From Planktomarina sp. (lineage in GTDB: Bacteria > Pseudomonadota > Alphaproteobacteria > Rhodobacterales > Rhodobacteraceae): a DNA stretch of 64,000 bases. Below are positions 1 through 64,000 of this stretch, piece after piece; position 1 is the stretch's first letter; every line of letters starts with the position of its first letter. The position numbers and the translations under genes were made by a program. The stretch spans positions 13,008 to 77,007 of the forward strand of contig JAHDBC010000008.1 of assembly GCA_020630595.1 (NCBI GenBank). Reading direction: 5' to 3'. The notes beneath the pieces are model-generated. The model worked only from the letters and a program-made list of their open reading frames with translations. It was not told the DNA's origin and made no database searches.

Positions 1-8
1 ATTTCGAA

Positions 9-995
9 ATGGCTAAAGGAATTGCCATGAACATCGATATGATCCGCGCCGCTGCAGACCGTGCAGCGGGCCATGTGCGGCGCACACCGCTTTTGAATTC
101 GCCCTTTCTGGATGATGTGGCCGGGCGGCGCGTCTGGATCAAGGCCGAAGCGTTGCAACACACGGGATCGTTCAAATACCGTGGCGCGTGGTCGGCCATT
201 TCAGCGCTGACGGATCCGGGTGGCATCATCGCATCATCCAGCGGCAACCATGCCCAAGCGATTGCCCGGGTGGCCCATCTGCACGGGCGCGAAGCGGTGA
301 TAATCATGCCTGATGATGCCCCGAAGATGAAGGTCGACAACACGCGCGCCTTGGGGGCAGAGGTGGTGTTTTATGACCGGATGGCGGGGGTCGACCGTGA
401 CAAAATGGCCGAAGACATGGCCCGTGACCGCAACCTGCATCTGATCAAGCCGTTTGATCATCCGCAGGTCATCGCCGGACAGGGCACAACGGGGCTGGAA
501 ATTGCGGATCAGGCCCGGGCCGAAGGGATCACCAAAGGACAGGTGCTGGTCTGTTGCGGTGGTGGCGGTCTTACGTCTGGCATCGCCCTTGCGCTGGAAG
601 CAGAGGCCCCGAATTTCCGCGTTCATCCCGTCGAACCGGAAAAGTTCGACGATGTGGCACGGTCCTTGAAATCGGGCCAGATCGAAACCAACGCCCAAAC
701 AGGGGGCGGGATTTGCGACGCGATTGTCACGCCTGCGCCGGGGCAGCTGACATTTCCCCATTTGCACCGTTTGTGTGGGCCCGGTTTTGTGATCCCGGAA
801 GATGATTGTTTGCGGGCAATGGCCCATGCGTTTTCACGGTTGAAACTGGTGCTGGAACCCGGCGGGGCGATTGCGCTGGCCGCTGCGCTGTTTCACGGCG
901 ATCAGATTGAAGGGGATGATGTGATCTGTGTCGCCTCTGGCGGGAATGTCGATGCGGACATGTTTGCACATGCGTTAAAGGTTTATGCCCAATGA
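9..995 (+). CDS. PLP-dependent serine/threonine dehydratase family enzyme (threonine ammonia-lyase / hydroxyaspartate ammonia-lyase-like)
   Basis: 328 aa ORF. PLP-lysine motif HTGSFKYRGA, SSGNHAQA and a GGGGL glycine loop are typical of fold-type II PLP dehydratases. Its stop overlaps the next start (ATGA at 992-995). Confidence 0.85.
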   Translation: MAKGIAMNIDMIRAAADRAAGHVRRTPLLNSPFLDDVAGRRVWIKAEALQHTGSFKYRGAWSAISALTDPGGIIASSSGNHAQAIARVAHLHGREAVIIMPDDAPKMKVDNTRALGAEVVFYDRMAGVDRDKMAEDMARDRNLHLIKPFDHPQVIAGQGTTGLEIADQARAEGITKGQVLVCCGGGGLTSGIALALEAEAPNFRVHPVEPEKFDDVARSLKSGQIETNAQTGGGICDAIVTPAPGQLTFPHLHRLCGPGFVIPEDDCLRAMAHAFSRLKLVLEPGGAIALAAALFHGDQIEGDDVICVASGGNVDADMFAHALKVYAQ

Positions 996-2143
996 CTGAT
1001 TTCACCATCGCCAGTTTCAACGTGAAAAATCTGATCGGGCCTGATCAGGAATACTATAAATTCGAACGCTACACGCCCGAAGAATACGCTTGGAAAGAAG
1101 ATTGGCTGGCAGAACAACTGCTGACCATGGACGCCGACGTCGTCGGTTTTCAGGAGATTTTCACAGAAGATGCGTTGCGCGATGTGGTGGCAGAAGCTGA
1201 CGCCCGGGGCGCGGAATTGAATGCGGCTGTGATCCCGGATCGGACCAAACGGTACAGGCGCAAGGCCATTTTCAGAAAACTGGCCTTTTCATCCTACAAG
1301 GATGCCAGCCTTGCTTTCGCGCCAAACGCGAACGATGGCGCACCCGGGCAACGGCGGCCGGGATTGGCTGTGCTGTCGCGTTTTGGCTTTGTGGGCCAGC
1401 CCGAGGTGATACAGGATTTGGGTCAAGGACACACAATCGCCTTTGGTGATGCCGGATCATTCACGCTGACCCGCCTGTCGCGGCCGATCTTGAAAGTGCG
1501 GATCCCGGTTGGGCCGCATGTCATCACCGTTTTCAACTGCCACCTGAAATCCAAACTTGGCGAATTTGAAGCGAACGAGGCAGACCTGACCGATTATGAT
1601 CCCGTTGGCCGTGCGATGGGCAGTCTGCGTGCAGGTCTGCGCCGTATGGCAGAAGCCTGGGTGTTGCGCCGCGCGGTTGTGGCAGAACTTCGACACGGGA
1701 ACCCTGTCATGGTTCTGGGCGATTTCAATGACAGCGAACATGCCGTGTCATCGGAAATCATTCGGGGCGAAACGCCGTTCAAGAACTACGCATGGATGCG
1801 CCGACACGATGCCGCGCATGCCGGGGATCGGTATACGGACGCAGAAAACGCGCAGATCACCGAAGCCATCGAAGCGATGCGGCTGCAGTCTGCAGAAAAA
1901 CTGTTCGTTCAGAAATCATTGCGGGACATGGTCTATACATCTGCATTTGGCGGCGTGTTTGAAAGCATTGACCAGATCCTGATGTCGCGCCATTTCGTGC
2001 CCGGAACACCTGACACGATTGGGCAAATGGATTATTTCAGCGTGCTGAATGACCATCTGACCGATGGGTCGCATCCCGAAGCGCCGCACAACAAATTGGC
2101 CAGTGACCATGGCCAGATCATCGCACACATGCGCCTGACCTGA
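992..2143 (+). CDS. endonuclease/exonuclease/phosphatase (EEP, DNase I-like fold) family protein
   Basis: 383 aa ORF. FNVKNL, VVGFQEIF, VLGDFND and a C-terminal SDHGQII match the conserved catalytic segments of the EEP fold. Translationally coupled to the upstream gene. Confidence 0.8.
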   Translation: MTDFTIASFNVKNLIGPDQEYYKFERYTPEEYAWKEDWLAEQLLTMDADVVGFQEIFTEDALRDVVAEADARGAELNAAVIPDRTKRYRRKAIFRKLAFSSYKDASLAFAPNANDGAPGQRRPGLAVLSRFGFVGQPEVIQDLGQGHTIAFGDAGSFTLTRLSRPILKVRIPVGPHVITVFNCHLKSKLGEFEANEADLTDYDPVGRAMGSLRAGLRRMAEAWVLRRAVVAELRHGNPVMVLGDFNDSEHAVSSEIIRGETPFKNYAWMRRHDAAHAGDRYTDAENAQITEAIEAMRLQSAEKLFVQKSLRDMVYTSAFGGVFESIDQILMSRHFVPGTPDTIGQMDYFSVLNDHLTDGSHPEAPHNKLASDHGQIIAHMRLT

Positions 2144-2146
2144 AGG

Positions 2147-2244
2147 GGCGCCGTTCCGGCGCGTATGATGATTTGCGTTCGCCACGCAGGCACAAAGGGG
2201 CCAGCCCCTTTGTGATCCCCGGAGTATTTGCGGCAAAATGAAGA
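2147..2244. repeat. intergenic repeat family B, copy 1 (stop-proximal hairpin, ATGATGATTTGCG, 10-bp CACAAAGGGG/CCCCTTTGTG hairpin, then CCCCGGAGTATTTGCGGCAAAATGAAGA)
   Basis: The same module order and a near-identical 28-29 nt terminal motif recur at 5072-5207. Both copies start right after the stop codon of a plus-strand gene. Confidence 0.6.
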
Positions 2245-2441
2245 TGATTTTCCCATGGGTTGAGGAGTCTTCAGGAGTTGTCCACAACTTATTGTGGTCC
2301 GGGGCCAATTAATTCTGGACACAAAGCCGCCACACAGTCACCATAATTGGTATCAGATGCCCATCAAACCGCATCTGGTTGAGCAGTTTACAATGTCTGG
2401 GGGCAAACCTTGGGCACAATACACCCGAAAAGGGGCATGCC

Positions 2442-2945
2442 ATGGCGACCAGCACGCAGTTTTTAGATTACGAAGATCTGGACCCCATTGATATCGTCGA
2501 ACATCTGGCGTCCGATCAGAAATGGGAATTTGACCGGATTGGCGAAAATCAGATCGCCATGGCCGTCGAAGGACAGTGGCGGACTTATACCATTACCTTG
2601 GCTTGGGCGGATTACGATGAATCGCTGCGTTTGATTTGCACGTTCGACATGGAACCCCCTGCGCACCGGGTTGACGCCCTGCACGGGGCACTGAACGCGG
2701 TGAACGACAATTGCTGGGCCGGGGCCTTTACCTATTGGGCGGAACAGAACCTGATGGTGTATCGGTACGGGTTGATCCTTGCCGGGGGGCAGGCGGCCAC
2801 GGCTGATCAGATTGACACCATGATTTCGGCCGCGGTTTCGGCAGCAGAAAGATATTACCCAGCGTTTCAACTGGTCACTTGGGGTGAGCGCGAATTGGGC
2901 GACGCGATGCAAGTCGCCATTGCAGAGGCGTACGGTCGGGCCTAG
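2442..2945 (+). CDS. YbjN-domain (putative sensory transduction regulator-like) protein
   Basis: Internal ATG at 2442 (MATSTQFLDYEDLDPIDIVEHL...) of ORF 2379-2945. Acidic ~167 aa protein whose sequence pattern and position directly upstream of proC fit YbjN-family proteins of alphaproteobacteria. Confidence 0.65.
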   Translation: MATSTQFLDYEDLDPIDIVEHLASDQKWEFDRIGENQIAMAVEGQWRTYTITLAWADYDESLRLICTFDMEPPAHRVDALHGALNAVNDNCWAGAFTYWAEQNLMVYRYGLILAGGQAATADQIDTMISAAVSAAERYYPAFQLVTWGERELGDAMQVAIAEAYGRA

Positions 2946-2977
2946 AACACATTCCAAGATATTGGGATGGTTAAATA

Positions 2978-3784
2978 ATGTTACCGAAGACGATTGAAGA
3001 ACGTGGTCTTGTCCTTATGGGCTGCGGAAAAATGGGATCCGCCCTTTTGCAGGGATGGCTGTCCCAAGGCCTGAACCCCGATCAGGTGTGGATTGTGGAC
3101 CCAAAACCGTCTGATTGGGTGCAATCGCTGGGTGTCCGTTTGAATGAGATGTTGCCAGACAATCCTGCGGCGGTTCTGGTTGCGGTGAAGCCGCAGGTGA
3201 TGGCCGAAGCGTTGCCCCGCATGCAGACCCTTGCAGGGGGAACGACATTGTTTTTGACCGTTGCCGCGGGAACGCCAATTTCGACTTACGAAGACGCATT
3301 GGGAAAATCGACGCCGATTGTGCGGACGATGCCAAACACCCCCGCCGCCGTCGGGCAGGGTATTTCGGCACTGGTCGGCAATGGGCGGGTGACCGAACGT
3401 GATATGGCCGTGGCAGAGGCGTTGATGTCTGCGGTTGGCCAGACCGTTCGACTTGACAGCGAAGACCAGATGGATGCCGTGACCGGACTGTCCGGATCTG
3501 GGCCTGCCTATGTGTTTCACATGATCGAAACACTGGCCGCTGCCGGCGTTGCGCAAGGGTTGCCCGGGGATATGGCGATGACCTTGGCCAAGGCCACTGT
3601 GGCCGGGGCGGGCGCGTTGGCCATGCAGGCGGATGAAGCGCCTGATCAGCTGCGCGTGAACGTGACCAGCCCCAACGGGACGACACAGGCTGGATTGGAT
3701 GTATTGATGCCGGAAATGGGGTCGTTGATTGACCGCACTGTCGGTGCTGCAACCGGGCGATCCAAGGAATTGCGCGGTGGGTGA
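2978..3784 (+). CDS. proC: pyrroline-5-carboxylate reductase
   Basis: 268 aa. N-terminal Rossmann segment LMGCGKMGSALLQGW, central MPNTPAAVGQG and C-terminal SPNGTTQAGL are ProC signatures. Confidence 0.92.
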   Translation: MLPKTIEERGLVLMGCGKMGSALLQGWLSQGLNPDQVWIVDPKPSDWVQSLGVRLNEMLPDNPAAVLVAVKPQVMAEALPRMQTLAGGTTLFLTVAAGTPISTYEDALGKSTPIVRTMPNTPAAVGQGISALVGNGRVTERDMAVAEALMSAVGQTVRLDSEDQMDAVTGLSGSGPAYVFHMIETLAAAGVAQGLPGDMAMTLAKATVAGAGALAMQADEAPDQLRVNVTSPNGTTQAGLDVLMPEMGSLIDRTVGAATGRSKELRGG

Positions 3785-4115
3785 CATCACCTTTGATGAC
3801 TTTCTGAAAGTCGACATCCGGTTGGGTGAAATCGTGAAAGCGGAACCCTATCCCGAAGCCCGTGTTCCTGCGATCAAGCTGTGGGTCAATTTCGGAGATG
3901 AGATCGGCGTAAAGAAATCATCAGCGCAAATCACGGCGCATTACGCCCCGGATCAGCTGATTGGAAAGCAAGTGATCGCCGTTGTGAATTTCCCGCCCCG
4001 CCAGATCGGAAAGTTCATGTCAGAGGTGCTGGTTTTGGGCCTGCCAGACAGTTCTGGTCAAGTGGTCTTGCTGGGGCCGGATCAAAAGCTACCTGTGGGC
4101 GGGAGGCTTTATTGA
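3777..4115 (+). CDS. tRNA-binding (EMAP/CsaA-like OB-fold) protein
   Basis: GTG at 3777 overlaps the proC stop (GTGGGTGA). ITFDDFLKVDIRLGEIVKAEP...AVVNFPPRQIGKFMSEVLVLG matches the CsaA/tRNA-binding domain. About 112 aa, as expected for the family. Confidence 0.8.
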   Translation: MGDITFDDFLKVDIRLGEIVKAEPYPEARVPAIKLWVNFGDEIGVKKSSAQITAHYAPDQLIGKQVIAVVNFPPRQIGKFMSEVLVLGLPDSSGQVVLLGPDQKLPVGGRLY

Positions 4116-5065
4116 CGATGAAAGTATTGATGACACGCAAACTGCCAGATCGTGTGATTGCGGCAGCGCGGGACCGGTTCGAAGATTTGACCGTCCGCGA
4201 CAACACTGTGCCCCTGACTGTGGAAGAGGCGCGGCAATCCATGCACGATTATGATGCTGTGCTTCCAACATTGGGCGACCAATATGGCGCGGCAGCGTTC
4301 GAAGGCGGAAACTTCAGATGCAGACTTCTGGCCAATTTTGGGGTGGGGTATAACCACATCGATGTCACTGCCGCAGCGGACGCGGGGATCGCGGTGACGA
4401 ACACCCCGGGTGCTGTGACCGATGCCACTGCCGATATTGCCATGACATTGATGTTGATGACCCTGCGCCGGGCTGGCGAAGGGGAACGACTGGTGCGGGC
4501 CGGGGCATGGGACGGTTGGCATCCAACGCAAATGTTGGGCCTGCATATGACGGGCAAAACCGTTGGCATTATTGGTATGGGCCGGATCGGCCAGGCCATT
4601 GCCGATCGTTGTCGGTTGGGCTTTGGCATGAAGGTGGTGTTTCACAATCGATCTGAAAAAGCGATCGAGGGCTGCACGCAGCTTGCGTCGCTGAATGATG
4701 TGATGGCTGCGTCTGATGTTGTTGTGCTTGCCATGCCCGGCGGGCCCGCAACGCGACATATGATCGGGGCCGATGCCTTGGGCGCAATGCAGCCCCATGC
4801 GTTCCTGATCAACATCGCGCGTGGCGATGTGATGGATGAAGCGGCGTTGATAGATGTGCTGCAATCGGGTGGCATCGCCGGTGCAGGGTTGGATGTGTAC
4901 GAATTCGAACCCAAGGTGCCGGATGCGCTGTTGGCGATGGAAAACGTGACCTTGCTGCCGCATCTGGGAACAGCGACCCTGGAAGTGCGCGAAGATATGG
5001 GGCTGATGGCAGTGCGCAATCTGATTGCCCATCTGGATGGTCAGCCGCTTCCCAATCCTGTGTAA
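4112..5065 (+). CDS. D-isomer-specific 2-hydroxyacid dehydrogenase (glyoxylate/hydroxypyruvate reductase-like)
   Basis: 317 aa. NAD-binding GKTVGIIGMGRIGQAIA, INIARGDVMDE and PHLGTAT catalytic His region. The start is TTG 4112 or ATG 4118. Confidence 0.87.
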   Translation: MTMKVLMTRKLPDRVIAAARDRFEDLTVRDNTVPLTVEEARQSMHDYDAVLPTLGDQYGAAAFEGGNFRCRLLANFGVGYNHIDVTAAADAGIAVTNTPGAVTDATADIAMTLMLMTLRRAGEGERLVRAGAWDGWHPTQMLGLHMTGKTVGIIGMGRIGQAIADRCRLGFGMKVVFHNRSEKAIEGCTQLASLNDVMAASDVVVLAMPGGPATRHMIGADALGAMQPHAFLINIARGDVMDEAALIDVLQSGGIAGAGLDVYEFEPKVPDALLAMENVTLLPHLGTATLEVREDMGLMAVRNLIAHLDGQPLPNPV

Positions 5066-5071
5066 CGTGGT

Positions 5072-5207
5072 CCCGCCGTTTCGGCGGGGCATGATGTTTG
5101 CGACCCCCATCCGGGGGATCGCGCCCTCACAAACCGCGTTGCGTTTTGTGAGGGCAAGAGGGGCGCTGCCCCTCAGACACCCCGGAGTATTTTGGGCAAA
5201 ATGAAGA
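5072..5207. repeat. intergenic repeat family B, copy 2 (longer version, with an 11-bp GCCCTCACAAA/TTTGTGAGGGC hairpin and terminal CCCCGGAGTATTTTGGGCAAAATGAAGA)
   Basis: Shares module order and the terminal motif with 2147-2244. Fills the whole gap between two convergent genes. Confidence 0.6.
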
Positions 5208-6284
5208 CTATTGGAATCGTTTGGGCGACAGGGCTGCAACGGTTTTTGGATCCAAAAGACTGGTGCGTTCGGCGCAGATGTCACCGATCAATTGGCTGGC
5301 GGCGGGACTTGTTTGCATGCCGTACCCGCCTTGACCCGCGCACCAAATGAAGGCCGGGTCATCGGCTGCACGCCCAAGGACAAGCGATCTGTCTGGGGCG
5401 AAAGTGCGCAATCCGGCCCAGCTGGAGATGGGTTTTGTGACGGGTTCTGTTACATAGTCTTGATACGCGGCCAGCCCCGTTGCCAAATCCAGATCATCCG
5501 CCCATGCATCATGGGGATCGACCGGAGTTTCATCCGCGGGTGATACCAGCAGCGCACCCGCATCTGGTTTTGCATACCAGGTTTCGCCGGGGCCAAAGAT
5601 CATGGGCCATGTTTTCGGATCGTGCCCGCCGGGGGCTGCGATGCGCGCCATGGACCGTTTCAGTGGTTGCAGCCCAAGGGGGGTGATCTTGGCCAGCATC
5701 GCGATCTGATCCGCCCACGATCCCGCTGCGTTGATCAAGGTCCGAGCTTGGTATGTTGCGGCTGGTGTTTTCACGTCCCATCCCGCCGTCGTGCGGGTGA
5801 TGGATGTTACACGCTGGCCGGTTGCAACGGTGCCGCCGGCTGTGCGGATGTCGCGGGCGAAATCCTGTATCAGTTTGTCTGTATCAATGTCCCATGCATC
5901 TGAATGGTGCGCCGCCATGGTGACGGTCGCGGTGTCCAGTATTGGCAACAGGGTGGTTGCATCCGCCATGGTCAAACGTGTCAGCGACATGGTCTGACAG
6001 TCCCGGTCAAAGGCATCTGTTTCGTGGGGCTGGCCGATCAACAAAAGACCGCGTGGGGACAGGACGCCGCCATGGGCAGAAAAGTGGTGATCTTTTGAGG
6101 CGCGGTTCAACGCAATGGTCGTGGGTTTGCCGTAGGTTTCTTCGAAAAGTGCAGCCGACCGGCCAGATGCGTGATAGGCCAGATGCGCTTCGGCTTCCAA
6201 GACGATGGTTTCGCCCAAGGGTGCGACCCGTGCCCCTGCGCTGATCCCGGCAATGCCGCCCCCAATGACAAGAAAATCGATCAT
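5208..6284 (-). CDS. FAD-dependent oxidoreductase (DAO / amine-oxidase-like family)
   Basis: Start taken at the internal ATG (MIDFLVIGGGIAGISAG dinucleotide-binding motif), which overlaps the upstream stop (ATGA at 6281-6284). About 358 aa with a C-terminal GQGGYGMQTSP region typical of the family. Confidence 0.8.
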   Translation of the reverse strand: MIDFLVIGGGIAGISAGARVAPLGETIVLEAEAHLAYHASGRSAALFEETYGKPTTIALNRASKDHHFSAHGGVLSPRGLLLIGQPHETDAFDRDCQTMSLTRLTMADATTLLPILDTATVTMAAHHSDAWDIDTDKLIQDFARDIRTAGGTVATGQRVTSITRTTAGWDVKTPAATYQARTLINAAGSWADQIAMLAKITPLGLQPLKRSMARIAAPGGHDPKTWPMIFGPGETWYAKPDAGALLVSPADETPVDPHDAWADDLDLATGLAAYQDYVTEPVTKPISSWAGLRTFAPDRSLVLGRAADDPAFIWCAGQGGYGMQTSPAASQLIGDICAERTSLLDPKTVAALSPKRFQ

Positions 6285-7207
6285 GGTTCTTCGATCCGAT
6301 CTGTGGCCGGGGGTGGCGTTTGTGACAGGGCGGTGATCTGGGGACGCTGCTGATCGGTCAGGGGATGATCCAGTGCCGCAAGCGATGGTTCCAGCTGCGC
6401 AAGGGATCTTGCCGATACGATGGGATGACAATGCGTACCCATGGCCCATGCCACGGCCAGCGTTGCCGGGTGCCGGCCCCATTCAGATGCAAGTTCGGCA
6501 AGATCGGCGGCTGTCTGGCGCATCCATGCCACATCATAGCGGGCCTGATACCGAAGATCATCGGTCAACCGGCCTGACGCGCCCTTGGCATATTTGCCGG
6601 TCAAAAGCCCCCCGCCCAGTGGGGAATAGGGGATCACCGCCATGGTCTGATCCTGGGCCATGGGGATCAGTTCAACCTCTGCCTGCCGTTTGACGAGCGA
6701 ATACATCGGTTGAATGACGTCAATCCGGCTGCCCAAGGATGCGCAAATGGCCTGTGCTTTCATCACTTGCCATGCGGCAAAGTTCGAAACGCCGATGTGG
6801 CGGATCAGGCCGCGTGATTGCAAATCGACCAGCGTTTCAAATTGGGCGGCCAAAGGGTCATCGTTCCAGCGGTGCAGATAAAGAATATCAACATAGTCGC
6901 TGTCCAGTCTTTGCCGCGACACATCAAATTGCGTGCGGATTGTGTCTGGTGTGGCGCCACCCTGATAGCTGACTTTGGTGGCAATCTGCAGATCGGCGCG
7001 CCGCCCTTTGGCCAGTTGGCCCAGCATCGTTTCCGCTTGCCCGCCCGTGTACAGATAGGCGGTGTCAAAATGCGTGATGCCACGGTCCAAGCAGGCGTCA
7101 AACATGGCGCGTGCGTCGTCAAATGACGCTGTCCCGCCCCATTGCATGGTGCCATAGGTCAGCGGTGGGAGGGGCAAGGATGTGTGTTCCATGGGCCTAG
7201 GTGACAC
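6281..7207 (-). CDS. aldo/keto reductase
   Basis: 308 aa. GITHFDTAYLYTGGQAE, IRHIGVSNF and PYSPLGGGLLTGKY are AKR motifs. Confidence 0.87.
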   Translation of the reverse strand: MSPRPMEHTSLPLPPLTYGTMQWGGTASFDDARAMFDACLDRGITHFDTAYLYTGGQAETMLGQLAKGRRADLQIATKVSYQGGATPDTIRTQFDVSRQRLDSDYVDILYLHRWNDDPLAAQFETLVDLQSRGLIRHIGVSNFAAWQVMKAQAICASLGSRIDVIQPMYSLVKRQAEVELIPMAQDQTMAVIPYSPLGGGLLTGKYAKGASGRLTDDLRYQARYDVAWMRQTAADLAELASEWGRHPATLAVAWAMGTHCHPIVSARSLAQLEPSLAALDHPLTDQQRPQITALSQTPPPATDRIEEP

Positions 7208-7244
7208 GGCCCATGGGATATGTGCAAGCGCCCTGATGCCTGGG

Positions 7245-7691
7245 TCAGCCGTTGACGGCCATGGGCAGATCGTCGGTCAGGTTTTCAGCCGGATAACGCA
7301 TTCCACGATCCTGCACATAAACGTCGGCATCAAACAGATGGAACGCGCTTTTCAAACGATTGATCACCTTGGCCCGATCAACGTCGGTTTGACAGGTGTA
7401 AAGATCGATCGTCACAAACCCGCGTCCGGGGAAGGTGTGAAAGCTGATGTGGCTTTCGGCGATCATCACAAAACCGGACAACCCGCCGGGGTCTTTGTGG
7501 CAGTTTGGCCCGACAGAGACCACGACCGGATCGCAAATCGCGTGCATGCCCATTTCCCCGGGCAGACGGCCCAGCAAATCTTTCAGCGCATCCTGATCGA
7601 CCATGAATGGGCCAGATGCAGTGTAGCCGTCGATCATGATATGGACGCCGAATTGTTCGGTACCGGGGGCGGTTGGGTGATGATGGGTCAT
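7245..7691 (-). CDS. small pyruvoyl-dependent decarboxylase of the S-adenosylmethionine decarboxylase (SpeD/SpeH class 1) family
   Basis: Internal ATG at 7691 (MTHHHPT...) overlaps the upstream stop (ATGA). The self-processing motif ESHISFHTFP (Glu-Ser cleavage site) and a size of about 148 aa fit the family. The substrate cannot be assigned from sequence. Confidence 0.8.
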   Translation of the reverse strand: MTHHHPTAPGTEQFGVHIMIDGYTASGPFMVDQDALKDLLGRLPGEMGMHAICDPVVVSVGPNCHKDPGGLSGFVMIAESHISFHTFPGRGFVTIDLYTCQTDVDRAKVINRLKSAFHLFDADVYVQDRGMRYPAENLTDDLPMAVNG

Positions 7692-8173
7692 GATGTGTGT
7701 CCTTGTGCGTTGTGTGGGGAAAGGGGACGCAGGCGGTCCCAGATCAGGAAATAGGCCCAAGCCCATGCGGCGTAGATCACGCTAAGGCCCAGATCGACAA
7801 AGAGTGCGGTGTACAGGTCCAGCCCCGCCATCCAGATCAGGATGGGCAGGGTGATCAGAATGGATGACAGTTCATGGGAAACCGCATGGGCCACGCGCAA
7901 AGAGTGCGGTCTGTCTGATGCGACGCGGCCCGACAGGCGCAGGTCAACATGATCGAACACAGCATTGTGGGCCGGTGACCAGATCATCACCGCACAGGTC
8001 AACAGTCCAAGAACCAGCGCATCGTCGGTTGCCGATTGGGTCGAAAAGAATGACAGAAAAGGAAGCGAGATCAAAAGCCCGGTTGCTTCGAACCCCACGG
8101 TTTGCCAGACGCGTTCGCCCAAGGTGCGGGTGCAAGGAAGGGGCGCGTTCAGGGTTAGGCTGGTATCAGTCAT
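7688..8173 (-). CDS. PACE-family (bacterial transmembrane pair, AceI-like) efflux protein
   Basis: Four hydrophobic segments in two repeats. Each repeat opens with an R-x-x-h-a-x-x-F/H-E type motif (ERVWQTVGFEA and LRVAHAVSHEL). ATG at 8173 is preferred over TTG at 8185. Confidence 0.7.
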   Translation of the reverse strand: MTDTSLTLNAPLPCTRTLGERVWQTVGFEATGLLISLPFLSFFSTQSATDDALVLGLLTCAVMIWSPAHNAVFDHVDLRLSGRVASDRPHSLRVAHAVSHELSSILITLPILIWMAGLDLYTALFVDLGLSVIYAAWAWAYFLIWDRLRPLSPHNAQGHTS

Positions 8174-8310
8174 CGGTCTGTCCAAAGTTGTTTGAACAGA
8201 CGATGCCGGGTTTTGGGCCAGCTGACGCGCTGGTTTTGAATTTCAGCCAGCGGTTTTCAGATTCGACCGGCCTTTTTCAAAAAAGGTTGGCCTGTCTGGC
8301 ATTCCGCCGA

Positions 8311-8592
8311 TCAGCGGGGACCAAGCGCAAAGGGCAACAGCACAAGCGGCGCAACCAAAACCAAAATCCCGATCCAGCGGACCAGCTGATTGCCCCAATA
8401 GCGCACGACCAAGGCAAACAGACCCAAATACCCCAAACCAAACAGACACAGCAGGATCAGGACGGCATGTTCGATGATCGCGCCCTGGTCATTTGGGGCG
8501 GGTTTGTGGACCGACAGAACCACCACAGCGGCAACCAGCCCTGTGGCAACGGCACCAATGGCGATCAAAATGGATTTGCGAAAGATCGACAT
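8311..8592 (-). CDS. small hypothetical membrane protein (3 predicted TM segments)
   Basis: 93 aa ORF, strongly hydrophobic. No recognisable family. Confidence 0.45.
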   Translation of the reverse strand: MSIFRKSILIAIGAVATGLVAAVVVLSVHKPAPNDQGAIIEHAVLILLCLFGLGYLGLFALVVRYWGNQLVRWIGILVLVAPLVLLPFALGPR

Positions 8593-8648
8593 GCCCTAGC
8601 CTAGAAACCGGGTTAAGGGTGCGTCAATTGCTGCGCAGCGCTGCCCCC

Positions 8649-8679
8649 AAAAGAAAAGGCCCGCACAAATGGCGGGCCT
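8649..8679 (-). terminator. rho-independent terminator downstream of the xdh/ABC operon
   Basis: On the minus strand, GGCCCGC-loop-GCGGGCC is followed by TTTTCTTTT, about 25 nt after the stop of the BMP-family binding-protein gene. Confidence 0.6.
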
Positions 8680-8702
8680 TTGTGATCAAAGCGCGAATGC
8701 CC

Positions 8703-9782
8703 TTAGTTCGGAATTTCGCCTTCGATGCCTTCGACATAGAAGTTCATGGCGACCAGTGGGTTGTCCCCGCTGAAGTCAGACCCTGTTTCCCCTTCGGCCA
8801 GATAGACAGATCCGTCCTGTTTGTTCAGGGGGCCTGTGAACGGGTGATATGCGCCTGATTTGATGTCTTCGATCATTTGCATGGCTTCGGCCTGTACGTT
8901 GGCTGGGATCTTGTCAGACATATCGGCAAACGCGACCATACCCGGTGCGATCCCATCCCATGTGTCTGTGGATTCCCATGTGCCATCCATTACGGCCTTT
9001 ACGCGATCTACGTAGTATGGACCCCAGTCATCAATGATCGATGTCAGGTGCGCGTTGGGTCCGAATGCAGACATGTCAGATGCCTGACCAAAGGCCAAAA
9101 TCCCGGCTTCTTCGGCTTTGCCCATGGGGGCTGTGGAATCGGTGTGCTGCATCAGAACGTCGACGCCTTGGTCGATCAGGGCTTGCGCCGCATCCGCTTC
9201 TTTTGCGGGGTCAAACCATGTGAAGACCCAGACGATTTTCATTTCCACATCCGGGTTCACCGCTTTGGCGTGGATGTAGGCAGAGTTGATGCCGCGGATC
9301 ACTTCTGGAATGGGGAAGGATGCGATGTAACCAATTTTGTTGGTTTCGGTCATGTTGCCCGCGATGTGGCCCAGAACCGCGCGGCCTTCGTAAAAGCGTG
9401 CGGAATAGGTCGACACGTTTTCGGCGCGCTTGTAGCCGGTTGCGTGTTCGAATTTCACATCCGGGAATTTGGCAGCCACGTTGATCGTCGGATCCATGTA
9501 TCCAAACGATGTGGTAAAGATGATGTCGGCACCAGACAGCGCCATTTGTGTCATCACCCGTTCTGCATCTGCGCCTTCTGGCACGGATTCAACGAATGTT
9601 GTTTCAACGGCATCGCCCAACGCTTCTTCTACGGCAAGACGGCCCTGATCGTGTTCATAGGTCCAGCCGAAATCGCCCACTGGGCCAACATAGACAAAGC
9701 CTGCTTTGACCGTTTCGGCCACGGCACCCGTTGCCAGCATCGCAGCAACAGCAGCACCCCCCAGGATGGTTTTGAAATTCAT
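8703..9782 (-). CDS. BMP-family (PnrA/Med-like) ABC transporter substrate-binding protein, probable purine/nucleoside binding
   Basis: Start at the internal ATG (MNFKTILGGAAVAAMLATGAVA signal peptide). VKAGFVYVGPVGDFGWTYEHDQG and a periplasmic binding-protein pattern typical of basic membrane protein family SBPs. Confidence 0.85.
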   Translation of the reverse strand: MNFKTILGGAAVAAMLATGAVAETVKAGFVYVGPVGDFGWTYEHDQGRLAVEEALGDAVETTFVESVPEGADAERVMTQMALSGADIIFTTSFGYMDPTINVAAKFPDVKFEHATGYKRAENVSTYSARFYEGRAVLGHIAGNMTETNKIGYIASFPIPEVIRGINSAYIHAKAVNPDVEMKIVWVFTWFDPAKEADAAQALIDQGVDVLMQHTDSTAPMGKAEEAGILAFGQASDMSAFGPNAHLTSIIDDWGPYYVDRVKAVMDGTWESTDTWDGIAPGMVAFADMSDKIPANVQAEAMQMIEDIKSGAYHPFTGPLNKQDGSVYLAEGETGSDFSGDNPLVAMNFYVEGIEGEIPN

Positions 9783-9813
9783 AATGCGTAACACTCCCTG
9801 TTTACGTCTGCCC

Positions 9814-10746
9814 CTAGCGAGAGGCGTGGAAAGCGCGGCCCAAACTTCCCGGGGCCGCAAGCGATGTCCGCGACCGAGTCGCAGAAATAAGCACAAGCAC
9901 AAAAATTGTTAGCAGATAGGGCGACATAGACAAATACTCGACCGGGATAGCGACCCCTGCGACCTGCAAGTTTAGCTGCAAAACTGTCATTCCGCCGAAA
10001 AGATAGGCACCCAGCAGCACGTAACCGGCCCGCCACGCCCCGAACACAACGATGGCCAGTGCGATCCAACCGGCCCCGGCGGTCATGCCATCCACCCATT
10101 GGGGCACGCGGACAAGGCTGATATAGGCGCCACCGATGCCCGCGCAGGCCCCGCCAAAGCCAATGGCGGCCAAACGGATCAGTTTGATCTTATACCCCAG
10201 CGCGTGGGCTGCATCATGGTTTTCGCCCACGGCCCGCAACACCAGACCGGCGCGGGTGTATTTCAAGAATGCCCAGACCGCGACCGTCAGGGCCAGGCTG
10301 AAATAGACAATCCAGTCGTGGCTGAACAGGGCCTGACCCAAAAACGGAATGTCGGACAGGGGACCAAGATCCAGCTTGACGGTCGCCGGGGGTTTCAGGC
10401 CACGGTAGCTTTGCCCAATCAGCGAAGACAGCCCAAGACCGAACAGCGTTAATGCAAGCCCGGTCGCCACCTGATTGGTCATGAAATACTGGGTCAGGAT
10501 GCCAAAAACCAAAGACAACACCATCCCACCCAAGGCTGCCCCCACGAACGCCGTCACCGGCGATCCGGTGGTCATCGCAACGGCAAACCCGCAGACAGCA
10601 CCCATGATCATCATGCCTTCGACGCCAAGGTTCAAAACGCCAGCCTTTTCCACCACCATTTCACCGATGGCGGCCAGCAGAATGGGAACGGCAGCGACCA
10701 TGATGGCCGCGATCAGAAGGGCGATATTGATGTTCGAAAAATCCAT
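9814..10746 (-). CDS. ABC transporter permease (BMP-family sugar/nucleoside type)
   Basis: 310 aa polytopic membrane protein lying in the operon with the ATPase and the second permease. Confidence 0.85.
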   Translation of the reverse strand: MDFSNINIALLIAAIMVAAVPILLAAIGEMVVEKAGVLNLGVEGMMIMGAVCGFAVAMTTGSPVTAFVGAALGGMVLSLVFGILTQYFMTNQVATGLALTLFGLGLSSLIGQSYRGLKPPATVKLDLGPLSDIPFLGQALFSHDWIVYFSLALTVAVWAFLKYTRAGLVLRAVGENHDAAHALGYKIKLIRLAAIGFGGACAGIGGAYISLVRVPQWVDGMTAGAGWIALAIVVFGAWRAGYVLLGAYLFGGMTVLQLNLQVAGVAIPVEYLSMSPYLLTIFVLVLISATRSRTSLAAPGSLGRAFHASR

Positions 10747-10767
10747 CAGCGCAATCCCGGTTGATGA

Positions 10768-11055
10768 TCAAGCATGGTGCGTTCCCCCGACCGAAAGGCA
10801 GTACAGGCAGATCGCGCCAAATCCGATGCCCACCGCCAGCGCCATAACAGCGAAATGTCGCAGGGACGGGCGGTGCGATGCGATCACGGTGCGCAAGGTT
10901 TCAGGCAAGGGCAAAAATGTCGCGGCAACCAAGACCGCACCCACGACCGCGACATGGGCCAAAACAAATGCCAGTCCCGCACCCGCATGGATCACAAACG
11001 GCAGCATCAGCCCCATCATCAAACCCATCGCCCATGGGAATACGCGATGTATCAT
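10768..11055 (-). CDS. small hypothetical membrane protein inserted between the two permease genes
   Basis: 95 aa, about 3 hydrophobic segments. Its ATG overlaps the stop of the upstream permease (ATGA at 11052-11055). Third-position GC looks like that of neighbouring genes. Confidence 0.5.
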   Translation of the reverse strand: MIHRVFPWAMGLMMGLMLPFVIHAGAGLAFVLAHVAVVGAVLVAATFLPLPETLRTVIASHRPSLRHFAVMALAVGIGFGAICLYCLSVGGTHHA

Positions 11056-12125
11056 TTCCCAATCCTTACCCGGTAATTCGTGAACAGTTCGGTCGCCAAT
11101 AGAAAGAACAACAGCATTCCTTGGAACGCTTGGATCGATGCGCCCGGCAGGTTCAGCATCAATTGCGCAAGTTCGCCCCCGATATATGTCAGACCCAACA
11201 ACAGCCCCCCCGCCAGAATGCCCAGCGGGTTCAGCCGGCCCAGAAACGCCACGATGATGGCCGTAAACCCATAGCCGGAATTAAAGCTGTCCGTGATTTG
11301 GCCGCCCGGTCCCGTCACTTCGAACAGGCCCGCCAGCCCGGCCAACAGGCCAGAAATCACAAAGGCGAAAATGACCATGCGGCCCGGTTTCACCCCGGCA
11401 AATCGCGCAGCGCGGGCGCTTTCGCCCAACACGCGCAGCCGAAAGCCGAACTGGTGATAGCGCATCACGTACCATGCGACCGCCACCGCAACAAAGGCAA
11501 AGACAACGCCCCAGTGCATGCCCAAAGACGGGATCAGAAAATCATTGTGGGCGGCATCATAGCTTTTGAAATTACGGGACCCGGGAAACCCTTGCCCTTC
11601 GGGATTGCGCAACAACCCGAGCGACATGGCGGCCAGAATGTTTTCAGCCACGTAAACCAGCAAAAGCGAAACCAGAATTTCATTGGTGTTGAATTTTGCC
11701 TTCAAGATCGCCGGGATCAACGCCCAAAGCGCGCCCCCCAATCCGCCACAGATCACCATCAGCGGGAAAATCCACCACGCATCCAGCGGATAGAATGCAA
11801 GGCCAACACCACCGCCAATGATGGCGCCCATGATGTATTGCCCTTCGGCCCCGATGTTCCAGATCCCGGCACGGAACCCCATCGCAAGGCCAATCGCAAT
11901 CAGGATCAACGGCCCGGCTTTGACCAGCAGCTGTGGTCGGGAATAGCTGGCAAATTGCGGGTTAAAGATCGGGTCCCAAAAGATTGTTCGGATGGCTTCG
12001 ATTGGATCGGATCCAAGGATTGCAAACATGATGCCGCCTGCAATCATCGTGGCCAGAACGGCCACAACGGGCGATGCGATGGCCCACCCGCGTGACGGGT
12101 TCTTGCGTTTTTCAAGCCGCAGCAT
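11052..12125 (-). CDS. ABC transporter permease (BMP-family sugar/nucleoside type)
   Basis: 357 aa polytopic membrane protein. Overlaps the ATPase gene end. Confidence 0.85.
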   Translation of the reverse strand: MLRLEKRKNPSRGWAIASPVVAVLATMIAGGIMFAILGSDPIEAIRTIFWDPIFNPQFASYSRPQLLVKAGPLILIAIGLAMGFRAGIWNIGAEGQYIMGAIIGGGVGLAFYPLDAWWIFPLMVICGGLGGALWALIPAILKAKFNTNEILVSLLLVYVAENILAAMSLGLLRNPEGQGFPGSRNFKSYDAAHNDFLIPSLGMHWGVVFAFVAVAVAWYVMRYHQFGFRLRVLGESARAARFAGVKPGRMVIFAFVISGLLAGLAGLFEVTGPGGQITDSFNSGYGFTAIIVAFLGRLNPLGILAGGLLLGLTYIGGELAQLMLNLPGASIQAFQGMLLFFLLATELFTNYRVRIGK

Positions 12126-13617
12126 CAGCGCCCCCCAGCATCAGACCGATGCTTTCCAATGTCAGGCCGCGCATGGGCACCGTTGGGCTAAGCCGCCCGG
12201 CGTTCAATGCCGCAAAGCCGGTCGAAATTTCCATCAATTCATCCAGGTCTTGGCTGATTACGATCACCGCGGCCCCCCCCGCGGCCAAATCGACCAAGGC
12301 CTGCCGGATGGTCGCCGCTGCCGCAGCATCCACACCCCATGTGGGTTGGTTGACCACGAACACTTTCGGGTTTTGCAGGATTTCGCGGCCAACAACGAAC
12401 TTTTGCAAGTTGCCACCCGACAGCGACCGGGCCGCCACACCGGGGCCCGGGGTGCGCACGTCAAAGGCACGGATGACCCGTTCTGCAAATGCGCGGGCTT
12501 TGCCCCACTGGATGATGCCGTTTGGCGCAAGACCTTCCCGAACGGCCCCGGTCAGAACGGCGTTTTCGGTCAACGACATGTCCGGTGCCGCCGCATGGCC
12601 CAACCGTTCTTCGGGTGCCGCCAGAATGCCGCGGGCACGCCGCGCATTTGGTCCCAGCGCGGAAACATCCTGACCTTCGAAATGGAGTGTTGTGGCGCGG
12701 GTGGTCACTTCGCCTGACAAACAGGCCAACAATTCATCTTGCCCGTTGCCTGCGACACCGCCGATGCCCAGAACCTCCCCACTGGACAGGGTGAACTGAA
12801 TGTCTTTCAGGGATGTGCCAAAGGCCGATTGTGGCGGCAAAGACAGCCCGTCCACCCGCAACACAACCGACCCCGTGGTGGTTTGCGCCCCCGACGCGGG
12901 GGTCACGGATGTGCCGACCATCATTTCAGCCAGTTGGCTGGCCGATTGTTCCCGTGGATCGCAGGTCGCCACCTTTTTGCCGCCACGCAGGATCGTTGCG
13001 GTTTCGCACAGGGCGCGGATTTCTTCCAATTTGTGCGAAATATAAAGGATCGCGGTCCCTTCATCGCGCAACTTGCGTAGGGTCGTGAACAGGGTTGCGA
13101 CCTCTTGCGGGGTCAGAACGCTGGTCGGTTCATCCATGATCAGCAGCTTCGGATCCTGCAACAGACATCGGATGATTTCGACCCGCTGGCGTTCACCGGC
13201 AGACAGATCGCCCACCAGCCGTGCGGGATCCAGTGGCAGGCCATAAGCGTTCGAAACATCGGTGATCCGCCCGGCAAGGGCCGCAGGTTTGGGGGGCTGT
13301 TCCATGCCCAAGGCGATGTTTTCTGCCACCGACAGCGCATCAAACAGGCTGAAATGCTGAAACACCATCGCCACGCCCGATGTGCGTGCGACCCGGGGCG
13401 CAGATGGGGCAAAACCGCCCCCGTTCAATTCCATCTTGCCCGTATCGGGTTGCACCAGACCATAGATCATTTTGACCAGCGTCGATTTTCCGGCACCGTT
13501 TTCGCCCAGAAGTGCGTGAATTTCGCCCGCACGGATATCAAAAGACACGTCATCATTGGCGATGACACCCGGATAGGCCTTTGTCAGACCGTCAAGCCGT
13601 AGCAGCGGATGGTTCAC
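12112..13617 (-). CDS. ABC transporter ATP-binding protein with duplicated ATPase domains
   Basis: 501 aa, GTG start. Walker A GENGAGKST, signatures LSAGERQRV and LSGGNLQKF, Walker B LLIMDEPT and VFVVNQPT. Confidence 0.92.
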   Translation of the reverse strand: MNHPLLRLDGLTKAYPGVIANDDVSFDIRAGEIHALLGENGAGKSTLVKMIYGLVQPDTGKMELNGGGFAPSAPRVARTSGVAMVFQHFSLFDALSVAENIALGMEQPPKPAALAGRITDVSNAYGLPLDPARLVGDLSAGERQRVEIIRCLLQDPKLLIMDEPTSVLTPQEVATLFTTLRKLRDEGTAILYISHKLEEIRALCETATILRGGKKVATCDPREQSASQLAEMMVGTSVTPASGAQTTTGSVVLRVDGLSLPPQSAFGTSLKDIQFTLSSGEVLGIGGVAGNGQDELLACLSGEVTTRATTLHFEGQDVSALGPNARRARGILAAPEERLGHAAAPDMSLTENAVLTGAVREGLAPNGIIQWGKARAFAERVIRAFDVRTPGPGVAARSLSGGNLQKFVVGREILQNPKVFVVNQPTWGVDAAAAATIRQALVDLAAGGAAVIVISQDLDELMEISTGFAALNAGRLSPTVPMRGLTLESIGLMLGGADAAA

Positions 13618-14455
13618 CCCAGATATCCCCCATATCGTCTGCGACAGACCCTAGCTGTAGTGCCACGCCAAGGGCAATCATTTTGGGATGTTTGCCCAAG
13701 CCCGGTTCCCCTATGGGGCATGTGATGCGGTCAATTTCGGCTTCTGCGTGTCCCAGACTGCGCAATCTGCTGCGAAAGCGGGCCCATTTGGTACGGCTTC
13801 CAATCAATCCGCAGAATCGGAACCCATGGTCAAGCGCGCGGTGGCACAGTTCCAGATCCATTTCGTGGGCATAGGTAAAGATCAGATGGCTGGCGTGTCG
13901 TGGGGCATGGGCCATCAGATCGGGCAGGGATGGCGCAGGCAGAACCCGGCACCCCACCGGCGCAGGGCTTGGAAACCGGTCAAGGCCTGTGTCCGCCCAT
14001 GTGATGTCATATCCGGGCATGTCGTGCATCACCTCTGCCACGGCACGCCCCACATGCCCCGCCCCCCACAACCAGACCGGATGGGTGGACGCGGACATGG
14101 GTTCTTCGAAGGAACCAAAATCCGGAACGCTCCGCCGCCAGACGTTGCCGGGCGCAGGCACATCACCAACAGACATGAACCGTTCAAAGATCAGCGTCAC
14201 ATGCCCGCCGCAACACTGGCCCAAAGTGGGGCCCAGCGGCACATCCAACTTCCCCACAAATCCGTTTCGCGCCCGGTGTGCGGCGTCAAATTCCAACGCA
14301 CCGCCGCCGATTGTTCCAGACTGGCCATCGGCCCAGACCAGCATCGCGGTCCCTGCGTCGCGGGGGGACGAACCGGTCAGGCGGGCGATGACCACCCGGG
14401 TCACGGGGCCATGGTCTGACAGGGCGTGGATCAAACCCGCACGATCAAAGCTCAT
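13592..14455 (-). CDS. xdhC: xanthine dehydrogenase accessory (Moco insertion) protein
   Basis: 287 aa. XdhC/CoxI-type segments GGGALEF and LWGAGHVGRAV, positioned immediately after xdhB with a 4-nt overlap. Confidence 0.82.
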   Translation of the reverse strand: MSFDRAGLIHALSDHGPVTRVVIARLTGSSPRDAGTAMLVWADGQSGTIGGGALEFDAAHRARNGFVGKLDVPLGPTLGQCCGGHVTLIFERFMSVGDVPAPGNVWRRSVPDFGSFEEPMSASTHPVWLWGAGHVGRAVAEVMHDMPGYDITWADTGLDRFPSPAPVGCRVLPAPSLPDLMAHAPRHASHLIFTYAHEMDLELCHRALDHGFRFCGLIGSRTKWARFRSRLRSLGHAEAEIDRITCPIGEPGLGKHPKMIALGVALQLGSVADDMGDIWGEPSAATA

Positions 14456-16848
14456 CCCCGGGCCCGCCCGATCGCATGAAAGACCTCTTCAAATGTGGCG
14501 GGGGCCTGCAAGTCGGGGTAGTTTGGACCACAGGCGGCACAGGCATGCGACACTGCCAGAAACGTCGAAATCCCATGCATGAACGGGGGTTCGCCCACGG
14601 CTTTGGATCGATGGACTGTATTGACCGGGTTTGGTTCATCCCAAAGCGCCACTTCAAACACATCCGGTCGATCCGACATCGCCGGGATTTTGTACGTCGA
14701 CGGCGCATGGGTCCGCAGGCGACCCTGATCATCCCAGACCAGCTCTTCCGTGGTCAGCCACCCAATGCCCTGCACGCACCCGCCTTCAATCTGGCCGACG
14801 TCCAGTGCCGGGTTCAGCGAATTGCCGCAATCATGCAGGATGTCTGTCCGCAGGATGTTGTATTCGCCAGTCAGTGTGTCCACCGCAACTTCCGACACTG
14901 AACACCCATAGGCGAAATAATAAAACGGCCGCCCGTGACCCGCGATGCGATCCCATGCAATGTCCGGGGTTTTGTAGAACCCCGTGGCCGAAAGGGATAC
15001 GCGGTTGGTGTAGGCAAGGGCCGCCGCTTCGGCAAAGGTCAGATCGACCCCATCTGCCAAAACGCGACCGTCCGCAAACCTGACAGAGGATGCAGGTACG
15101 CCCTGTGTTGATCCCACAATCTGCGCAATCCGATCCCGCAAGGTTGCACAGGCCACCTGCACCGCCATGCCGTTCAGGTCAGACCCTGATGATGCTGCCG
15201 TTGCGCTGGTGTTTGGCACCTTGCTGGTATCTGTCGCGCTGGGCCGGATCATGCGTTGATCAACACCCAAGGTTGCTGCCGCCACCTGCGCGACCTTTTG
15301 GAACAATCCCTGGCCCATTTCCGTGCCGCCATGGTTGATCAACACAGATCCATCCGCATAGATTTGCACCAACGCCCCAGCTTGGTTCAAATGGGTCAGG
15401 GTGAATGAAATCCCGAATTTCACCGGGCTGAATGCGATCCCTTTTTTGATCACGGTGTTTGCGTCGTTCCAATCCGCAACCGCTGCCCGGCGGCTTTCAT
15501 AGTCTGACGTGTGCAACAGCCGATCCGTCATCCGATCCAAGACAAAGTCCGTGACCGGCATTCCGTAGGGCGTGATGCCGGTTTTCATTTTGCCCGAAAT
15601 ACTCCCGCCGGAGGCATGCGCCGCAGGCGGATAATAATTTCGCTGTCGCACCTTTGCAGGATCAAGACCCAAATGATGGGCGACGTGGTCCATCACCCGT
15701 TCAATGCCCACCATGCCTTGCGGTCCGCCGAACCCACGAAAGGCAGTGGCGCTGGCGGTATTGGTTTTCAACCGATGCGACGTGATGCGCACATGGGGCA
15801 GGTCATAGGCATTGTCTGCATGCAGCATCGCCCGGTCGGCCACCGGAAGCGACAGATCCTGCGCCCATCCGCAGCGAAACAGATGGGTGAAATCCACCGC
15901 TGATACACAGCCCTGATCGTCAAACCCGACAGTGTAATCGATGCGGCAATCATGGCGTTTGCCTGTGATGATGAAATCATCGTCCCGATCATAGCGCATT
16001 TTGCAGGGGCGGCCCGTGCGCGCGGCGGCGACGGCGCAGGCGACGGCCAAGGCGTTGCCCTGGCTTTCCTTGCCACCGAAACCACCCCCCATCCGCCGGG
16101 TTTGCACCGTGACCATGTGAAACGGCACACCCAGCGCTTCGGCCACTTTGTGCTGAATTTCCGTCGGATGTTGGGTTGATGACAGGACCGTCACATCCCC
16201 CGCTTCGCCGGGCAGGGCCAGCGCCGCTTGTCCTTCCAGATAAAAATGTTCCTGCCCGCCCACGTTTATCGACCCGCTTAGGGTGTGTGGGGCCTGTGAC
16301 AACCCATCGCTGATGGATCCTTTTTGGTAAATGCGGGGTCCATCTTCGAACCGGCTGTCGGCGGCCAGTGCCTGATCCACGGTCAGGATCGGTGTGTGTT
16401 CGTGATAGTCGATATTGGCCAGCCGCGCCGCTTTGCGCGCCGCCAGATGGCTGTCGGCAACAACCAAAAACAAGGGTTGCCCGTGATAATGCACAGCCCC
16501 ATCCGACAACAGCGGTTCATCATGCGCCGAAGGCGATACATCGTTCGCAGCAGGCAAATCCTGCGCCGTGAGAACGGCCCTGACCCCCGGGGCGTTCCGC
16601 ACCGGATCCACATCCATCGACGCGATCTTGCCCGCCGCGATGGTCGCCAGACCAAAGGCCAGATGTAACGTGCCCGCGGGGGTTGGGGTGTCGTCCACAT
16701 AGCGTGCCGCGCCCGTCACATGTTCGCGCGCCGCGTCATGGGGCAGGGGCTTTGCGGGGGGTGCGGATTGCGCGGCTGCGGTATTCACGGGCTGCGTATC
16801 CGGGTGTTCGGATCGCGCACGGGTTGGGTTAGGTGTTGGTTGTGTCAT
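14452..16848 (-). CDS. xdhB: xanthine dehydrogenase molybdopterin-binding subunit
   Basis: 798 aa. RRMGGGFGGKE, GQGLFQKVAQVAA and other aldehyde oxidase/xanthine dehydrogenase a/b hammerhead and Moco-binding segments. Confidence 0.93.
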   Translation of the reverse strand: MTQPTPNPTRARSEHPDTQPVNTAAAQSAPPAKPLPHDAAREHVTGAARYVDDTPTPAGTLHLAFGLATIAAGKIASMDVDPVRNAPGVRAVLTAQDLPAANDVSPSAHDEPLLSDGAVHYHGQPLFLVVADSHLAARKAARLANIDYHEHTPILTVDQALAADSRFEDGPRIYQKGSISDGLSQAPHTLSGSINVGGQEHFYLEGQAALALPGEAGDVTVLSSTQHPTEIQHKVAEALGVPFHMVTVQTRRMGGGFGGKESQGNALAVACAVAAARTGRPCKMRYDRDDDFIITGKRHDCRIDYTVGFDDQGCVSAVDFTHLFRCGWAQDLSLPVADRAMLHADNAYDLPHVRITSHRLKTNTASATAFRGFGGPQGMVGIERVMDHVAHHLGLDPAKVRQRNYYPPAAHASGGSISGKMKTGITPYGMPVTDFVLDRMTDRLLHTSDYESRRAAVADWNDANTVIKKGIAFSPVKFGISFTLTHLNQAGALVQIYADGSVLINHGGTEMGQGLFQKVAQVAAATLGVDQRMIRPSATDTSKVPNTSATAASSGSDLNGMAVQVACATLRDRIAQIVGSTQGVPASSVRFADGRVLADGVDLTFAEAAALAYTNRVSLSATGFYKTPDIAWDRIAGHGRPFYYFAYGCSVSEVAVDTLTGEYNILRTDILHDCGNSLNPALDVGQIEGGCVQGIGWLTTEELVWDDQGRLRTHAPSTYKIPAMSDRPDVFEVALWDEPNPVNTVHRSKAVGEPPFMHGISTFLAVSHACAACGPNYPDLQAPATFEEVFHAIGRARG

Positions 16849-18245
16849 GGTGCCACCTGCCGCACATCGATCTTTGCCCCGTTCAAATCATGCGCATAAC
16901 GCAGCAGCATGTTTTGTGCGGCCTTCATCCTGTAATCGGCCCCGGCACGCATGTCGGACAGGGGGGTGAAATCCTGTTCCATCGCGGCCATCGCGTCGGT
17001 CAGGGCCGGATCGGTAAGTGGTTTCCCCACAAGCCTTTTTTCCGTTTGTGTGGCACGTTTCGGGATGCCCGCCATTCCACCAAAGGCGATCCGCGCATCC
17101 GTCACAATGCCATCCTCCATGACGACGTTGAACGCACCGCACACCGCAGAAATATCCTGATCAAACCGTTTCGAAAGTTTGTAAACACGGAACGCGGTCT
17201 GGCCCATGGGCAGCTTGATGGTTTCCAGAAATTCCCCCGGGGCGCGGTCTTGTTTGCCGTAGTCGACAAAGAAATCTTCCAGCATCATTTTGCGCCGAAC
17301 ATCCCCTTTGCGCAGCACGATGGACGCGCCAAGCGCGATCAGGGCAGGGGGGCTGTCGCCGATGGGCGATCCATTTGCAATATTGCCGCCCAGCGTCGCG
17401 GCGTTGCGAACCTGTGCGGATCCATACCGTTCCAACAGCGTGGCCAATGACGGATATTCATCCCGGACAACGCGCAGCATATCACTGATCGACGCCATCG
17501 CGCCGAACCGCCAATGCAGGCCGCGATCTTCAATGTCTTTCAAGTCTTCGACATGATCCAGAAAGGCAACCGGGGCCAGATCGCGCAGCTGTTTGGTCAC
17601 CCAAAGCCCCACATCCGTTCCCCCGGCGATCAGCGTCGCGTCGGGGTGATCCAGATACCAAGCCGCCAGTTGATCCCCATCCGTTGGGCAAAAAATGTCG
17701 TCCGTCCCTGCGACCTTTGGCAGGTGGGGATGGTCTTTCATATGGGCGGGGATTTCGGCGTCAATTGCGGCGTCAAAGGCGCGTTTGATCGGCGCATAGC
17801 CCGTGCACCGGCACAGGTTTCCAGCCAGGACAGTATCGGCGTCGCGGTCCCCGTTCAAATGCGCGCAGGCCATGGTGGTCACAAACCCCGGTGTGCAGAA
17901 GCCGCATTGTGATCCGTGGTGGTCAACCATCGCCTGCTGCATGGGGTGCAAGGTGCCATCGGGGTCCGCCAACCCTTCGACGGTGCGCACGGCTTTGCCA
18001 TGCAGTTGGGGCAAAAACAGGATGCAGGCGTTCAACGCTTTGGGGGCGCGACCGTGTTCCGTGACGATGACGGAACAGGCGCCACAGTCGCCTTCGTTGC
18101 AGCCTTCCTTGGTGCCACACAGACCAGCGTCTTCGCGCAGATAGTCCAATAGGGTTTCGGTGCCGGTTTCGCTGCGCACGGTTGTGCGCGTGCCATTCAA
18201 AAGGAATGTGATGTTCAAGGGTTGAACCCCTGCCGCCTTACCCAA
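16845..18245 (-). CDS. xdhA: xanthine dehydrogenase small subunit (2Fe-2S and FAD-binding)
   Basis: 466 aa. CNEGDCGACSV and CRCTGY iron-sulfur motifs followed by an FAD-binding domain. The start is uncertain (TTG at 18245, or a TTG 27 nt downstream). Confidence 0.9.
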   Translation of the reverse strand: MGKAAGVQPLNITFLLNGTRTTVRSETGTETLLDYLREDAGLCGTKEGCNEGDCGACSVIVTEHGRAPKALNACILFLPQLHGKAVRTVEGLADPDGTLHPMQQAMVDHHGSQCGFCTPGFVTTMACAHLNGDRDADTVLAGNLCRCTGYAPIKRAFDAAIDAEIPAHMKDHPHLPKVAGTDDIFCPTDGDQLAAWYLDHPDATLIAGGTDVGLWVTKQLRDLAPVAFLDHVEDLKDIEDRGLHWRFGAMASISDMLRVVRDEYPSLATLLERYGSAQVRNAATLGGNIANGSPIGDSPPALIALGASIVLRKGDVRRKMMLEDFFVDYGKQDRAPGEFLETIKLPMGQTAFRVYKLSKRFDQDISAVCGAFNVVMEDGIVTDARIAFGGMAGIPKRATQTEKRLVGKPLTDPALTDAMAAMEQDFTPLSDMRAGADYRMKAAQNMLLRYAHDLNGAKIDVRQVAP

Positions 18246-18310
18246 GTGTCACAAATCGGCCCGGTCGATGCGGCGTAGAGCGGGCAATCGGATCGTGCCA
18301 GATGTTGTGA

Positions 18311-18345
18311 AAAACGCAAGGGGGCGGGTCAGATTGCCCCGCCCC
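18311..18345 (-). terminator. rho-independent terminator of the arsR-SRPBCC operon
   Basis: On the minus strand, GGGGCGGGG-loop-CCCGCCCC is followed by CTTGCGTTTTT, about 120 nt after the SRPBCC stop. Confidence 0.5.
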
Positions 18346-18366
18346 ATTTGCCAAAAAACGGCATGT

Positions 18367-18399
18367 CACCCCCCGTACACCCCCTGTACACCCCCCGTA
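18367..18399. repeat. three tandem 11-nt units CACCCCC(C/T)GTA (G-rich on the minus strand)
   Basis: Direct reading gives caccccccgta / caccccctgta / caccccccgta. They lie between the SRPBCC stop (18464) and the putative terminator. Confidence 0.8.
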
Positions 18400-18463
18400 C
18401 AGACAGCTGTGCCAAAATGGCCGTCACCGGTGGGGCTGTTCCAGCCGCCAAAGTCTGGGGCAT

Positions 18464-18922
18464 TCAGGCTTGGGCTTGGCCTTCGGCAAAACCCGCCATC
18501 GCCTCAAACGCGAAGGTCCAGCCCTGTTCGACTTCGACGATCGAATCCAGTCCGGTAAAGCTTGTGACATGCACGTTCATCGTCATCAGCGTGCCGTCTT
18601 CCACGGTTTGCAGCGTGGCGCAGGCCAATGATGTGGTCAGCACCATGCCCTCTGCCTCCAAGGTTTCTGCATAGACCAGCCGTTCGCCCGGATCCGTGAT
18701 GATCCAATCTGCGTGGGCGGTGACGTAAGGGTTATCCGCAGGGCCAACCTGACCGGTTTCGCGTTCGCCGGGGGCAACGGGGCCCGGGTTTTTGATCATG
18801 AAAACCATGTCTGCATCCGGGCTGTTCCAGACCATGCGGGCCTTGGCGTCGGTCAGGCAGTGGTAAACATGGGCCGGGCTGGCCTTGATCGTGCGGGAAA
18901 AGGTCAGGTCTTTATGATCCAT
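18464..18922 (-). CDS. SRPBCC (Aha1/START-like) domain protein
   Basis: Internal ATG (MDHKDLTFSRTIKASPAHVYHCLTD...). About 152 aa, with the typical pairing to an upstream ArsR regulator (11-nt overlap). Confidence 0.75.
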   Translation of the reverse strand: MDHKDLTFSRTIKASPAHVYHCLTDAKARMVWNSPDADMVFMIKNPGPVAPGERETGQVGPADNPYVTAHADWIITDPGERLVYAETLEAEGMVLTTSLACATLQTVEDGTLMTMNVHVTSFTGLDSIVEVEQGWTFAFEAMAGFAEGQAQA

Positions 18923-19271
18923 GGGTGCGGTCCTTTGCAGTAAAGTTTTCAAGCTGTTCCATCTGTTCGGCCAGCGCACCCAGCCGATCCAACCGACCGT
19001 CCCACAGGCGCCGCTGTTGGGCGATCCAGTGTTCTGCAACGGCCAATGGCGCGGCTTCGATGTGCACGGTTCTGACCCTGCCTTTCTTTTCGCTGCGGAT
19101 CAGGCCGGCGGCTTCCAGTTTGGACAGGTGTTTCATGAACGTGGGCAGCGCCATGTCGTGGGGCGCGTGCAGGGTGCTGACGGGTGCTGGCCCTTCGACC
19201 AGCCGTTCGATGACGGCGCGGCGGGTGGGGTCGGCCAAGGCCGCAAAGAAGGAATCAAGATGGTTAGTCAT
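18912..19271 (-). CDS. ArsR/SmtB-family transcriptional regulator
   Basis: Last 119 codons of the 476-aa ORF 18912-20342. The winged-HTH signature is FAALADPTRRAVIERL...LPTFMKHLSKLEAAGLI. Confidence 0.85.
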   Translation of the reverse strand: MTNHLDSFFAALADPTRRAVIERLVEGPAPVSTLHAPHDMALPTFMKHLSKLEAAGLIRSEKKGRVRTVHIEAAPLAVAEHWIAQQRRLWDGRLDRLGALAEQMEQLENFTAKDRTHGS

Positions 19272-19320
19272 AAGGGTAAGTATTATCTGGGGCGATTGGT
19301 TAGTCAATGGGGTAACTGTT

Positions 19321-19341
19321 GTAGGGTGGGTGAAACCCACC
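19321..19341 (+). repeat. REP-like element family A copy (GTAGGGTGGGTGAAACCCACC)
   Basis: An identical 21-mer occurs at 28260-28280. Its reverse complement occurs at 62632-62653, and a variant at 28220-28241. It contains a GGTGGG/CCCACC hairpin. Confidence 0.8.
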
Positions 19342-19394
19342 GATCGCCAAACTCTGCCCTTTCGCCAAAATTGCCGACTATATATGGTGCCTGC

Positions 19395-22300
19395 ATGACT
19401 CACCCCACGTTCATCCATCTGCGCCTGCACACTGAATATTCCCTGTTGGAAGGGGCGGTGCGGCTGAAAAAATTGCCCGGTCTGATTGCGGATATGGGCA
19501 TGCCTGCGGTTGCCGTGACCGATACAAACAACATGTTCGCGGCGCTTGAATTTGCAGAAGGCGCGGCAAAGGCCGGGGTGCAGCCGATCATGGGGTGCCA
19601 GATTGATATCGGGTTTGATCCGGTGCGCCCGGGTGAACGGCCCAATCCGCCTGCACCTGTGGTTCTGCTGGCCCAGACTGAACTGGGGTATGAACATATC
19701 ATGGCGTTGAATTCGTGCCTTTATCTGAAAGAAGACGGGCAACTGCCGCAGGCCACTGTTGAACAACTGTTGGAACACACCGACGATGTGATCTGCCTGA
19801 CCGGCGGGCCGGGGGGGCCTGTTGGGCAATTCCTGCAACGGGGCCGCCGCGATCAGGCCGAAGATTTGATGCGCCGCTTGCAGGCCGGGTTCGGGGATCG
19901 TCTGTATGTCGAATTGCACCGCCACCCGCGTGAGGATGGCACCCAATCCGAAGCGGAACGGCTGACCGAACAGGGGTTCGTGGAAATGGCCTATGCCATG
20001 GATCTGCCCTTGGTCGCCACGAATGACGTCTATTTCCCCAAGGGGGACATGTATGAAGCCCACGATGCGCTGATCTGCATCGCCGAAGGCGCCTATGTCG
20101 ATCAACAGGAACCCCGCCGCCGTTTGACACCACAACATTATCTGAAAACGCCGGCGGAAATGGCCGTGTTGTTTGCCGATCTGCCGGAGGCGCTGGAGAA
20201 TACGGTCGAAATTGCCCGGCGCTGCGCCTTCAAAGCGTACAAGCGTGATCCGATCCTGCCCAAATTTGCGGATGACGAGGTTGAGGAGCTGCGCAAGCAA
20301 GCCAACGAAGGCCTGCAAAAACGTCTGGCCGTGATCCCCCATGCGGTGAGTGTTGAAGAATATCAGGAACGGCTGGATTTCGAACTGAAAATCATCGAAG
20401 GCATGGGGTTCCCCGGATACTTCTTGATCGTTGCAGATTTCATTGCATGGACCAAGGAGCAGGATATTCCGGTGGGCCCGGGCCGGGGGTCGGGCGCGGG
20501 GTCACTGGTGGCCTATGCCTTGACCATCACCGACCTTGATCCGTTGCGCTATGGCTTGCTGTTTGAACGGTTTTTGAACCCCGAACGTGTGTCCATGCCC
20601 GATTTCGACATCGACTTTTGCATGGACCGGCGGGAAGAGGTGATCCGCTACGTTCAGGAAAAATATGGGCGCGACAAGGTCGGCCAGATCATCACCTTTG
20701 GTGCGCTGTTGTCCAAGGCTGCGGTGCGCGACATTGGGCGGGTCTTGCAGATGCCCTATGGTCAGGTGGATCGGCTGTCCAAGATGATCCCGGTCGAAGG
20801 GGTGAAACCTGTTTCCATCGAAAAGGCATTGGCCGATGAACCGCGCCTGCGCGAAGAAGCGCGTTCGGAAGAAGTGGTTCAACGCCTGCTGAATTATGGC
20901 CAGCAGGTCGAAGGGTTGCTGAGGAACGCATCAACCCACGCAGCCGGGGTCGTGATCGGGGACCGCCCGTTGGACAAGCTGGTGCCGCTGTACCGCGACC
21001 CACGGTCCGATATGCCCGCGACGCAGTTCAATATGAAATGGGTGGAACAGGCGGGGTTGGTCAAGTTCGACTTTCTGGGCCTGAAGACCCTGACCGTGAT
21101 CCAGAACGCGATGGATTTGATCATGCGAACCCGCCCGATCCACATCGCGGCGGATGGCACGCAACTGTACGAACCATCCGAAGGCGCGGAAAACCAGATC
21201 AACGCGATCCCGCTGGATGATGAAAAATCCTATGCGCTGTATTCCGCAGGCAAGACCGTTGCCGTGTTTCAGGTGGAATCGTCAGGCATGATTGATGCGC
21301 TGAAACGCATGAAGCCCGACTGTATCGAAGATATCGTGGCATTGGTGGCGCTGTACCGCCCCGGCCCGATGGAAAACATCCCGAAGTTTTGTGAGGTCAA
21401 GAATGGCCTGTCAGACCGCGAATTGTTGCATCCGTCGGTCGATCATATCCTGGACGAAACCCAAGGCATCATCGTCTATCAGGAACAGGTGATGGAAATC
21501 GCCCGGCAAATGGCCGGGTACAGTTTGGGCGGTGCGGATCTGTTGCGCCGCGCGATGGGTAAAAAGATTCAAGAGGCGATGGACGCCGAAAAACCCAAGT
21601 TCCTGAAAGGCGCCGCTGAAAACGACGTCGATGAAAAGACGGCCAAGGAAACATGGGACCTGTTGGATAAATTCGCCAACTACGGGTTCAACAAATCCCA
21701 CGCTGCGGCCTATGCGGTGGTCAGTTATCAAACCGCGTGGCTGAAAGCGAACCACCCAGTGGAATTCATGGCGGGTGTCATGAACTGCGATATCCATCTG
21801 ACGGACAAACTGGCGGTCTATTTCAGCGAAGTGAAAAAGGGGCTGAAGCTGCCCTATACACCGCCCTGCGTAAACCGCAGTCAGGCCACGTTTGATGTGC
21901 ACGAAGGTCAGCTGGTCTATGCGTTGGGCGCATTGAAGGGCGTGGGTGTGGACGCCATGCGGCTGGTCGTCGAAGGCCGCGGCGCAAAGGAATTTGCAAC
22001 CCTTTATGATTTCGCCCGGCGGGTCGATCTGAAACGGGTGGGCAAGCGCGCGCTGGAAATGATGGCGCGGGCCGGGGCATTCGATGTTCTGGACCGCAAT
22101 CGCCGCCGGGTGTTTCAATCTTTGGATCGGCTGACAGCCTATTCCGCAGCGGTCCATGAACAACGCGCATCGGCCCAGGTCAGCCTGTTTGGCGAAGCGG
22201 GGGAAGATTTGCCCGAACCCCGTTTGGACCCGGTTGATGATTGGCTGCCCGCCGAACGCCTGTCCGAAGAATTCGCGGCCATCGGGTTCTATCTGTCGGG

Positions 22301-22892
22301 CCATCCGTTGGATGACTATATGCCCGCCCTGAAACGCAAGGGCATCCTGACGCTGGATCAGGTCGAAGCGAAAGCGCAATCCGGCCCGTTGATTGCCAAG
22401 ATGGCCGGAACCGTCGCCGGGCGTCAGGAACGCAAATCGGCCCGGGGCAACAGATTTGCGTTTGTTCAACTGTCTGACACCACGGGCGCATTCGAAGTCA
22501 CCATGTTTTCCGACACGCTGGAAACCGCACGTGATCATCTGGAAACCGGATCCATGGTGCAGGTTCAGGTCGAAGCCACACTGGAATCGGACCAGCTGAA
22601 ACTGTTGGGCCGGTCGGCTGCACCGTTGGATATGGTTGTGGGCGATGCGACCAGTGCCGGTTTGCGTGTCTATATAGAAGACATGACCGCCATCCCGGCT
22701 GCCGCAAACGTGCTGCATGACGCGGGCAAGGCGGTGAAAAACAGCGCAAAGGGGCCCATCTCGTTTTGTCTGATTGACGACGGCCTGCCCGGTGAAGTTG
22801 ATATCGACGCAGGGGGCGACTTTCCGGTATCGCCGCAGATCAAAGGGGCTTTGAAAAGCCTGACCGGCGTGGTGATGGTGGAAGAACTATGA
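19395..22892 (+). CDS. dnaE: DNA polymerase III alpha subunit
   Basis: Start at ATG 19395 (MTHPTFIHLRLHTEYSLLEGA, PHP domain). GPGRGSGAGSLVAYAL, FNKSHAAAYA and a C-terminal OB-fold region. 1165 aa. Confidence 0.96.
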   Translation: MTHPTFIHLRLHTEYSLLEGAVRLKKLPGLIADMGMPAVAVTDTNNMFAALEFAEGAAKAGVQPIMGCQIDIGFDPVRPGERPNPPAPVVLLAQTELGYEHIMALNSCLYLKEDGQLPQATVEQLLEHTDDVICLTGGPGGPVGQFLQRGRRDQAEDLMRRLQAGFGDRLYVELHRHPREDGTQSEAERLTEQGFVEMAYAMDLPLVATNDVYFPKGDMYEAHDALICIAEGAYVDQQEPRRRLTPQHYLKTPAEMAVLFADLPEALENTVEIARRCAFKAYKRDPILPKFADDEVEELRKQANEGLQKRLAVIPHAVSVEEYQERLDFELKIIEGMGFPGYFLIVADFIAWTKEQDIPVGPGRGSGAGSLVAYALTITDLDPLRYGLLFERFLNPERVSMPDFDIDFCMDRREEVIRYVQEKYGRDKVGQIITFGALLSKAAVRDIGRVLQMPYGQVDRLSKMIPVEGVKPVSIEKALADEPRLREEARSEEVVQRLLNYGQQVEGLLRNASTHAAGVVIGDRPLDKLVPLYRDPRSDMPATQFNMKWVEQAGLVKFDFLGLKTLTVIQNAMDLIMRTRPIHIAADGTQLYEPSEGAENQINAIPLDDEKSYALYSAGKTVAVFQVESSGMIDALKRMKPDCIEDIVALVALYRPGPMENIPKFCEVKNGLSDRELLHPSVDHILDETQGIIVYQEQVMEIARQMAGYSLGGADLLRRAMGKKIQEAMDAEKPKFLKGAAENDVDEKTAKETWDLLDKFANYGFNKSHAAAYAVVSYQTAWLKANHPVEFMAGVMNCDIHLTDKLAVYFSEVKKGLKLPYTPPCVNRSQATFDVHEGQLVYALGALKGVGVDAMRLVVEGRGAKEFATLYDFARRVDLKRVGKRALEMMARAGAFDVLDRNRRRVFQSLDRLTAYSAAVHEQRASAQVSLFGEAGEDLPEPRLDPVDDWLPAERLSEEFAAIGFYLSGHPLDDYMPALKRKGILTLDQVEAKAQSGPLIAKMAGTVAGRQERKSARGNRFAFVQLSDTTGAFEVTMFSDTLETARDHLETGSMVQVQVEATLESDQLKLLGRSAAPLDMVVGDATSAGLRVYIEDMTAIPAAANVLHDAGKAVKNSAKGPISFCLIDDGLPGEVDIDAGGDFPVSPQIKGALKSLTGVVMVEEL

Positions 22893-23524
22893 AAAAGCTG
22901 TTGGTCCTTGTGGCTTTTGTGGTGTCGGGGTGCGGGTCCGCGACCCTGAACGAATTTCCCAACGATGTGCCGGACACTGCAGCCAACAGTCTTGTTGAAA
23001 CGGATGCGGCAGAACAATCGGGCGGATCGTCGTGGTTTTCGCTGTTTCAGGGCGGGCCCAAGGAAGACGAAACAACGGTCGATGGGCCGCCCTTGCCATT
23101 TGGGTCGGTTGAAAAAGTCTGTCGTTACAGAACCCGTGATCTGGGCACCAAGGTCGACACCCAGGGTGGGTTTGCCCTTTATGACAGCAATCCCAGCCTT
23201 TTGGGGCCGCGCACCCATTTTCTAACAGGGTTCCGCGACCGCTGTGCGCGCAAACTGACCGCTGGGATGGCCTTTTTGGGCGACCCGCTGGTCCATGAAA
23301 CCCGCCGGTACAAAAGCCGCAGCCCATTTTCAGATGTCGACACGGCCTATGAAACGGTCAAAAACCGCATTTGCCGCGTCGATACGGGCGAAGCCTGCGG
23401 GGATCGGATCGATCAGCTGTCGAAAGACACAACATTTGTCAGCCTGCATCGGGCTTTTGGCACGCCAAGCGCGTCTGGCACGTTGCTTTTGCACCGGGGC
23501 CGCATCACCGCCAGCGTCTTTTAG
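22889..23524 (+). CDS. hypothetical lipoprotein
   Basis: 211 aa. Lipobox signal peptide MKKLLVLVAFVVSGC. The ATG overlaps the dnaE stop (ATGA at 22889-22892). Confidence 0.6.
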   Translation: MKKLLVLVAFVVSGCGSATLNEFPNDVPDTAANSLVETDAAEQSGGSSWFSLFQGGPKEDETTVDGPPLPFGSVEKVCRYRTRDLGTKVDTQGGFALYDSNPSLLGPRTHFLTGFRDRCARKLTAGMAFLGDPLVHETRRYKSRSPFSDVDTAYETVKNRICRVDTGEACGDRIDQLSKDTTFVSLHRAFGTPSASGTLLLHRGRITASVF

Positions 23525-23723
23525 GGCCCATTTTGGCGGAAAATCCTGATATCGGATTGTGATTTTTCGCGCCGAAACCTGTTTTGATCGAAATATGCTA
23601 CGGTCACGTTTTCTTTTTCGGCTGTAACACCCAAAAACTTCTGTTCCAAAGCGCACATAACTGCAGTGCCGCCCCTTTGGTTCCGTGCATCTTTGCGTTG
23701 GGTGTTCAATTGTGCACAGCCTG

Positions 23724-23739
23724 TGTGATCCTTGTCACA
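23724..23739. promoter_or_regulatory. perfect TGTGA-N6-TCACA palindrome (CRP/FNR-family type operator candidate)
   Basis: TGTGATCCTTGTCACA read directly, about 190 nt upstream of the first tandem small-protein gene, inside a roughly 400-nt non-coding gap. Confidence 0.4.
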
Positions 23740-23930
23740 GAACCACCCCACCCGGCGCGCGCCCACTGATTTCAAGGGGGCAGCCCTTTGGAATTTCAGC
23801 ATTTTTTCGTGAAGGACTTGCCCCCTTTTTTTCCGGGGGCGGATGCACAGATCGATGTCATCGGCGCAACAAACCGCACCGAACACAACATCAACCGCCC
23901 ATCCCCCCGGGCATAGAAAGGACCAAACAA

Positions 23931-24254
23931 ATGAAACTGGTAAAAATCTCTTTGATCGCTGCTGCAACACTGGCTGGCGCTTCTGCAGCCTCTGCGGCCA
24001 ACTATTTCTCCATCAACTCTGGCATCGATGCATTCGATACGGTTGTGGATCTGAACGTTGTACGGTCCGACCAAGCGGGCGTTGTGCAAATCCTGGACGC
24101 TGATGGCAACGTTCTGGGCATGACAGACGTTAACGCCGGTGCGAACCAAGACCTGCGCGTCAGCATCAAACCAACAACCGACGATCTGACACTGCAACTG
24201 CTGCACGGCGGTTCTGTTGTGGCCACAGGCGAAGTGAACGTCGACCGCTTCTAA
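23931..24254 (+). CDS. small secreted protein of unknown function, paralog 1
   Basis: 107 aa. Sec signal peptide MKLVKISLIAAATLAGASAASA. GAAAGGA Shine-Dalgarno-like sequence upstream. The mature part is identical at protein level to paralog 2. Confidence 0.7.
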   Translation: MKLVKISLIAAATLAGASAASAANYFSINSGIDAFDTVVDLNVVRSDQAGVVQILDADGNVLGMTDVNAGANQDLRVSIKPTTDDLTLQLLHGGSVVATGEVNVDRF

Positions 24255-24349
24255 GCTCCCCCAATCCTCCTGCGCCCCCTGTCCCCCGGGGGCGCATGAT
24301 CCCTCCTCCCTAACGTACTCTTTCCCCTAACCTCCGAAAGGAACACACT

Positions 24350-24673
24350 ATGAAACTGGTAAAAATCTCTCTGATCGCTGCAACAATCGCTGCGGGTGCA
24401 ACAGCGGCTTCTGCTGCCAACTATTTCTCCATCAACTCTGGCATCGATGCATTCGATACGGTTGTGGATCTGAACGTTGTACGGTCCGACCAAGCGGGCG
24501 TTGTGCAAATCCTGGACGCTGATGGCAACGTTCTGGGCATGACAGACGTTAACGCCGGTGCGAACCAAGACCTGCGCGTCAGCATCAAACCAACCACAGA
24601 CGATCTGACCCTGCAGTTGCTGCACGGTGGGTCCGTTGTGGCCACAGGCGAAGTGAACGTTGATCGTTTCTAA
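24350..24673 (+). CDS. small secreted protein of unknown function, paralog 2
   Basis: 107 aa. Signal peptide MKLVKISLIAATIAAGATAASA. The mature 85 aa are identical to paralog 1. Confidence 0.7.
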   Translation: MKLVKISLIAATIAAGATAASAANYFSINSGIDAFDTVVDLNVVRSDQAGVVQILDADGNVLGMTDVNAGANQDLRVSIKPTTDDLTLQLLHGGSVVATGEVNVDRF

Positions 24674-24708
24674 CTTGGCGATCTGACGGGCACTTCCGTT
24701 AGGGGCGA

Positions 24709-24744
24709 AGGGCATCTGCTGCGGCGGGTGCCCTTTGTCTGTTT
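24709..24744 (+). terminator. possible terminator after the tandem genes
   Basis: AGGGCA ... TGCCCT stem followed by TTTGTCTGTTT. The loop is long, so this is a weak call. Confidence 0.35.
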
Positions 24745-24940
24745 AATAGTGCGGCGGTCGTTCGTCGCCCATGATCACGCCACCGCCGCCTTCTGCTTCG
24801 CGGGCCTTTTCACGGTCCACCAAAACATCCACCAGCCTGCGCAGCTGTGTCAGTTCGGCGTCCTGCCGGGCCACGATATCAGACAGATCATCAACAGTTT
24901 TCACCAGATGGGCGATGGTTTCTTCTAACGCTTGGGTCAT
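24743..24940 (-). CDS. slyX: SlyX-family protein
   Basis: 65 aa coiled-coil protein ([27 protein letters not shown]) ending in the family-typical PPHY. Confidence 0.75.
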
Positions 24941-25037
24941 GGGTGTGGCCTACGCCCGTCTGCAGCGAAAGGGAAGGGCGTCCTTGCCCCCTTTGGCCCC
25001 CCACGTTAAACGGCACCCGAACGACACAGGTGCTGAT

Positions 25038-26528
25038 ATGGCAAAGCAGAAAAAAGCCCCACGCCCCAAGGCGATTCCGCCCAAAGGGTTCCGTGATTAT
25101 TTCGGGTCAGAGGTGACAGAGCGTTCGCATATGCTGTCCCAAATTGCCGAAGTCTATCACCGCTATGGCTTTGACGCATTGGAAAGCAGCGCCGTCGAAA
25201 CGGTCGAGGCTTTGGGAAAATTCCTGCCCGATGTGGACCGCCCCAACGAAGGCGTCTTTGCGTGGGAAGAAGAAGATTCCGGTTGGGTCGCCCTGCGCTA
25301 TGATATGACGGCCCCCTTGGCGCGGGTGTACGCCCAACACCGCAACGATTTGCCCACGCCATACCGCCGCTATGCAATGGGGCCCGTGTGGCGCAATGAA
25401 AAGGTTGGCCCGGGCCGGTTTCGCCAGTTTTATCAATGTGATGCCGATACCGTGGGCACGGCGTCCATGGCGGCAGACGCAGAAATCTGCGCCATGCTGG
25501 CGGATACGTTGGAGGCTGTAGGGATCGACCGTGGCGACTACATTGTACGGGTGAACAATCGCAAGGTTCTGAACGGCGTGCTAGAGGTCGCGGGCCTGTC
25601 CGGCGACGACAAAGAAGAAGAACGCGGCATCGTTTTGCGCGCGATTGATAAGCTGGACCGGCTGGGTGTCGAAGGCGTGCGCGCGCTTTTGGGCGAAGGT
25701 CGCAAGGACGAAAGCGGGGACTTCACGAAGGGGGCTGGGCTGGATGATCTGCAAGCCGACATCGTGATTGGATTCATGGAAGCGGGGGCCGCGACAGGTG
25801 CCGAAACGGTTGCCAATCTGCGCAATTTGGTCGCTGGATCCTCTGTTGGCGAAGATGGCGTTGCCGAACTGGAACAAATCGCGGACCTCCTCGCTGCCCA
25901 AGGCTATGGCCCTGACCGCATCATCATTGATCCTTCGGTCGTGCGTGGCCTCGGCTACTACACCGGCCCCGTTTACGAAGCGGAACTGACGTTTGAAGTG
26001 AAAGACGAAAAGGGCCGCCCCCGAAATTTCGGCTCTGTCGCGGGTGGGGGGCGTTATGACGATCTGGTCAAACGTTTCACCGGGCAGGCTGTCCCGGCCA
26101 CGGGGGTGTCCATCGGCGTGGACCGCTTGTTGGCCGCGCTGCGGATGAAAGGCCGGATCAAATCCGATGCCCAAGGGCCTGTGGTTGTGACGGTCATGGA
26201 CCGCGACCGCATGGCGGATTATCAGGCCATGGTGGGTGAATTGCGCCAAGCGGGCATTCGCGCCGAAGTGTATCTGGGCAACCCCAAGAATTTCGGCAAC
26301 CAATTGAAATATGCAGACGCGCGTCAGTCCCCCATCGCGATCATCGAAGGCGGGGATGAAAAGGCAAACGGCATTGTTCAGATCAAAGATCTGATCCTGG
26401 GCGCAAAGCTGGCCCAAGACGCCACATTGGAAGAATGGAAAGCCCGCCCCAGCCAGATCGAAGCGCCGCGTGCCGATCTGGTTGCGGCCGTGAAAAAAAT
26501 GCTGGCTGATCAGGACGCCGACACGTGA
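25038..26528 (+). CDS. hisS: histidine--tRNA ligase
   Basis: Start at ATG 25038 ([22 protein letters not shown]). Class II motifs [26 protein letters not shown] and an anticodon-binding C-terminus. 496 aa. Confidence 0.93.
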
Positions 26529-27553
26529 CCGGCACCACAGACATTTTGCTAGACCAATTCACCCGCTTCGGCGCGACACGGGTGGATGTGGATATTCTGC
26601 AATCCGCAGACCTGCTGCTGGATCTGTATGGCGAAGACATTCGCGGTCGGGCCTATGTGACCCATGATCCGTTGCGCGGTGAACTGATGCTGCGGCCTGA
26701 TTTCACGGTGCCTGTGGTGCAACGGCATATGGAAATCAGCGCCGAACCTGCGCGGTATTGCTATGCTGGTCCCGTGTTCCGCCAGCAGGATTTCGATGCA
26801 CAGCGCCCGTCGGAACACACGCAGGTCGGTTACGAGGTGTTCGACCGGGGCGATCCCGAATTGATCGAGGCAGAGGTGTTCAATCTGTTGTGGTCCAACG
26901 TCGAACATCTGCCGCTACGCGCTGTTGTTGGTGACGTGGGGCTGTTGGTTGCTGCCGTGGATGCGCTGACCACGTCTGATGCGCGCAAGGCGGCGTTGAA
27001 ACGCCACATCTGGCGGCCCCGGCGATTTGCCGAATTGCTGGATCGGTTCGCGGCCCCTGTCACTGTGGCAGACGCGGCCCCCGGCGGGCCGACCATTGGC
27101 CTGCGCCCGGCGTCCGATGTGGCGGACCGGTTTGAACAATTGCAGGCAGAAGCTTCGGCTGATCCGATCCCCGCGGCCCAAGTGGCGGCGGTGAAAACGT
27201 TGCTGGGCTGTGAAACCACGCTGTCCGGTGCAGGCCGCGCGTTGGACCCCATTTGCGATGTCTTGCCTGCCTTTGTGGGGGCCATGATCCGGTTCGATGA
27301 CCGGGTCGAAGCGTTTGACGACGCGGGCATCGATGTGGATGCGCTGACCTTCAAAGCGACCTATGGCCTGACATCGATGGAATATTACGACGGGTTTGTC
27401 TTTGGCATGATCGACCCGGCGCGGCCCGACCAGCCGCCCGTTGCATCCGGTGGGCGCTATGATGCGCTGACACGGGCCTTGGGCAAAGGCGATGCGGTGC
27501 CAGCCGTGGGTGGGATCATCCGCGTTGATCAGATGGAGGCGTACGGTGATTAA
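26525..27553 (+). CDS. hisZ: ATP phosphoribosyltransferase regulatory subunit
   Basis: 342 aa HisS paralogue lacking the anticodon domain ([13 protein letters not shown]). Sits between hisS and short-form hisG, with a 4-nt overlap onto hisS. Confidence 0.86.
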
Positions 27554-28214
27554 ACTGGGTGTGCCATCCAAGGGCCGTTTGATGGCCGATACGTTTGATT
27601 GGTTCGGGCAGCGGGGCATCACGTTGTCCAAAGCCGGGTCTGATCGCGAATATGTGGGCCGCGTCGATGGGATTGATGGCGTTGAACTGGTGCTGCTGTC
27701 GGCCGGTGAAATCCCCCGGGAACTTGCCGCAGGGCGCATTCATCTGGGCGTGACGGGCACGGATCTGATCCACGAAAAACTGGCCGGATGGCATCAGAAA
27801 GTTGCGCCCGTTGCCGAAATGGGGTTCGGCCATGCCGATCTGATCGTCGCTGTTCCCGCATTCTGGACCGACGTGCGCACGCTGCATGATCTGGATGCGG
27901 TCGCCGCGCGGTTCCGCGGGCAACACGGGTTCCGCCTGCGGATTGCCACGAAATACCACCGACTGACGCGGCAGTTCCTGACCGCCGCTGGCGTTGCCGA
28001 TTACCAACTGGTCGACAGTCAGGGCGCGACCGAAGGCGTGGTCAAGAACGAAACGGCAGAGGCGATTGCCGATATCACATCGACCGGTGCGACATTGGAA
28101 GCAAACCACCTGCGCATTCTGGATGATGGGCTGGTGTTGAAATCGCAGGCGACGGTGTGGCGGTCATTGGCCGCCGGGGGTGACCTGACCGCCGTGTTGG
28201 ATCGGTTGGGCTAG
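27546..28214 (+). CDS. hisG: ATP phosphoribosyltransferase, short (HisZ-dependent) form
   Basis: GTG at 27546 gives [13 protein letters not shown]..., the canonical HisG N-terminus. About 222 aa. Overlaps the hisZ stop. Confidence 0.88.
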   Translation: MIKLGVPSKGRLMADTFDWFGQRGITLSKAGSDREYVGRVDGIDGVELVLLSAGEIPRELAAGRIHLGVTGTDLIHEKLAGWHQKVAPVAEMGFGHADLIVAVPAFWTDVRTLHDLDAVAARFRGQHGFRLRIATKYHRLTRQFLTAAGVADYQLVDSQGATEGVVKNETAEAIADITSTGATLEANHLRILDDGLVLKSQATVWRSLAAGGDLTAVLDRLG

Positions 28215-28219
28215 GGGGT

Positions 28220-28280
28220 GGTGGGTTGGCACCCACCCTACGATACCGCGTAGCAGCCCGTAGGGTGGGTGAAACCCACC
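28220..28280. repeat. inverted pair of REP-like family A elements directly after hisG
   Basis: GGTGGGTTGGCACCCACCCTAC (28220-28241) and GTAGGGTGGGTGAAACCCACC (28260-28280), separated by 18 nt. They can form a long composite hairpin. Confidence 0.8.
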
Positions 28281-28290
28281 GTTCTTGGGC

Positions 28291-28749
28291 TTACGCCAAC
28301 ACTTTGCTGTAAATCAGCTTGTCATCCCCCGGTCCCCAGAATTCGGGAATTGTGCCCACCAGCGTGTATCCCGTGGATGGGTAAAACGCGCGCGCTGCGC
28401 TTTGTGCGGGGTCGGATGATGTTTCGATCACCATGACCCGGTGACCTGCGTTTTGCATCCATGTTTCGGCAGTCGCGACAATGGACCGGCCCGCCCCGGT
28501 GCGCTGATGATCCGGGTGAACGCCCAGGGCTTTCATGTTCCATGTGCCTTCGGTCAGAAACTCTAACGTCATATAGCAAAACCCGACCGGGCCTGCGCCA
28601 AGATCATGTACGAACCAGATGTGGCCCGGATCACCGTTCAGAAACGGGGCGATAAAATCCGCCAGCATATCAGCCGGAAACAACCCCGTGGTTTCGGCCA
28701 AAAGGGCGATGGCGTCGCTGTCGCGCGATGTTGCGATGCGTGTTGTCAT
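28291..28749 (-). CDS. GNAT-family N-acetyltransferase
   Basis: About 152 aa from ATG 28749. The acetyl-CoA binding segment is HPDHQRTGAGRSIV. An alternative start lies at 28779. Confidence 0.8.
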   Translation of the reverse strand: MTTRIATSRDSDAIALLAETTGLFPADMLADFIAPFLNGDPGHIWFVHDLGAGPVGFCYMTLEFLTEGTWNMKALGVHPDHQRTGAGRSIVATAETWMQNAGHRVMVIETSSDPAQSAARAFYPSTGYTLVGTIPEFWGPGDDKLIYSKVLA

Positions 28750-28956
28750 TGTGATGTATCTTTCATGTCTTTGGTGCATTCACCCAGCACCATGGGTGCG
28801 GATCAATCCGCATTTGATGTTTCGAAATGGCCTGACCGTTTCAGGCCCTGCGGTCACCCGCAATCGTAGACATAAATTCCTTTCACCCCGGCACTTGCCG
28901 GGCCGTGGGTCCAAGATACCTTCTGCCGACACAAAAGGGAACCAAGGGAGAAACCC

Positions 28957-29079
28957 ATGTTAGATATTCGATATGTGATGGGCGTTGTTGTGGTGCTGTT
29001 TGCCTGTGCGGCGTTTTTCAGCAGCGGCGACCATTCGATTGATCTTATGAACGCAGGCAATTGGGATCGCCGGTTCTGA
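28957..29079 (+). CDS. candidate 40-aa small membrane protein (below the ORF-track length cut-off)
   Basis: ATG preceded by AAGGGAG at good spacing. Translation MLDIRYVMGVVVVLFACAAFFSSGDHSIDLMNAGNWDRRF has one hydrophobic helix. No other support. Confidence 0.3.
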   Translation: MLDIRYVMGVVVVLFACAAFFSSGDHSIDLMNAGNWDRRF

Positions 29080-29511
29080 TCACATCACCCCGATGTCCGC
29101 CAATGCTGATTGCAGCGTTGGGGGCAGGGCGTCTTCGGTCTGGCGGTGTTCAGGCAAATCCGCCGGGGCATCGCCGGGCTGAAGATAGCGCCAGCCCTGA
29201 AACGGGCGTTTGGGCGTCGGGGTGACGCGGATCAATGCGGGGTCGCTGACAATGGCGCAGCGGCGGATGCCATCTGACCCGATCACTTCGTCCAGCCGCA
29301 AGACACGTTGGCGGCACAGGATCACGCCCTTGACGACCCAATAGATGGACCCGCCATTCAAGATCTCTGCTTCGCGTTTGGGCCACATCCGGGTCACATG
29401 GCGCGGCAACCCATCCGCCGTTTGGGCCGGGCGCGACGCTTGCCATGCGGCAAGGCTTTCAAGGGTTTCACTGCCCACGGAAAGTTTGACGAGGTTGACG
29501 GTCTTTGGCAT
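29080..29511 (-). CDS. DUF1489-family protein
   Basis: MPKTVNLVKLSVGSETLESLAAWQ...HVTRMWPKREAEILNGGSIYWVVKGVI matches my recollection of the DUF1489 pattern. An alternative start lies at 29520. Confidence 0.7.
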   Translation of the reverse strand: MPKTVNLVKLSVGSETLESLAAWQASRPAQTADGLPRHVTRMWPKREAEILNGGSIYWVVKGVILCRQRVLRLDEVIGSDGIRRCAIVSDPALIRVTPTPKRPFQGWRYLQPGDAPADLPEHRQTEDALPPTLQSALADIGVM

Positions 29512-29706
29512 AGTGTTCACCTCTTGTTCTGGTGTGTGGCGTTTGGCCCTGCGGCGGAATGGACCACCCTTGGGATGAAGATATGTTTTGAAGGATCGAC
29601 GCCAATGGCATATTGCGTGATTCCCGATGAAAAATTACCGTAGGCGATTTCTACCCCTTGTGGTAGGGTGAACCAAAAACACAACAGATAGATTTTTGAG
29701 GCCCCT

Positions 29707-32001
29707 ATGAGCAGTTTCGCAGCCCCCATCGCAGAGCAGATCTGGGATATGAAATACCGTCTGAAAGACGCAGATGGCACCGCCATCGATCAAACCGTTT
29801 CAGACACATGGGCGCGGATCGCCAAAGACCTTGCGTCGGTCGAAGCCACCCCCGCCGACTGGGAAGGCAAATTCTATGATGCCCTGTCGGATTTCAAATA
29901 CCTGCCGGCGGGTCGGATCACAGCGGGCGCGGGCACAGGCCGGGCGGTGACGCTGTTCAATTGTTTTGTCATGGGCACGATCCCGGACAGCATGGGCGGC
30001 ATTTTCGATATGCTGAAAGAGGCCGCATTGACCATGCAGCAGGGCGGCGGGATCGGGTACGATTTTTCCACCATCCGCCCGAAAGGCGCAGCGGTCCACG
30101 GCGTTGCCGCCGACGCATCCGGGCCATTGTCGTTCATGGATGTCTGGGATGCCATGTGCCGCACCATCATGTCCGCCGGGTCACGCCGCGGCGCGATGAT
30201 GGCCACCATGCGCTGCGATCACCCCGATATCGAAGATTTCATCACCGCCAAGAAAGACCCGGCGCGGTTGCGGATGTTCAATGTGTCGGTTCTGGTCACC
30301 GATCCATTCATGGAAGCGGTGAAAGCCGATGCCGATTGGGATTTGGTGTTTGACGGGACCGTTTACCGGACCGTGCGGGCGCTGGATCTGTGGAACATGA
30401 TCATGCAGTCGACCTATGATTTCGCCGAACCGGGCGTGATCTTCATCGACCGGATCAACGCCGCGAATAATCTGAATTACTGTGAAACGATTGCGGCCAC
30501 GAACCCATGTGGCGAACAACCCCTGCCGCCTTATGGGGCGTGTTTGCTGGGGTCGATCAATCTGGCCCGGTTGGTGGATGATCCGTTTGGCGATGGTGCC
30601 GCATTGGATGAAGCCAAACTGGCCGATCTGGTCACAACCGCCGTGCGGATGATGGACAATGTGGTGGATGCGTCGAAATTCCCGCTGGAGGCACAGCGCC
30701 AGGAAGCACAGAACAAACGCCGCATCGGGCTGGGCGTCACCGGTTTGGCTGACGCGTTGTTGATGGTCGGCCTGCGCTATGGATCGGAAGAGGCGGCGCG
30801 TCAGACAGACCGCTGGTTGCACCAGATCGCGCGCGCCGCATACCTGGGGTCCGTGCAATTGGCGAAAGAAAAGGGTGCGTTTCCGTTGTTTGATGCGGAC
30901 AAGTATCTGGCATCGGGCACGATGCAGGCCATGGATGATGATGTGCGCGATGCGATCCGCGAACACGGCATCCGCAACGCCCTTCTGACATCCATCGCGC
31001 CGACGGGCACGATTTCCCTGTATGCGGGGAATGTATCATCGGGGATCGAACCTGTCTTTGCCTATGCCTATACCCGCAAGGTGCTGCAAAAGGATGGCAC
31101 CAAGACAGAAGAAGAAGTCGTCGATTACGCGGTGCAGATGTGGCGCGATGTGAAAGGGGACGCAGACCTGCCCGATCATTTCGTGAACGCGCAAACGCTG
31201 GCCCCGCTGGATCATGTGCGCATGCAGGCGGCGGCACAGAAATGGATCGACAGTTCGATTTCCAAAACGATCAACTGCCCCGAAGATATTTCGTTCGATG
31301 ATTTCAAGGACGTCTATATGGCGGCATGGGATCAGGGCTGTAAGGGGTGTACAACCTATCGCCCCAATGCGGTGACAGGATCGGTGTTGAGTGTGGCAGA
31401 GGAGAAGCCGAAGGAGGAGGCCGTCGGTAAAGTTGCGCCAATTACAGCGGATGTCGAAATTGACGGCGACGTGGTTTACATGACCGAACCGCTTGACCGG
31501 CCAAAAGCCTTGGAAGGCAACACCTACAAACTGAAATGGCCCGACAGCGAACATGCGATTTATATCACCATCAACGATCTGATCGTCGATGGTCGCCGCC
31601 GCCCGTTCGAGGTGTTCGTGAATTCCAAAAACATGGAACATTTCGCGTGGACCGTTGGCCTGACCCGCATGATCAGTGCGGTGTTCCGGCGTGGTGGGGA
31701 TGTCAGTTTTGTGGTCGAAGAACTGAAAGCCGTGTTTGATCCCCGGGGTGGGGCATGGATGGAAGGCAAATACGTGCCCTCAATCCTGGCTGCGATTGGC
31801 GGTGTGATCGAACAGCATATGGTCGCCATCGGTTTCATGGCTGGCGAAGGCATGGGGTTGAAACAGGACCCGCAGGCCGATGTGGTCAGCATTCCGCAAT
31901 CCAAAGGGCCCGCCTGTTCGTCCTGCGGCCAATACGGCACCCTGCACATGATGGAAGGCTGCATGACCTGCAACAGCTGCGGGTTTTCGAAATGCGGTTG
32001 A
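29707..32001 (+). CDS. nrdJ: adenosylcobalamin-dependent (class II) ribonucleotide reductase
   Basis: 764 aa. Active-site region TNPCGEQPLPPYGACLLGSINL, SISKTINCP, and a C-terminal Cys-rich tail CSSCGQ...CMTCNSCGFSKCG. Confidence 0.9.
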   Translation: MSSFAAPIAEQIWDMKYRLKDADGTAIDQTVSDTWARIAKDLASVEATPADWEGKFYDALSDFKYLPAGRITAGAGTGRAVTLFNCFVMGTIPDSMGGIFDMLKEAALTMQQGGGIGYDFSTIRPKGAAVHGVAADASGPLSFMDVWDAMCRTIMSAGSRRGAMMATMRCDHPDIEDFITAKKDPARLRMFNVSVLVTDPFMEAVKADADWDLVFDGTVYRTVRALDLWNMIMQSTYDFAEPGVIFIDRINAANNLNYCETIAATNPCGEQPLPPYGACLLGSINLARLVDDPFGDGAALDEAKLADLVTTAVRMMDNVVDASKFPLEAQRQEAQNKRRIGLGVTGLADALLMVGLRYGSEEAARQTDRWLHQIARAAYLGSVQLAKEKGAFPLFDADKYLASGTMQAMDDDVRDAIREHGIRNALLTSIAPTGTISLYAGNVSSGIEPVFAYAYTRKVLQKDGTKTEEEVVDYAVQMWRDVKGDADLPDHFVNAQTLAPLDHVRMQAAAQKWIDSSISKTINCPEDISFDDFKDVYMAAWDQGCKGCTTYRPNAVTGSVLSVAEEKPKEEAVGKVAPITADVEIDGDVVYMTEPLDRPKALEGNTYKLKWPDSEHAIYITINDLIVDGRRRPFEVFVNSKNMEHFAWTVGLTRMISAVFRRGGDVSFVVEELKAVFDPRGGAWMEGKYVPSILAAIGGVIEQHMVAIGFMAGEGMGLKQDPQADVVSIPQSKGPACSSCGQYGTLHMMEGCMTCNSCGFSKCG

Positions 32002-32026
32002 TCTAACCCGCGTACACCAACCACAG

Positions 32027-32053
32027 GGCCGCCCCGATCAGGGCGGCCTTTTT
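32027..32053 (+). terminator. rho-independent terminator after nrdJ
   Basis: GGCCGCCC-CGATCA-GGGCGGCC followed by TTTTTC. Confidence 0.75.
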
Positions 32054-32195
32054 CATTTCTGCCGCATCCACCATGGCAGACGGGCAAAAAAGTTTCGATT
32101 CGGCGAATCAGGGGATTCACAGACCGAATCAGTCGTGCTACGAATCACCTCAACAAAACAAAACAAAAAACTAATCGGCAGGTTTCATACAGGTT

Positions 32196-33248
32196 ATGGC
32201 GCGGGGCATTCAGGGCACCTTCGTGATCGCATGGTCACAGGTAACGGTTGACGGAATGCCCGGGGTCGCGCCGGCGGATATGACGCAAGGGGTCAGTTGG
32301 GGATGGCGCGGGGACGCCGTCCGCGTCGACGGCCCCGCAGAGCTTTTGACATTGGGGGATGCAGACGGCCAGCAGGATATCCGTGCGCGTGCCTCCAAAA
32401 TCGTGCGCAAACTGGTGGGCGCGACCGTTCAAAACAAGAAAATCACCGATGTCGAACTGGATGGAACGCTGGAAGACCAGACCGTTCTTTTGACAGACGG
32501 ACGACTGACCTACACCATGACGTTGATTGAAACGCCCGGTGGGTTGCCGCTGTGTATGTTCGTGGATGAACTGCCACCACAGGGCGCTGATCTTTGGGTT
32601 GTCGATCTGGCGCTTGCCGATCCGAACCGGCCCGTGGCCGCCGAAACGGGCGGGATCATCTGTTTTACCGATACAACCTTTATCGCAACCCCATCCGGGG
32701 GGACCCGCGTGTCTGAACTGGCGCCCGGCGATCTGGTGATGACCCGCGACAGCGGCCCGAAACCCATTTTGTGGATCGGACGGCGCCGCGTTTCCGGGGC
32801 GCGGCTGCATGTGATGCCGCAAATGCGCCCCATCCGGCTGCGCGCCAACGCACTGGGGCAGGATATGCCCGGTGGTGACATTCTGGTGTCGCCGCATCAC
32901 CGGATGGTGGTGCAAGGCCGCGTGGCGCTGGATCTGTTCAACACACACGAAGTGTTGGTGGCGGCCAAGGATCTGGTCAACGGACGCAGCATTTACCACG
33001 AACCACGCGTGCGCGAAGTGGTGTATCATCATATCCTTCTGGAATCCCACGAAGTGCTGTGGGCCAATGGTGTGATGACGGAAAGTTTCCAACCGGCCCA
33101 TATGGATTTGGCCACATTGGAAGACACGCAACGGGCGCAACTGTTTGATCTGTTTCCCGATCTGGAATGGGATCGCGACAGCTATGGCGGCGATGCCCGG
33201 CGCACGTTGTCCGCGTCCGAAGCGGCGATCCTGAAACACGCACGATAA
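32196..33248 (+). CDS. Hint (Hedgehog/intein-like) domain protein
   Basis: 350 aa. The C-terminal half has CFTDTTFIATPSGGTRVSELAPGDLVMTRDSGPKPILWIG ... HILLESHEVLWANGVMTESF, typical of the Hint_2-type domain that is abundant in Rhodobacteraceae. Confidence 0.8.
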   Translation: MARGIQGTFVIAWSQVTVDGMPGVAPADMTQGVSWGWRGDAVRVDGPAELLTLGDADGQQDIRARASKIVRKLVGATVQNKKITDVELDGTLEDQTVLLTDGRLTYTMTLIETPGGLPLCMFVDELPPQGADLWVVDLALADPNRPVAAETGGIICFTDTTFIATPSGGTRVSELAPGDLVMTRDSGPKPILWIGRRRVSGARLHVMPQMRPIRLRANALGQDMPGGDILVSPHHRMVVQGRVALDLFNTHEVLVAAKDLVNGRSIYHEPRVREVVYHHILLESHEVLWANGVMTESFQPAHMDLATLEDTQRAQLFDLFPDLEWDRDSYGGDARRTLSASEAAILKHAR

Positions 33249-33395
33249 ACCCCGGAATAATCCGTTGACTCTGCCCTTTTGCAGGGGCATACGCCGCGCA
33301 TTGGTGTTGGTGGACCCCGCAAGGGGAACCCTGTCGTCGCAGTGACAGCTGCGGAGAGGACAACGCCCTCTAAACTTGAAAGAGGAGATCAGCCG

Positions 33396-34016
33396 GTGAC
33401 AAAACGGACCGCTGCCAAATATAAAATTGACCGTCGGATGGGTGAAAACATCTGGGGTCGTCCAAAATCCCCAGTCAACCGCCGTGAATATGGCCCCGGC
33501 CAGCACGGTCAGCGCCGCAAGGGCAAAATGTCTGACTTCGGTCTGCAGCTGCGCGCCAAGCAAAAGCTGAAGGGGTACTATGGCGACCTGACCGAAAAAC
33601 AGTTCCGCCGCATCTATGCGGAAGCGGAACGTGTGAAAGGCGACACAGGCGAAAACTTGATCGGTTTGCTGGAACGCCGTCTGGACGCTGTGGTGTATCG
33701 CGCGAAATTCGTGCCAACCATCTTTGCGGCCCGTCAGTTCGTGAACCACGCCCACGTCACAGTGAACGGCAAGCGGGTGAACATCCCGTCTTACCGCGTG
33801 AAAGAAGGCGACGTGATCGCCGTGCGCGACAAATCCAAGCAAATCGCATTGGTGTTGGAAGCAACGCAATCGCCCGAACGGGACGTGCCTGATTATCTGG
33901 ACGTGGATCATTCGAAAATGACCGCCACCTTTGTCCGGTCCCCAGGCCTGTCTGATGTGCCTTATCCGGTGATGATGGAACCAAACCTCGTCATCGAATA
34001 CTACGCTCAGAACTAA
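33396..34016 (+). CDS. rpsD: 30S ribosomal protein S4
   Basis: GTG at 33396, preceded by AGAGGAG. (V)[25 protein letters not shown]... gives 206 aa and a C-terminal S4 RNA-binding domain. Confidence 0.94.
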
Positions 34017-34040
34017 GAATTCGAACCATCTGGTTCAGTG

Positions 34041-34071
34041 GGCCGCGACGGGGAACCGCCGCGGCCTTTTT
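34041..34071 (+). terminator. rho-independent terminator after rpsD
   Basis: GGCCGCG-loop-CGCGGCC followed by TTTTT. Confidence 0.7.
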
Positions 34072-34125
34072 CGTTGCGGCGTTTCTTCTCTGGCCCCCTG
34101 ACCGTTGGGTCGCTAAACCGCCGTT

Positions 34126-35226
34126 ATGAAGGATACCGCGATGAATATGCCCAAACCGCAACCCGGCATTATGGACATCAACTTGTACGTCGGCGGCGCG
34201 TCCCATGTGGATGGGGTGGCCGATGTGCTGAAACTGTCGTCCAACGAAAACCCATGGGGGCCACCCCCTGCGGCCGTGCAGGCGATCAAGGATACGGCGG
34301 GGGATTTGCATCGCTACCCATCAACCGATCACGCAGACCTGCGGGCCGCCATTGGCCGCGTGCATGATCTGGACCCCGATCACATCATTTGCGGCGTCGG
34401 GTCGGATGAAATCATCACCTTTCTGTGCCAGGCTTATGCCGGCCCGGGGGACGAGGTGATTTACACCGAACACGGGTTTTCGATGTATAAGATCAGCGCC
34501 CGTGCCGCATCGGCCACGCCCGTGTGTGTGGAAGAAACCGACCGCCGCGTCGATGTGGACAAGATCATTGCCGGGATCACCGACCGGACCAGACTGATCT
34601 TTATCGCCAACCCGGCAAACCCCACAGGCACGTTTATCCCGATGGATGACGTCACGCGGCTTGCGGATGCGGTTCCCGCCCATGTGATTTTGGTGCTGGA
34701 TGGGGCCTATGCCGAATTTGCAGATGGCTATGATGGTGGCGCGGCACTGGTGCGTGATCGATCAAACGTCGTGATGACCCGGACATTTTCCAAACTGTAT
34801 GGGTTGGGGGGGCTGCGCGTGGGCTGGGGCTATGCCCCCCGCGCCATCATTGATGTACTGAACCGTGTGCGCGGGCCGTTTAACCTGTCTGTACCTGCGC
34901 TTGCGGCAGCCCAGGCGGCGATATCAGACACGGCGTTTACCGCGCATATGTTGGCCGAAAATGCCACGGCACGGGATCAGCTGCGGGCGGATTTGGCGGC
35001 CTGCGGTGTGCCATCGGATGTGTCTGATGCCAACTTCGTGCTGGCCCGGTTCAAAGATCACCAACAGGCAGATGCCTGCAACGATCACCTGATGGCGCAA
35101 GGCATTCTGGTGCGCAAAGTGGGCGGCTACGGTCTGCCAAATTGCTTGCGCATGACCGTGGGGCGACCGCAAGATTGCAAGCGGCTGACCGATGCGGTGG
35201 CTCAATTTATGGAAGGGCAGTCATGA
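34126..35226 (+). CDS. hisC: histidinol-phosphate aminotransferase
   Basis: 366 aa. LSSNENP, the PLP-lysine region [16 protein letters not shown], and ANPANPTG. The exact start Met is uncertain. Confidence 0.88.
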
Positions 35227-36122
35227 TTTACGAAAAGGTTGCCTTGATTGGGCTGGGCCACATTGCGTCTTCGATGGCCCATGGCATGCGCCGCGCAGGA
35301 TGCGTGGGCACGATTACCGGCTTTGCCCGCAGTGCTGAAACGCGCCAAACCGCGCGCGACATCGGGTTGTGTGATCGTGTTGCAGACAGCGCAGCGGATG
35401 CGGTTCTGGATGCGGATCTGGTGGTGTTGTGCGTGCCGGTTGGCGCGATGGGCCCTGTGATGGAACAGATCGCCGGCGCGATGAAGCCCGGGGCGACATT
35501 GACGGATGTTGGATCGGTCAAGCGCAGCATTATTGCAGCCGTCGAACCGCATTTGCCGGACACCGTAGATTTCGTGCCCGGCCACCCCCTGGCCGGAACA
35601 GAACATTCTGGCCCCACATCGGGCTTTGCCGAATTGTTCGACAACAGATGGTGCCTGCTGACACCCTTGCCGGGCACAGAAGCCGCCACAGAAAAGCTGA
35701 CGAAATTCTGGGAAGCGCTGGGCGCGAATGTCGGTGTGACCGACCCGGAACACCATGATCTGGTGTTGGCCGTGACATCCCACGCACCGCACTTGATTGC
35801 CTATACAATGGTGGGTGTGGCAGATGATCTGGGCCGGGTCACCGAATCCGAGGTTATCAATTATTCCGCAACAGGCTTTCGCGATTTCACCCGTATCGCG
35901 GCCAGCGATCCAACCATGTGGCGGGATGTGTTTTTGACCAACAAAGACGCGACGCTTGAAATCCTTGGTCGATTTACCGAGGAACTTTTTGCCCTTCAGC
36001 GCGCTATCCGTACAGGCGACGGAGATCACTTGCATGCCTATTTCACCCGCACCCGTGCCATTCGCCGCGGGATCATTGACGCAGGTCAAGACACTGATGC
36101 GCCGAATTTTGGCCGGGATTAG
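35223..36122 (+). CDS. tyrC: prephenate/arogenate (cyclohexadienyl) dehydrogenase
   Basis: ATG at 35223 overlaps the hisC stop (ATGA). Rossmann segment [14 protein letters not shown] and [12 protein letters not shown]. About 299 aa. Confidence 0.85.
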
Positions 36123-36744
36123 CCTTGCGCTGATAGGATCGGGCTGTGTTCTGGCAGATGCGCCCGAAAGCAGCCTGAAACCGCAAATCCGCCCTGCCGA
36201 TTTGCGTGTCGTGGTAAAGCCCGGCCCGATTTGCGGGTCAGACGGCATCATTGGGCGTACCCTTGCCCCGGTTGAAGGGCGACTGCCCGGGTGTGGCATT
36301 GCGCAGCCAGTGTCCGTCACGCAGGTTCTGGGCGTAACGCTTTCCCAACCCGCACGCATGGATTGCCCCACGGCGCTGGCGCTGGAAGAATGGACCCAGA
36401 CAGGGGTGATTGATTTGGTGGGTGATTTCCGCGGCGGCGTTGATCAGTTTCAGGTCGCCGCCCATTATGTTTGCCGCAACAGGTACAACCGCCCCAACGC
36501 CAAAATTTCAGAACATGCCAAAGGCCGGGCGATTGATATTTCCGGCTTTCGCATGGGCGATGGCAGCCGCATGACGCTGCTGCAAGACTGGGATGATGGC
36601 ATCAAGGGGCGGTTCCTGCACCAGATGCACGACACCGCATGCGGAATATTCGGAACGGTTCTGGGCCCCGATGCGAACGCCGCACATGCGGATCATTTCC
36701 ACTTTGACACGGCGCAATATCGCAGCGGGTCTTACTGCCGTTAG
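36097..36744 (+). CDS. extensin-like C-terminal domain protein (predicted exported, metallopeptidase-like fold)
   Basis: Start at [20 protein letters not shown] (signal or lipobox-like). ISEHAKGRAIDISGF and HADHFHFD motifs. Overlaps the tyrC end by 26 nt. Confidence 0.72.
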   Translation: MRRILAGISLALIGSGCVLADAPESSLKPQIRPADLRVVVKPGPICGSDGIIGRTLAPVEGRLPGCGIAQPVSVTQVLGVTLSQPARMDCPTALALEEWTQTGVIDLVGDFRGGVDQFQVAAHYVCRNRYNRPNAKISEHAKGRAIDISGFRMGDGSRMTLLQDWDDGIKGRFLHQMHDTACGIFGTVLGPDANAAHADHFHFDTAQYRSGSYCR

Positions 36745-37745
36745 CGCAGGCGCAACAACGGGGCAGGGCCCAGCGGGATGAACCCCAGCTTCATCTGGCC
36801 CGCGTCGATGTTCAATGGCACGTCCAACGTGTTTTCCGGGCCTGATGCGCGCGACAATGCCCCCAACAGACCTTCCAACGTTCCGGCGGTGTTGCGCGGC
36901 AGCGTTCCGTTTTCAACGGCCAACGCCAGCGCCTGTCGCCAGTTGGTCACTTTGAACGTCACTTCGCCATCAATCCGGCCGCGCGCGTCAACGGTGCCTT
37001 GTCCCGCCAGCCGCAAATCCAATTCGCCCCATGTGGCCTGCATGTTTGACAGATCAAAGGCCGTTGGTTGGGGCCGGGCCTGTTCGATGGCAGACCGATC
37101 CCATGGCCGGTCAAAGGTCATGGTCACATCCAATAGGGCGGTTTGAAACGTATCGGGCAGACGGTCCTGTGGGTCGATGATGCCCTTGAACAGCGCGCCG
37201 GGCACCATATCGGTTGCCTTGAAATGAATGTCATAGGTTGCATCGGTTCCATCGACCAACCGCACGGCGGAAAACCCGTCGGCAATCGCGCCTTGCCAGC
37301 CCGCGCTGCTGGACAGCTGGACCGCCTTTAGCTGAAACCGGGCTTCGTCCAGCGCGAAATTGTCAGTGCCCTTTACGTTCACGGATGCGCGCATGTCGTC
37401 CGATGTTACGGTCAACGTGCCATCGGGGGCAAAGAAGTCCTGCGTGTTGGGCCAGACTGCAATGATGTTCGTTGGATCATACGACAGTGTCAGCACTTGA
37501 AAAAACGGCGCGGTCCAACCGACGCCTGTGCGGGGGTCGGCCAACCGCACATCTGTCATGGTGGTGTCAAACCGGTTGGGAAAGCCGCTGGTCGACACAT
37601 CGGTGACATCGGCGGCCCAGCCTTCGGCACGGCGGTCATCGAACCAACCCTTGACCTGTGCTGTCACGGTAGAGGATCCGACCGCCCAATAGATCGACCA
37701 GCCAAGGGCCAACACCACAATCAACCAAAACAGTTTGCGCATCAT
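36741..37745 (-). CDS. DUF2125-family exported protein
   Basis: 334 aa. N-terminal membrane anchor MMRKLFWLIVVLALGWSIYWAV. The SGFPNRFD segment is typical of DUF2125 as I recall it. Confidence 0.68.
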   Translation of the reverse strand: MMRKLFWLIVVLALGWSIYWAVGSSTVTAQVKGWFDDRRAEGWAADVTDVSTSGFPNRFDTTMTDVRLADPRTGVGWTAPFFQVLTLSYDPTNIIAVWPNTQDFFAPDGTLTVTSDDMRASVNVKGTDNFALDEARFQLKAVQLSSSAGWQGAIADGFSAVRLVDGTDATYDIHFKATDMVPGALFKGIIDPQDRLPDTFQTALLDVTMTFDRPWDRSAIEQARPQPTAFDLSNMQATWGELDLRLAGQGTVDARGRIDGEVTFKVTNWRQALALAVENGTLPRNTAGTLEGLLGALSRASGPENTLDVPLNIDAGQMKLGFIPLGPAPLLRLR

Positions 37746-37820
37746 CTGCCATTTCCCTTCCCGTGCCGCGCCCTTATACCCCAGCCAACGGAATTGACGA
37801 TAGAAAGCGACGCGCCAGAC

Positions 37821-38345
37821 ATGTGGGTCTTTGCCTATGGATCATTGCTGTGGAACCCCGGGTTCACGCCCGCAGAACAGGTGCGTGCCGATGTGCCGGG
37901 GTACGGGCGCAGTTTTTGCATGTGGTCTATCCATCATCGCGGGTCAGAAGACGACCCGGGGCTGGTGCTTGCCCTTGATCGGGGGGCAGGGGTCTGTGCC
38001 GGGATGGCATTGCGTACCCAAGACGCTGAGGCGGATACCGTTCTGGCCATGCTGCGCGAACGCGAATTGATTTCATCCGCCTACGAAGAAGTCTGGTTGC
38101 CGTTGACCCTGTCTGATGGCCGTCAGGTCGACGCCGTGACCTATGTGATCAACCGCGATCACGTGCAATACTGCCCTGATCTGACGCTGGAACGGCAAGC
38201 GCAAATCATCGCCCATGCCGTGGGCGGGCGCGGGCCCAATCGTGAATATTTGTACAATACGGCCCAGTTGTTGCGTGATCTGGACATTCCGGACCCAGAT
38301 ATGGACTGGTTAACCACCCGCGTGCGGGAATTATCGCACGATTAG
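37821..38345 (+). CDS. chaC: ChaC-family gamma-glutamylcyclotransferase
   Basis: Start at MWVFAYGSLLWNPGF (YGSL motif). GLVLALD, and RGPNREYLYNT near the C-terminus. About 174 aa. Confidence 0.8.
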   Translation: MWVFAYGSLLWNPGFTPAEQVRADVPGYGRSFCMWSIHHRGSEDDPGLVLALDRGAGVCAGMALRTQDAEADTVLAMLRERELISSAYEEVWLPLTLSDGRQVDAVTYVINRDHVQYCPDLTLERQAQIIAHAVGGRGPNREYLYNTAQLLRDLDIPDPDMDWLTTRVRELSHD

Positions 38346-38411
38346 GTTTTGCGTTTGGTCTGAAATCTGGCAAGGTCCGGGGCAGAACCACAGGCAAACA
38401 GCAGGCCCGCA

Positions 38412-39611
38412 ATGGCGACCCAAGACCGCGACACCGGCATTCAGTTTTCGCAGCCGTTTTCCCAGATTTTGACGATGATCATCATCATGGCACTGGTGAT
38501 CGCGATGGGGTATCTGGCGTTCCCGTCCGTGGGTCCGGTGTTTCTGGCAAACCCCTATTTCAACGGGGTGATCCTGGTGGTGTTTATCGTCGGTGTCGTG
38601 ACCTGCTTTATTCAGGTCACGTCGCTTGTGCGATCGGTGCAATGGATCGAAGGGTTCGCAACACAGACCGTGGGTCACCATCTGACCACCCCGCCGCAAC
38701 TTTTGGCACCGTTGGCGGCTTTGCTGCGCCAGCGCGGTGCCCGATTGCAGCTGGGGTCAGCATCATCGCGGTCGATCCTTGATTCTGTGGCGACCCGCAT
38801 CGATGAACAGCGCGACCTAACCCGATATATCACGAACGTGCTGATTTTTCTGGGTCTGTTGGGGACGTTTTACGGGCTGGCAACCACTGTGCCTGCGCTG
38901 GTGCAAACCATTCAATCCCTGACCCCAACCGATGGCGAAGACGCATTGGCGATTTTCGCGCGGCTGCAATCGGGTCTTGAAGGGCAGTTGGATGGGATGG
39001 GCATCGCCTTTGCATCATCCCTTCTTGGGTTGGCCGGGTCATTGGTTGTCGGCCTGTTAGAGGTGTTCGCAGGTCGGGGGCAAAACCGGTTTTATGGCGA
39101 ATTGGAAGAATGGTTGTCGTCCATCACCCGCGTCGGCTTTGCCGGGGGCGATGGGGATGGGGCCGCAGACCAATCCGTTTTGGCGGCGATGATGGATCAC
39201 ATGTCTGAACAGATGGACGGCATGAACCAGATGTATGCCCAAGCCAGCGCAGGGCAGGCCGATGTGGAAGCGCGGCTTGTGACGCTGACATCCACATTGG
39301 ACAAGCTGGCGCGCAAGCTGGACACAGGCCAAACCGAAGCCTTGGAACGGGTGGCCACCAGTCAGGAACAAATCGTCGCCCGGATGCAAGCCGATGGCGG
39401 CGGCGGTGACGGGATCGATGCCGAAAGCCGGATGCGCCTGCGGTCTATCGATGTTCAGCTTTTGCGAATTCTCGAAGAAATCTCTGCCGGACGACAAGAA
39501 AGCGTGTCTGAATTGCGCACCGATCTGGCCAATCTGTCGAAATCCATGCGCGCCTTTGCCCGTGCGACACAGCAATCCCAACAGGGCAACACGCCCAGAA
39601 AAGACGGCTGA
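38412..39611 (+). CDS. MotA/TolQ/ExbB-like proton-channel family protein with a ~175-aa hydrophilic C-terminal tail
   Basis: 399 aa with four hydrophobic segments. FLGLLGTFYGLATT and GIAFASSLLGLAGSLVVG resemble the TM3/TM4 signature of the MotA_ExbB family. Its stop overlaps the start of the next gene (TGATG). Confidence 0.72.
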   Translation: MATQDRDTGIQFSQPFSQILTMIIIMALVIAMGYLAFPSVGPVFLANPYFNGVILVVFIVGVVTCFIQVTSLVRSVQWIEGFATQTVGHHLTTPPQLLAPLAALLRQRGARLQLGSASSRSILDSVATRIDEQRDLTRYITNVLIFLGLLGTFYGLATTVPALVQTIQSLTPTDGEDALAIFARLQSGLEGQLDGMGIAFASSLLGLAGSLVVGLLEVFAGRGQNRFYGELEEWLSSITRVGFAGGDGDGAADQSVLAAMMDHMSEQMDGMNQMYAQASAGQADVEARLVTLTSTLDKLARKLDTGQTEALERVATSQEQIVARMQADGGGGDGIDAESRMRLRSIDVQLLRILEEISAGRQESVSELRTDLANLSKSMRAFARATQQSQQGNTPRKDG

Positions 39612-41989
39612 TGGCGCTGACGCGGCGCACGGGCGCACGGTTCCAGGCCTCTATCTGGCCGGGGTTCGTGGATGCCATGACGGGCCTTTTGCTGGTCCTG
39701 ATGTTCGTGTTGACGATCTTTATGGTCATGCAATTCGTGCTGCGCGAAACGATCAAGGGGCAGGGGTCCGAACTGGAAGAACTGAACCAGACGATCGAAA
39801 CCAAGGATTTGGAACTGGCGGCCCTTGCATCCCAAATCGCACAACTTGGCAATGCGTTGGGGTTGGAACAGGATACAACCGCCGCCCTGCGCAATCAGGT
39901 GACTGGGTTGACCGGGTCATTGGAAACCGCACAAGATCAGATTGGGCAGCAATCGGCCCTGATCGGACGGCTGACCGCGCAACTGGAAACACAGACCGGG
40001 CGCATCGCGGATTTCGAAACCCAAGTGGCCAGCCTTTTGGCCCAACGCGATGATGCCAATGCGCGCATCGCCGGGCTGGAAGATGACACCGCAACCCTGA
40101 CCCAGCAATTGGTCGCCGCCCGCGACGATATCGACGCCGCCGCCGAAGCCGCCGCATTGGCTGCCGCCCAACGCGAAGCGTTGGAAGCGCGGATCGACAG
40201 CCTGCGCGCAGAAGCCGCGCAAACACAAACATCGCTGACCGACACACTGGCCCTTTTGGCCGCAACCCGGGATCGCGTTGCCGCACTGGATACCACCAAA
40301 GCTGATCTGGAAGCACAGGCCGAAGATCTGCAATCCCAGCTGACGATCGCCGAACGCGAAGCTGCCGCCGCTGTGATCCTGCGTCAGGAACTGGCCAACA
40401 GTCAGGCCGCGCTATCCGCCGAAGAACAGGCCAAAGTCGCAGAAATGCTGGCCGCAGAACAGCTGCGCAAGGATTTGGAAGCGGCACAATCCGATCTGTC
40501 TGCCTTGCAATTGGTGTTGAACGAAGAACGCAAACAGGCCGAAGAAACGCTGGCCCTGTTGGCCGCTGCCAATGCGGTTCAGACGGATCTGGACGCGCAA
40601 CTGGCAACCACGATTTTGGCATTGGAAGCGGCGCAGGCGCAAACCTCCCTGACCGAAGATGAACTTGCCGCCGCACGTGGCACCGCCGAAGACACGCAAG
40701 ACCGCCTGACCGAAGCCTTGGCCCGATTGACGGCACGCGAAGCGGAGTTGACCCGCATTCAGGCCGGTCTGGCAGCGGCAGAAGCAACCTTGGGCGACCG
40801 CAATGCCGAACGCGACGCATTGGCGGCGGCCCTTGCTGCCGCGCAGTCGGATGTGCAGGCGGCCCTGTCAGATGTGGCCGCACGCGAAGCGGAAATTGCG
40901 GGGTTGCGTGATCTGTTAGCGCAGGCACAGGGCACGGTCGGCGACCGGGACGCGGAATTGGCGCAGCTTTTGGCGGATCTAAATGCCGCGCAGGCGGATT
41001 TGACAACTGCGCGTCAGGATCTTCAGGCGGCCCGGGACGCAGCTGACGCAACGACCACGGATCTGCAGGCGCGCCTGACGCGGGCAGAACGGGCGGCACA
41101 GGATGCCGGGTCTGCAGCCACCGATCTGCGCGCACAGGTTGCCGCGGCATTGGCCGCCCGTGCGCTGGCCGAAGACGACGCAGCCCTGCAACTGTCAGAG
41201 GCAGAGCGCCAGTCGCTGCTGTTGGCGCAGGCGCAAGCGCAGCTGGACACGGAACGTGAAATATCATCCGCCGCCCAGCGCCAAGTCGAAGCGCTGCGGC
41301 AGCAGATTCAGTCGCTGGAACGGGAACTGTCCAATCTGGGTGGTTTGCTGGATCAAAGCGAAGAACGCGATGCGGCCCGCCAGATTGAACTGTCCAATCT
41401 GGGAACGCGCCTGAACAGTGCGCTGGCGGATGCTGCGCTTCAGGCCCGCCGCGCCGAACGGCTGGAAGAAGCCGAACGGATCCGTCTGGAAGAAGAAGCG
41501 GCGCGTCTGGCCGCCGAAGCGCAGACATTGGAACGGTATAAGTCAGAATTCTTGGGCCAGGTGCGCGAATTGCTGGAAGGGCGCGAAGGCGTCAGCCTTG
41601 TGGGGGATCGGTTCGTGTTCAGTTCCGAAGTTCTGTTCCCGCCGGGTGGGGCGGAATTGTCGCCAGCAGGGGAAGATCAGATCACCCGGATTGCCAGCCT
41701 GTTGCGCGAAATCGCGGCCGATATTCCAGAAGGCATTGATTGGGTCATTCAGGTGGATGGGCACACCGACAACGTGCCGTTGTCGGGCACGGGTCAGTTC
41801 GCCAACAACTGGGAACTGTCGCAGGCGCGCGCATTGTCGGTTGTGCTGTATATGGTCAATTTTCTGGGGCTGCCGCCAGAACGTCTTTCGGCCAATGGGT
41901 TTGGCCAGCATCAACCTTTGAACCCCGCCAACACGGATGAGGCGCGCGCCCAAAACCGCCGGATCGAATTGAAATTCACTGAAAAATAA
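39611..41989 (+). CDS. MotB-like plug/TM protein with a ~600-aa coiled-coil-like spacer and a C-terminal OmpA-type peptidoglycan-binding domain
   Basis: 792 aa. N-terminal WPGFVDAMTGLLLVLMFVL is a MotB-type TM with the conserved Asp. The long middle region is rich in Ala, Leu, Glu, Gln and Arg. The C-terminus has VDGHTDNVP...NWELSQARA...NRRIELKF. Confidence 0.8.
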   Translation: MALTRRTGARFQASIWPGFVDAMTGLLLVLMFVLTIFMVMQFVLRETIKGQGSELEELNQTIETKDLELAALASQIAQLGNALGLEQDTTAALRNQVTGLTGSLETAQDQIGQQSALIGRLTAQLETQTGRIADFETQVASLLAQRDDANARIAGLEDDTATLTQQLVAARDDIDAAAEAAALAAAQREALEARIDSLRAEAAQTQTSLTDTLALLAATRDRVAALDTTKADLEAQAEDLQSQLTIAEREAAAAVILRQELANSQAALSAEEQAKVAEMLAAEQLRKDLEAAQSDLSALQLVLNEERKQAEETLALLAAANAVQTDLDAQLATTILALEAAQAQTSLTEDELAAARGTAEDTQDRLTEALARLTAREAELTRIQAGLAAAEATLGDRNAERDALAAALAAAQSDVQAALSDVAAREAEIAGLRDLLAQAQGTVGDRDAELAQLLADLNAAQADLTTARQDLQAARDAADATTTDLQARLTRAERAAQDAGSAATDLRAQVAAALAARALAEDDAALQLSEAERQSLLLAQAQAQLDTEREISSAAQRQVEALRQQIQSLERELSNLGGLLDQSEERDAARQIELSNLGTRLNSALADAALQARRAERLEEAERIRLEEEAARLAAEAQTLERYKSEFLGQVRELLEGREGVSLVGDRFVFSSEVLFPPGGAELSPAGEDQITRIASLLREIAADIPEGIDWVIQVDGHTDNVPLSGTGQFANNWELSQARALSVVLYMVNFLGLPPERLSANGFGQHQPLNPANTDEARAQNRRIELKFTEK

Positions 41990-42017
41990 CGCGCGTGTCG
42001 GTGTATGCGGGCGCGGC

Positions 42018-42998
42018 CTATGGGTCGGGCGGCCCTACGATCGTAGTGACCGTTTTTTCTTCAATCACGGTGCCGTTGCGGATCAGGCGCATCGTGGCGG
42101 TATATGTGCCTTCGGCCCACAAATCATCCCTGCGCCGCCGCCCCATATAATTCAGCGATGCAAATTTGCGGTCACGTTCCAGCGTGGTTTGCCCAGACCA
42201 GAATGGCCCGTCGGGGCCAATGATTTCGGCCCAAACGACATCGCCCGTTTTCACAGTGTAGCCGTGCGCCCATGCCACCATGGCGGGGGCGTTGGCCGGT
42301 ATGATCGGTGTGGCGTCCAGATCGTCGCGCACATCGGCAAACACCGGCGGAACGCCCGCCAAACCAATCCGCACAAAGCCGCCGGGTTGGTAAGGGATGT
42401 CGCGCAGCCAAAGGTCATTTTCCGATGAAAGATTGCACTGCGCAGTCATATCCGGATTGAACGGATCAACCCGTTGGCGGTCCTTGAACAGGGACAGGTG
42501 TACATGCGGGTAGTTGGTGGCCCCCGACAGGCCAACTTCGCCCAGGACGGCCCCCATCGCAACGCGCTGGCCTTCGGCGACGCTGATGCTGTCTTTTTTC
42601 AGGTGGCAATACTGGGTGATCCAACCGCCCCCATGGTCGATGGCAACACCGTTTCCGCATTCCTGCCCTGCGGTGTTCGGTGCATTGGGATCGGTGTTGG
42701 CGATATCGGGCAGCCCGTCGCGAATGCCGCGCACGGTGCCGGGGGCCATTGCGATGACATCGACGCCGTCGCGCATCTGTTGCAGGTTCAGCAATGCGAA
42801 ATCCACGCCACGGTGATTGTCGCGGGTCACATCATTGCAGGCATAATCCAAAACCGCGCCTTCGCCGGCGTCGCGGTCAAAATAATCATTGATGTAACAA
42901 TCCTGCCCCAAGGTGCAATCAAGGGGCACATCAAACAGCGGTTCCTTGGCCCCGACGGCGGATGCCATCAGGGCCAAAGGCAACACTGCGAACCGCAT
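42018..42998 (-). CDS. M23-family (LytM-type) metallopeptidase, exported
   Basis: 326 aa. Signal peptide [25 protein letters not shown] (HxxxD) and YPHVHLSLF (HxH). The start overlaps the clpA stop by 1 nt (TGATG). Confidence 0.85.
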   Translation of the reverse strand: MRFAVLPLALMASAVGAKEPLFDVPLDCTLGQDCYINDYFDRDAGEGAVLDYACNDVTRDNHRGVDFALLNLQQMRDGVDVIAMAPGTVRGIRDGLPDIANTDPNAPNTAGQECGNGVAIDHGGGWITQYCHLKKDSISVAEGQRVAMGAVLGEVGLSGATNYPHVHLSLFKDRQRVDPFNPDMTAQCNLSSENDLWLRDIPYQPGGFVRIGLAGVPPVFADVRDDLDATPIIPANAPAMVAWAHGYTVKTGDVVWAEIIGPDGPFWSGQTTLERDRKFASLNYMGRRRRDDLWAEGTYTATMRLIRNGTVIEEKTVTTIVGPPDP

Positions 42999-45337
42999 CA
43001 GTCGGCAGTCAGCAGGGGTGGTTTATCCCCGCCACCGGTGATTTGGCGTTTGGGCTGTTCTTCAATGCGCAGATCCAGCTTGCCGTCTTTGACGCCCACT
43101 TTCACGATCCCGCCTTTGGTCAAACGGCCAAACAGCAGTTCTTCGGCCAGCGGTTTCTTGATGTGTTCTTGAATGACACGCGACAGGGGCCGCGCGCCCA
43201 TACGGTCGTCATAGCCCTGATCGCCCAGCCAATCGGCCGCAGCCCGGGTCAGTTCGATGGTCACATTGCGGTCCATCAACTGCGCTTCCAGCTGAAGCAC
43301 GAATTTTTCGACCACTTGCGCAATCACATCACGTGACAGGGGCGCAAAGCTGACAATCGCATCCAGACGGTTGCGGAATTCGGGCGTGAACAGTTTTTCA
43401 ATCGCGGCGGTATCTTCGCCTTCGCGCTTTTCGCGGCCAAAGCCCAGCGGTGCCCGTGCCGCGTCAGCCGCGCCGGCGTTCGATGTCATGATCAGGATCA
43501 CGTTGCGGAAATCCGTTGCGCGACCATTGTGATCGGTCAGCTTGCCGTGGTCCATCACCTGTAGCAGGATGTTGAACACATCCGGGTGCGCCTTTTCGAT
43601 TTCGTCCAGCAACAGCACACAGTGCGGGTTCTGATCGACGCCGTCCGTCAGCATACCGCCCTGATCAAATCCGACATAGCCGGGGGGCGCCCCGATCAAG
43701 CGGCTGATCGCGTGTTTTTCCATGTATTCTGACATGTCAAACCGCAGCATTTCCACACCCAGCGTATCCGCCAGCTGTTTGGCGACTTCGGTCTTGCCGA
43801 CGCCCGTGGGCCCGGCGAACAGGTAGTTGCCGATGGGCTTTTCTGGTTCACGCAGACCGGCGCGGGCCAGTTTGATGGCTGACGACAGCGCTTCGATCGC
43901 GGGATCCTGACCGAAGACGACGCGTTTCAGCGATGCTTCCAAATCCTTCAGCACGGCAGCGTCATCTTTGGTGACGTTCTTGGGCGGAATACGCGCAATC
44001 TTTGCCACGACCGCTTCGATATCTTTGGCCCCAATGGTTTTGCGCCGTTTGGATTCCGCCAACAGATGCTGGGCGGCCCCGGCTTCGTCGATCACGTCAA
44101 TCGCCTTGTCCGGCAATTTGCGGTCATTGATGTAACGTGCGGCCAGTTCCACTGCGGTCTTGATCGCATCGGCGGTGTATTTGATATCGTGGTGTTCTTC
44201 GAAATAGGGCTTCAACCCTTTCAGGATTTTTACCGAATCTTCGACAGATGGTTCGTTCACGTCGATCTTTTGGAACCGGCGCGACAACGCACGGTCTTTT
44301 TCAAAATGCTGACGATATTCCTTGTATGTCGTGGACCCCATGCAGCGCAGTTTGCCACCCGCCAACGCGGGTTTCAGCAGGTTCGATGCATCCATCGCGC
44401 CGCCAGACGTGGCACCCGCGCCAATCACGGTATGGATTTCGTCGATGAACAAAACGGCGTCATCGTGATCTTCCATTTCCGTCATCACGGCTTTCAGCCG
44501 TTCTTCGAAATCGCCACGATACCGTGTGCCGGCAAGCAATGCGCCCATGTCCAGCGAATAGATCACGGTTTCGGACAGGATGTCCGGCGTTTGGCCTTGC
44601 ACGATTTTGCGGGCCAACCCTTCGGCGATGGCTGTTTTGCCCACACCGGGATCACCGACAAGGATCGGGTTGTTTTTGCGGCGGCGGCACAGCACCTGAA
44701 TGCAGCGTTCGACTTCGTGATCGCGACCAATCAATGGGTCCACGTCGCCGTCAGCCGCTTTCGCATTCAGATCGACACAGTATTTTTCCAGTGCGGATTC
44801 CTTGGCATCTTTGGCACCTTCGGCTTCGATGTTTTCAAATCCGTCGTTGGTTTCTTCTTCTGCGCCTTGAACGGGGCGGGATTCGCCGAATGCCGGGTCT
44901 TTGGCGACCCCGTGGGCAATAAAGTTCACCGCGTCATAGCGGGTCATATCCTGTTCTTGCAGGAAATAGGCTGCGTTTGATTCCCGTTCGGCAAAGATGG
45001 CAACCAGAACATTGGCGCCCGTCACTTCGGTACGGCCGGATGATTGCACGTGGATCGCTGCGCGCTGGATCACACGCTGAAACGCAGCTGTTGGCACGGC
45101 TTCGGATCCGTCAACGTCGGTGATCAGTGTCTGCAGATCATCATCGATAAAAGTTTCAAGCGTTCCGCGCAGGGCATCAAGATCAACCGAACAGGCCCGC
45201 ATCACCTTTGCGGCGTCTGGTTCATCGATCAGCGCCAGCAAAAGATGTTCCAGCGTGGCCAGTTCATGTTTGCGATCGTTGGCCAAACCCAACGCGGCGT
45301 GGATGGATTGTTCTAATGTAGTCGAAAATGACGGCAC
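42998..45337 (-). CDS. clpA: ATP-dependent Clp protease ATP-binding subunit ClpA
   Basis: 779 aa, GTG start with GAGGAG upstream. N-domain, then two AAA+ modules with Walker A GDPGVGKT and GPTGVGKT. Confidence 0.96.
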
Positions 45338-45787
45338 GTTCGGTGCTCCTCATATCTTGGTCGCGGGGGGAGGGGATACTCCACATCGTGGTACGACCGT
45401 GTCTGTTATATCTAGACTTTGACTTTTGTGCCCAGCCTTCAAGTGTTTTTGTCGAAATTCCGTTACAAATTTCCCTTGACCCGCGGTTTTGTGATCTGTT
45501 GTCGATCATCGCGCGCAAGTGATGAAGAAATCACCAAGAAATCGACCGCAGGGTTCGATTAATGCGCTGCACACCGCATGGCCCCGGGGGGTATCGCGAC
45601 GCCGGGTCGATGTTTCGACCCAGCATTTGATAAAAGACGTAAGTCTGTGTGCCGGTCATTCAAGATGGTGGATGGATGCCTCACGGCTTTGTGCCGATGA
45701 CAGGTTTTCGCACTTTGGCCCAAATGCCGACCGATGGGTCCACGAACATGCTTTGCGCGGCTGGATTTTGAAAAGCGGTATGCAGGG

Positions 45788-46588
45788 TCAAAAGTCATCT
45801 TTGCGTTTGCGAATGGCGGCGAAAACTTCGGCGGGGTCTGCCCCGGTCATGCCCAATGCCGCTTGCAACGATGGATCATCGGCACGCAGAAACGGGTTGG
45901 TGGCTTTTTCCAACCCCAATGACGACGGAACGGTGGGGCGACTTCCCAAGCGGAGCATTTTCACCTCTTCCTCCCGTTTCGCCAACACTGCGTTGTCTTC
46001 GCCCAACGATTTGGCAAACGCCATATTGCCGCCCATGTATTCGTGACCTGAATAGACGGTCGTATGATCGGGGAGCGACCGGAGCTTCAGAAGGCTGGCC
46101 CACATTTGATCGGGCGTTCCTTCAAACAATCGTCCGCACCCCATCGCCATCAGACTGTCGGCTGTGAATACCGCCTGCACATCTTCGCTATAGGCCGCGA
46201 TATGGCCAACCGTGTGGCCGGAAACCTCAAGAATTTGAAAGGGCATGTCCGCAAGCATGATGGTGTCGCCTTCTGACACGGCGTGTGTCAAAGGGGGCAA
46301 CCTGTGTTGATCCGCTTTTGCGCCGATGACTTCGAAGACTGCCGCCCCTTCGGGCGCGTTTTCAAACCCATAGCGGTCTTTCAGCGCTGACAGGCCATCG
46401 ACATGATCCCAGTGGTGATGGGTCAGAAACACAGCGTCGAGCTGAGCGTCAAGTTCATCCAGCACTGCGATGATCGGTGCGGCCTCTGGCACATCAACAA
46501 CAGCAGCCCGTCCGTTGGCCTGATTGAAAATCACGAATGCATAGTTGTCTTGCAAGCACGGAACGGTTTTGATCTGGATAGGGTGCAT
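45788..46588 (-). CDS. gloB: hydroxyacylglutathione hydrolase (glyoxalase II)
   Basis: Last 266 codons of ORF 45788-47398, from MHPIQIKTVPCLQDNYAFV. Metallo-beta-lactamase motif THHHWDHVDG. Confidence 0.9.
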   Translation of the reverse strand: MHPIQIKTVPCLQDNYAFVIFNQANGRAAVVDVPEAAPIIAVLDELDAQLDAVFLTHHHWDHVDGLSALKDRYGFENAPEGAAVFEVIGAKADQHRLPPLTHAVSEGDTIMLADMPFQILEVSGHTVGHIAAYSEDVQAVFTADSLMAMGCGRLFEGTPDQMWASLLKLRSLPDHTTVYSGHEYMGGNMAFAKSLGEDNAVLAKREEEVKMLRLGSRPTVPSSLGLEKATNPFLRADDPSLQAALGMTGADPAEVFAAIRKRKDDF

Positions 46589-46642
46589 TGGGGCCTCTGA
46601 CGCTATTATCCCCAAGACGTATCGCAAGAAGGCAAAAGCGCA

Positions 46643-47401
46643 ATGCATTTGGATGTGCGGGAACTGCGGGAATTTTACTATCGGTCCAAATTGGGCCGTG
46701 CGGTGCAGCGGTCTGTGCGCGATCAACTGTTGCGGATCTGGCCAGAGGCGCGACGCCAAACCGTCGTGGGGTACGGGTTTTCGGTGCCGTTGCTGCGCCC
46801 TTATCTGAAAGACGCGCGGCGGGTGACTGCGTTGATGCCCGGCCCACAGGGCGTGATGCCCTGGCCTGCGGGGGAAAAGAACGTCAGCGTGTTGTGCGAT
46901 GATACCCGCTGGCCGTTGGAACCCGCGTCCGTGGACAAGCTGATCGTGTTTCACGGTCTGGACACGACCGACCATGCCGCGGCCTTGTTGGAAGAAGCGT
47001 ATCGCGTTGTCGCGGAAAATGGGCGCGCGGTGTTCGTGGTGCCCAATCGGGCCAGCCTTTGGTCGCGCAAGCATGGAACGCCGTTTTCGGTATCGCGCCC
47101 CTATACGTTGACCGAACTGGAACGGCGGCTGAAATGGCACGGGTTTCTGGTCTGTAATCACGTGACCGCGTTGTACCAGCCGCCGCGCAGCACGAAATTC
47201 TGGCTGCGGATTGGGCCAACGCTGGAACGGATCGGGCAATCCATCCCGCTGTGGTTCGGGGGGGGCGTTTTGATGGTCGAAGTGCGCAAACAGGTTCCGC
47301 GCCCGCAACGCCCCGGGTTGGGTCAGATCCTTGCCAAACCGATGGGTGTTTTGGATGGCATTGGACAGGCGGAACCCGCGCGCAGGACGCCCAGCCAATA
47401 G
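46643..47401 (+). CDS. class I SAM-dependent methyltransferase-like protein
   Basis: 252 aa, divergent from gloB (a pairing I recall as common in alphaproteobacteria). Methyltransferase-like core VVGYGFS...LIVFHGLD...ENGRAVFVVPN. Confidence 0.7.
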   Translation: MHLDVRELREFYYRSKLGRAVQRSVRDQLLRIWPEARRQTVVGYGFSVPLLRPYLKDARRVTALMPGPQGVMPWPAGEKNVSVLCDDTRWPLEPASVDKLIVFHGLDTTDHAAALLEEAYRVVAENGRAVFVVPNRASLWSRKHGTPFSVSRPYTLTELERRLKWHGFLVCNHVTALYQPPRSTKFWLRIGPTLERIGQSIPLWFGGGVLMVEVRKQVPRPQRPGLGQILAKPMGVLDGIGQAEPARRTPSQ

Positions 47402-47625
47402 ATTCGCAGGGCTTCGTCTGGCGTGACACTGTGCCGCAATCTGGACTTATCGCGGCATACACCTGTTTTTGCGGTGTTTTGTGGCTGCGAAAGTAGGCGC
47501 GATTGCCATTGCGACCTATCGAACCCTCTGTTAGTTACCCGGCGAATTTGGGCGTTGCAGTTCGCAAGGCCGTGTATTGTCATATTCTGATGCATCCGGA
47601 TATGACGCAAAGCAGAGGGTGAGAC

Positions 47626-48186
47626 TTGTCAGAAACAGCATCCATCTCGTCCGGTATCGCAGGTCGTTACGCGACAGCGGTTTTTGAAATCGCCAAAGAC
47701 GACAAAAAACTGAAAAATCTGGAAGCCGACGTTGCCGCCCTTGATGGTGCGCTGGCGGAAAGTGCAGATTTGCGATCCCTGGTGACATCCCCAGTATACA
47801 GCCGCGAAGACATGGGCGCGGCCATTGCTGCGGTGGCGGACAAAATGAAATTGACCGCGACCATGAAAAACACTTTGGCGCTGATGGCTACGAAGCGCCG
47901 CCTGTTCGTTCTGCCGAATTTGCTGGCAGCACTGCGCGGGCTGTTGGCCGATGAAAAAGGCGAAGTCACGGCAGAAGTTGTTTCTGCCAAGGCGTTGACG
48001 AAAGCCCAATCGGACAAACTGGCCAAAACGCTGAAAGCCCAAGTGGGCAAAGACGTGAATATTCAAGCGACCGTTGATGAATCCCTCATCGGCGGTCTTA
48101 TCGTTAAAGTGGGTTCGAAAATGATCGACACGTCGATCAAATCGAAACTCAACGCACTTCAGAACACTATGAAAGAGGTCGGATAA
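47626..48186 (+). CDS. atpH: F0F1 ATP synthase subunit delta (OSCP)
   Basis: 186 aa, TTG start. [11 protein letters not shown] and [22 protein letters not shown] are OSCP motifs. First gene of the F1 operon. Confidence 0.9.
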
Positions 48187-49722
48187 ATGGCGATCCAAGC
48201 AGCGGAAATCTCCGCAATCCTGAAGGACCAGATCAAGAACTTTGGCCAAGAAGCCGAAGTTGCTGAAGTGGGCCGTGTGCTGTCCGTGGGTGACGGTATT
48301 GCCCGCGTATATGGTCTGGACAACGTGCAGGCCGGTGAAATGGTCGAATTCCCTGGCGGTATCCAGGGCATGGCGCTGAACCTGGAAAGTGACAACGTCG
48401 GTGTTGTTATCTTTGGGACAGACCGTGACATTAAAGAAGGCGACACCGTCAAGCGGACGAACTCTATCGTGGACGTTCCTGCCGGCGAAGGTCTGCTGGG
48501 CCGCGTTGTTGACGCGCTGGGCAACCCGCTGGACGGCAAGGGCGCGGTTGACGCATCCGAACGCCGCTTGGCCGAAGTCAAAGCGCCGGGCATCATCCCG
48601 CGTAAATCTGTTCACGAACCCATGGCGACGGGCCTGAAATCCGTGGACGCGATGATCCCGATTGGCCGTGGCCAGCGTGAATTGATCATTGGTGACCGCC
48701 AAACGGGTAAAACCGCCGTGGCCTTGGACACCATCCTGAACCAGAAAGTCTACAACGACGCGGCGAAGGACGATTCCGAAAAGCTGTACTGTATCTATGT
48801 TGCTGTGGGCCAAAAGCGTTCCACTGTGGCCCAGTTGATGAAGAAACTGGAAGAAACAGGCGCATCTGAATACACCATCGTTGTGGCTGCGACAGCGTCC
48901 GACCCTGCACCCATGCAGTTCCTGGCGCCATATTCCGCAACCGCGATGGCAGAATATTTCCGTGACAACGGCAAGCACGCGCTGATCATCTATGATGATT
49001 TGTCCAAACAGGCTGTATCCTATCGCCAGATGTCGTTGCTGCTGCGTCGCCCACCGGGCCGTGAAGCGTATCCGGGCGACGTGTTCTATCTGCACTCCCG
49101 CCTGTTGGAACGGTCCTGTAAACTGAACGAAGACCACGGGTCTGGTTCTTTGACAGCGCTGCCGATCATCGAAACCCAAGGTGGTGACGTTTCTGCGTTT
49201 ATTCCAACCAACGTGATTTCGATCACCGACGGTCAGATCTTCTTGGAAACAGAATTGTTCTACCAAGGGATCCGCCCTGCGGTGAACACAGGTCTGTCTG
49301 TGTCCCGCGTTGGGTCATCCGCGCAAACCAACGCCATGAAATCCGTGGCGGGTCCGGTGAAACTGGAATTGGCACAGTACCGCGAAATGGCGGCGTTTGC
49401 CCAATTCGGGTCCGATCTGGATGCAGCCACACAGCAGTTGTTGAACCGTGGTGCACGCCTGACCGAACTGATGAAGCAACCCCAATACGCGCCGCTGACA
49501 AACGCGGAAATCGTTGTTGTGATCTTCGCAGGCACAAACGGCTATCTGGACAAGATCGATACGAAAGCCGTTGGTCGTTACGAAGAAGGTCTGCTGAAGC
49601 ACCTGCGCGGCAAGCATTCCGACCTGTTGGATTGGATCACAAACGAAGATCCAAAAATCAAAGGCGATGCGGCTGACCGGATCAAAGCGGTGCTGGACGA
49701 ATACGCAGCGGACTTCGCGTAA
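48187..49722 (+). CDS. atpA: F0F1 ATP synthase subunit alpha
   Basis: 511 aa. Walker A GDRQTGKT and other highly conserved alpha-subunit sequence. Confidence 0.98.
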
Positions 49723-49732
49723 GGTCATATAG

Positions 49733-52042
<2,310 letters not shown>

Positions 52043-52043
<1 letters not shown>

Positions 52044-52441
52044 TGGCGGGATCGATGCAATTTGACCTGGTCAGCCCGGAACGAAGCCTTGCTTCGTTTC
52101 AGGCGACCGAGGTCCAGATCCCAGGGGCAGATGGGGACATGACGGCGATGCCGGATCATGCACCCACGCTGACAACCCTGCGCCCCGGTGTGCTGGTGGT
52201 GAAAGCAGATGGCGGTGATCAAGAATACGTGGTCACGGGCGGTTTTGCTGAAATTTCACCCGCTGGCATTTCCGTGCTTGCGGAACGTGCCATGCCAAAG
52301 TCCGAAGTGACAGCGGCGGATATCGCTGCGATGGTCGAAGCTGCAGAAGCGGTGGCCGCCGGTAAATCGGCAAGCGAACTGGACGATGCGAACAAAGCCG
52401 TCGCTGATGTTCGTGCGCTTGGTGCTGCACTGGGCCTATAA
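52043..52441 (+). CDS. atpC: F0F1 ATP synthase subunit epsilon
   Basis: 132 aa. The start overlaps the atpD stop (TAATG). Position and size fit atpC. Confidence 0.9.
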
Positions 52442-52470
52442 CGCCGTCACAACAAAAACACAGTTTTTGA

Positions 52471-52499
52471 AAAAGGCCCCTTATGCGGGGCCTTTTTTG
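52471..52499 (+). terminator. rho-independent terminator after atpC
   Basis: AAAAGGCCCC-TTATGC-GGGGCCTTTTTT, a perfect hairpin with flanking A and T runs. Confidence 0.8.
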
Positions 52500-52538
52500 T
52501 GGATAACGTCTGTGCAGGGGAATTTGGGACGGTGTTGC

Positions 52539-52889
52539 ATGCGCAAGCTTCGCAGCCATTTGACAGGTATCGATCAGGGAGAGGTTGTTCTTTTCTCTGA
52601 TTTCGAAGATGACGGCCAAATGTGGGCCGGCACCGGTCCACGCGAACAGCGCAAGGCGGTCGTATTTTCAGAAGCTTACCAATCCATCCCTTCAGTGACG
52701 GTTGGCTTGTCAATGTGTGACATCGATGGCCAGACAAGCGTCCGCACAGACATTCGCCCCGAAAACATCACTGAAACAGGATTCGAAATCGTGTTCCGCA
52801 CATGGTCCGATACGCGGATCGCACGGGTGCGCGCATCGTGGCAGTCCATCGGCGAATTGGAAGATGAAGACAGCTGGCAGCTGTATTAA
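52539..52889 (+). CDS. H-type lectin domain protein
   Basis: Start at ATG 52539 ([10 protein letters not shown]...). [24 protein letters not shown]...[29 protein letters not shown] fits the H_lectin pattern. 116 aa with no signal peptide. Confidence 0.62.
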
Positions 52890-53905
52890 TCCGCTTCGTA
52901 GATGCCTTCGTAGATGGCTGAAAGTGTTTCTGTCTGAAACAACGATGACACAGATGTGCCAGACCATGTGTTCAGGATGGCCTGCGCAAACATGGGCGCC
53001 ATGGGCACAATGCGAATGTTGCCCGTTGCCTTGATCTCTGGTGTGGCTTCGATGGTGTCAGTGATCACAAGGCTTTTCATGACCGAATTTTCAATCCGGC
53101 CCACCGCGGGCCCCGACAACACGCCGTGCGTGATATAGGAATGCACTTCTTTGGCGCCGTTTTCCATCAGCACTTCGGCGGCTTTGCACAACGTGCCGGC
53201 CGTATCCACGATGTCGTCCACGATCAGGCAGGTGCGGTCTTTGACATTACCGATGACGGTCATTTCCGCCACTTCACCGGGCTTTTCGCGTCGCTTGTCC
53301 ACGATTGACAGGGGCGCGCCGATCCGTTGGGCCAATTCCCGTGCACGGGCCACACCGCCCACATCCGGGGACACGACGGTGATTTCATCCATCCGGTCTT
53401 TGAAATGGTGTTTCACATCCAACGCAAACACTGGCGATGCGTAAAGATTGTCGACCGGAATATCGAAAAAGCCCTGAATCTGTGTGGCATGCAAATCAAG
53501 GGTCAGCACCCGTTCGATGCCAGCTTCTTCCAGCATATTGGCGACCAGTTTGGCGGTGATCGGCGTGCGCGCCTTGGTCCGGCGATCCTGCCGCGCGTAT
53601 CCGAAATAGGGAATAACCGCTGTGATCCGTGCGGCTGATGATCGTTTCAACGCATCCGCGATGATCAACAGTTCCATCAGGTTGTCATTGGCCGGGCGCG
53701 ATGTGGGCTGAAGGATAAACATATCTTCGCCACGCACATTTTCGAACACTTCAACAAAGACTTCGCCATCGTTGAACCGTTCGACCCGGGCGTCGACCAA
53801 TCCGACGCTCATCCCGCGGTGCAATGACATCCGACGGGACACTGATTTTGCCAGTGCCAGATTTGCGTTACCGGAAATAACCTTCGGTTGTTCCACAGAT
53901 GCCAT
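52886..53905 (-). CDS. prs: ribose-phosphate pyrophosphokinase
   Basis: Start at the internal ATG ([20 protein letters not shown]). [11 protein letters not shown] and the PRPP-binding loop [13 protein letters not shown]. 339 aa. Confidence 0.94.
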
Positions 53906-54006
53906 TCGATCGTCCCCCAGCATCGATTGCGCGACTCGCGCCGTTGACACCCCCTAACACGGGGCTAGGGTCAGGCAAAGCTAAGTCATTGAAAGGGCGC
54001 GTCCAA

Positions 54007-54609
54007 ATGGCCAAAATCACATACTACTTTGCAACAATTTCGCCCTACACCTATCTGGCGGGCACCCGGCTTGAAGAAATGGCGGCGGCGGTTGGCGCGA
54101 CCATCGATTATCGTCCGCTTGATATCATGGGGCTGTTTGCCCGCACGGGCGGCACACCCCCAAAAGACCGCCACCCGAACCGGCAAGATTGGCGGGCGCA
54201 GGAACTGGTGCGCCAAGCAAAAAAGCTGGATATGCCGTTTCATCTGAAGCCTGCCCATTGGCCCACGAATATGGCGCCGTCCTCTTATGCGTTCATTTCC
54301 GCAAAGAATCACGGATCGGGCGGCGATTTGGGCGCGTTGGTGCATGCCTTCACCCGCGCCTGCTGGGCCGAAGAAAAGGATATCGCCACCCCTGATGTGA
54401 TCGCCGCATGTCTGACATCTGCCGGGTTTGATCCGTCGTTGGCCGACAAGGATATGATGGGCGCGGCCGAAGAATATGCCCGCAATCTGGAAGATGCGGT
54501 TGCCGCAGGGGCGTTTGGCGCGCCGTTTTACATCACCGAAGACGATCAACGGTTCTGGGGCCAAGACCGGATCGAAGATTTGGGCCTGCATCTTCAGGGC
54601 AAGCTGTGA
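54007..54609 (+). CDS. 2-hydroxychromene-2-carboxylate isomerase / DsbA-like thioredoxin-fold protein
   Basis: Start at MAKITYYFATISPYTYLAG. C-terminal GAPFYITEDDQRFWGQDRIEDL is typical of the HCCA isomerase family. 200 aa. Confidence 0.8.
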   Translation: MAKITYYFATISPYTYLAGTRLEEMAAAVGATIDYRPLDIMGLFARTGGTPPKDRHPNRQDWRAQELVRQAKKLDMPFHLKPAHWPTNMAPSSYAFISAKNHGSGGDLGALVHAFTRACWAEEKDIATPDVIAACLTSAGFDPSLADKDMMGAAEEYARNLEDAVAAGAFGAPFYITEDDQRFWGQDRIEDLGLHLQGKL

Positions 54610-55400
54610 CGTATGAAACACGCGCTGGCGTAAAGATATTTCACAAAACAACGGGTGACGGCACCCCTGCGATTTTCAGCCACTGTTCGCTGGGCAATCA
54701 CAACATCTGGCGTCCGCTTGTTGATCGGATGTCGGATGGCTGGCGCTGCACGGCCATTGATTTGCCAGACCATGCGCGATCAGATGCAACACCGGTGGGG
54801 CAGGATCCCCAACGGCTTGCCGCGGATGTGCTGTTGGATCTGGCATCGGATCATGAGGAACCCGTTCATCTTGTCGGGCATTCATTTGGCGGCACTGCCG
54901 CACTTTTGGCCGCCGTCACACAGCCGGAAATGTTCGGGTCTTTGACATTGCTGGAACCCGTGCCCTTCGGCATCGCCAAGGGAACAAAAGCGTATGACGA
55001 TCATAGCGCCGCCTTGGCTGATTTTCCCGCAGCGTTGGCTGCTGGAAACAAGCGCAAGGCGGCAGAGATTTTTCATGCCGTTTGGGGTGGGGGTGTCAAA
55101 CTTTCACATCTTCAAGAAGGGCATATGATTGCGATCATCGAAAACATTCAGGTGATCGGCAGACAAGGCCCCGCTTTGTACGATGATATCAATGGCATTA
55201 TGCGACCGGGTGGTCTTGCCCAGATCACATGCCCCGTGCGGTTGGTTGGTGCTGATCGCAGCCCATCCATCGCGGCGGTGATGTTGGATGTGTTGCACCA
55301 GCACATGCCCCACGCGGTGCGCCATACCATTGCCGACGCCGGCCATATGTTTCCACAAACGCATCCCAGTCAGGTCGCGGATATTTTGCAGACGCTTTGA
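54606..55400 (+). CDS. alpha/beta-fold hydrolase
   Basis: 264 aa. Nucleophile elbow GHSFGG and a C-terminal GHMFPQTHP. The GTG start overlaps the upstream stop. Confidence 0.78.
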   Translation: MTYETRAGVKIFHKTTGDGTPAIFSHCSLGNHNIWRPLVDRMSDGWRCTAIDLPDHARSDATPVGQDPQRLAADVLLDLASDHEEPVHLVGHSFGGTAALLAAVTQPEMFGSLTLLEPVPFGIAKGTKAYDDHSAALADFPAALAAGNKRKAAEIFHAVWGGGVKLSHLQEGHMIAIIENIQVIGRQGPALYDDINGIMRPGGLAQITCPVRLVGADRSPSIAAVMLDVLHQHMPHAVRHTIADAGHMFPQTHPSQVADILQTL

Positions 55401-55423
55401 CGGGTGTGCACCGGTCTGCCGGG

Positions 55424-56473
55424 TCAGGATCGCGCCACGGATAAGAACGCATCGACCGCTTCTTGGGTCATGGACCAGTCGCAAACCAGCCGCGCCAATA
55501 GCTGTTCATCAGCAGGACCCGTGTCCACATCCCCGTCCATCACATAGTACTGTGCACCAGCGCGATGCAGTTTTTGGTGCATTGCACGGGGCATGCGCGC
55601 GAAAATGATATTCGCCTGTGGATCATGCAGAAAGGCCACATCGGGCATCTGCCGCAATCCACGCGCCAGTTCCCCACAGCGATCGTTGGCGGCTGTCGCC
55701 ATGTCCCGCCACAAATCATCCTGCAAGGTTGCAACCATTTGCGCGGCCAGAAACCGGTGTTTCGAAAACAGATGCGCCCCGCGTTTGCGGCGCAGTTCGA
55801 ATTCCCAGCTGTGCTTGGGGTCAAAGAATACGGCCGCTTCCACAGCCATCAGTCCATTCTTGGTTCCACCAAATGTCACGGCGTCCACGCCGACCTTCCA
55901 GGTCATGTCTGCCGCCGTGCATCCCAGTGCAACGCAGGCATTGGCAAACCGTGCGCCATCCATATGGACAGGGCAGCCAAAGGCGTGGGCGACATCAGCC
56001 AAGGCCCGAATTTCATCAAGGGTGTAAATTGTGCCGCGTTCGGTGGCCTGCGTGATGGACACGGGGCCGCGCTGCGGGCCATGCACGCCGCGCGTTTCTT
56101 CCGCTTCCAATGCTTTGCGCAAGCTGTCAGGCGTCATCTTGGCATCTGCGCCTTCCACCAAAGTCAGTTTCGTGCCAGCGGCATAGAATTCCGGCGCATT
56201 GCATTCATCTTCGTGGATATGCGCATGCCGGTGGCAAAAGATCGTCTGCCAAGGGTCAGACAGCGTTGCAAGGATCAGCGCATTGGCCGCAGTGCCCAAA
56301 GACACCAAATGGACGGCGGCGGCTGGTGCTTCGAACACATCGCGCACCATGGCAACAGCCTGCGCTGTCAGATCATCGGCGCCATAGGGCAGGGCGTAGC
56401 CCTGATTGGCATCCATCAGCGCCGCCATCACTTTTGGATGCACGGGGCCGGTGTTGTCAGAGGCAAAGTTCAT
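55424..56473 (-). CDS. ltaE: low-specificity L-threonine aldolase (beta-eliminating lyase family)
   Basis: 349 aa. MNFASDNTGPVHPKVM, GTAANALIL and the PLP-Lys region FGGTKNG. Confidence 0.85.
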   Translation of the reverse strand: MNFASDNTGPVHPKVMAALMDANQGYALPYGADDLTAQAVAMVRDVFEAPAAAVHLVSLGTAANALILATLSDPWQTIFCHRHAHIHEDECNAPEFYAAGTKLTLVEGADAKMTPDSLRKALEAEETRGVHGPQRGPVSITQATERGTIYTLDEIRALADVAHAFGCPVHMDGARFANACVALGCTAADMTWKVGVDAVTFGGTKNGLMAVEAAVFFDPKHSWEFELRRKRGAHLFSKHRFLAAQMVATLQDDLWRDMATAANDRCGELARGLRQMPDVAFLHDPQANIIFARMPRAMHQKLHRAGAQYYVMDGDVDTGPADEQLLARLVCDWSMTQEAVDAFLSVARS

Positions 56474-56943
56474 GTCTCATCCTCGATCACGTAGTCTTCC
56501 CAGTCTTCTTCTGGGATTTCGAATTCTGGGATTGTCCAGCCCTGCACAGAAATGCCGGCTGTGTGAACTGAATTGGGATCGCCCGTGATCAACGGATGCC
56601 ATTCGGGGATCGGGTTGCCATCGTGCAGGCGTTTATAGGCACAGGTTTCCGGCAACCAATACGCATGCAACGGAATCGATTTTGGCGTCATTTGAATGCA
56701 TTCCGGCACAAATTGGTGGCGAATGTCATATTGCGCACATTGGCAGGTTTGATCATCCAACAACCGGCAGGCAATCCGGGTCAATGCAACGACGCCCGTG
56801 TCCGGGTCTTCCAGCTTGTTCAAACAACACCGGCCGCAGCCATCGCACAGCGCTTCCCATTCGCGGTCGGTCATATCGGTCAGACGTTTCTTTTCCCAAA
56901 ACCTGTGGGATAGCCCGTCGCGGTTGATTTGATTGTCCGTCAT
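56470..56943 (-). CDS. ycgN: YcgN-family (UPF0260) cysteine-cluster protein
   Basis: 157 aa. CDGCGRCCLNKLEDPDTG and LLDDQTCQCAQY. Confidence 0.85.
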   Translation of the reverse strand: MTDNQINRDGLSHRFWEKKRLTDMTDREWEALCDGCGRCCLNKLEDPDTGVVALTRIACRLLDDQTCQCAQYDIRHQFVPECIQMTPKSIPLHAYWLPETCAYKRLHDGNPIPEWHPLITGDPNSVHTAGISVQGWTIPEFEIPEEDWEDYVIEDET

Positions 56944-57887
56944 AGCCCGGCCAAAAGGTGCCGCGCCCGGGCGCAGTCTGCTGACATCTGAACGATCAGG
57001 GCATCCAGACTGTCAAAGTTTTCTTCGCCGCGCAGAAAATCAACCAACCCGACAGACAGTGTTTCGCCGTACAAATCACCCTGAAAATCAAAGATGAAGG
57101 TTTCGCAGTTTGGGGTGTTTTCGCCAAACATGGGGCGCACCCCAATCGACGCGGCCCCTTTGTAGCTGCCTTGGTGTGGGCCAGTCAGCACATCCACGAC
57201 AACGGCATAAACGCCAAACGCCGGCAAATGGCGGCCAGACAAATCCATGTTCGCGGTGGGGTATCCCAGGTCGCGCCCCCGTTTTTCGCCGTGCAAAACC
57301 GGCCCTTCGATCCGGTGCCAATGGCCCAGCATCGCCGCGGCCTTGCGCGGGTTGGCATCGGTCAAGGCTGCGCGAATGTTGGTTGAACTGATCGTGTCAT
57401 CCCCCAGCTGTGCGATATCCGCGATTGTGACACCAAACCCCATGTCCGCCCCGTATCGTTTCAGCGCATCCACATCGCCTGCGCGTTTCGTCCCGAACCG
57501 AAAATCAGCGCCCACCACCACATGCGAAAGACCCAGCGCATCGTGCAATATGGACTGACAGAATGTTTCGGGCGATTGACTGGCAAGGGCCGCATCAAAC
57601 GGAACTTCGACCACCAGATCCACACCCAGCTTGGCCAAACGATTGGCCCGTGTATCCGCATCCATCAAACGAAACGCGGGAAGTGTGGCACCCGCCTGCT
57701 GTGCGAAAAAGCGGCGGGGATGGGGTTCAAAGGTCACGATGCCCATCGGGGTGTGTGATGATTGGGCAAGGGTGCGGGTTTGATCAATGACCGCGCGGTG
57801 GCCCAGATGCACACCATCAAAATTGCCCAAGGCAACTGTTGCGCCACGGGCGGATTCAGGAATGGGAAACGACGTATACCTGTCCAT
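56940..57887 (-). CDS. ribF: bifunctional riboflavin kinase / FAD synthetase
   Basis: 315 aa. GNFDGVHLGHRAV, and the riboflavin kinase segments GRDLGYPTAN and ETFIFDF. Confidence 0.93.
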   Translation of the reverse strand: MDRYTSFPIPESARGATVALGNFDGVHLGHRAVIDQTRTLAQSSHTPMGIVTFEPHPRRFFAQQAGATLPAFRLMDADTRANRLAKLGVDLVVEVPFDAALASQSPETFCQSILHDALGLSHVVVGADFRFGTKRAGDVDALKRYGADMGFGVTIADIAQLGDDTISSTNIRAALTDANPRKAAAMLGHWHRIEGPVLHGEKRGRDLGYPTANMDLSGRHLPAFGVYAVVVDVLTGPHQGSYKGAASIGVRPMFGENTPNCETFIFDFQGDLYGETLSVGLVDFLRGEENFDSLDALIVQMSADCARARHLLAGL

Positions 57888-57928
57888 GCCAGACCCCTAA
57901 CGCGGGCCACGAACAGGGGCAAGCAGTG

Positions 57929-58372
57929 TCAGTCGAACTTGCGCGACGGGGCCAGAACCGTGGCTTCGCCAATCAAGACTTTCTTGCCATCCACAAGACA
58001 GCGCGTGTCCATTGTCACGCGGCGTTTGGAATGATCAATCGCTGTCACTTCAACTTCGGCGCGCACATAATCACCGGGGCGCACAGGGGCCAGAAATTTC
58101 AGGCTTTGACCCAGATAAACCGTGCCATGGCCCGGCAGTTGTTCCCCAATCACCGCTGACACCAGCCCAGCGGTCAACATTCCGTGGGCAATGCGGCCTT
58201 CAAAGATGGTGTCTTGTGCATAATCGTCATCCAGATGCACGGGATTGTGGTCGGTCGACACTTCAGCAAACATTTCAATGTCGCGGTCCGACACCACTTT
58301 GCTGACATGGCGCATCATGCCGATTTCGATGTCTTCGATACAAATTGTGCCGCGGGGCATATTGTCGAGCAT
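57929..58372 (-). CDS. MaoC-family (R)-specific enoyl-CoA hydratase / dehydratase
   Basis: 147 aa hot-dog fold. Motif STDHNPVHLDDDYA...IAHGML. Confidence 0.86.
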   Translation of the reverse strand: MLDNMPRGTICIEDIEIGMMRHVSKVVSDRDIEMFAEVSTDHNPVHLDDDYAQDTIFEGRIAHGMLTAGLVSAVIGEQLPGHGTVYLGQSLKFLAPVRPGDYVRAEVEVTAIDHSKRRVTMDTRCLVDGKKVLIGEATVLAPSRKFD

Positions 58373-58459
58373 GTCGCACCTCTGAGTAACAAAACCACCA
58401 TCGCACAGCGATGATTGAAATTTAATTACTTTGCAGGTGCAGAAATGCCAAGGGAAATC

Positions 58460-59332
58460 TTACCTAAGGGCACCGATTGCGTAGGTTGGCGACATCATTT
58501 CCGCGTCAAGATGGGCTTTCAGGGCGTCGGGGTCAGGCTGATGATCTGTTTTCGTCTCTTCCCGGGCCAAACCACCGGTGATGTAAAGCGAATCAAGGCT
58601 TTCGCCGATGGCCCCGGGAACGTCGGTCACAATCCCATCGCCGACGCACAGGATACGGTCATCGGGAATGTCTTTGCCCATCGCACGCAGCCGGCGGCGT
58701 GCCAAATCATAGATCGGCGGGTGTGGTTTGCCGAAATACAGGCTTTCACCGCCCATTTCGGTATAAAGCTGCGCCAATGCCCCGGCACACCATTCCCGTT
58801 TTTCACCGCGATCCACGACGATATCGGGGTTCGCGCACAAAAGTTTCAGCCCTTTGGTTTTGGCGTACAGAAAATCAGCGCGGTACACATCCAGATCGGC
58901 CAATGGATCGAACGGCCCGCAGCAGACGATCCCTTCGGCGTCGGCCAAATCGACCTTGGCCATTGTCACGGGATCCTCAATCAGATCGAGCGGGTCAAAA
59001 AAGCTTTCGTCGTGGTCCTGCCCGATGAAATACACCTTGGACCCGACAATCCCCCGAAACATCGCGGCGCGCGCACTGTCGCCGGATGTGGCAATCACAT
59101 CGTAACTGTCGTCAGGCAGCCCCATGTTTTTCAGCTGTGCCGCGACGCTATGGCGCGACCGGGGGGCGTTGGTCAGCAACAGGTTTGTGCCACCCCCCGC
59201 CTTGAACGCCTGCATGGCGGCAACGGCTTCTGGATGGGGGGCGATCCCATTGTGCACACAGCCCCATAAATCCAAAAACAGCGCATCATACCGATCTGCG
59301 ATTTCAGACAGCGATTGAATAATCTGGGTCAT
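58460..59332 (-). CDS. HAD-superfamily hydrolase (TIGR01459-like subfamily IIA)
   Basis: Start at MTQIIQSLSEIADRYDALFLDLWGCVHNG (DxWG motif). C-terminal GDGIVTDVPGA. 290 aa. Confidence 0.8.
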   Translation of the reverse strand: MTQIIQSLSEIADRYDALFLDLWGCVHNGIAPHPEAVAAMQAFKAGGGTNLLLTNAPRSRHSVAAQLKNMGLPDDSYDVIATSGDSARAAMFRGIVGSKVYFIGQDHDESFFDPLDLIEDPVTMAKVDLADAEGIVCCGPFDPLADLDVYRADFLYAKTKGLKLLCANPDIVVDRGEKREWCAGALAQLYTEMGGESLYFGKPHPPIYDLARRRLRAMGKDIPDDRILCVGDGIVTDVPGAIGESLDSLYITGGLAREETKTDHQPDPDALKAHLDAEMMSPTYAIGALR

Positions 59333-59433
59333 GGGCTGCTTTCCGATTGTGGGGCCACACTGGGCCGACTGTTGCGTTGGTTCTGCCAAAGGAACGGGGG
59401 CGCCCTTGGCGGGGGTGTCTGGTCAGACGGACA

Positions 59434-60351
59434 TCAGACCGCCAGGTTTGGAATGATCTGCTTCTTGCGCGACATGACCCCCGGAAGAACCACGGTGTCA
59501 CCGGCAACCGACGCACCAAATGATTTTTCCGCAACAGATTGTGTCAGTGCGTTCGGGATCAGCATCGTCGCCTCTTCATTCAAGATATCAACGACGAACA
59601 GCAGCACCTGATCGACACCATCTTCTTGCGCGACATCCGCCATCGACGCCATCAGGCTGTCTTTGCGGTCCAACACCATTTTGGGGGCCGTGGTTTCCAA
59701 TACGGACACGCGGAATTTGGTATCGCCAACCGCGTATTCCTTTGAATCCATCCGCAGAAGTTCCGCATCCGAAAACGCAGAAACATCGGATTTCGCTTCG
59801 AACATTTCAGCGGCATAGCTTGCCATATCAATGTCGAGCGCGGTGGCCAGCCGCGCAGCCGTCGCGCGGTCATGGTCTGTGGTTGTTGGGCTGCGGAATT
59901 CCAAAGTATCAGACAGGATGCACGACAATGCGGCGCCTTTGATGGCGTCGGGCATTTTGTCCGCGTCATCCCCCATCAGATCAATCATGATGGTGGCGGT
60001 GCAGGCCAGTGGCCGGATCGTGATGTCGATCGGGCCTTTGGTTTCCAGACCCCCGACCAGTTTGTGGTGATCAATGATGGCCTGAATGTCAGCATCGTTG
60101 ATCCCGTCGGGCAATTCGGATGGGTTGTTCGTGTCAACGATGATGACCGGTGCGCCAGCGGCGACACCGTCGATGATTTCCGGCTTTTCAAGATCCCATT
60201 TGCGCAAGACAAAGGCGGCTTCCGTGTTGGGTTCGCCCAACAGCACGGGCGTGGCCGGGGTGCCCTGAATTTCGTTCAGATACCATGCCCAGATGATCGG
60301 GCTGCCGGTGCTGTCGGTATCAGGGGATTTGTGGCCAAAAATCTGTGTCAT
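59434..60351 (-). CDS. ppaC: manganese-dependent inorganic pyrophosphatase (family II, DHH)
   Basis: Start at MTQIFGHKSPDTDSTGS. DHH motif IIDHHK and a DHHA2 C-terminal domain. 305 aa. Confidence 0.88.
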   Translation of the reverse strand: MTQIFGHKSPDTDSTGSPIIWAWYLNEIQGTPATPVLLGEPNTEAAFVLRKWDLEKPEIIDGVAAGAPVIIVDTNNPSELPDGINDADIQAIIDHHKLVGGLETKGPIDITIRPLACTATIMIDLMGDDADKMPDAIKGAALSCILSDTLEFRSPTTTDHDRATAARLATALDIDMASYAAEMFEAKSDVSAFSDAELLRMDSKEYAVGDTKFRVSVLETTAPKMVLDRKDSLMASMADVAQEDGVDQVLLFVVDILNEEATMLIPNALTQSVAEKSFGASVAGDTVVLPGVMSRKKQIIPNLAV

Positions 60352-60505
60352 CGCTGAACGCTCCGTCGCGGGAAATTTTGCGCGCTTATAGGCGGGGTCG
60401 CAAAGGTTGTCACGCAGGTGCACCACGGTTGACGGGCAAACGGTCGAAAATCTAGACTCTGTCAAAAGGCCAACGGTCCGAACGGGTCACAATAAGGCAG
60501 GCACC

Positions 60506-61129
60506 ATGTCAGAAACCGAACTTTATGCCCCCATAAAGGCGTTCCTTGAACAACAGGGATATCACGTCAAGGCAGAGGTCGGCGCGGCCGATGTTGTTGC
60601 GGTGCGAGATGGAAATCCGCCCCTGATCGTTGAATTGAAACAGGCCTTCAGCCTCGCCTTGTTGCATCAGGCGGTCGAACGGCTTGCGCTGACGGATCTG
60701 GTCTATGTCGCTGTGCCGCGGCCCAAAGACTGGAAGGCCCTGCGCAAAAACATCCGGCTTTGCCGGCGGCTGGGCATCGGGGTTCTGACCGTTCGCGCAA
60801 GAGATGGTCTGGTCGAAGCCCATGCCGATCCAGGGCCCTACGCGCCGCGCCAATCCAAGCCAAAACAGGCGGCATTGCTGAAAGAATTCAGCCGCCGGCG
60901 GGGGGATCCAAATCAGGGTGGGGCGCGATCCGGGCAGGTTATCACGGCCTATAGGCAAGACGCAGAAGCCTGCCGGGACTATCTGATTGCCCACGGGGCC
61001 TGCCGCGGGGCAGAGGTTGCCAAAGCCACCGGCGTTCCCAACGCAACACGGATTATGCGCGACAACCACTATGGTTGGTTCGCCCCAGTACAACGTGGCG
61101 TTTATTGTGTCAGAAATTTGTCAATTTAG
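60506..61129 (+). CDS. DUF2161-family protein
   Basis: Start at MSETELYAPIKAFLEQQGYHVKAEVGAADVVAV...LIVELKQAFSLALLHQAVERL, which is restriction-endonuclease-like and typical of DUF2161. 207 aa. Confidence 0.68.
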   Translation: MSETELYAPIKAFLEQQGYHVKAEVGAADVVAVRDGNPPLIVELKQAFSLALLHQAVERLALTDLVYVAVPRPKDWKALRKNIRLCRRLGIGVLTVRARDGLVEAHADPGPYAPRQSKPKQAALLKEFSRRRGDPNQGGARSGQVITAYRQDAEACRDYLIAHGACRGAEVAKATGVPNATRIMRDNHYGWFAPVQRGVYCVRNLSI

Positions 61130-61201
61130 AGCTTAATTTTCAAAATGGATCAGGGTAACAATTCCGTGTGGGTAGATGAATCAGTTTTTGGGAGAAAACA
61201 A

Positions 61202-62140
61202 ATGAAATTGAAAGCAAAGGCATTTTTGCCAATCGGGCTGGTGTTCGGATTGGCCGCGTGTGGCGGTGGCGGTACAGGGGCAGGGATCCCAGCGTCATTG
61301 ACACCTTCTGGGGCGGCTGGTGCGTCTTCCAGCGGTGGCTATGCAACGGGAACCACCAATTTCTTGTCTGGAAATACATATACGACGCCCGTCAGCTATG
61401 TGATGAAGTTGACGGCAAGCGGTGGTCAATTGACCAGCGTCGGACTTGAAGGCCAATCCATGACGGTGTCGTTCAACAACACATTCACGACAGCGACAAT
61501 TGGATATGGTGGGCAAACATTTGTTGCGTCATGCGGCACGACATGTAGCTCCGCTAATCCTTTGTACACCGCGACAGTGAACGGCGTTGACTTGGAGCTG
61601 CAGCTTTTGGTTGGCGCAAGTGATGTCGAAATTTATTCGGTGACCGCAGATTCAACAACGGAATTCAACGGCGGCTATTTCATTGCGGGCGCGAACACCG
61701 ACCCGGCAGTGGTCGATGCGAAAACTGGGTCTGCTGTGTTTAATGGTTCAATCTTGGCAGGTGTTTTGGAAATTGATCCGTCGTCGCCGTCTACCAGCAA
61801 TGGATATAGTGTGGGTGGTACAGTGACGTTCAACGTTGATTACGATGCCAACCAGATTGATGGGACCATGGTGATCAACAGTGCCTCGGGTGGTGGCTTC
61901 GCTCCCGGGACCATTGCAACGGTAACCGTACCCACCACAACGATTGTCGGGAATACGTTTGGAACGACCGGCGCGACGATTTCTTCCGGTCAGTTCGCGT
62001 CGGGAACAACCTTCACGTCAACTGCTGTGACAGGTGGTTTCTACGGGGCAACCGGTGGTGATCTTGTCGGAAACGTTGCCGCTGAAGGTGCCAATGGGTC
62101 GACACAAATCCTGATCAATGGGGTTTATGCAGCAAACTGA
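61202..62140 (+). CDS. lipoprotein with a C-terminal TbpB/fHbp-like beta-barrel (surface-lipoprotein type) domain
   Basis: Lipobox MKLKAKAFLPIGLVFGLAAC followed by a Gly-rich linker. The C-terminal pattern GSAVFNGS...GGTVTFNVDYDANQIDGTM...IVGNTFG...GGFYGATGGDLVGNVAA...INGVYAAN resembles the 8-stranded barrel of TbpB-like lipoproteins. Confidence 0.6.
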   Translation: MKLKAKAFLPIGLVFGLAACGGGGTGAGIPASLTPSGAAGASSSGGYATGTTNFLSGNTYTTPVSYVMKLTASGGQLTSVGLEGQSMTVSFNNTFTTATIGYGGQTFVASCGTTCSSANPLYTATVNGVDLELQLLVGASDVEIYSVTADSTTEFNGGYFIAGANTDPAVVDAKTGSAVFNGSILAGVLEIDPSSPSTSNGYSVGGTVTFNVDYDANQIDGTMVINSASGGGFAPGTIATVTVPTTTIVGNTFGTTGATISSGQFASGTTFTSTAVTGGFYGATGGDLVGNVAAEGANGSTQILINGVYAAN

Positions 62141-62166
62141 TCTGCGACAGACAGTGTTAAGACATC

Positions 62167-62191
62167 AAAAGGGGCCTAGCGGCCCCTTTTT
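62167..62191 (+). terminator. rho-independent terminator after the lipoprotein gene
   Basis: AAAAGGGGCC-TAGC-GGCCCCTTTTT. Confidence 0.8.
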
Positions 62192-62227
62192 CGTGATAAA
62201 AAATCCGCCATTGGGGTGGACTGTGCG

Positions 62228-62256
62228 CTTGACAGCTGGCGCGCATCTCCATAATT
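62228..62256 (+). promoter_or_regulatory. candidate groESL promoter (sigma-70 / RpoH-like)
   Basis: CTTGACA at 62228-62234 and CCATAATT at 62249-62256, with spacing close to the alphaproteobacterial RpoH pattern CTTG-N17-CYTATNT. The match is imperfect. Confidence 0.35.
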
Positions 62257-62264
62257 CAGGGCCG

Positions 62265-62291
62265 TTATCACTCACCCCTTGTGAGTGCTAA
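62265..62291 (+). promoter_or_regulatory. CIRCE operator (HrcA binding site)
   Basis: TTATCACTC-N9-GAGTGCTAA against the consensus TTAGCACTC-N9-GAGTGCTAA, located about 35 nt upstream of groES. Confidence 0.88.
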
Positions 62292-62324
62292 TCACAACCT
62301 TTGAGAGCTGGAGGAGCACCAAAG

Positions 62325-62612
62325 ATGGCACTGAAACCTTTGCACGACCGTGTGTTGGTCGAACGCACAGAAGGCGAAGAAAAGACCGCTGGCGGTCTGA
62401 TCATCCCTGACAACGCAAAAGAAAAGCCTGCCGAAGGCGTGATTGTTGCCGTTGGCGCAGGCGCACGTGACGATGACGGCGATCGCATCGAAATGGACGT
62501 CAAAGAAGGCGACCGCGTTCTGTTCGGCAAATGGTCCGGCACAGAAGTCACCGTCGACGGCAAAGAGCTGTTGATGATGAAAGAATCCGACATCATGGGC
62601 ATTCTGTCCTAA
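62325..62612 (+). CDS. groES: co-chaperonin GroES
   Basis: Start at ATG 62325 after [36 protein letters not shown]. 95 aa. Confidence 0.97.
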
Positions 62613-62626
62613 GCGGGCAGCCTTGA

Positions 62627-64000
<1,374 letters not shown>

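Follow-up and report, generated by a model that had tools for sequence, protein, structure and literature searches.

Four genes lie in a row on the minus strand at positions 8173-5208 of the window, the 64,000-nt stretch of a Planktomarina sp. contig analyzed here. They encode a PACE (BTP) transporter, an AdoMetDC-fold pyruvoyl enzyme, an aldo-keto reductase (AKR) and a DAO-type flavoprotein. Gene calls and Pfam matches confirmed the four same-strand genes of the original prediction. The first gene (7688..8173, minus strand) encodes a 161-aa membrane transporter with two BTP repeats. Its match to PF05232 (E 8.8e-26 in two stretches, 90.2 bits against a cut-off of 25.6) agrees with the earlier assignment of this membrane protein to the PACE family. 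The second gene (7245..7691, minus strand) encodes a 148-aa pyruvoyl proenzyme of the AdoMetDC fold (PF02675, E 4e-22). The AKR gene (PF00248, E 7e-68) runs on the minus strand from 7207 (GTG) or 7192 (ATG) to 6281. The DAO-type FAD oxidoreductase gene (5208..6284, minus strand; PF01266, E 5e-42) encodes 358 aa; a mechanically called ORF of 424 aa from 6482 is an over-extended version of it.

Both ATGA overlaps noted originally, one where the PACE gene stops and the decarboxylase gene starts (7688..7691, minus strand) and one between AKR and DAO (6284-6281), were read in the sequence. The gap of 37 nt reported between the two gene pairs is correct for an AKR start at GTG 7207, but becomes 52 nt with ATG 7192. 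No terminator is predicted in the window between the decarboxylase and the AKR, and the four genes may be co-transcribed here. Among listed sequencing runs, the region occurs only in DNA runs, of an algae metagenome and a plant metagenome, and in no RNA run.

A terminator-like hairpin (8655..8681, minus strand) with a 10-bp stem, seven GC pairs and a T-rich tail sits 22 nt past the stop of a substrate-binding-protein gene (8703). It would end the upstream BMP-type ABC transporter operon and mark the upstream edge of a separate transcription unit that starts with the PACE gene. The non-coding leader or promoter region of this unit (8174..8654, minus strand) contains no sigma-70 consensus, and searches of it gave neither a conserved RNA nor an operator. 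The alignment of 26 upstream regions revealed no conserved columns or motif. In the Rfam search over 4800-9200, nothing reached the threshold; the single sub-threshold match, to Trp_leader, falls on the terminator hairpin.

Distribution of the transporter-decarboxylase pair

About 30 genomes, from Alpha-, Beta-, and Gammaproteobacteria, carry the PACE-decarboxylase pair, and the genes around it make up six or more unrelated neighbourhoods. The hosts include Hydrogenophaga (Betaproteobacteria) and Thiolinea and Granulosicoccaceae (Gammaproteobacteria). Among cultured bacteria, Stagnihabitans tardus, Hydrogenophaga luteola, Alitabrizicola rongguiensis, and Rhodobacter spp. carry the pair. A BTP gene flanks the decarboxylase gene in 29 loci, the window and 28 of 80 related loci, and the decarboxylases of these BTP-flanked related loci are all at least 51% identical to the window enzyme. 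The same adjacency was seen in all seven contigs looked up separately. BTP genes are rare, with one in the 2.74-Mb assembly that contains the window (G000) and none in 14 control genomes. As they are rare and yet flank the decarboxylase in 29 loci, the adjacency greatly exceeds what chance would give.

In 22 of the 27 loci with PACE upstream, the end of the PACE gene overlaps the start of the decarboxylase gene by 4 or 8 nt. The two genes are translationally coupled and travel together as a unit. Each member can also persist alone, since one nested Paracoccaceae clade (six loci) has the decarboxylase without PACE and Fuscovulum blasticum has kept PACE without the decarboxylase. A conserved protein of 206-211 aa encoded upstream of Rhodobacter-type loci was considered as a third member and rejected; neither the window nor the Beta- and Gammaproteobacteria loci have it, and Rhodobacter-type loci retain it with or without PACE. 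There are no convincing direct or inverted repeats flanking the cassette as insertion scars. No plasmid copy of the cassette and no sign of plasmid carriage were found. Nothing relevant came from literature searches combining PACE with AdoMetDC or agmatine, and the pairing is not described in any paper found.

Relationships and candidate substrate of the decarboxylase

The self-cleavage motif ESHISFHTFP described in the original prediction is present within AESHISFHTFP. The alignment to 1VR7/1TLU places the predicted cleavage between Glu79 and Ser80 (codons at 7452..7457, minus strand), and Ser80 is predicted to become the pyruvoyl group upon self-cleavage. S80, H85, and C100 align, with the same spacing, with S63, H68, and C83 of the Thermotoga maritima enzyme, whose Ser/His/Cys residue roles are taken from PMC10407285. 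The protein matches 1VR7 at E 1.3e-12.

The fold and the ESH cleavage motif are shared with the class-1b AdoMetDC (SpeD/SpeH; T. maritima 1TLU/1VR7; TIGR03330), but the window enzyme differs in several respects. It has HTFPGR...YTCQ, following the clade pattern HTFPxR...YTCQ with an extra KDPGG loop, instead of HTWPE and FxCG. Its score on the TIGR03330 equivalog model is 64.5 bits, under the cut-off of 75.65, and it has no speE partner. The HTWPE...CG signature occurs in the distant AdoMet_dc genes within the same family, which adjoin speE in three genomes and are separated from it by 3 kb in a fourth. In a tree that includes no assayed SpeDA, a long branch with an SH-aLRT of 99 separates the window clade from the speE-linked enzymes, and speY-linked Patescibacteria sequences join the main PACE-linked clade in one 40-sequence clade (SH-aLRT 93). 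The signature KDPGGLSGFVMIAESHISFHTFPGRGFVTIDLYTCQ is common to the window decarboxylase and the speY-speB-linked homologues. Phage homologues are all below 36% identity, with no close one to serve as an assayed anchor for the clade. These relationships indicate that the window enzyme belongs to the speY-linked, SpeDA-like superclade and is apparently not a true AdoMetDC.

Homologues at 45-57% identity are encoded in speD-speY-arginase (speB) operons at 14 loci, and two Patescibacteria loci (L077 and L079) have speD-speY alone. All of the speY-clustered SpeD homologues that have been assayed decarboxylate arginine and show no activity on ornithine or lysine (PMC10407285), and pathways through SpeY depend on agmatine (PMC13625781). 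Sequences linked to PACE and those linked to speY have about 45 near-invariant positions in common and only four consistent differences, all conservative. Three metagenome contigs carry a PACE gene of the subfamily found in the window (42% identity, the same ASDRP loop) that overlaps a gene of the PvlArgDC family, which is not homologous to the window decarboxylase. With 65.7 bits on a model whose cut-off is 106.95, this PvlArgDC partner is a divergent one, and it is seen in one lineage only. No PvlArgDC-PACE pair was found in 400 sampled genomes of the class, where the only match was one canonical PvlArgDC without PACE. These gene associations suggest L-arginine as the substrate of the window enzyme.

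The window enzyme resembles SpeDA (Li et al. 2023, PMC10407285; PMC13625781, 2026) in its small class-1b AdoMetDC fold, its Ser/His/Cys self-processing triad and the operons of its relatives. It also occurs without speE and without a canonical arginine or ornithine decarboxylase. The sole PF02784 (AR-fold decarboxylase) protein in G000 is LysA; OKR_DC_1, PvlArgDC and any other recognizable arginine or ornithine decarboxylase are absent from this assembly. The assembly does have agmatinase homologues, which are putative agmatinases: three pass TIGR01230, one of which scores 435 bits on NF002564. The differences from SpeDA are that the partner is a PACE transporter rather than speY or speB, and that G000 has neither speY, homospermidine synthase (HSS), CASDH, nor speE, leaving no visible triamine fate for the product. 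No DS-family gene was found in G000 either, and no triamine sink for agmatine is visible there.

It is possible, though rather unlikely, that the pair is the same kind of make-and-export module with an enzyme acting on another basic amino acid, such as ornithine, lysine, or 2,4-diaminobutyrate, and that PACE exports a diamine as AceI does. The known physiological PACE substrates are short-chain diamines, as cited in PMC9045395; elsewhere, SpeD-fold enzymes have come to use ornithine, and G000 has no other ornithine decarboxylase. However, SpeDC is diagnosed by Gln, Thr, Phe, and Tyr near the cleavage site, of the QLIETSLxSGHF type (SpeD2 domains, Fig. S5 in PMC10407285). The window protein reads FVMIAESHISFHTFP and does not match this type; instead of the SpeDC signature QLIETSLxSGHF...FSC, it has MIAESHISFHTFP...YTC. 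At conserved positions it is near-identical to the speY-speB-linked homologues, and no assayed SpeDA used ornithine or lysine (PMC10407285). The replacement of the decarboxylase by a PvlArgDC-family gene beside the same PACE subfamily also argues against another amino acid.

Far less probable is a genuine S-adenosylmethionine decarboxylase feeding an unrecognised aminopropyl transferase, with the PACE adjacency incidental or serving polyamine homeostasis. The Pfam AdoMet_dc match, the Ser/His/Cys triad and the Pro retained in HTFP are in line with such an activity, and a PF01564 (Spermine_synth, speE) protein is present in five of the eight isolates carrying the pair. On the other side, profile searches for PF01564 gave no match in the other three isolates (G201, G202, and G206), in G106 (99% complete), or in the whole of G000 (94.5% complete), which extends to the entire assembly the earlier observation that the window has no speE-like aminopropyltransferase. 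The enzyme is clearly apart from the speE-linked enzymes and under the equivalog cut-off, and its relatives are encoded beside speY-speB, whose products require agmatine rather than decarboxylated AdoMet. Genes of this clade should not be named S-adenosylmethionine decarboxylase in annotation, nor be taken as evidence for spermidine synthesis.

The downstream genes and the extent of the module

The AKR is found in none of the 80 related loci, and a DAO gene is beside the decarboxylase in only one (L040), a Planktomarina MAG in which the DAO follows the pair and the AKR is absent. DAO orthologues (57%) are present in G197, of the same genus, and in G106, of the same family. In G197, the ABC operon runs directly into the DAO gene without the cassette. 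In G106, the AKR and DAO genes are adjacent and the decarboxylase is 350 kb away. The DAO gene or the AKR-DAO pair thus occupies the same chromosomal position in relatives which lack the cassette or have it 350 kb distant. These two arrangements indicate that PACE and the decarboxylase form a two-gene cassette inserted here. By this comparison the DAO is a pre-existing neighbour outside the conserved module, and the AKR, probably co-transcribed here, is a neighbour outside it too.

The four-gene synteny supposed in the original prediction therefore fails in relatives, and its route from amino acid to amine (decarboxylase), aldehyde (DAO) and alcohol (AKR), with PACE exporting an intermediate or product, is not supported; despite the common strand, the short gaps, the lack of a predicted terminator between the genes and the DAO that follows the pair in L040 too, this pathway is very improbable given the loci above and a flavoprotein, previously called amine oxidase-like, that matches only the general DAO family PF01266, has no amine-oxidase-specific match and resembles many DAO-family enzymes weakly in NCBIfam, all far below the cut-offs.

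The transporter and the proposed function of the pair

The window PACE protein scores 74.9 bits on the NCBIfam model PACE_transport (NF033664), just under the cut-off of 80, while the partner PACE protein of locus L138, 42% identical to it, scores 88.8 bits. Glu29 in TM1, within GFEATG, is present in all 27 aligned partner PACE proteins, and the motifs WSPxHNxxFD, RVASDRP, HAxSHE, and YDRLRP are conserved over the same 27. In the PACE family the TM1 glutamate is fully conserved (E15 in AceI) and needed for proton coupling (PMC9045395). AceI, the prototype of the family, exports cadaverine and putrescine, and its TM1 Glu is essential, as cited in that paper (PMC9045395). The window protein shares with AceI and the family the two BTP repeats, the length of about 150-160 aa, the TM1 glutamate and the paired family motifs. 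It differs from AceI in its score on the AceI equivalog model (45 bits against a cut-off of 180), in the distinctive RVASDRP loop between the repeats, in the absence of a divergent LysR (AceR-type) regulator from the locus and in the overlap of its gene with a biosynthetic decarboxylase gene. We propose that the window PACE exports the product of the decarboxylase.

The reading we favour, and consider reasonably probable, is that the pair is an agmatine make-and-export module, consisting of a SpeDA-type arginine decarboxylase and a coupled PACE transporter and independent of the AKR and DAO. Positions 8173-7245 would be a self-contained two-gene cassette inserted between the BMP-type ABC operon and the older AKR-DAO pair. 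The second gene would encode a neofunctionalised AdoMetDC-fold proenzyme that self-cleaves at Glu79/Ser80 to generate its pyruvoyl cofactor, and the processed enzyme would decarboxylate L-arginine to agmatine in the manner of SpeDA, not S-adenosylmethionine. The product of the first gene, coupled through the ATGA overlap, would be a proton-coupled transporter of the PACE family moving the cationic product out of the cytoplasm. The exported species may be agmatine, or putrescine after agmatinase. Arginine as the substrate, the transported species, the direction of transport and its purpose are inferred here. The part of the original prediction that joined a decarboxylase and an exporter to make and export an amine, rather than spermidine synthesis, is supported by the conserved, coupled, and mobile pair, by the separation of the clade from speE-linked AdoMetDCs and by the PACE profile.

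Arginine decarboxylases that work with agmatine transporters are known as AdiA-AdiC in enterobacteria and AaxB-AaxC in Chlamydia. AaxB is pyruvoyl-dependent, and AdiC and AaxC are arginine:agmatine antiporters of the APC family serving acid resistance. As in these systems, an arginine decarboxylase gene would adjoin a transporter for its cationic product, and the PvlArgDC-PACE contigs come formally closest to AaxB-AaxC. In contrast to AdiC and AaxC, PACE is an unrelated four-helix family of proton antiporters, for which precursor/product exchange is only hypothetical, and the hosts of the pair are environmental bacteria of neutral waters.

A broader and more tentative proposal is that PACE proteins with the ASDRP loop form a distinct subfamily dedicated to agmatine transport, whether by export or by exchange of arginine and agmatine. 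Pyruvoyl arginine decarboxylases of two unrelated folds (SpeD-derived and PvlArgDC) could have recruited this subfamily on at least two occasions, and transporter and enzymes would together constitute a new type of system for arginine decarboxylation and export among environmental Proteobacteria.

PACE transporters have been studied chiefly as chlorhexidine resistance pumps, and their known substrates are diamines and biocides. To our knowledge, their natural roles are known from a single example, AceI with short diamines, and we know of no report of agmatine transport by PACE proteins. The coupled PACE-decarboxylase pairing is a testable lead to the physiological substrate of a whole PACE subfamily, and the cultured carriers make experiments feasible. 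The pair would also extend neofunctionalised SpeD enzymes to Alpha-, Beta-, and Gammaproteobacteria, and to a setting in which the amine is apparently for export, not triamine synthesis. If the broader proposal is true, PACE proteins would have agmatine and other guanidino-amines among their natural substrates, and this could explain the recognition of the bis-biguanide chlorhexidine by the family.

Two units in the four-gene row

Four minus-strand genes stand in a row at 8173-5208, as in the original prediction, and both predicted ATGA overlaps are present. The first gene (8173..7688) encodes a PACE protein of 161 aa with two BTP repeats (PF05232, 90 bits), which bears out its assignment as a PACE-like membrane protein by profile; its score on NCBIfam PACE_transport is 74.9 bits against a cut-off of 80. 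The second gene (7691..7245) encodes an AdoMetDC-fold decarboxylase of 148 aa (AdoMet_dc, PF02675, E 4e-22), whose score on TIGR03330, the AdoMetDC equivalog, is 64.5 bits, under the cut-off of 75.65. The predicted self-cleavage motif ESHISFHTFP is found within AESHISFHTFP, and Ser80, His85, and Cys100 are spaced as S63/H68/C83 of the T. maritima enzyme. The third gene encodes an aldo-keto reductase (AKR). It lies between the decarboxylase gene and the fourth gene, which encodes a DAO-family flavoprotein (DAO) at the 3' end of the row. A strong terminator-like hairpin on the minus strand (8681-8655) closes the upstream ABC operon, and the decarboxylase-AKR junction has no predicted terminator. 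A GC-rich hairpin at 5070-5090, located 118 nt beyond the DAO stop and 3' of a plus-strand 2-hydroxyacid dehydrogenase gene, could be a shared terminator of both convergent units.

Synteny of all four genes failed in 80 related loci, in a complete genome of the same genus (G197), and in a genome of the same family (G106). In G197, the DAO orthologue comes 87 nt downstream of the orthologous ABC operon, and the PACE gene, the decarboxylase, and AKR are all absent from this genome. In G106, AKR and DAO adjoin each other after the same ABC operon, and the decarboxylase orthologue, 77% identical to that of the window, is 350 kb off, beside the tol-pal cluster. AKR recurs in none of the 80 loci, and DAO in only one, the Planktomarina MAG L040, itself without AKR. 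Based on the gene order in G197 and G106 and on this non-recurrence, AKR and DAO are an older local pair, upstream of which PACE and the decarboxylase were inserted. The proposed four-gene pathway from amine through aldehyde to alcohol is thus not supported.

At the G106 junction between the ABC operon and AKR-DAO, there is a different insert (L123:4492-6628), encoding an unknown protein of 209 aa and a Pyr_redox_2 protein of 524 aa, which suggests that insertions recur at this junction.

Distribution of the PACE-decarboxylase pair

The two genes are adjacent in all seven contigs looked up for close homologues of the decarboxylase or PACE. In 28 of the 80 related loci, besides the window itself, the decarboxylase has a PACE gene next to it. 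Carriers are Rhodobacter, Tabrizicola, Paracoccus, Stagnihabitans, Alitabrizicola, Silicimonas, Lacimonas, Hyphomicrobium, Hydrogenophaga, and Granulosicoccaceae, and separate contig look-ups added Thiolinea. Stagnihabitans tardus CYK-10, Hydrogenophaga luteola KCTC 42501, and Rhodobacter sp. SY28-1 are among the carriers in culture. The pair is mobile. Its neighborhoods include ruvCAB/ybgC-tolQ, MarR/aminotransferase, GerE/RES-Xre, scpAB/dcd, and, in the window, ABC/AKR-DAO. The translational coupling extends to the relatives: the PACE stop and the decarboxylase start overlap by 4 nt in 15 loci and by 8 nt in seven, 22 of 27 in total.

Some loci deviate. In L065 and L108, the PACE gene is downstream of the decarboxylase, indicating that the gene order inside the pair is not fixed. 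A second BTP/PACE gene is seen near the pair at L022:6654-6998 and L023:1401-1886; one encodes 114 aa and directly follows the decarboxylase, and the other is ~2 kb upstream. In Rhodobacter-type loci, with or without PACE, a gene between ruvB and the cassette encodes a conserved 206-211-aa protein that matches no Pfam family (L041:7307-7942; equivalents in L042-L056).

The pair is rare and patchy in distribution. A sample of 200 genera of the family yielded no further carriers; a close decarboxylase is seen there only in G106 and not in the same-genus genome. One nested Paracoccaceae clade has kept the decarboxylase and lost PACE. Fuscovulum blasticum (CP020470, L136:2501-3052) has a lone PACE gene at the ruvB/ybgC-tolQ site where its relatives have both genes, which looks like a remnant after decarboxylase loss. 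This PACE is lengthened to 183 aa and overlaps the convergent CreA gene. Among eight cultured or near-complete carriers, speE is present in five and a second PF02784 protein in six. Because these polyamine backgrounds vary, the cassette behaves as an accessory unit.

Clade and probable substrate of the decarboxylase

AdoMet_dc and BTP genes each occur once in the assembly containing the window (G000; 2.74 Mb, 94.5% complete). The predicted lack of spermidine synthase in the window extends to this whole assembly. Searches of G000 also found no deoxyhypusine-synthase/SpeY homologue, no protein above the cut-off for Sacchrp_dh_NADP (the domain common to CASDH and homospermidine synthase), and neither OKR_DC_1 decarboxylase nor PvlArgDC; LysA is its only alanine-racemase-fold decarboxylase. 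It encodes arginase and three agmatinase-family genes, one with 435 bits on NF002564. G000 fits the "anomalous SpeD" criterion, a SpeD homologue in a genome that lacks speE and any canonical ADC or ODC, by which Li et al. found neofunctionalised enzymes (PMC10407285). There is no recognizable triamine pathway in G000 despite the arginase and agmatinase-family genes, and the source organism may depend on polyamine import, or use just putrescine and agmatine.

A Planktomarina MAG carries the closest relative of the window decarboxylase. In other Rhodobacteraceae, the distant AdoMet_dc genes (31-45% identity) adjoin speE or lie within 3 kb of it. Their proteins end the signature in F.CG, whereas the window decarboxylase and all its relatives share KDPGGxSGFVMIAESHISxHTFPxR...YTCQ, and the tree separates the two groups by a branch with SH-aLRT 99. 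Members 45-57% identical to the window decarboxylase are in speD-speY operons. At 14 such loci (Alphaproteobacteria MAGs, Geminicoccaceae, and Ectothiorhodospiraceae), an arginase-family gene is added, and Patescibacteria L077 and L079 have speD-speY alone. Many other Patescibacteria relatives (52-64% identity; L063, L066, L068, L072, and others) lack both PACE and speY as neighbors.

SpeY joins two agmatines (PMC13625781), and all speY-clustered SpeD homologues assayed by Li et al. were arginine decarboxylases, inactive on ornithine and lysine (PMC10407285). The PACE-linked and speY-linked sets have ~45 near-invariant positions in common, of which ~28 differ from the speE-linked enzymes, and they differ consistently from each other at only four positions, conservatively. 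The speY-linked Patescibacteria sequences and the main PACE-linked clade fall in one 40-row clade (SH-aLRT 93). The window decarboxylase lacks the signature of SpeD-derived ornithine decarboxylases (SpeDC) shown by the published fusion alignment. Judging from these sequences and gene associations, the window decarboxylase is most likely an L-arginine decarboxylase, not an AdoMetDC; we infer arginine as its substrate.

A second, independent pointer to agmatine comes from three metagenome contigs (L138:1911-3001, L139, and L140). Their PACE protein is 42% identical to that of the window, with the same ASDRP loop, and the start of its gene is overlapped by 7 nt by a preceding PvlArgDC-family gene. 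The latter has the N-x4-S-S cleavage motif, and is divergent, scoring under the equivalog cut-off. A large BTAD/TPR regulator-like gene follows PACE. That pyruvoyl decarboxylases of two non-homologous families adjoin a single PACE subfamily is best explained by a common product, agmatine.

Possible roles of the pair

The proenzyme would self-cleave at Glu79/Ser80 into fragments of ~8.6 and 7.5 kDa, and the pyruvoyl enzyme would convert arginine to agmatine. PACE, co-translated with it and driven by the proton gradient, would carry agmatine out of the cytoplasm; we infer both cargo and direction. Putrescine, after agmatinase action, is an alternative cargo.

SpeD-derived arginine decarboxylases (SpeDA), diamine efflux by PACE, and decarboxylase-transporter pairs are each already known. 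The literature searched yielded no description of a PACE transporter whose expression is coupled to that of a SpeD-derived decarboxylase. The window genome resembles the SpeDA cases (PMC10407285) in having SpeD without speE, ADC, or ODC, but it is the relatives, not the window, that adjoin speY.

Three purposes are candidates. The pair may act as a safety valve for a decarboxylase that is constitutively active. It may secrete agmatine into the surroundings; the stretch occurs in DNA runs from algae and plant metagenomes. By analogy with AdiAC/AaxBC, it may also be an arginine/agmatine exchange system. The hypothesis is directly testable in cultured carriers.

What the first reader, a model, noticed from the sequence alone, without database searches (positions are those of the whole stretch)
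38412..41989. Orphan MotA/ExbB-like plus MotB/OmpA-like gene pair: candidate uncharacterised ion-driven stator-type machine
Seen in sequence:
- The two ORFs overlap by one base (TGATG at 39609-39613), so they are probably translationally coupled.
- Subunit A (399 aa) has four hydrophobic segments. The last two carry FLGLLGTFYGL and GIAFASSLLGLAGSLVVG, which resemble the TM3/TM4 channel signature of the MotA/TolQ/ExbB family.
- Subunit B (792 aa) starts with a short basic segment and a single TM, WPGFVDAMTGLLLVLMF. This mirrors the MotB motif (YADFMTAMMAFF) including the protonatable Asp (D21 here).
- B ends in an OmpA-type peptidoglycan-binding domain (DGHTDNVP, NWELSQARA, NRRIEL).
Established knowledge: this combination defines the 5:2 rotary motor family, which includes MotAB, ExbBD, TolQR, AglRQS, GldLM and ZorAB.
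Inference: no flagellar, TonB, Tol-Pal, gliding or Zorya (zorC/zorD) genes lie within 15 kb on either side, and both subunits carry unusually long extensions. The pair therefore does not look like any characterised member and may be a distinct envelope-anchored motor of unknown output.
Basis: partly seen in the sequence, partly recalled or inferred. Interest (0 to 1): 0.8.

Follow-up and report, generated by a model that had tools for sequence, protein, structure and literature searches.

The report
Conserved alphaproteobacterial stator-like membrane gene pair
Two overlapping genes encode a distant, non-flagellar relative of the ion-driven MotAB/ZorAB membrane motors, fixed to the cell wall through a very long periplasmic coiled coil; the pair is a core feature of Alphaproteobacteria and nobody knows what it drives.

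Summary

A is a very divergent MotA/ExbB/TolQ/ZorA-type channel subunit. It gives no Pfam hit itself. The link rests on relatives that pass or nearly pass PF01618, on ZorA profile hits, and on a predicted fold that matches TolQ, ExbB and ZorA.

B has three parts: a single TM helix with an Asp that never varies (WPGFVD), a proline-free coiled coil of about 600 residues, and a MotB/PomB-type peptidoglycan-binding domain. Indels in the coiled coil come in multiples of 7 residues (p about 1e-36).

A is followed directly by B in 80/80 Rhodobacterales genomes, in 76/76 other evaluable metagenomic loci, and in Sinorhizobium meliloti. The context is always housekeeping. The pair is never on phages or true plasmids, and never beside flagellar, Ton, Tol or Zorya partner genes.

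B belongs to NCBIfam PRK09039 (NF006542), a named family of unknown function. The "motAB" pair of the flagellum-less Komagataeibacter hansenii is very probably a member. Perturbing it changes cell length, colony spreading and cellulose texture, but the mechanism is unknown.

Best reading: a distinct, wall-anchored 5:2-type ion-driven complex with a housekeeping envelope role. It is a new variant of a known kind.

The parts
38412..39611 (+). Gene A, 399 aa: divergent MotA/ExbB/TolQ/ZorA-type channel subunit with four predicted TM helices and a cytoplasmic helical tail of about 180 aa
   Evidence: ORF. Homologues. PADLOC ZorA1 E 2.9e-9. AF2 model. Foldseek hits to TolQ/ExbB/ZorA. Relatives pass or approach PF01618.
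38472..38627 (+). A TM1-TM2 hairpin (aa about 21-41 and 50-72); invariant N51, G61
   Evidence: Hydrophobic segments read from the translation. Helices 16-35, 37-46 and 48-83 in the AF2 model. Invariant columns.
38628..38831 (+). A compact cytoplasmic loop (aa 73-140), basic, with invariant W78 and R138. At most three helices, so no MotA-type torque-generating interface
   Evidence: AF2 helices 48-83 (extension), 96-108 and 116-169. Conservation. FIT/GIT criteria from PMC12505986.
38832..39068 (+). A channel core: TM3 (aa 141-160, LIFLGLLGTFYGLATTVP), periplasmic loop (161-195) and TM4 (196-219, GMGIAFASSLLGLAGSLVVGLLEVF). Holds nearly all family-wide invariant residues
   Evidence: Invariant F146 L147 G148 L150 G151 T152 G155 L156 L185 M196 A199 F200 G206 L207 across members 28-60% identical. 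This is the region matched by PF01618 in relatives and by ZorA models.
39069..39608 (+). A cytoplasmic tail (aa 220-399): three helices separated by Gly-rich linkers, with the highly conserved motif D-x-ESRMRLRSIDVQLLRILEE-x-S-x-GRQE at aa 336-363 (nt 39417-39500)
   Evidence: Alignment. AF2 helices 178-244, 254-328 and 337-390. Fixed length and no heptad indel signal. Moderately conserved in other clades and divergent in S. meliloti.
39609..39613 (+). TGATG stop/start overlap between A and B (translational coupling)
   Evidence: Sequence. The A-stop to B-start gap is 20 nt or less, or overlapping, in 135/158 loci.
39611..41989 (+). Gene B, 792 aa: bitopic inner-membrane protein (N-terminus inside) with a TM aspartate, a long periplasmic coiled coil and a peptidoglycan-binding domain. 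Member of NCBIfam NF006542 (PRK09039.1-1)
   Evidence: ORF. NF006542 622 bits against cut-off 388. Homologues.
39656..39739 (+). B TM helix (aa 16-43) with the W-P-G-F-V-D-A-M-T motif; Asp21 codon at 39671-39673
   Evidence: The motif, with its Asp, is present in 83/86 and 76/76 evaluable loci. Invariant W16 P17 G18 V20 D21 A22. N-terminal matches to ZorB2, ZorB3 and ZorB1 models at E 6e-5 to 6e-3.
39740..41575 (+). B periplasmic coiled-coil rod (aa about 44-655): no proline between P17 and P677, 25% Ala, 16% Leu
   Evidence: Composition and heptad occupancy. Heptad-multiple indels: 118/244, p 1e-36. AF2 shows six long helices. Length varies from 340 to 1126 aa across the family. Not a DNA tandem repeat.
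41576..41986 (+). B C-terminal MotB/PomB-type peptidoglycan-binding domain (Pfam OmpA at aa 675-783)
   Evidence: PF00691 E 4e-19. Best PDB sequence matches are MotB 3khn (2.5e-18), PomB (1e-17) and MotS, extending upstream of the OmpA core.
38321..38340 (+). Terminator-like hairpin at the end of the upstream ChaC gene, suggesting A-B is its own transcription unit (weak evidence)
   Evidence: The count of such sites does not exceed the shuffle expectation, so this is only a hint.

Best explanation
A and B form one inner-membrane complex of the MotAB/ExbBD/TolQR/ZorAB type, most likely five A around two B.

Proposed mechanism: the two B TM helices, each with the invariant Asp21, sit inside a ring formed by A's TM3/TM4 helices. 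Ions (H+ or Na+, undetermined) pass via Asp21 and drive relative rotation of A around B.

B is fixed to the cell wall by a MotB/PomB-type peptidoglycan-binding domain. That domain is carried on a parallel dimeric heptad coiled coil, about 600 residues long here and 135-1000 residues in relatives. The rod is too long to stand upright in the periplasm, so it must lie obliquely or in the plane of the wall and act as a long leash or rod.

The output is probably taken from A's compact, conserved cytoplasmic tail.

The system is a vertically inherited housekeeping module of Alphaproteobacteria. Its most likely role is in envelope, cell-shape or division physiology. It is not flagellar rotation, TonB-type import or phage defence.

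Shown here: gene pairing, domain architecture, membership of the superfamily, invariance of the Asp and channel residues, the coiled-coil nature of the rod, and the housekeeping context.

Inferred: 5:2 stoichiometry, ion flow, rotation, geometry of the rod, and the physiological role.
For: Superfamily membership of A:
- PADLOC ZorA1 E 2.9e-9, plus nine further ZorA models.
- 10/10 divergent members hit PF01618 on TM3 at 13-22 bits, and four members pass the 22.9-bit threshold.
- Foldseek's top 50 hits are almost all TolQ, ExbB or ZorA chains, with probability about 1 and target TM-score 0.43-0.57.
- Family-wide invariant residues are concentrated in TM3/TM4.

Stator-type features of B:
- The Asp-containing TM motif is present in every B found.
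- The N-terminus matches ZorB models at the corresponding profile positions.
- The C-terminal domain is closest to MotB, PomB and MotS among solved structures.

Obligate pairing and coupling:
- Adjacency in 80/80 and 76/76 loci, and in S. meliloti.
- TGATG overlap here, and a gap of 20 nt or less in 135/158 loci.

Coiled coil:
- No proline over about 650 residues.
- 48% of indels of 5 aa or more are multiples of 7, p 1e-36, spread along the rod.

Housekeeping status:
- Conserved synteny and housekeeping neighbours.
- No phage hit and no true plasmid hit.

Physiology:
- In the probable K. hansenii member, overexpression elongates cells and changes colony spreading, and disruption is viable and alters cellulose texture (PMC6570709; PMC7347698).
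- Membership is supported by primer-encoded termini that are identical to those of family members.
Against: - The window's A gets no PF01618 hit at E<=1.
- A 30-sequence profile of A finds no ExbB, TolQ, MotA or ZorA chain in PDB by sequence.
- No Foldseek hit reaches E<=1e-3, and the A model is only moderately confident at pLDDT 68.5.
- B's TM segment has no Pfam MotB_plug hit and no PDB profile hit.
- No multimer model could be made, so 5:2 stoichiometry is untested.
- A rod of about 90 nm between motor and wall anchor has no precedent in this superfamily. It is hard to reconcile with rigid torque transmission.
- One Rhodospirillaceae lineage has A without an adjacent B.
- The K. hansenii phenotypes are indirect. 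The reported polar MotB-GFP signal is doubtful on general knowledge, because a C-terminal GFP would be periplasmic.
Confidence: 0.6

Rival explanations
1. Passive structural tether or periplasmic scaffold. B is a long coiled-coil strut linking the inner membrane to peptidoglycan, and A is merely its membrane partner or chaperone. The channel is degenerate, and nothing flows or rotates.
For: A is so divergent that it fails PF01618 and sequence-profile searches of PDB. The rod is far longer than the periplasm and its length drifts freely in heptad steps. That suits a leash or scaffold better than a torque-bearing axle. Pfam gives faint crescentin-rod-like hits to some B proteins.
Against: The TM Asp of B is present in every B found, across members as low as 28% identical. 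Nearly all invariant residues of A lie in the TM3/TM4 channel region, including the GLLGT threonine. Such conservation is what a working ion pathway predicts and is unnecessary for a passive anchor.
Confidence: 0.15
2. Tol-Pal/Ton-like force transducer. The A-B motor uses the B coiled coil, in the way TolA domain II is used, to reach and pull on a wall or outer-membrane partner. The secreted OmpA-like protein encoded upstream in most lineages would be a candidate partner. The system would energise outer-membrane tethering or constriction.
For: Fold matches are best to TolQ and ExbB. The cytoplasmic domain is compact, as in TolQ and AglR (PMC12505986). A secreted OmpA-like gene lies immediately upstream in 38/49 non-Rhodobacterales loci. 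The rod is helical and Ala/Glu-rich. Overexpression causes cell elongation in K. hansenii, as reported for tolQ/tolR overexpression in E. coli (PMC6570709).
Against: B carries its own PG-binding domain at the end of the rod, not a TolA-III/TonB-type partner-binding domain. B lacks the ExbD/TolR periplasmic fold. The third gene is absent from the window, from 80 Rhodobacterales loci and from S. meliloti. No outer-membrane partner is encoded nearby.
Confidence: 0.13
3. A second or alternative flagellar stator (a MotAB/PomAB paralogue) whose rotor genes lie elsewhere in the genome.
For: Many sources annotate members as 'flagellar motor protein MotA' or 'chemotaxis protein MotB'. A has the 4-TM topology. 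B's PG-binding domain is closest to MotB and PomB. The D-x-M-T motif resembles MotB.
Against: A hits no flagellar MotA NCBIfam model at E<=1, and B scores 64-92 bits against MotB, MotD and MotS cut-offs of 264-301 bits, through the C-terminal domain only. The TM2-TM3 loop is about 65 aa with at most three helices, so there is no 4-5-helix torque-generating interface (PMC12505986). There is no MotB_plug. No flagellar genes occur in any context examined. The probable K. hansenii member exists in a bacterium stated to lack flagella and flagellar genes (PMC6570709).
Confidence: 0.05
4. A minimal Zorya-like anti-phage sensor, with effectors encoded elsewhere or lost.
For: The best profile hits for both subunits are ZorA and ZorB models, and ZorA chains are among the top fold matches. 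A has a cytoplasmic helical tail.
Against: The tail is about 175 aa and modular, not a coiled coil of about 500 aa. PMC11946911 states that long tails occur in all Zorya subtypes, and the tail here shows no coiled-coil indel signature. ZorB has no linker, whereas B has about 600 aa. No ZorC-G or other defence genes are nearby. The pair sits at a fixed syntenic position in a core housekeeping neighbourhood across orders of Alphaproteobacteria. It is absent from phages and true plasmids.
Confidence: 0.04

Closest known systems
Zorya ZorA-ZorB (5:2 proton-driven anti-phage motor; PDB 8qyd, 8vvn; PMC11946911)
   Same: This is the closest match by profile for both subunits, and it is among the top fold matches. 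Shared features: the A subunit has a MotA/ExbB-like TM core plus a C-terminal cytoplasmic helical extension, the B subunit has a single TM helix with an essential Asp and a PG-binding domain, and the two genes are adjacent.
   Different: ZorA has 3 TM helices and a coiled-coil tail of about 500 aa (70 nm). Here A has 4 predicted TMs and a modular tail of about 175 aa. In ZorB the PG-binding domain is fused directly to the TM helix. Here a heptad coiled coil of about 600 aa intervenes. There are no ZorC/D/E/F/G genes, and the pair is a core, syntenic, vertically inherited locus rather than a defence island.
Flagellar stator MotAB/PomAB (FIT clade of PMC12505986)
   Same: 4-TM A subunit. B subunit with N-terminus inside, a TM Asp in a D-x-M-T context and a C-terminal OmpA-type domain whose nearest solved relatives are MotB, PomB and MotS. 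Overlapping A-B genes.
   Different: No torque-generating interface in the TM2-TM3 loop. No MotB plug. The MotB linker is replaced by a long coiled coil. NCBIfam MotA/MotB equivalogs are not matched. No flagellar context, and the pair is present in the flagellum-less Komagataeibacter (PMC6570709).
TolQR(A)/ExbBD(TonB) (GIT clade)
   Same: Best structural matches for the A monomer. Compact cytoplasmic domain. Sub-threshold or borderline PF01618 hits. Housekeeping envelope context. Both have a long helical periplasmic element, as in TolA domain II.
   Different: ExbB and TolQ have 3 TMs. ExbD and TolR have a different periplasmic fold and no OmpA domain. No TonB or TolA third subunit and no Pal or TolB genes are nearby. 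Here the long helix is part of the B subunit itself and ends in a PG-binding domain.
NCBIfam PRK09039 family (NF006542-NF006546, 'peptidoglycan-binding protein') and the Komagataeibacter hansenii 'motA/motB' pair (Jacek et al. 2019, PMC6570709)
   Same: B passes the NF006542 cut-off. K. hansenii MotA (348 aa, 4 TM) and MotB (321 aa, 1 TM plus OmpA-like domain) are adjacent. Their primer-encoded termini (VTRPTTY......RLTDR*) are identical to those of family members, and relatives of the matching member are Acetobacteraceae.
   Different: These are names and phenotypes, not mechanisms. The NCBIfam entries carry no function. The K. hansenii work treats the genes as 'motility-related' and states that the energy-receiving partner is unknown. 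The window's B is more than twice as long as the K. hansenii protein.
GldLM (type IX secretion and gliding motor)
   Same: It sets a precedent for a 5:2 motor whose B-type subunit carries a long dimeric periplasmic shaft (from established knowledge and PMC8986121, listed).
   Different: No sequence or domain similarity was detected. GldM has no PG-binding domain and GldL has 2 TMs. The comparison is by analogy only.

Membership tests
MotA/ExbB/TolQ superfamily (Pfam PF01618), A subunit | Match to the PF01618 profile over the last two TM helices | tested here: inconclusive
   The window's A has no hit at E<=1. 10/10 divergent family members score 13-22 bits on the TM3 region. Four Acetobacteraceae-clade members score 24.3-25.3 bits, above the 22.9-bit cut-off. 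Membership follows by transitive homology, not directly.
MotA/ExbB/TolQ superfamily, A subunit | ExbB/TolQ/MotA/ZorA-like fold of the monomer | tested here: met
   AF2 model with pLDDT 68.5 overall and 75-89 in the TM core. Foldseek's top 50 PDB hits are almost all TolQ, ExbB or ZorA chains, with probability 0.96-1.0 and target TM-score 0.43-0.57. E-values are only 0.012-0.4.
5:2 rotary motor family (MotAB, ExbBD, TolQR, GldLM, ZorAB) | A5B2 stoichiometry, with the B TM helices inside the A ring | not testable with these tools
   Only single-chain prediction was available. No multimer model or experiment could be run.
5:2 rotary motor family | A single B-subunit TM helix carrying a conserved, protonatable Asp | tested here: met
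   The WPG[FYW]VD motif with Asp is present in every B found (83/86 loci; the other three loci lack B altogether; and 76/76 evaluable loci). D21 is invariant in A2.
5:2 rotary motor family | Adjacent, co-transcribed A and B genes | tested here: met
   TGATG overlap. Adjacency in 80/80 and 76/76 loci and in S. meliloti. Gap of 20 nt or less in 135/158 loci.
Zorya ZorAB | Significant match to ZorA and ZorB profiles | tested here: inconclusive
   PADLOC ZorA1 E 2.9e-9 and ZorB3 E 1e-21, the latter mostly over the OmpA part; the N-terminus alone gives 6e-5. NCBIfam ZorA_4 and ZorA_2 score only 13-14 bits against cut-offs of 500 and 100.
Zorya ZorAB | Long (about 500 aa, 70 nm) pentameric coiled-coil ZorA tail, reported in all subtypes (PMC11946911) | tested here: not met
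   The tail is about 175 aa, split by two Gly-rich linkers. Family median is 170 aa, with no heptad indel signature.
Zorya ZorAB | ZorB PG-binding domain fused to the TM helix without a linker | tested here: not met
   A coiled coil of about 600 aa separates the TM helix from the PG-binding domain.
Zorya ZorAB | Co-located effector genes (ZorC/D, ZorE, ZorF/G), with a patchy, defence-island distribution | tested here: not met
   Neighbours are housekeeping genes. Synteny is conserved across orders. No phage hits and no true plasmid hits.
Flagellar stator MotAB/PomAB (FIT) | Torque-generating interface of 4-5 short helices between TM2 and TM3 of A (PMC12505986) | tested here: not met
   The loop is aa 73-140 with at most three helical elements in the AF2 model, at pLDDT 63-80. 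No flagellar MotA NCBIfam model is hit.
Flagellar stator MotAB/PomAB (FIT) | B subunit with plug, linker and OmpA-like PG-binding domain | tested here: inconclusive
   The PG-binding domain is met: the best PDB matches are MotB and PomB at E 1e-17 to 1e-18. The plug is not detected, with no PF13677 hit even for the isolated N-terminus. The linker is replaced by a coiled coil.
Flagellar stator MotAB/PomAB (FIT) | Association with flagellar genes or a flagellated organism | tested here: not met
   No flagellar genes were seen in the annotated contexts: the window, S. meliloti and the divergent metagenomic loci. The probable K. hansenii member occurs in a bacterium without flagella (PMC6570709).
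ExbBD/TolQR | B subunit with the ExbD/TolR periplasmic domain, plus a TonB/TolA partner | tested here: not met
   B carries an OmpA domain and no ExbD-family hit. No TonB, TolA or Pal genes are nearby.
NCBIfam NF006542 (PRK09039.1-1, 'peptidoglycan-binding protein') | Whole-protein score above the curated cut-off | tested here: met
   622.2 bits against a cut-off of 388. The family has a name but no assigned function.

The most novel reading that the evidence does not exclude
This is a fourth housekeeping 5:2 motor system of diderm bacteria, alongside the flagellar stator, Ton and Tol, and it is specific to Alphaproteobacteria. An ion-driven A5B2 rotor is attached to the cell wall through a dimeric coiled coil 30-150 nm long that runs within the periplasm. 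Rotation or torsion of this rod, or of A's cytoplasmic module, would position or energise envelope growth, division or polar organisation. That would explain the cell-length phenotypes seen in Komagataeibacter. It would be a new way of coupling membrane energy to the wall, and the rod length would be an evolvable parameter that changes in heptad steps.
Probability: 0.25. Interest if true: 0.85.

Novelty: new variant of a known kind. Interest (0 to 1): 0.62.

Why it matters
Each newly characterised branch of the 5:2 ion-driven motor superfamily has revealed a different way of spending membrane energy outside the cytoplasm: the flagellar stator, Ton, Tol, GldLM and Zorya.

This branch is conserved at a fixed chromosomal position in Rhodobacterales (abundant marine bacteria), rhizobia and acetic acid bacteria. 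Databases routinely mislabel it as ExbB or flagellar MotA/MotB, and it has no known output.

Its architecture is the reverse of Zorya, with a short cytoplasmic module and a very long periplasmic coiled coil ending in a wall anchor. It raises a concrete, testable question: how does a rotary motor work through a leash of about 90 nm?

Alphaproteobacteria lack Braun's lipoprotein and organise their envelope differently from E. coli (established knowledge). A dedicated energised link between inner membrane and wall would therefore be relevant to envelope biology, symbiosis and pathogenesis. It also matters for engineering cellulose producers, where the genes already alter the product.

It would also correct a widespread annotation error.

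Tried and rejected
Searches that found nothing:
- Direct Pfam PF01618 and PF13677 searches of the window proteins.
- phmmer of A, and a 30-sequence profile of A, against PDB sequences. Only coiled-coil noise appeared in the tail.
- A profile of B's N-terminus against PDB: no hits.
It aligned Asp to Asp but at 4% probability, so it is not used as evidence.
- The look-up of encoding contigs for the window's own A: no record.
- tRNA and Rfam scans of the whole window: nothing.

Ideas tested and rejected:
- DNA tandem repeats as the origin of B's rod: none found.
- Quantised B lengths beyond the heptad: the lengths are continuous.
- A coiled-coil (ZorA-like) nature for A's tail: 8/81 indels are heptad multiples, not significant.
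- A third OmpA-like gene in the window or in Rhodobacterales: absent.
- Functional linkage to ChaC, DUF2125, Extensin-like_C or the M23 peptidase. They are syntenic only within Rhodobacterales and are replaced by efp-suhB elsewhere. I treat this as inherited synteny, not as an operon.

Literature:
- Searches for PRK09039, ZorAB-like, MotAB-like and rhizobial work gave nothing on this family.
- The exception was the Komagataeibacter papers.
- The S. meliloti Rgs/Tol-Pal paper does not mention the pair.

A promoter consensus scan found no sigma-70-like site. This is uninformative for an alphaproteobacterium.

Full report
**1. Observation**

A is 38412..39611 + (399 aa) and B is 39611..41989 + (792 aa). 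The stop of A (TGA, 39609-39611) and the start of B (ATG, 39611-39613) share one base. All quoted motifs are present in the translations. Asp21 of B is the GAT at 39671-39673. Pfam finds an OmpA domain at B residues 675-783 (E 4e-19), but no PF01618 hit for A and no MotB_plug hit for B. So the sequence observation is confirmed. The two "resemblances" to MotA and MotB had to be tested by other means.

**2. What subunit A is**

A belongs to a large family. The word-indexed search saturated at 8000 hits. An exhaustive profile search of 1.84 billion cluster representatives found 2961 clusters at E<=1e-3 and 635 at E<=1e-30. [quoted passage not shown] Closest relatives are from Planktomarina (81% identity), so the window is from a Roseobacter-group member of the Rhodobacterales.

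Evidence that A is a MotA/ExbB-type subunit:
- Ten ZorA models in PADLOC match at E<=0.05, the best at E 2.9e-9 over residues 134-303.
- 10 of 10 divergent members give sub-threshold PF01618 hits (13-22 bits, cut-off 22.9), always on the TM3 region.
- Four members of the Acetobacteraceae clade pass the threshold at 24.3-25.3 bits.
- An AlphaFold2 monomer model (pLDDT 68.5 overall, 75-89 in the membrane core) retrieves TolQ, ExbB and ZorA chains almost exclusively among the top 50 PDB matches. Probability is about 1 and target-normalised TM-score is 0.43-0.57, although E-values are only 0.012-0.4.
- Across members 28-60% identical, nearly all invariant residues lie in TM3/TM4: R138, F146-L147-G148, L150-G151-T152, G155-L156, M196, A199-F200, G206-L207.

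Evidence on the other side: a sequence profile of A finds no solved ExbB, TolQ, MotA or ZorA chain. The link is therefore remote and rests on fold and on transitive homology.

Architecture of A:
- A has four hydrophobic helices, so its topology is MotA-like with both ends in the cytoplasm.
- The TM2-TM3 loop is compact, about 65 aa with at most three helices. That is the "condensed cytoplasmic domain" type, not the 4-5-helix torque-generating interface that defines flagellar stators (PMC12505986).
- The C-terminal 180 aa form three helices separated by Gly-rich linkers.
- The tail carries a very conserved motif at aa 336-363.
- Tail length is fairly fixed (median 170 aa) and shows no coiled-coil indel signature.
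- S. meliloti has a shorter, divergent tail.

**3. What subunit B is**

B passes the curated cut-off of NCBIfam NF006542 (PRK09039.1-1, "peptidoglycan-binding protein"; 622 bits against 388). This family is named but has no assigned function. B has three parts.

(i) A basic N-terminus and one TM helix with the motif W-P-G-[FYW]-V-D-A.
- The motif, including the Asp, is present in every B found: 83 of 86 loci in the first set (the other three lack B altogether) and 76 of 76 evaluable loci in the second.
- Scanned alone, this segment matches the N-termini of ZorB2, ZorB3 and ZorB1 models at the corresponding profile positions (E 6e-5 to 6e-3).
- It matches nothing in Pfam or PDB.

(ii) Residues about 44-655.
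- There is no proline between P17 and P677. The region is 25% Ala and 16% Leu, with a/d-type hydrophobic occupancy of 0.7-0.85.
- The low-confidence AF2 model shows the TM helix running straight into six long helices.
- The decisive test was evolutionary. Among 58 nearest-neighbour pairs of B homologues, 118 of 244 indels of 5 aa or more are exact multiples of 7. That is 48% against an expected 14% (binomial p about 1e-36).
- The indels are spread along the whole rod and absent from the TM segment and the C-terminal domain (all-pairs version).
- This is the signature of a true heptad coiled coil that must keep its register.
- Single-heptad indels are tolerated anywhere. A parallel in-register homodimer is therefore more parsimonious than intramolecular hairpins (inference).
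- The rod is not a DNA tandem repeat.

(iii) A C-terminal domain.
- Its nearest solved relatives are the periplasmic domains of flagellar stator B subunits: MotB 3khn at E 2.5e-18, PomB at 1e-17, and MotS.
- The alignments start upstream of the OmpA core.

B evolves much faster than A. The best full-length match is 53% identical, against 81% for A. Its length varies widely:
- 512-1126 aa in Rhodobacterales (median 638).
- 329-632 aa in other Alphaproteobacteria (median about 413).
- 342 aa in S. meliloti.

**4. Pairing and context**

- A is followed directly by B in 80/80 Rhodobacterales genome loci.
- The same holds in 76/76 evaluable loci from a metagenome scan seeded with non-Rhodobacterales members.
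- It also holds in three of four individually inspected divergent contigs and in the S. meliloti chromosome.
- The one exception is a Rhodospirillaceae MAG lineage in which A has no downstream B.
- The A-stop to B-start gap is 20 nt or less, or an overlap, in 135/158 loci.

The neighbourhood is housekeeping everywhere.
- In Rhodobacterales the order is hisC, tyrC, Extensin-like_C, DUF2125, ChaC, A, B, M23 peptidase, ClpA.
- In other lineages it is efp, suhB, (OmpA-like gene), A, B, (rpmE).
- Within 15 kb of the window's pair there are no flagellar, Ton, Tol, gliding or Zorya genes.
- There is no homologue in 50,697 phage records. The only "plasmid" hits are chromosome-sized replicons.

A new finding: 38 of 49 non-Rhodobacterales loci with enough upstream sequence carry a secreted OmpA-like gene of 250-320 aa immediately upstream of A on the same strand. 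This third gene is absent from the window, the Rhodobacterales loci and S. meliloti.

**5. Literature**

I found no structural or mechanistic paper on this family. The 2025 survey of MotAB relatives does not describe a group with these features and excluded Zorya from its trees.

One experimental thread exists.
- Komagataeibacter hansenii, stated to lack flagella, has a single adjacent "motA" (348 aa, four TMs) and "motB" (321 aa, one TM plus an OmpA-like domain).
- Overexpression elongates cells, triples colony spreading and loosens the cellulose network.
- The authors state that the energy-receiving partner is unknown (PMC6570709).
- Disruption mutants are viable and make denser cellulose (PMC7347698).

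I could not retrieve the K. hansenii sequences, but the published cloning primers encode the gene ends.
- MotA begins V-T-R-P-T-T-Y and MotB ends R-L-T-D-R-stop.
- Family member P0170 begins MTRPTTYLIRM, and five B proteins in my loci end LRLTDR-stop.
- P0170's close relatives are Acetobacteraceae.

Membership of the K. hansenii pair is therefore very probable but not proven. The reported polar MotB-GFP signal should be treated with caution, because a C-terminal GFP would be periplasmic (my own knowledge).

**6. Mechanism**

The best-supported reading is a MotAB/ZorAB-type complex. A subunits surround two B TM helices, ions pass via Asp21, and A turns relative to B. B is fixed to peptidoglycan.

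What is shown: superfamily membership, invariance of the Asp and of the channel residues, obligate gene pairing, the stator-type PG-binding domain, and the coiled coil. What is inferred: 5:2 stoichiometry, ion flow, rotation and the coupling ion.

The unusual element is geometry.
- The Zorya paper quotes about 9 nm between inner membrane and wall in E. coli. It argues that ZorB, which has no linker, normally cannot reach the wall.
- Here the spacer would be about 90 nm as an extended dimer. Even the shortest relatives would have 20-30 nm.
- The rod therefore cannot stand upright. It must lie obliquely or in the plane of the wall, or fold (inference).
- Its length is free to drift in heptad steps. 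That argues against a strict ruler and for a leash or rod.

The output is most plausibly A's conserved cytoplasmic module. The physiological role is most plausibly in envelope, shape or division, given the core-genome status and the K. hansenii cell-length phenotypes. That last step is weakly supported.

**7. Rivals**

- Passive tether (0.15). It fits the odd rod, but it does not explain the conservation of the ion-pathway residues.
- Tol/Ton-like transducer acting on the upstream OmpA-like protein (0.13). Attractive for lineages with the third gene, but that gene is missing here, and B ends in its own wall anchor.
- Flagellar stator (0.05). It fails on the torque interface, the NCBIfam equivalogs, the gene context and the flagellum-less host.
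- Zorya-type defence (0.04). It fails on tail length, linker, effectors, and core-genome synteny and distribution.

**8. Verdict**

- The pair fails the membership tests for MotAB, ExbBD/TolQR and ZorAB while clearly belonging to their superfamily. I file it as a new variant of a known kind.
- It is not unknown to databases (PRK09039; ExbB and MotA labels) and has been perturbed once in a biotechnology setting. No mechanism, structure or partner is known.
- Interest is 0.62. It is a solid lead in an active field with clear experiments, not a categorical surprise.

Noticed in passing
L084:4483-5232, L086:1711-2547, L081:6964-7929 and 38 of 49 loci among L088-L167: A secreted OmpA-like protein (signal peptide, often a Pro-rich linker, weak OmpA domain, 250-320 aa) is encoded immediately upstream of A on the same strand in most non-Rhodobacterales lineages. 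The order is efp, suhB, this gene, A, B. It is absent from the window, the 80 Rhodobacterales loci and S. meliloti. It may be an ancestral third component.
   Followed up: partly
L081-L083 (Rhodospirillaceae MAG, protein P0240): One lineage has A and the upstream OmpA-like gene but no B downstream. Only a 41-aa ORF follows, then RodZ on the opposite strand. B is either elsewhere or lost.
   Followed up: partly
L022, L052, L057: The B reading frame is interrupted inside the coiled-coil region, although an OmpA-type end is found further downstream. This is either a frameshift or assembly error in low-complexity MAG sequence, or a real pseudogene.
   Followed up: no
PLSDB records CP090106.1 (3.72 Mb, labelled pSymB), NZ_CP069303.1 (4.6 Mb), NZ_CP104127/131/135 (3.5 Mb): Chromosome-sized replicons of Sinorhizobium and Shinella are filed as plasmids. 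The 'plasmid' hits for A are really chromosomal.
   Followed up: yes
window 36100-36744 (+), 36741-37745 (-), 42018-42998 (-): Three envelope-related genes flank the pair in Rhodobacterales: Extensin-like_C, DUF2125 and an M23 peptidase. They are syntenic in 50, 68 and 33 of 80 loci respectively, but not outside the order. A functional link is possible but unsupported.
   Followed up: partly
window 38321-38340 (+): A terminator-like hairpin with a T-rich tail overlaps the last codons of the ChaC-like gene, 70 nt before A's start. This hints that A-B is transcribed separately from ChaC. The number of such sites in the region is not above the shuffle expectation.
   Followed up: no
window 52386-52889 (+): A 167-aa protein with an H-type lectin domain (PF09458, E 2e-18) is encoded directly after, and slightly overlapping, atpC. 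This is an unusual neighbour for the ATP synthase operon.
   Followed up: no
window 32235-33911 (-); also 22889-23524 (+), 23685-24254 (+), 53986-54651 (-): These ORFs have coding-like codon-position GC but no Pfam hit. The 558-aa ORF between the ribonucleotide reductase gene and hisC may be spurious or an unannotated gene.
   Followed up: no
window 38412-41989; proteins P0001 and P0286: A has a 100% match in the protein collection (P0001, NCBI, 83-kb contig). The contig look-up has no record of it, and no identical B was returned (best 53%). B may be uncalled or differently called in the source assembly.
   Followed up: partly
window 1-64000: No tRNA gene and no Rfam family at gathering threshold anywhere in the 64 kb.
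   Followed up: yes
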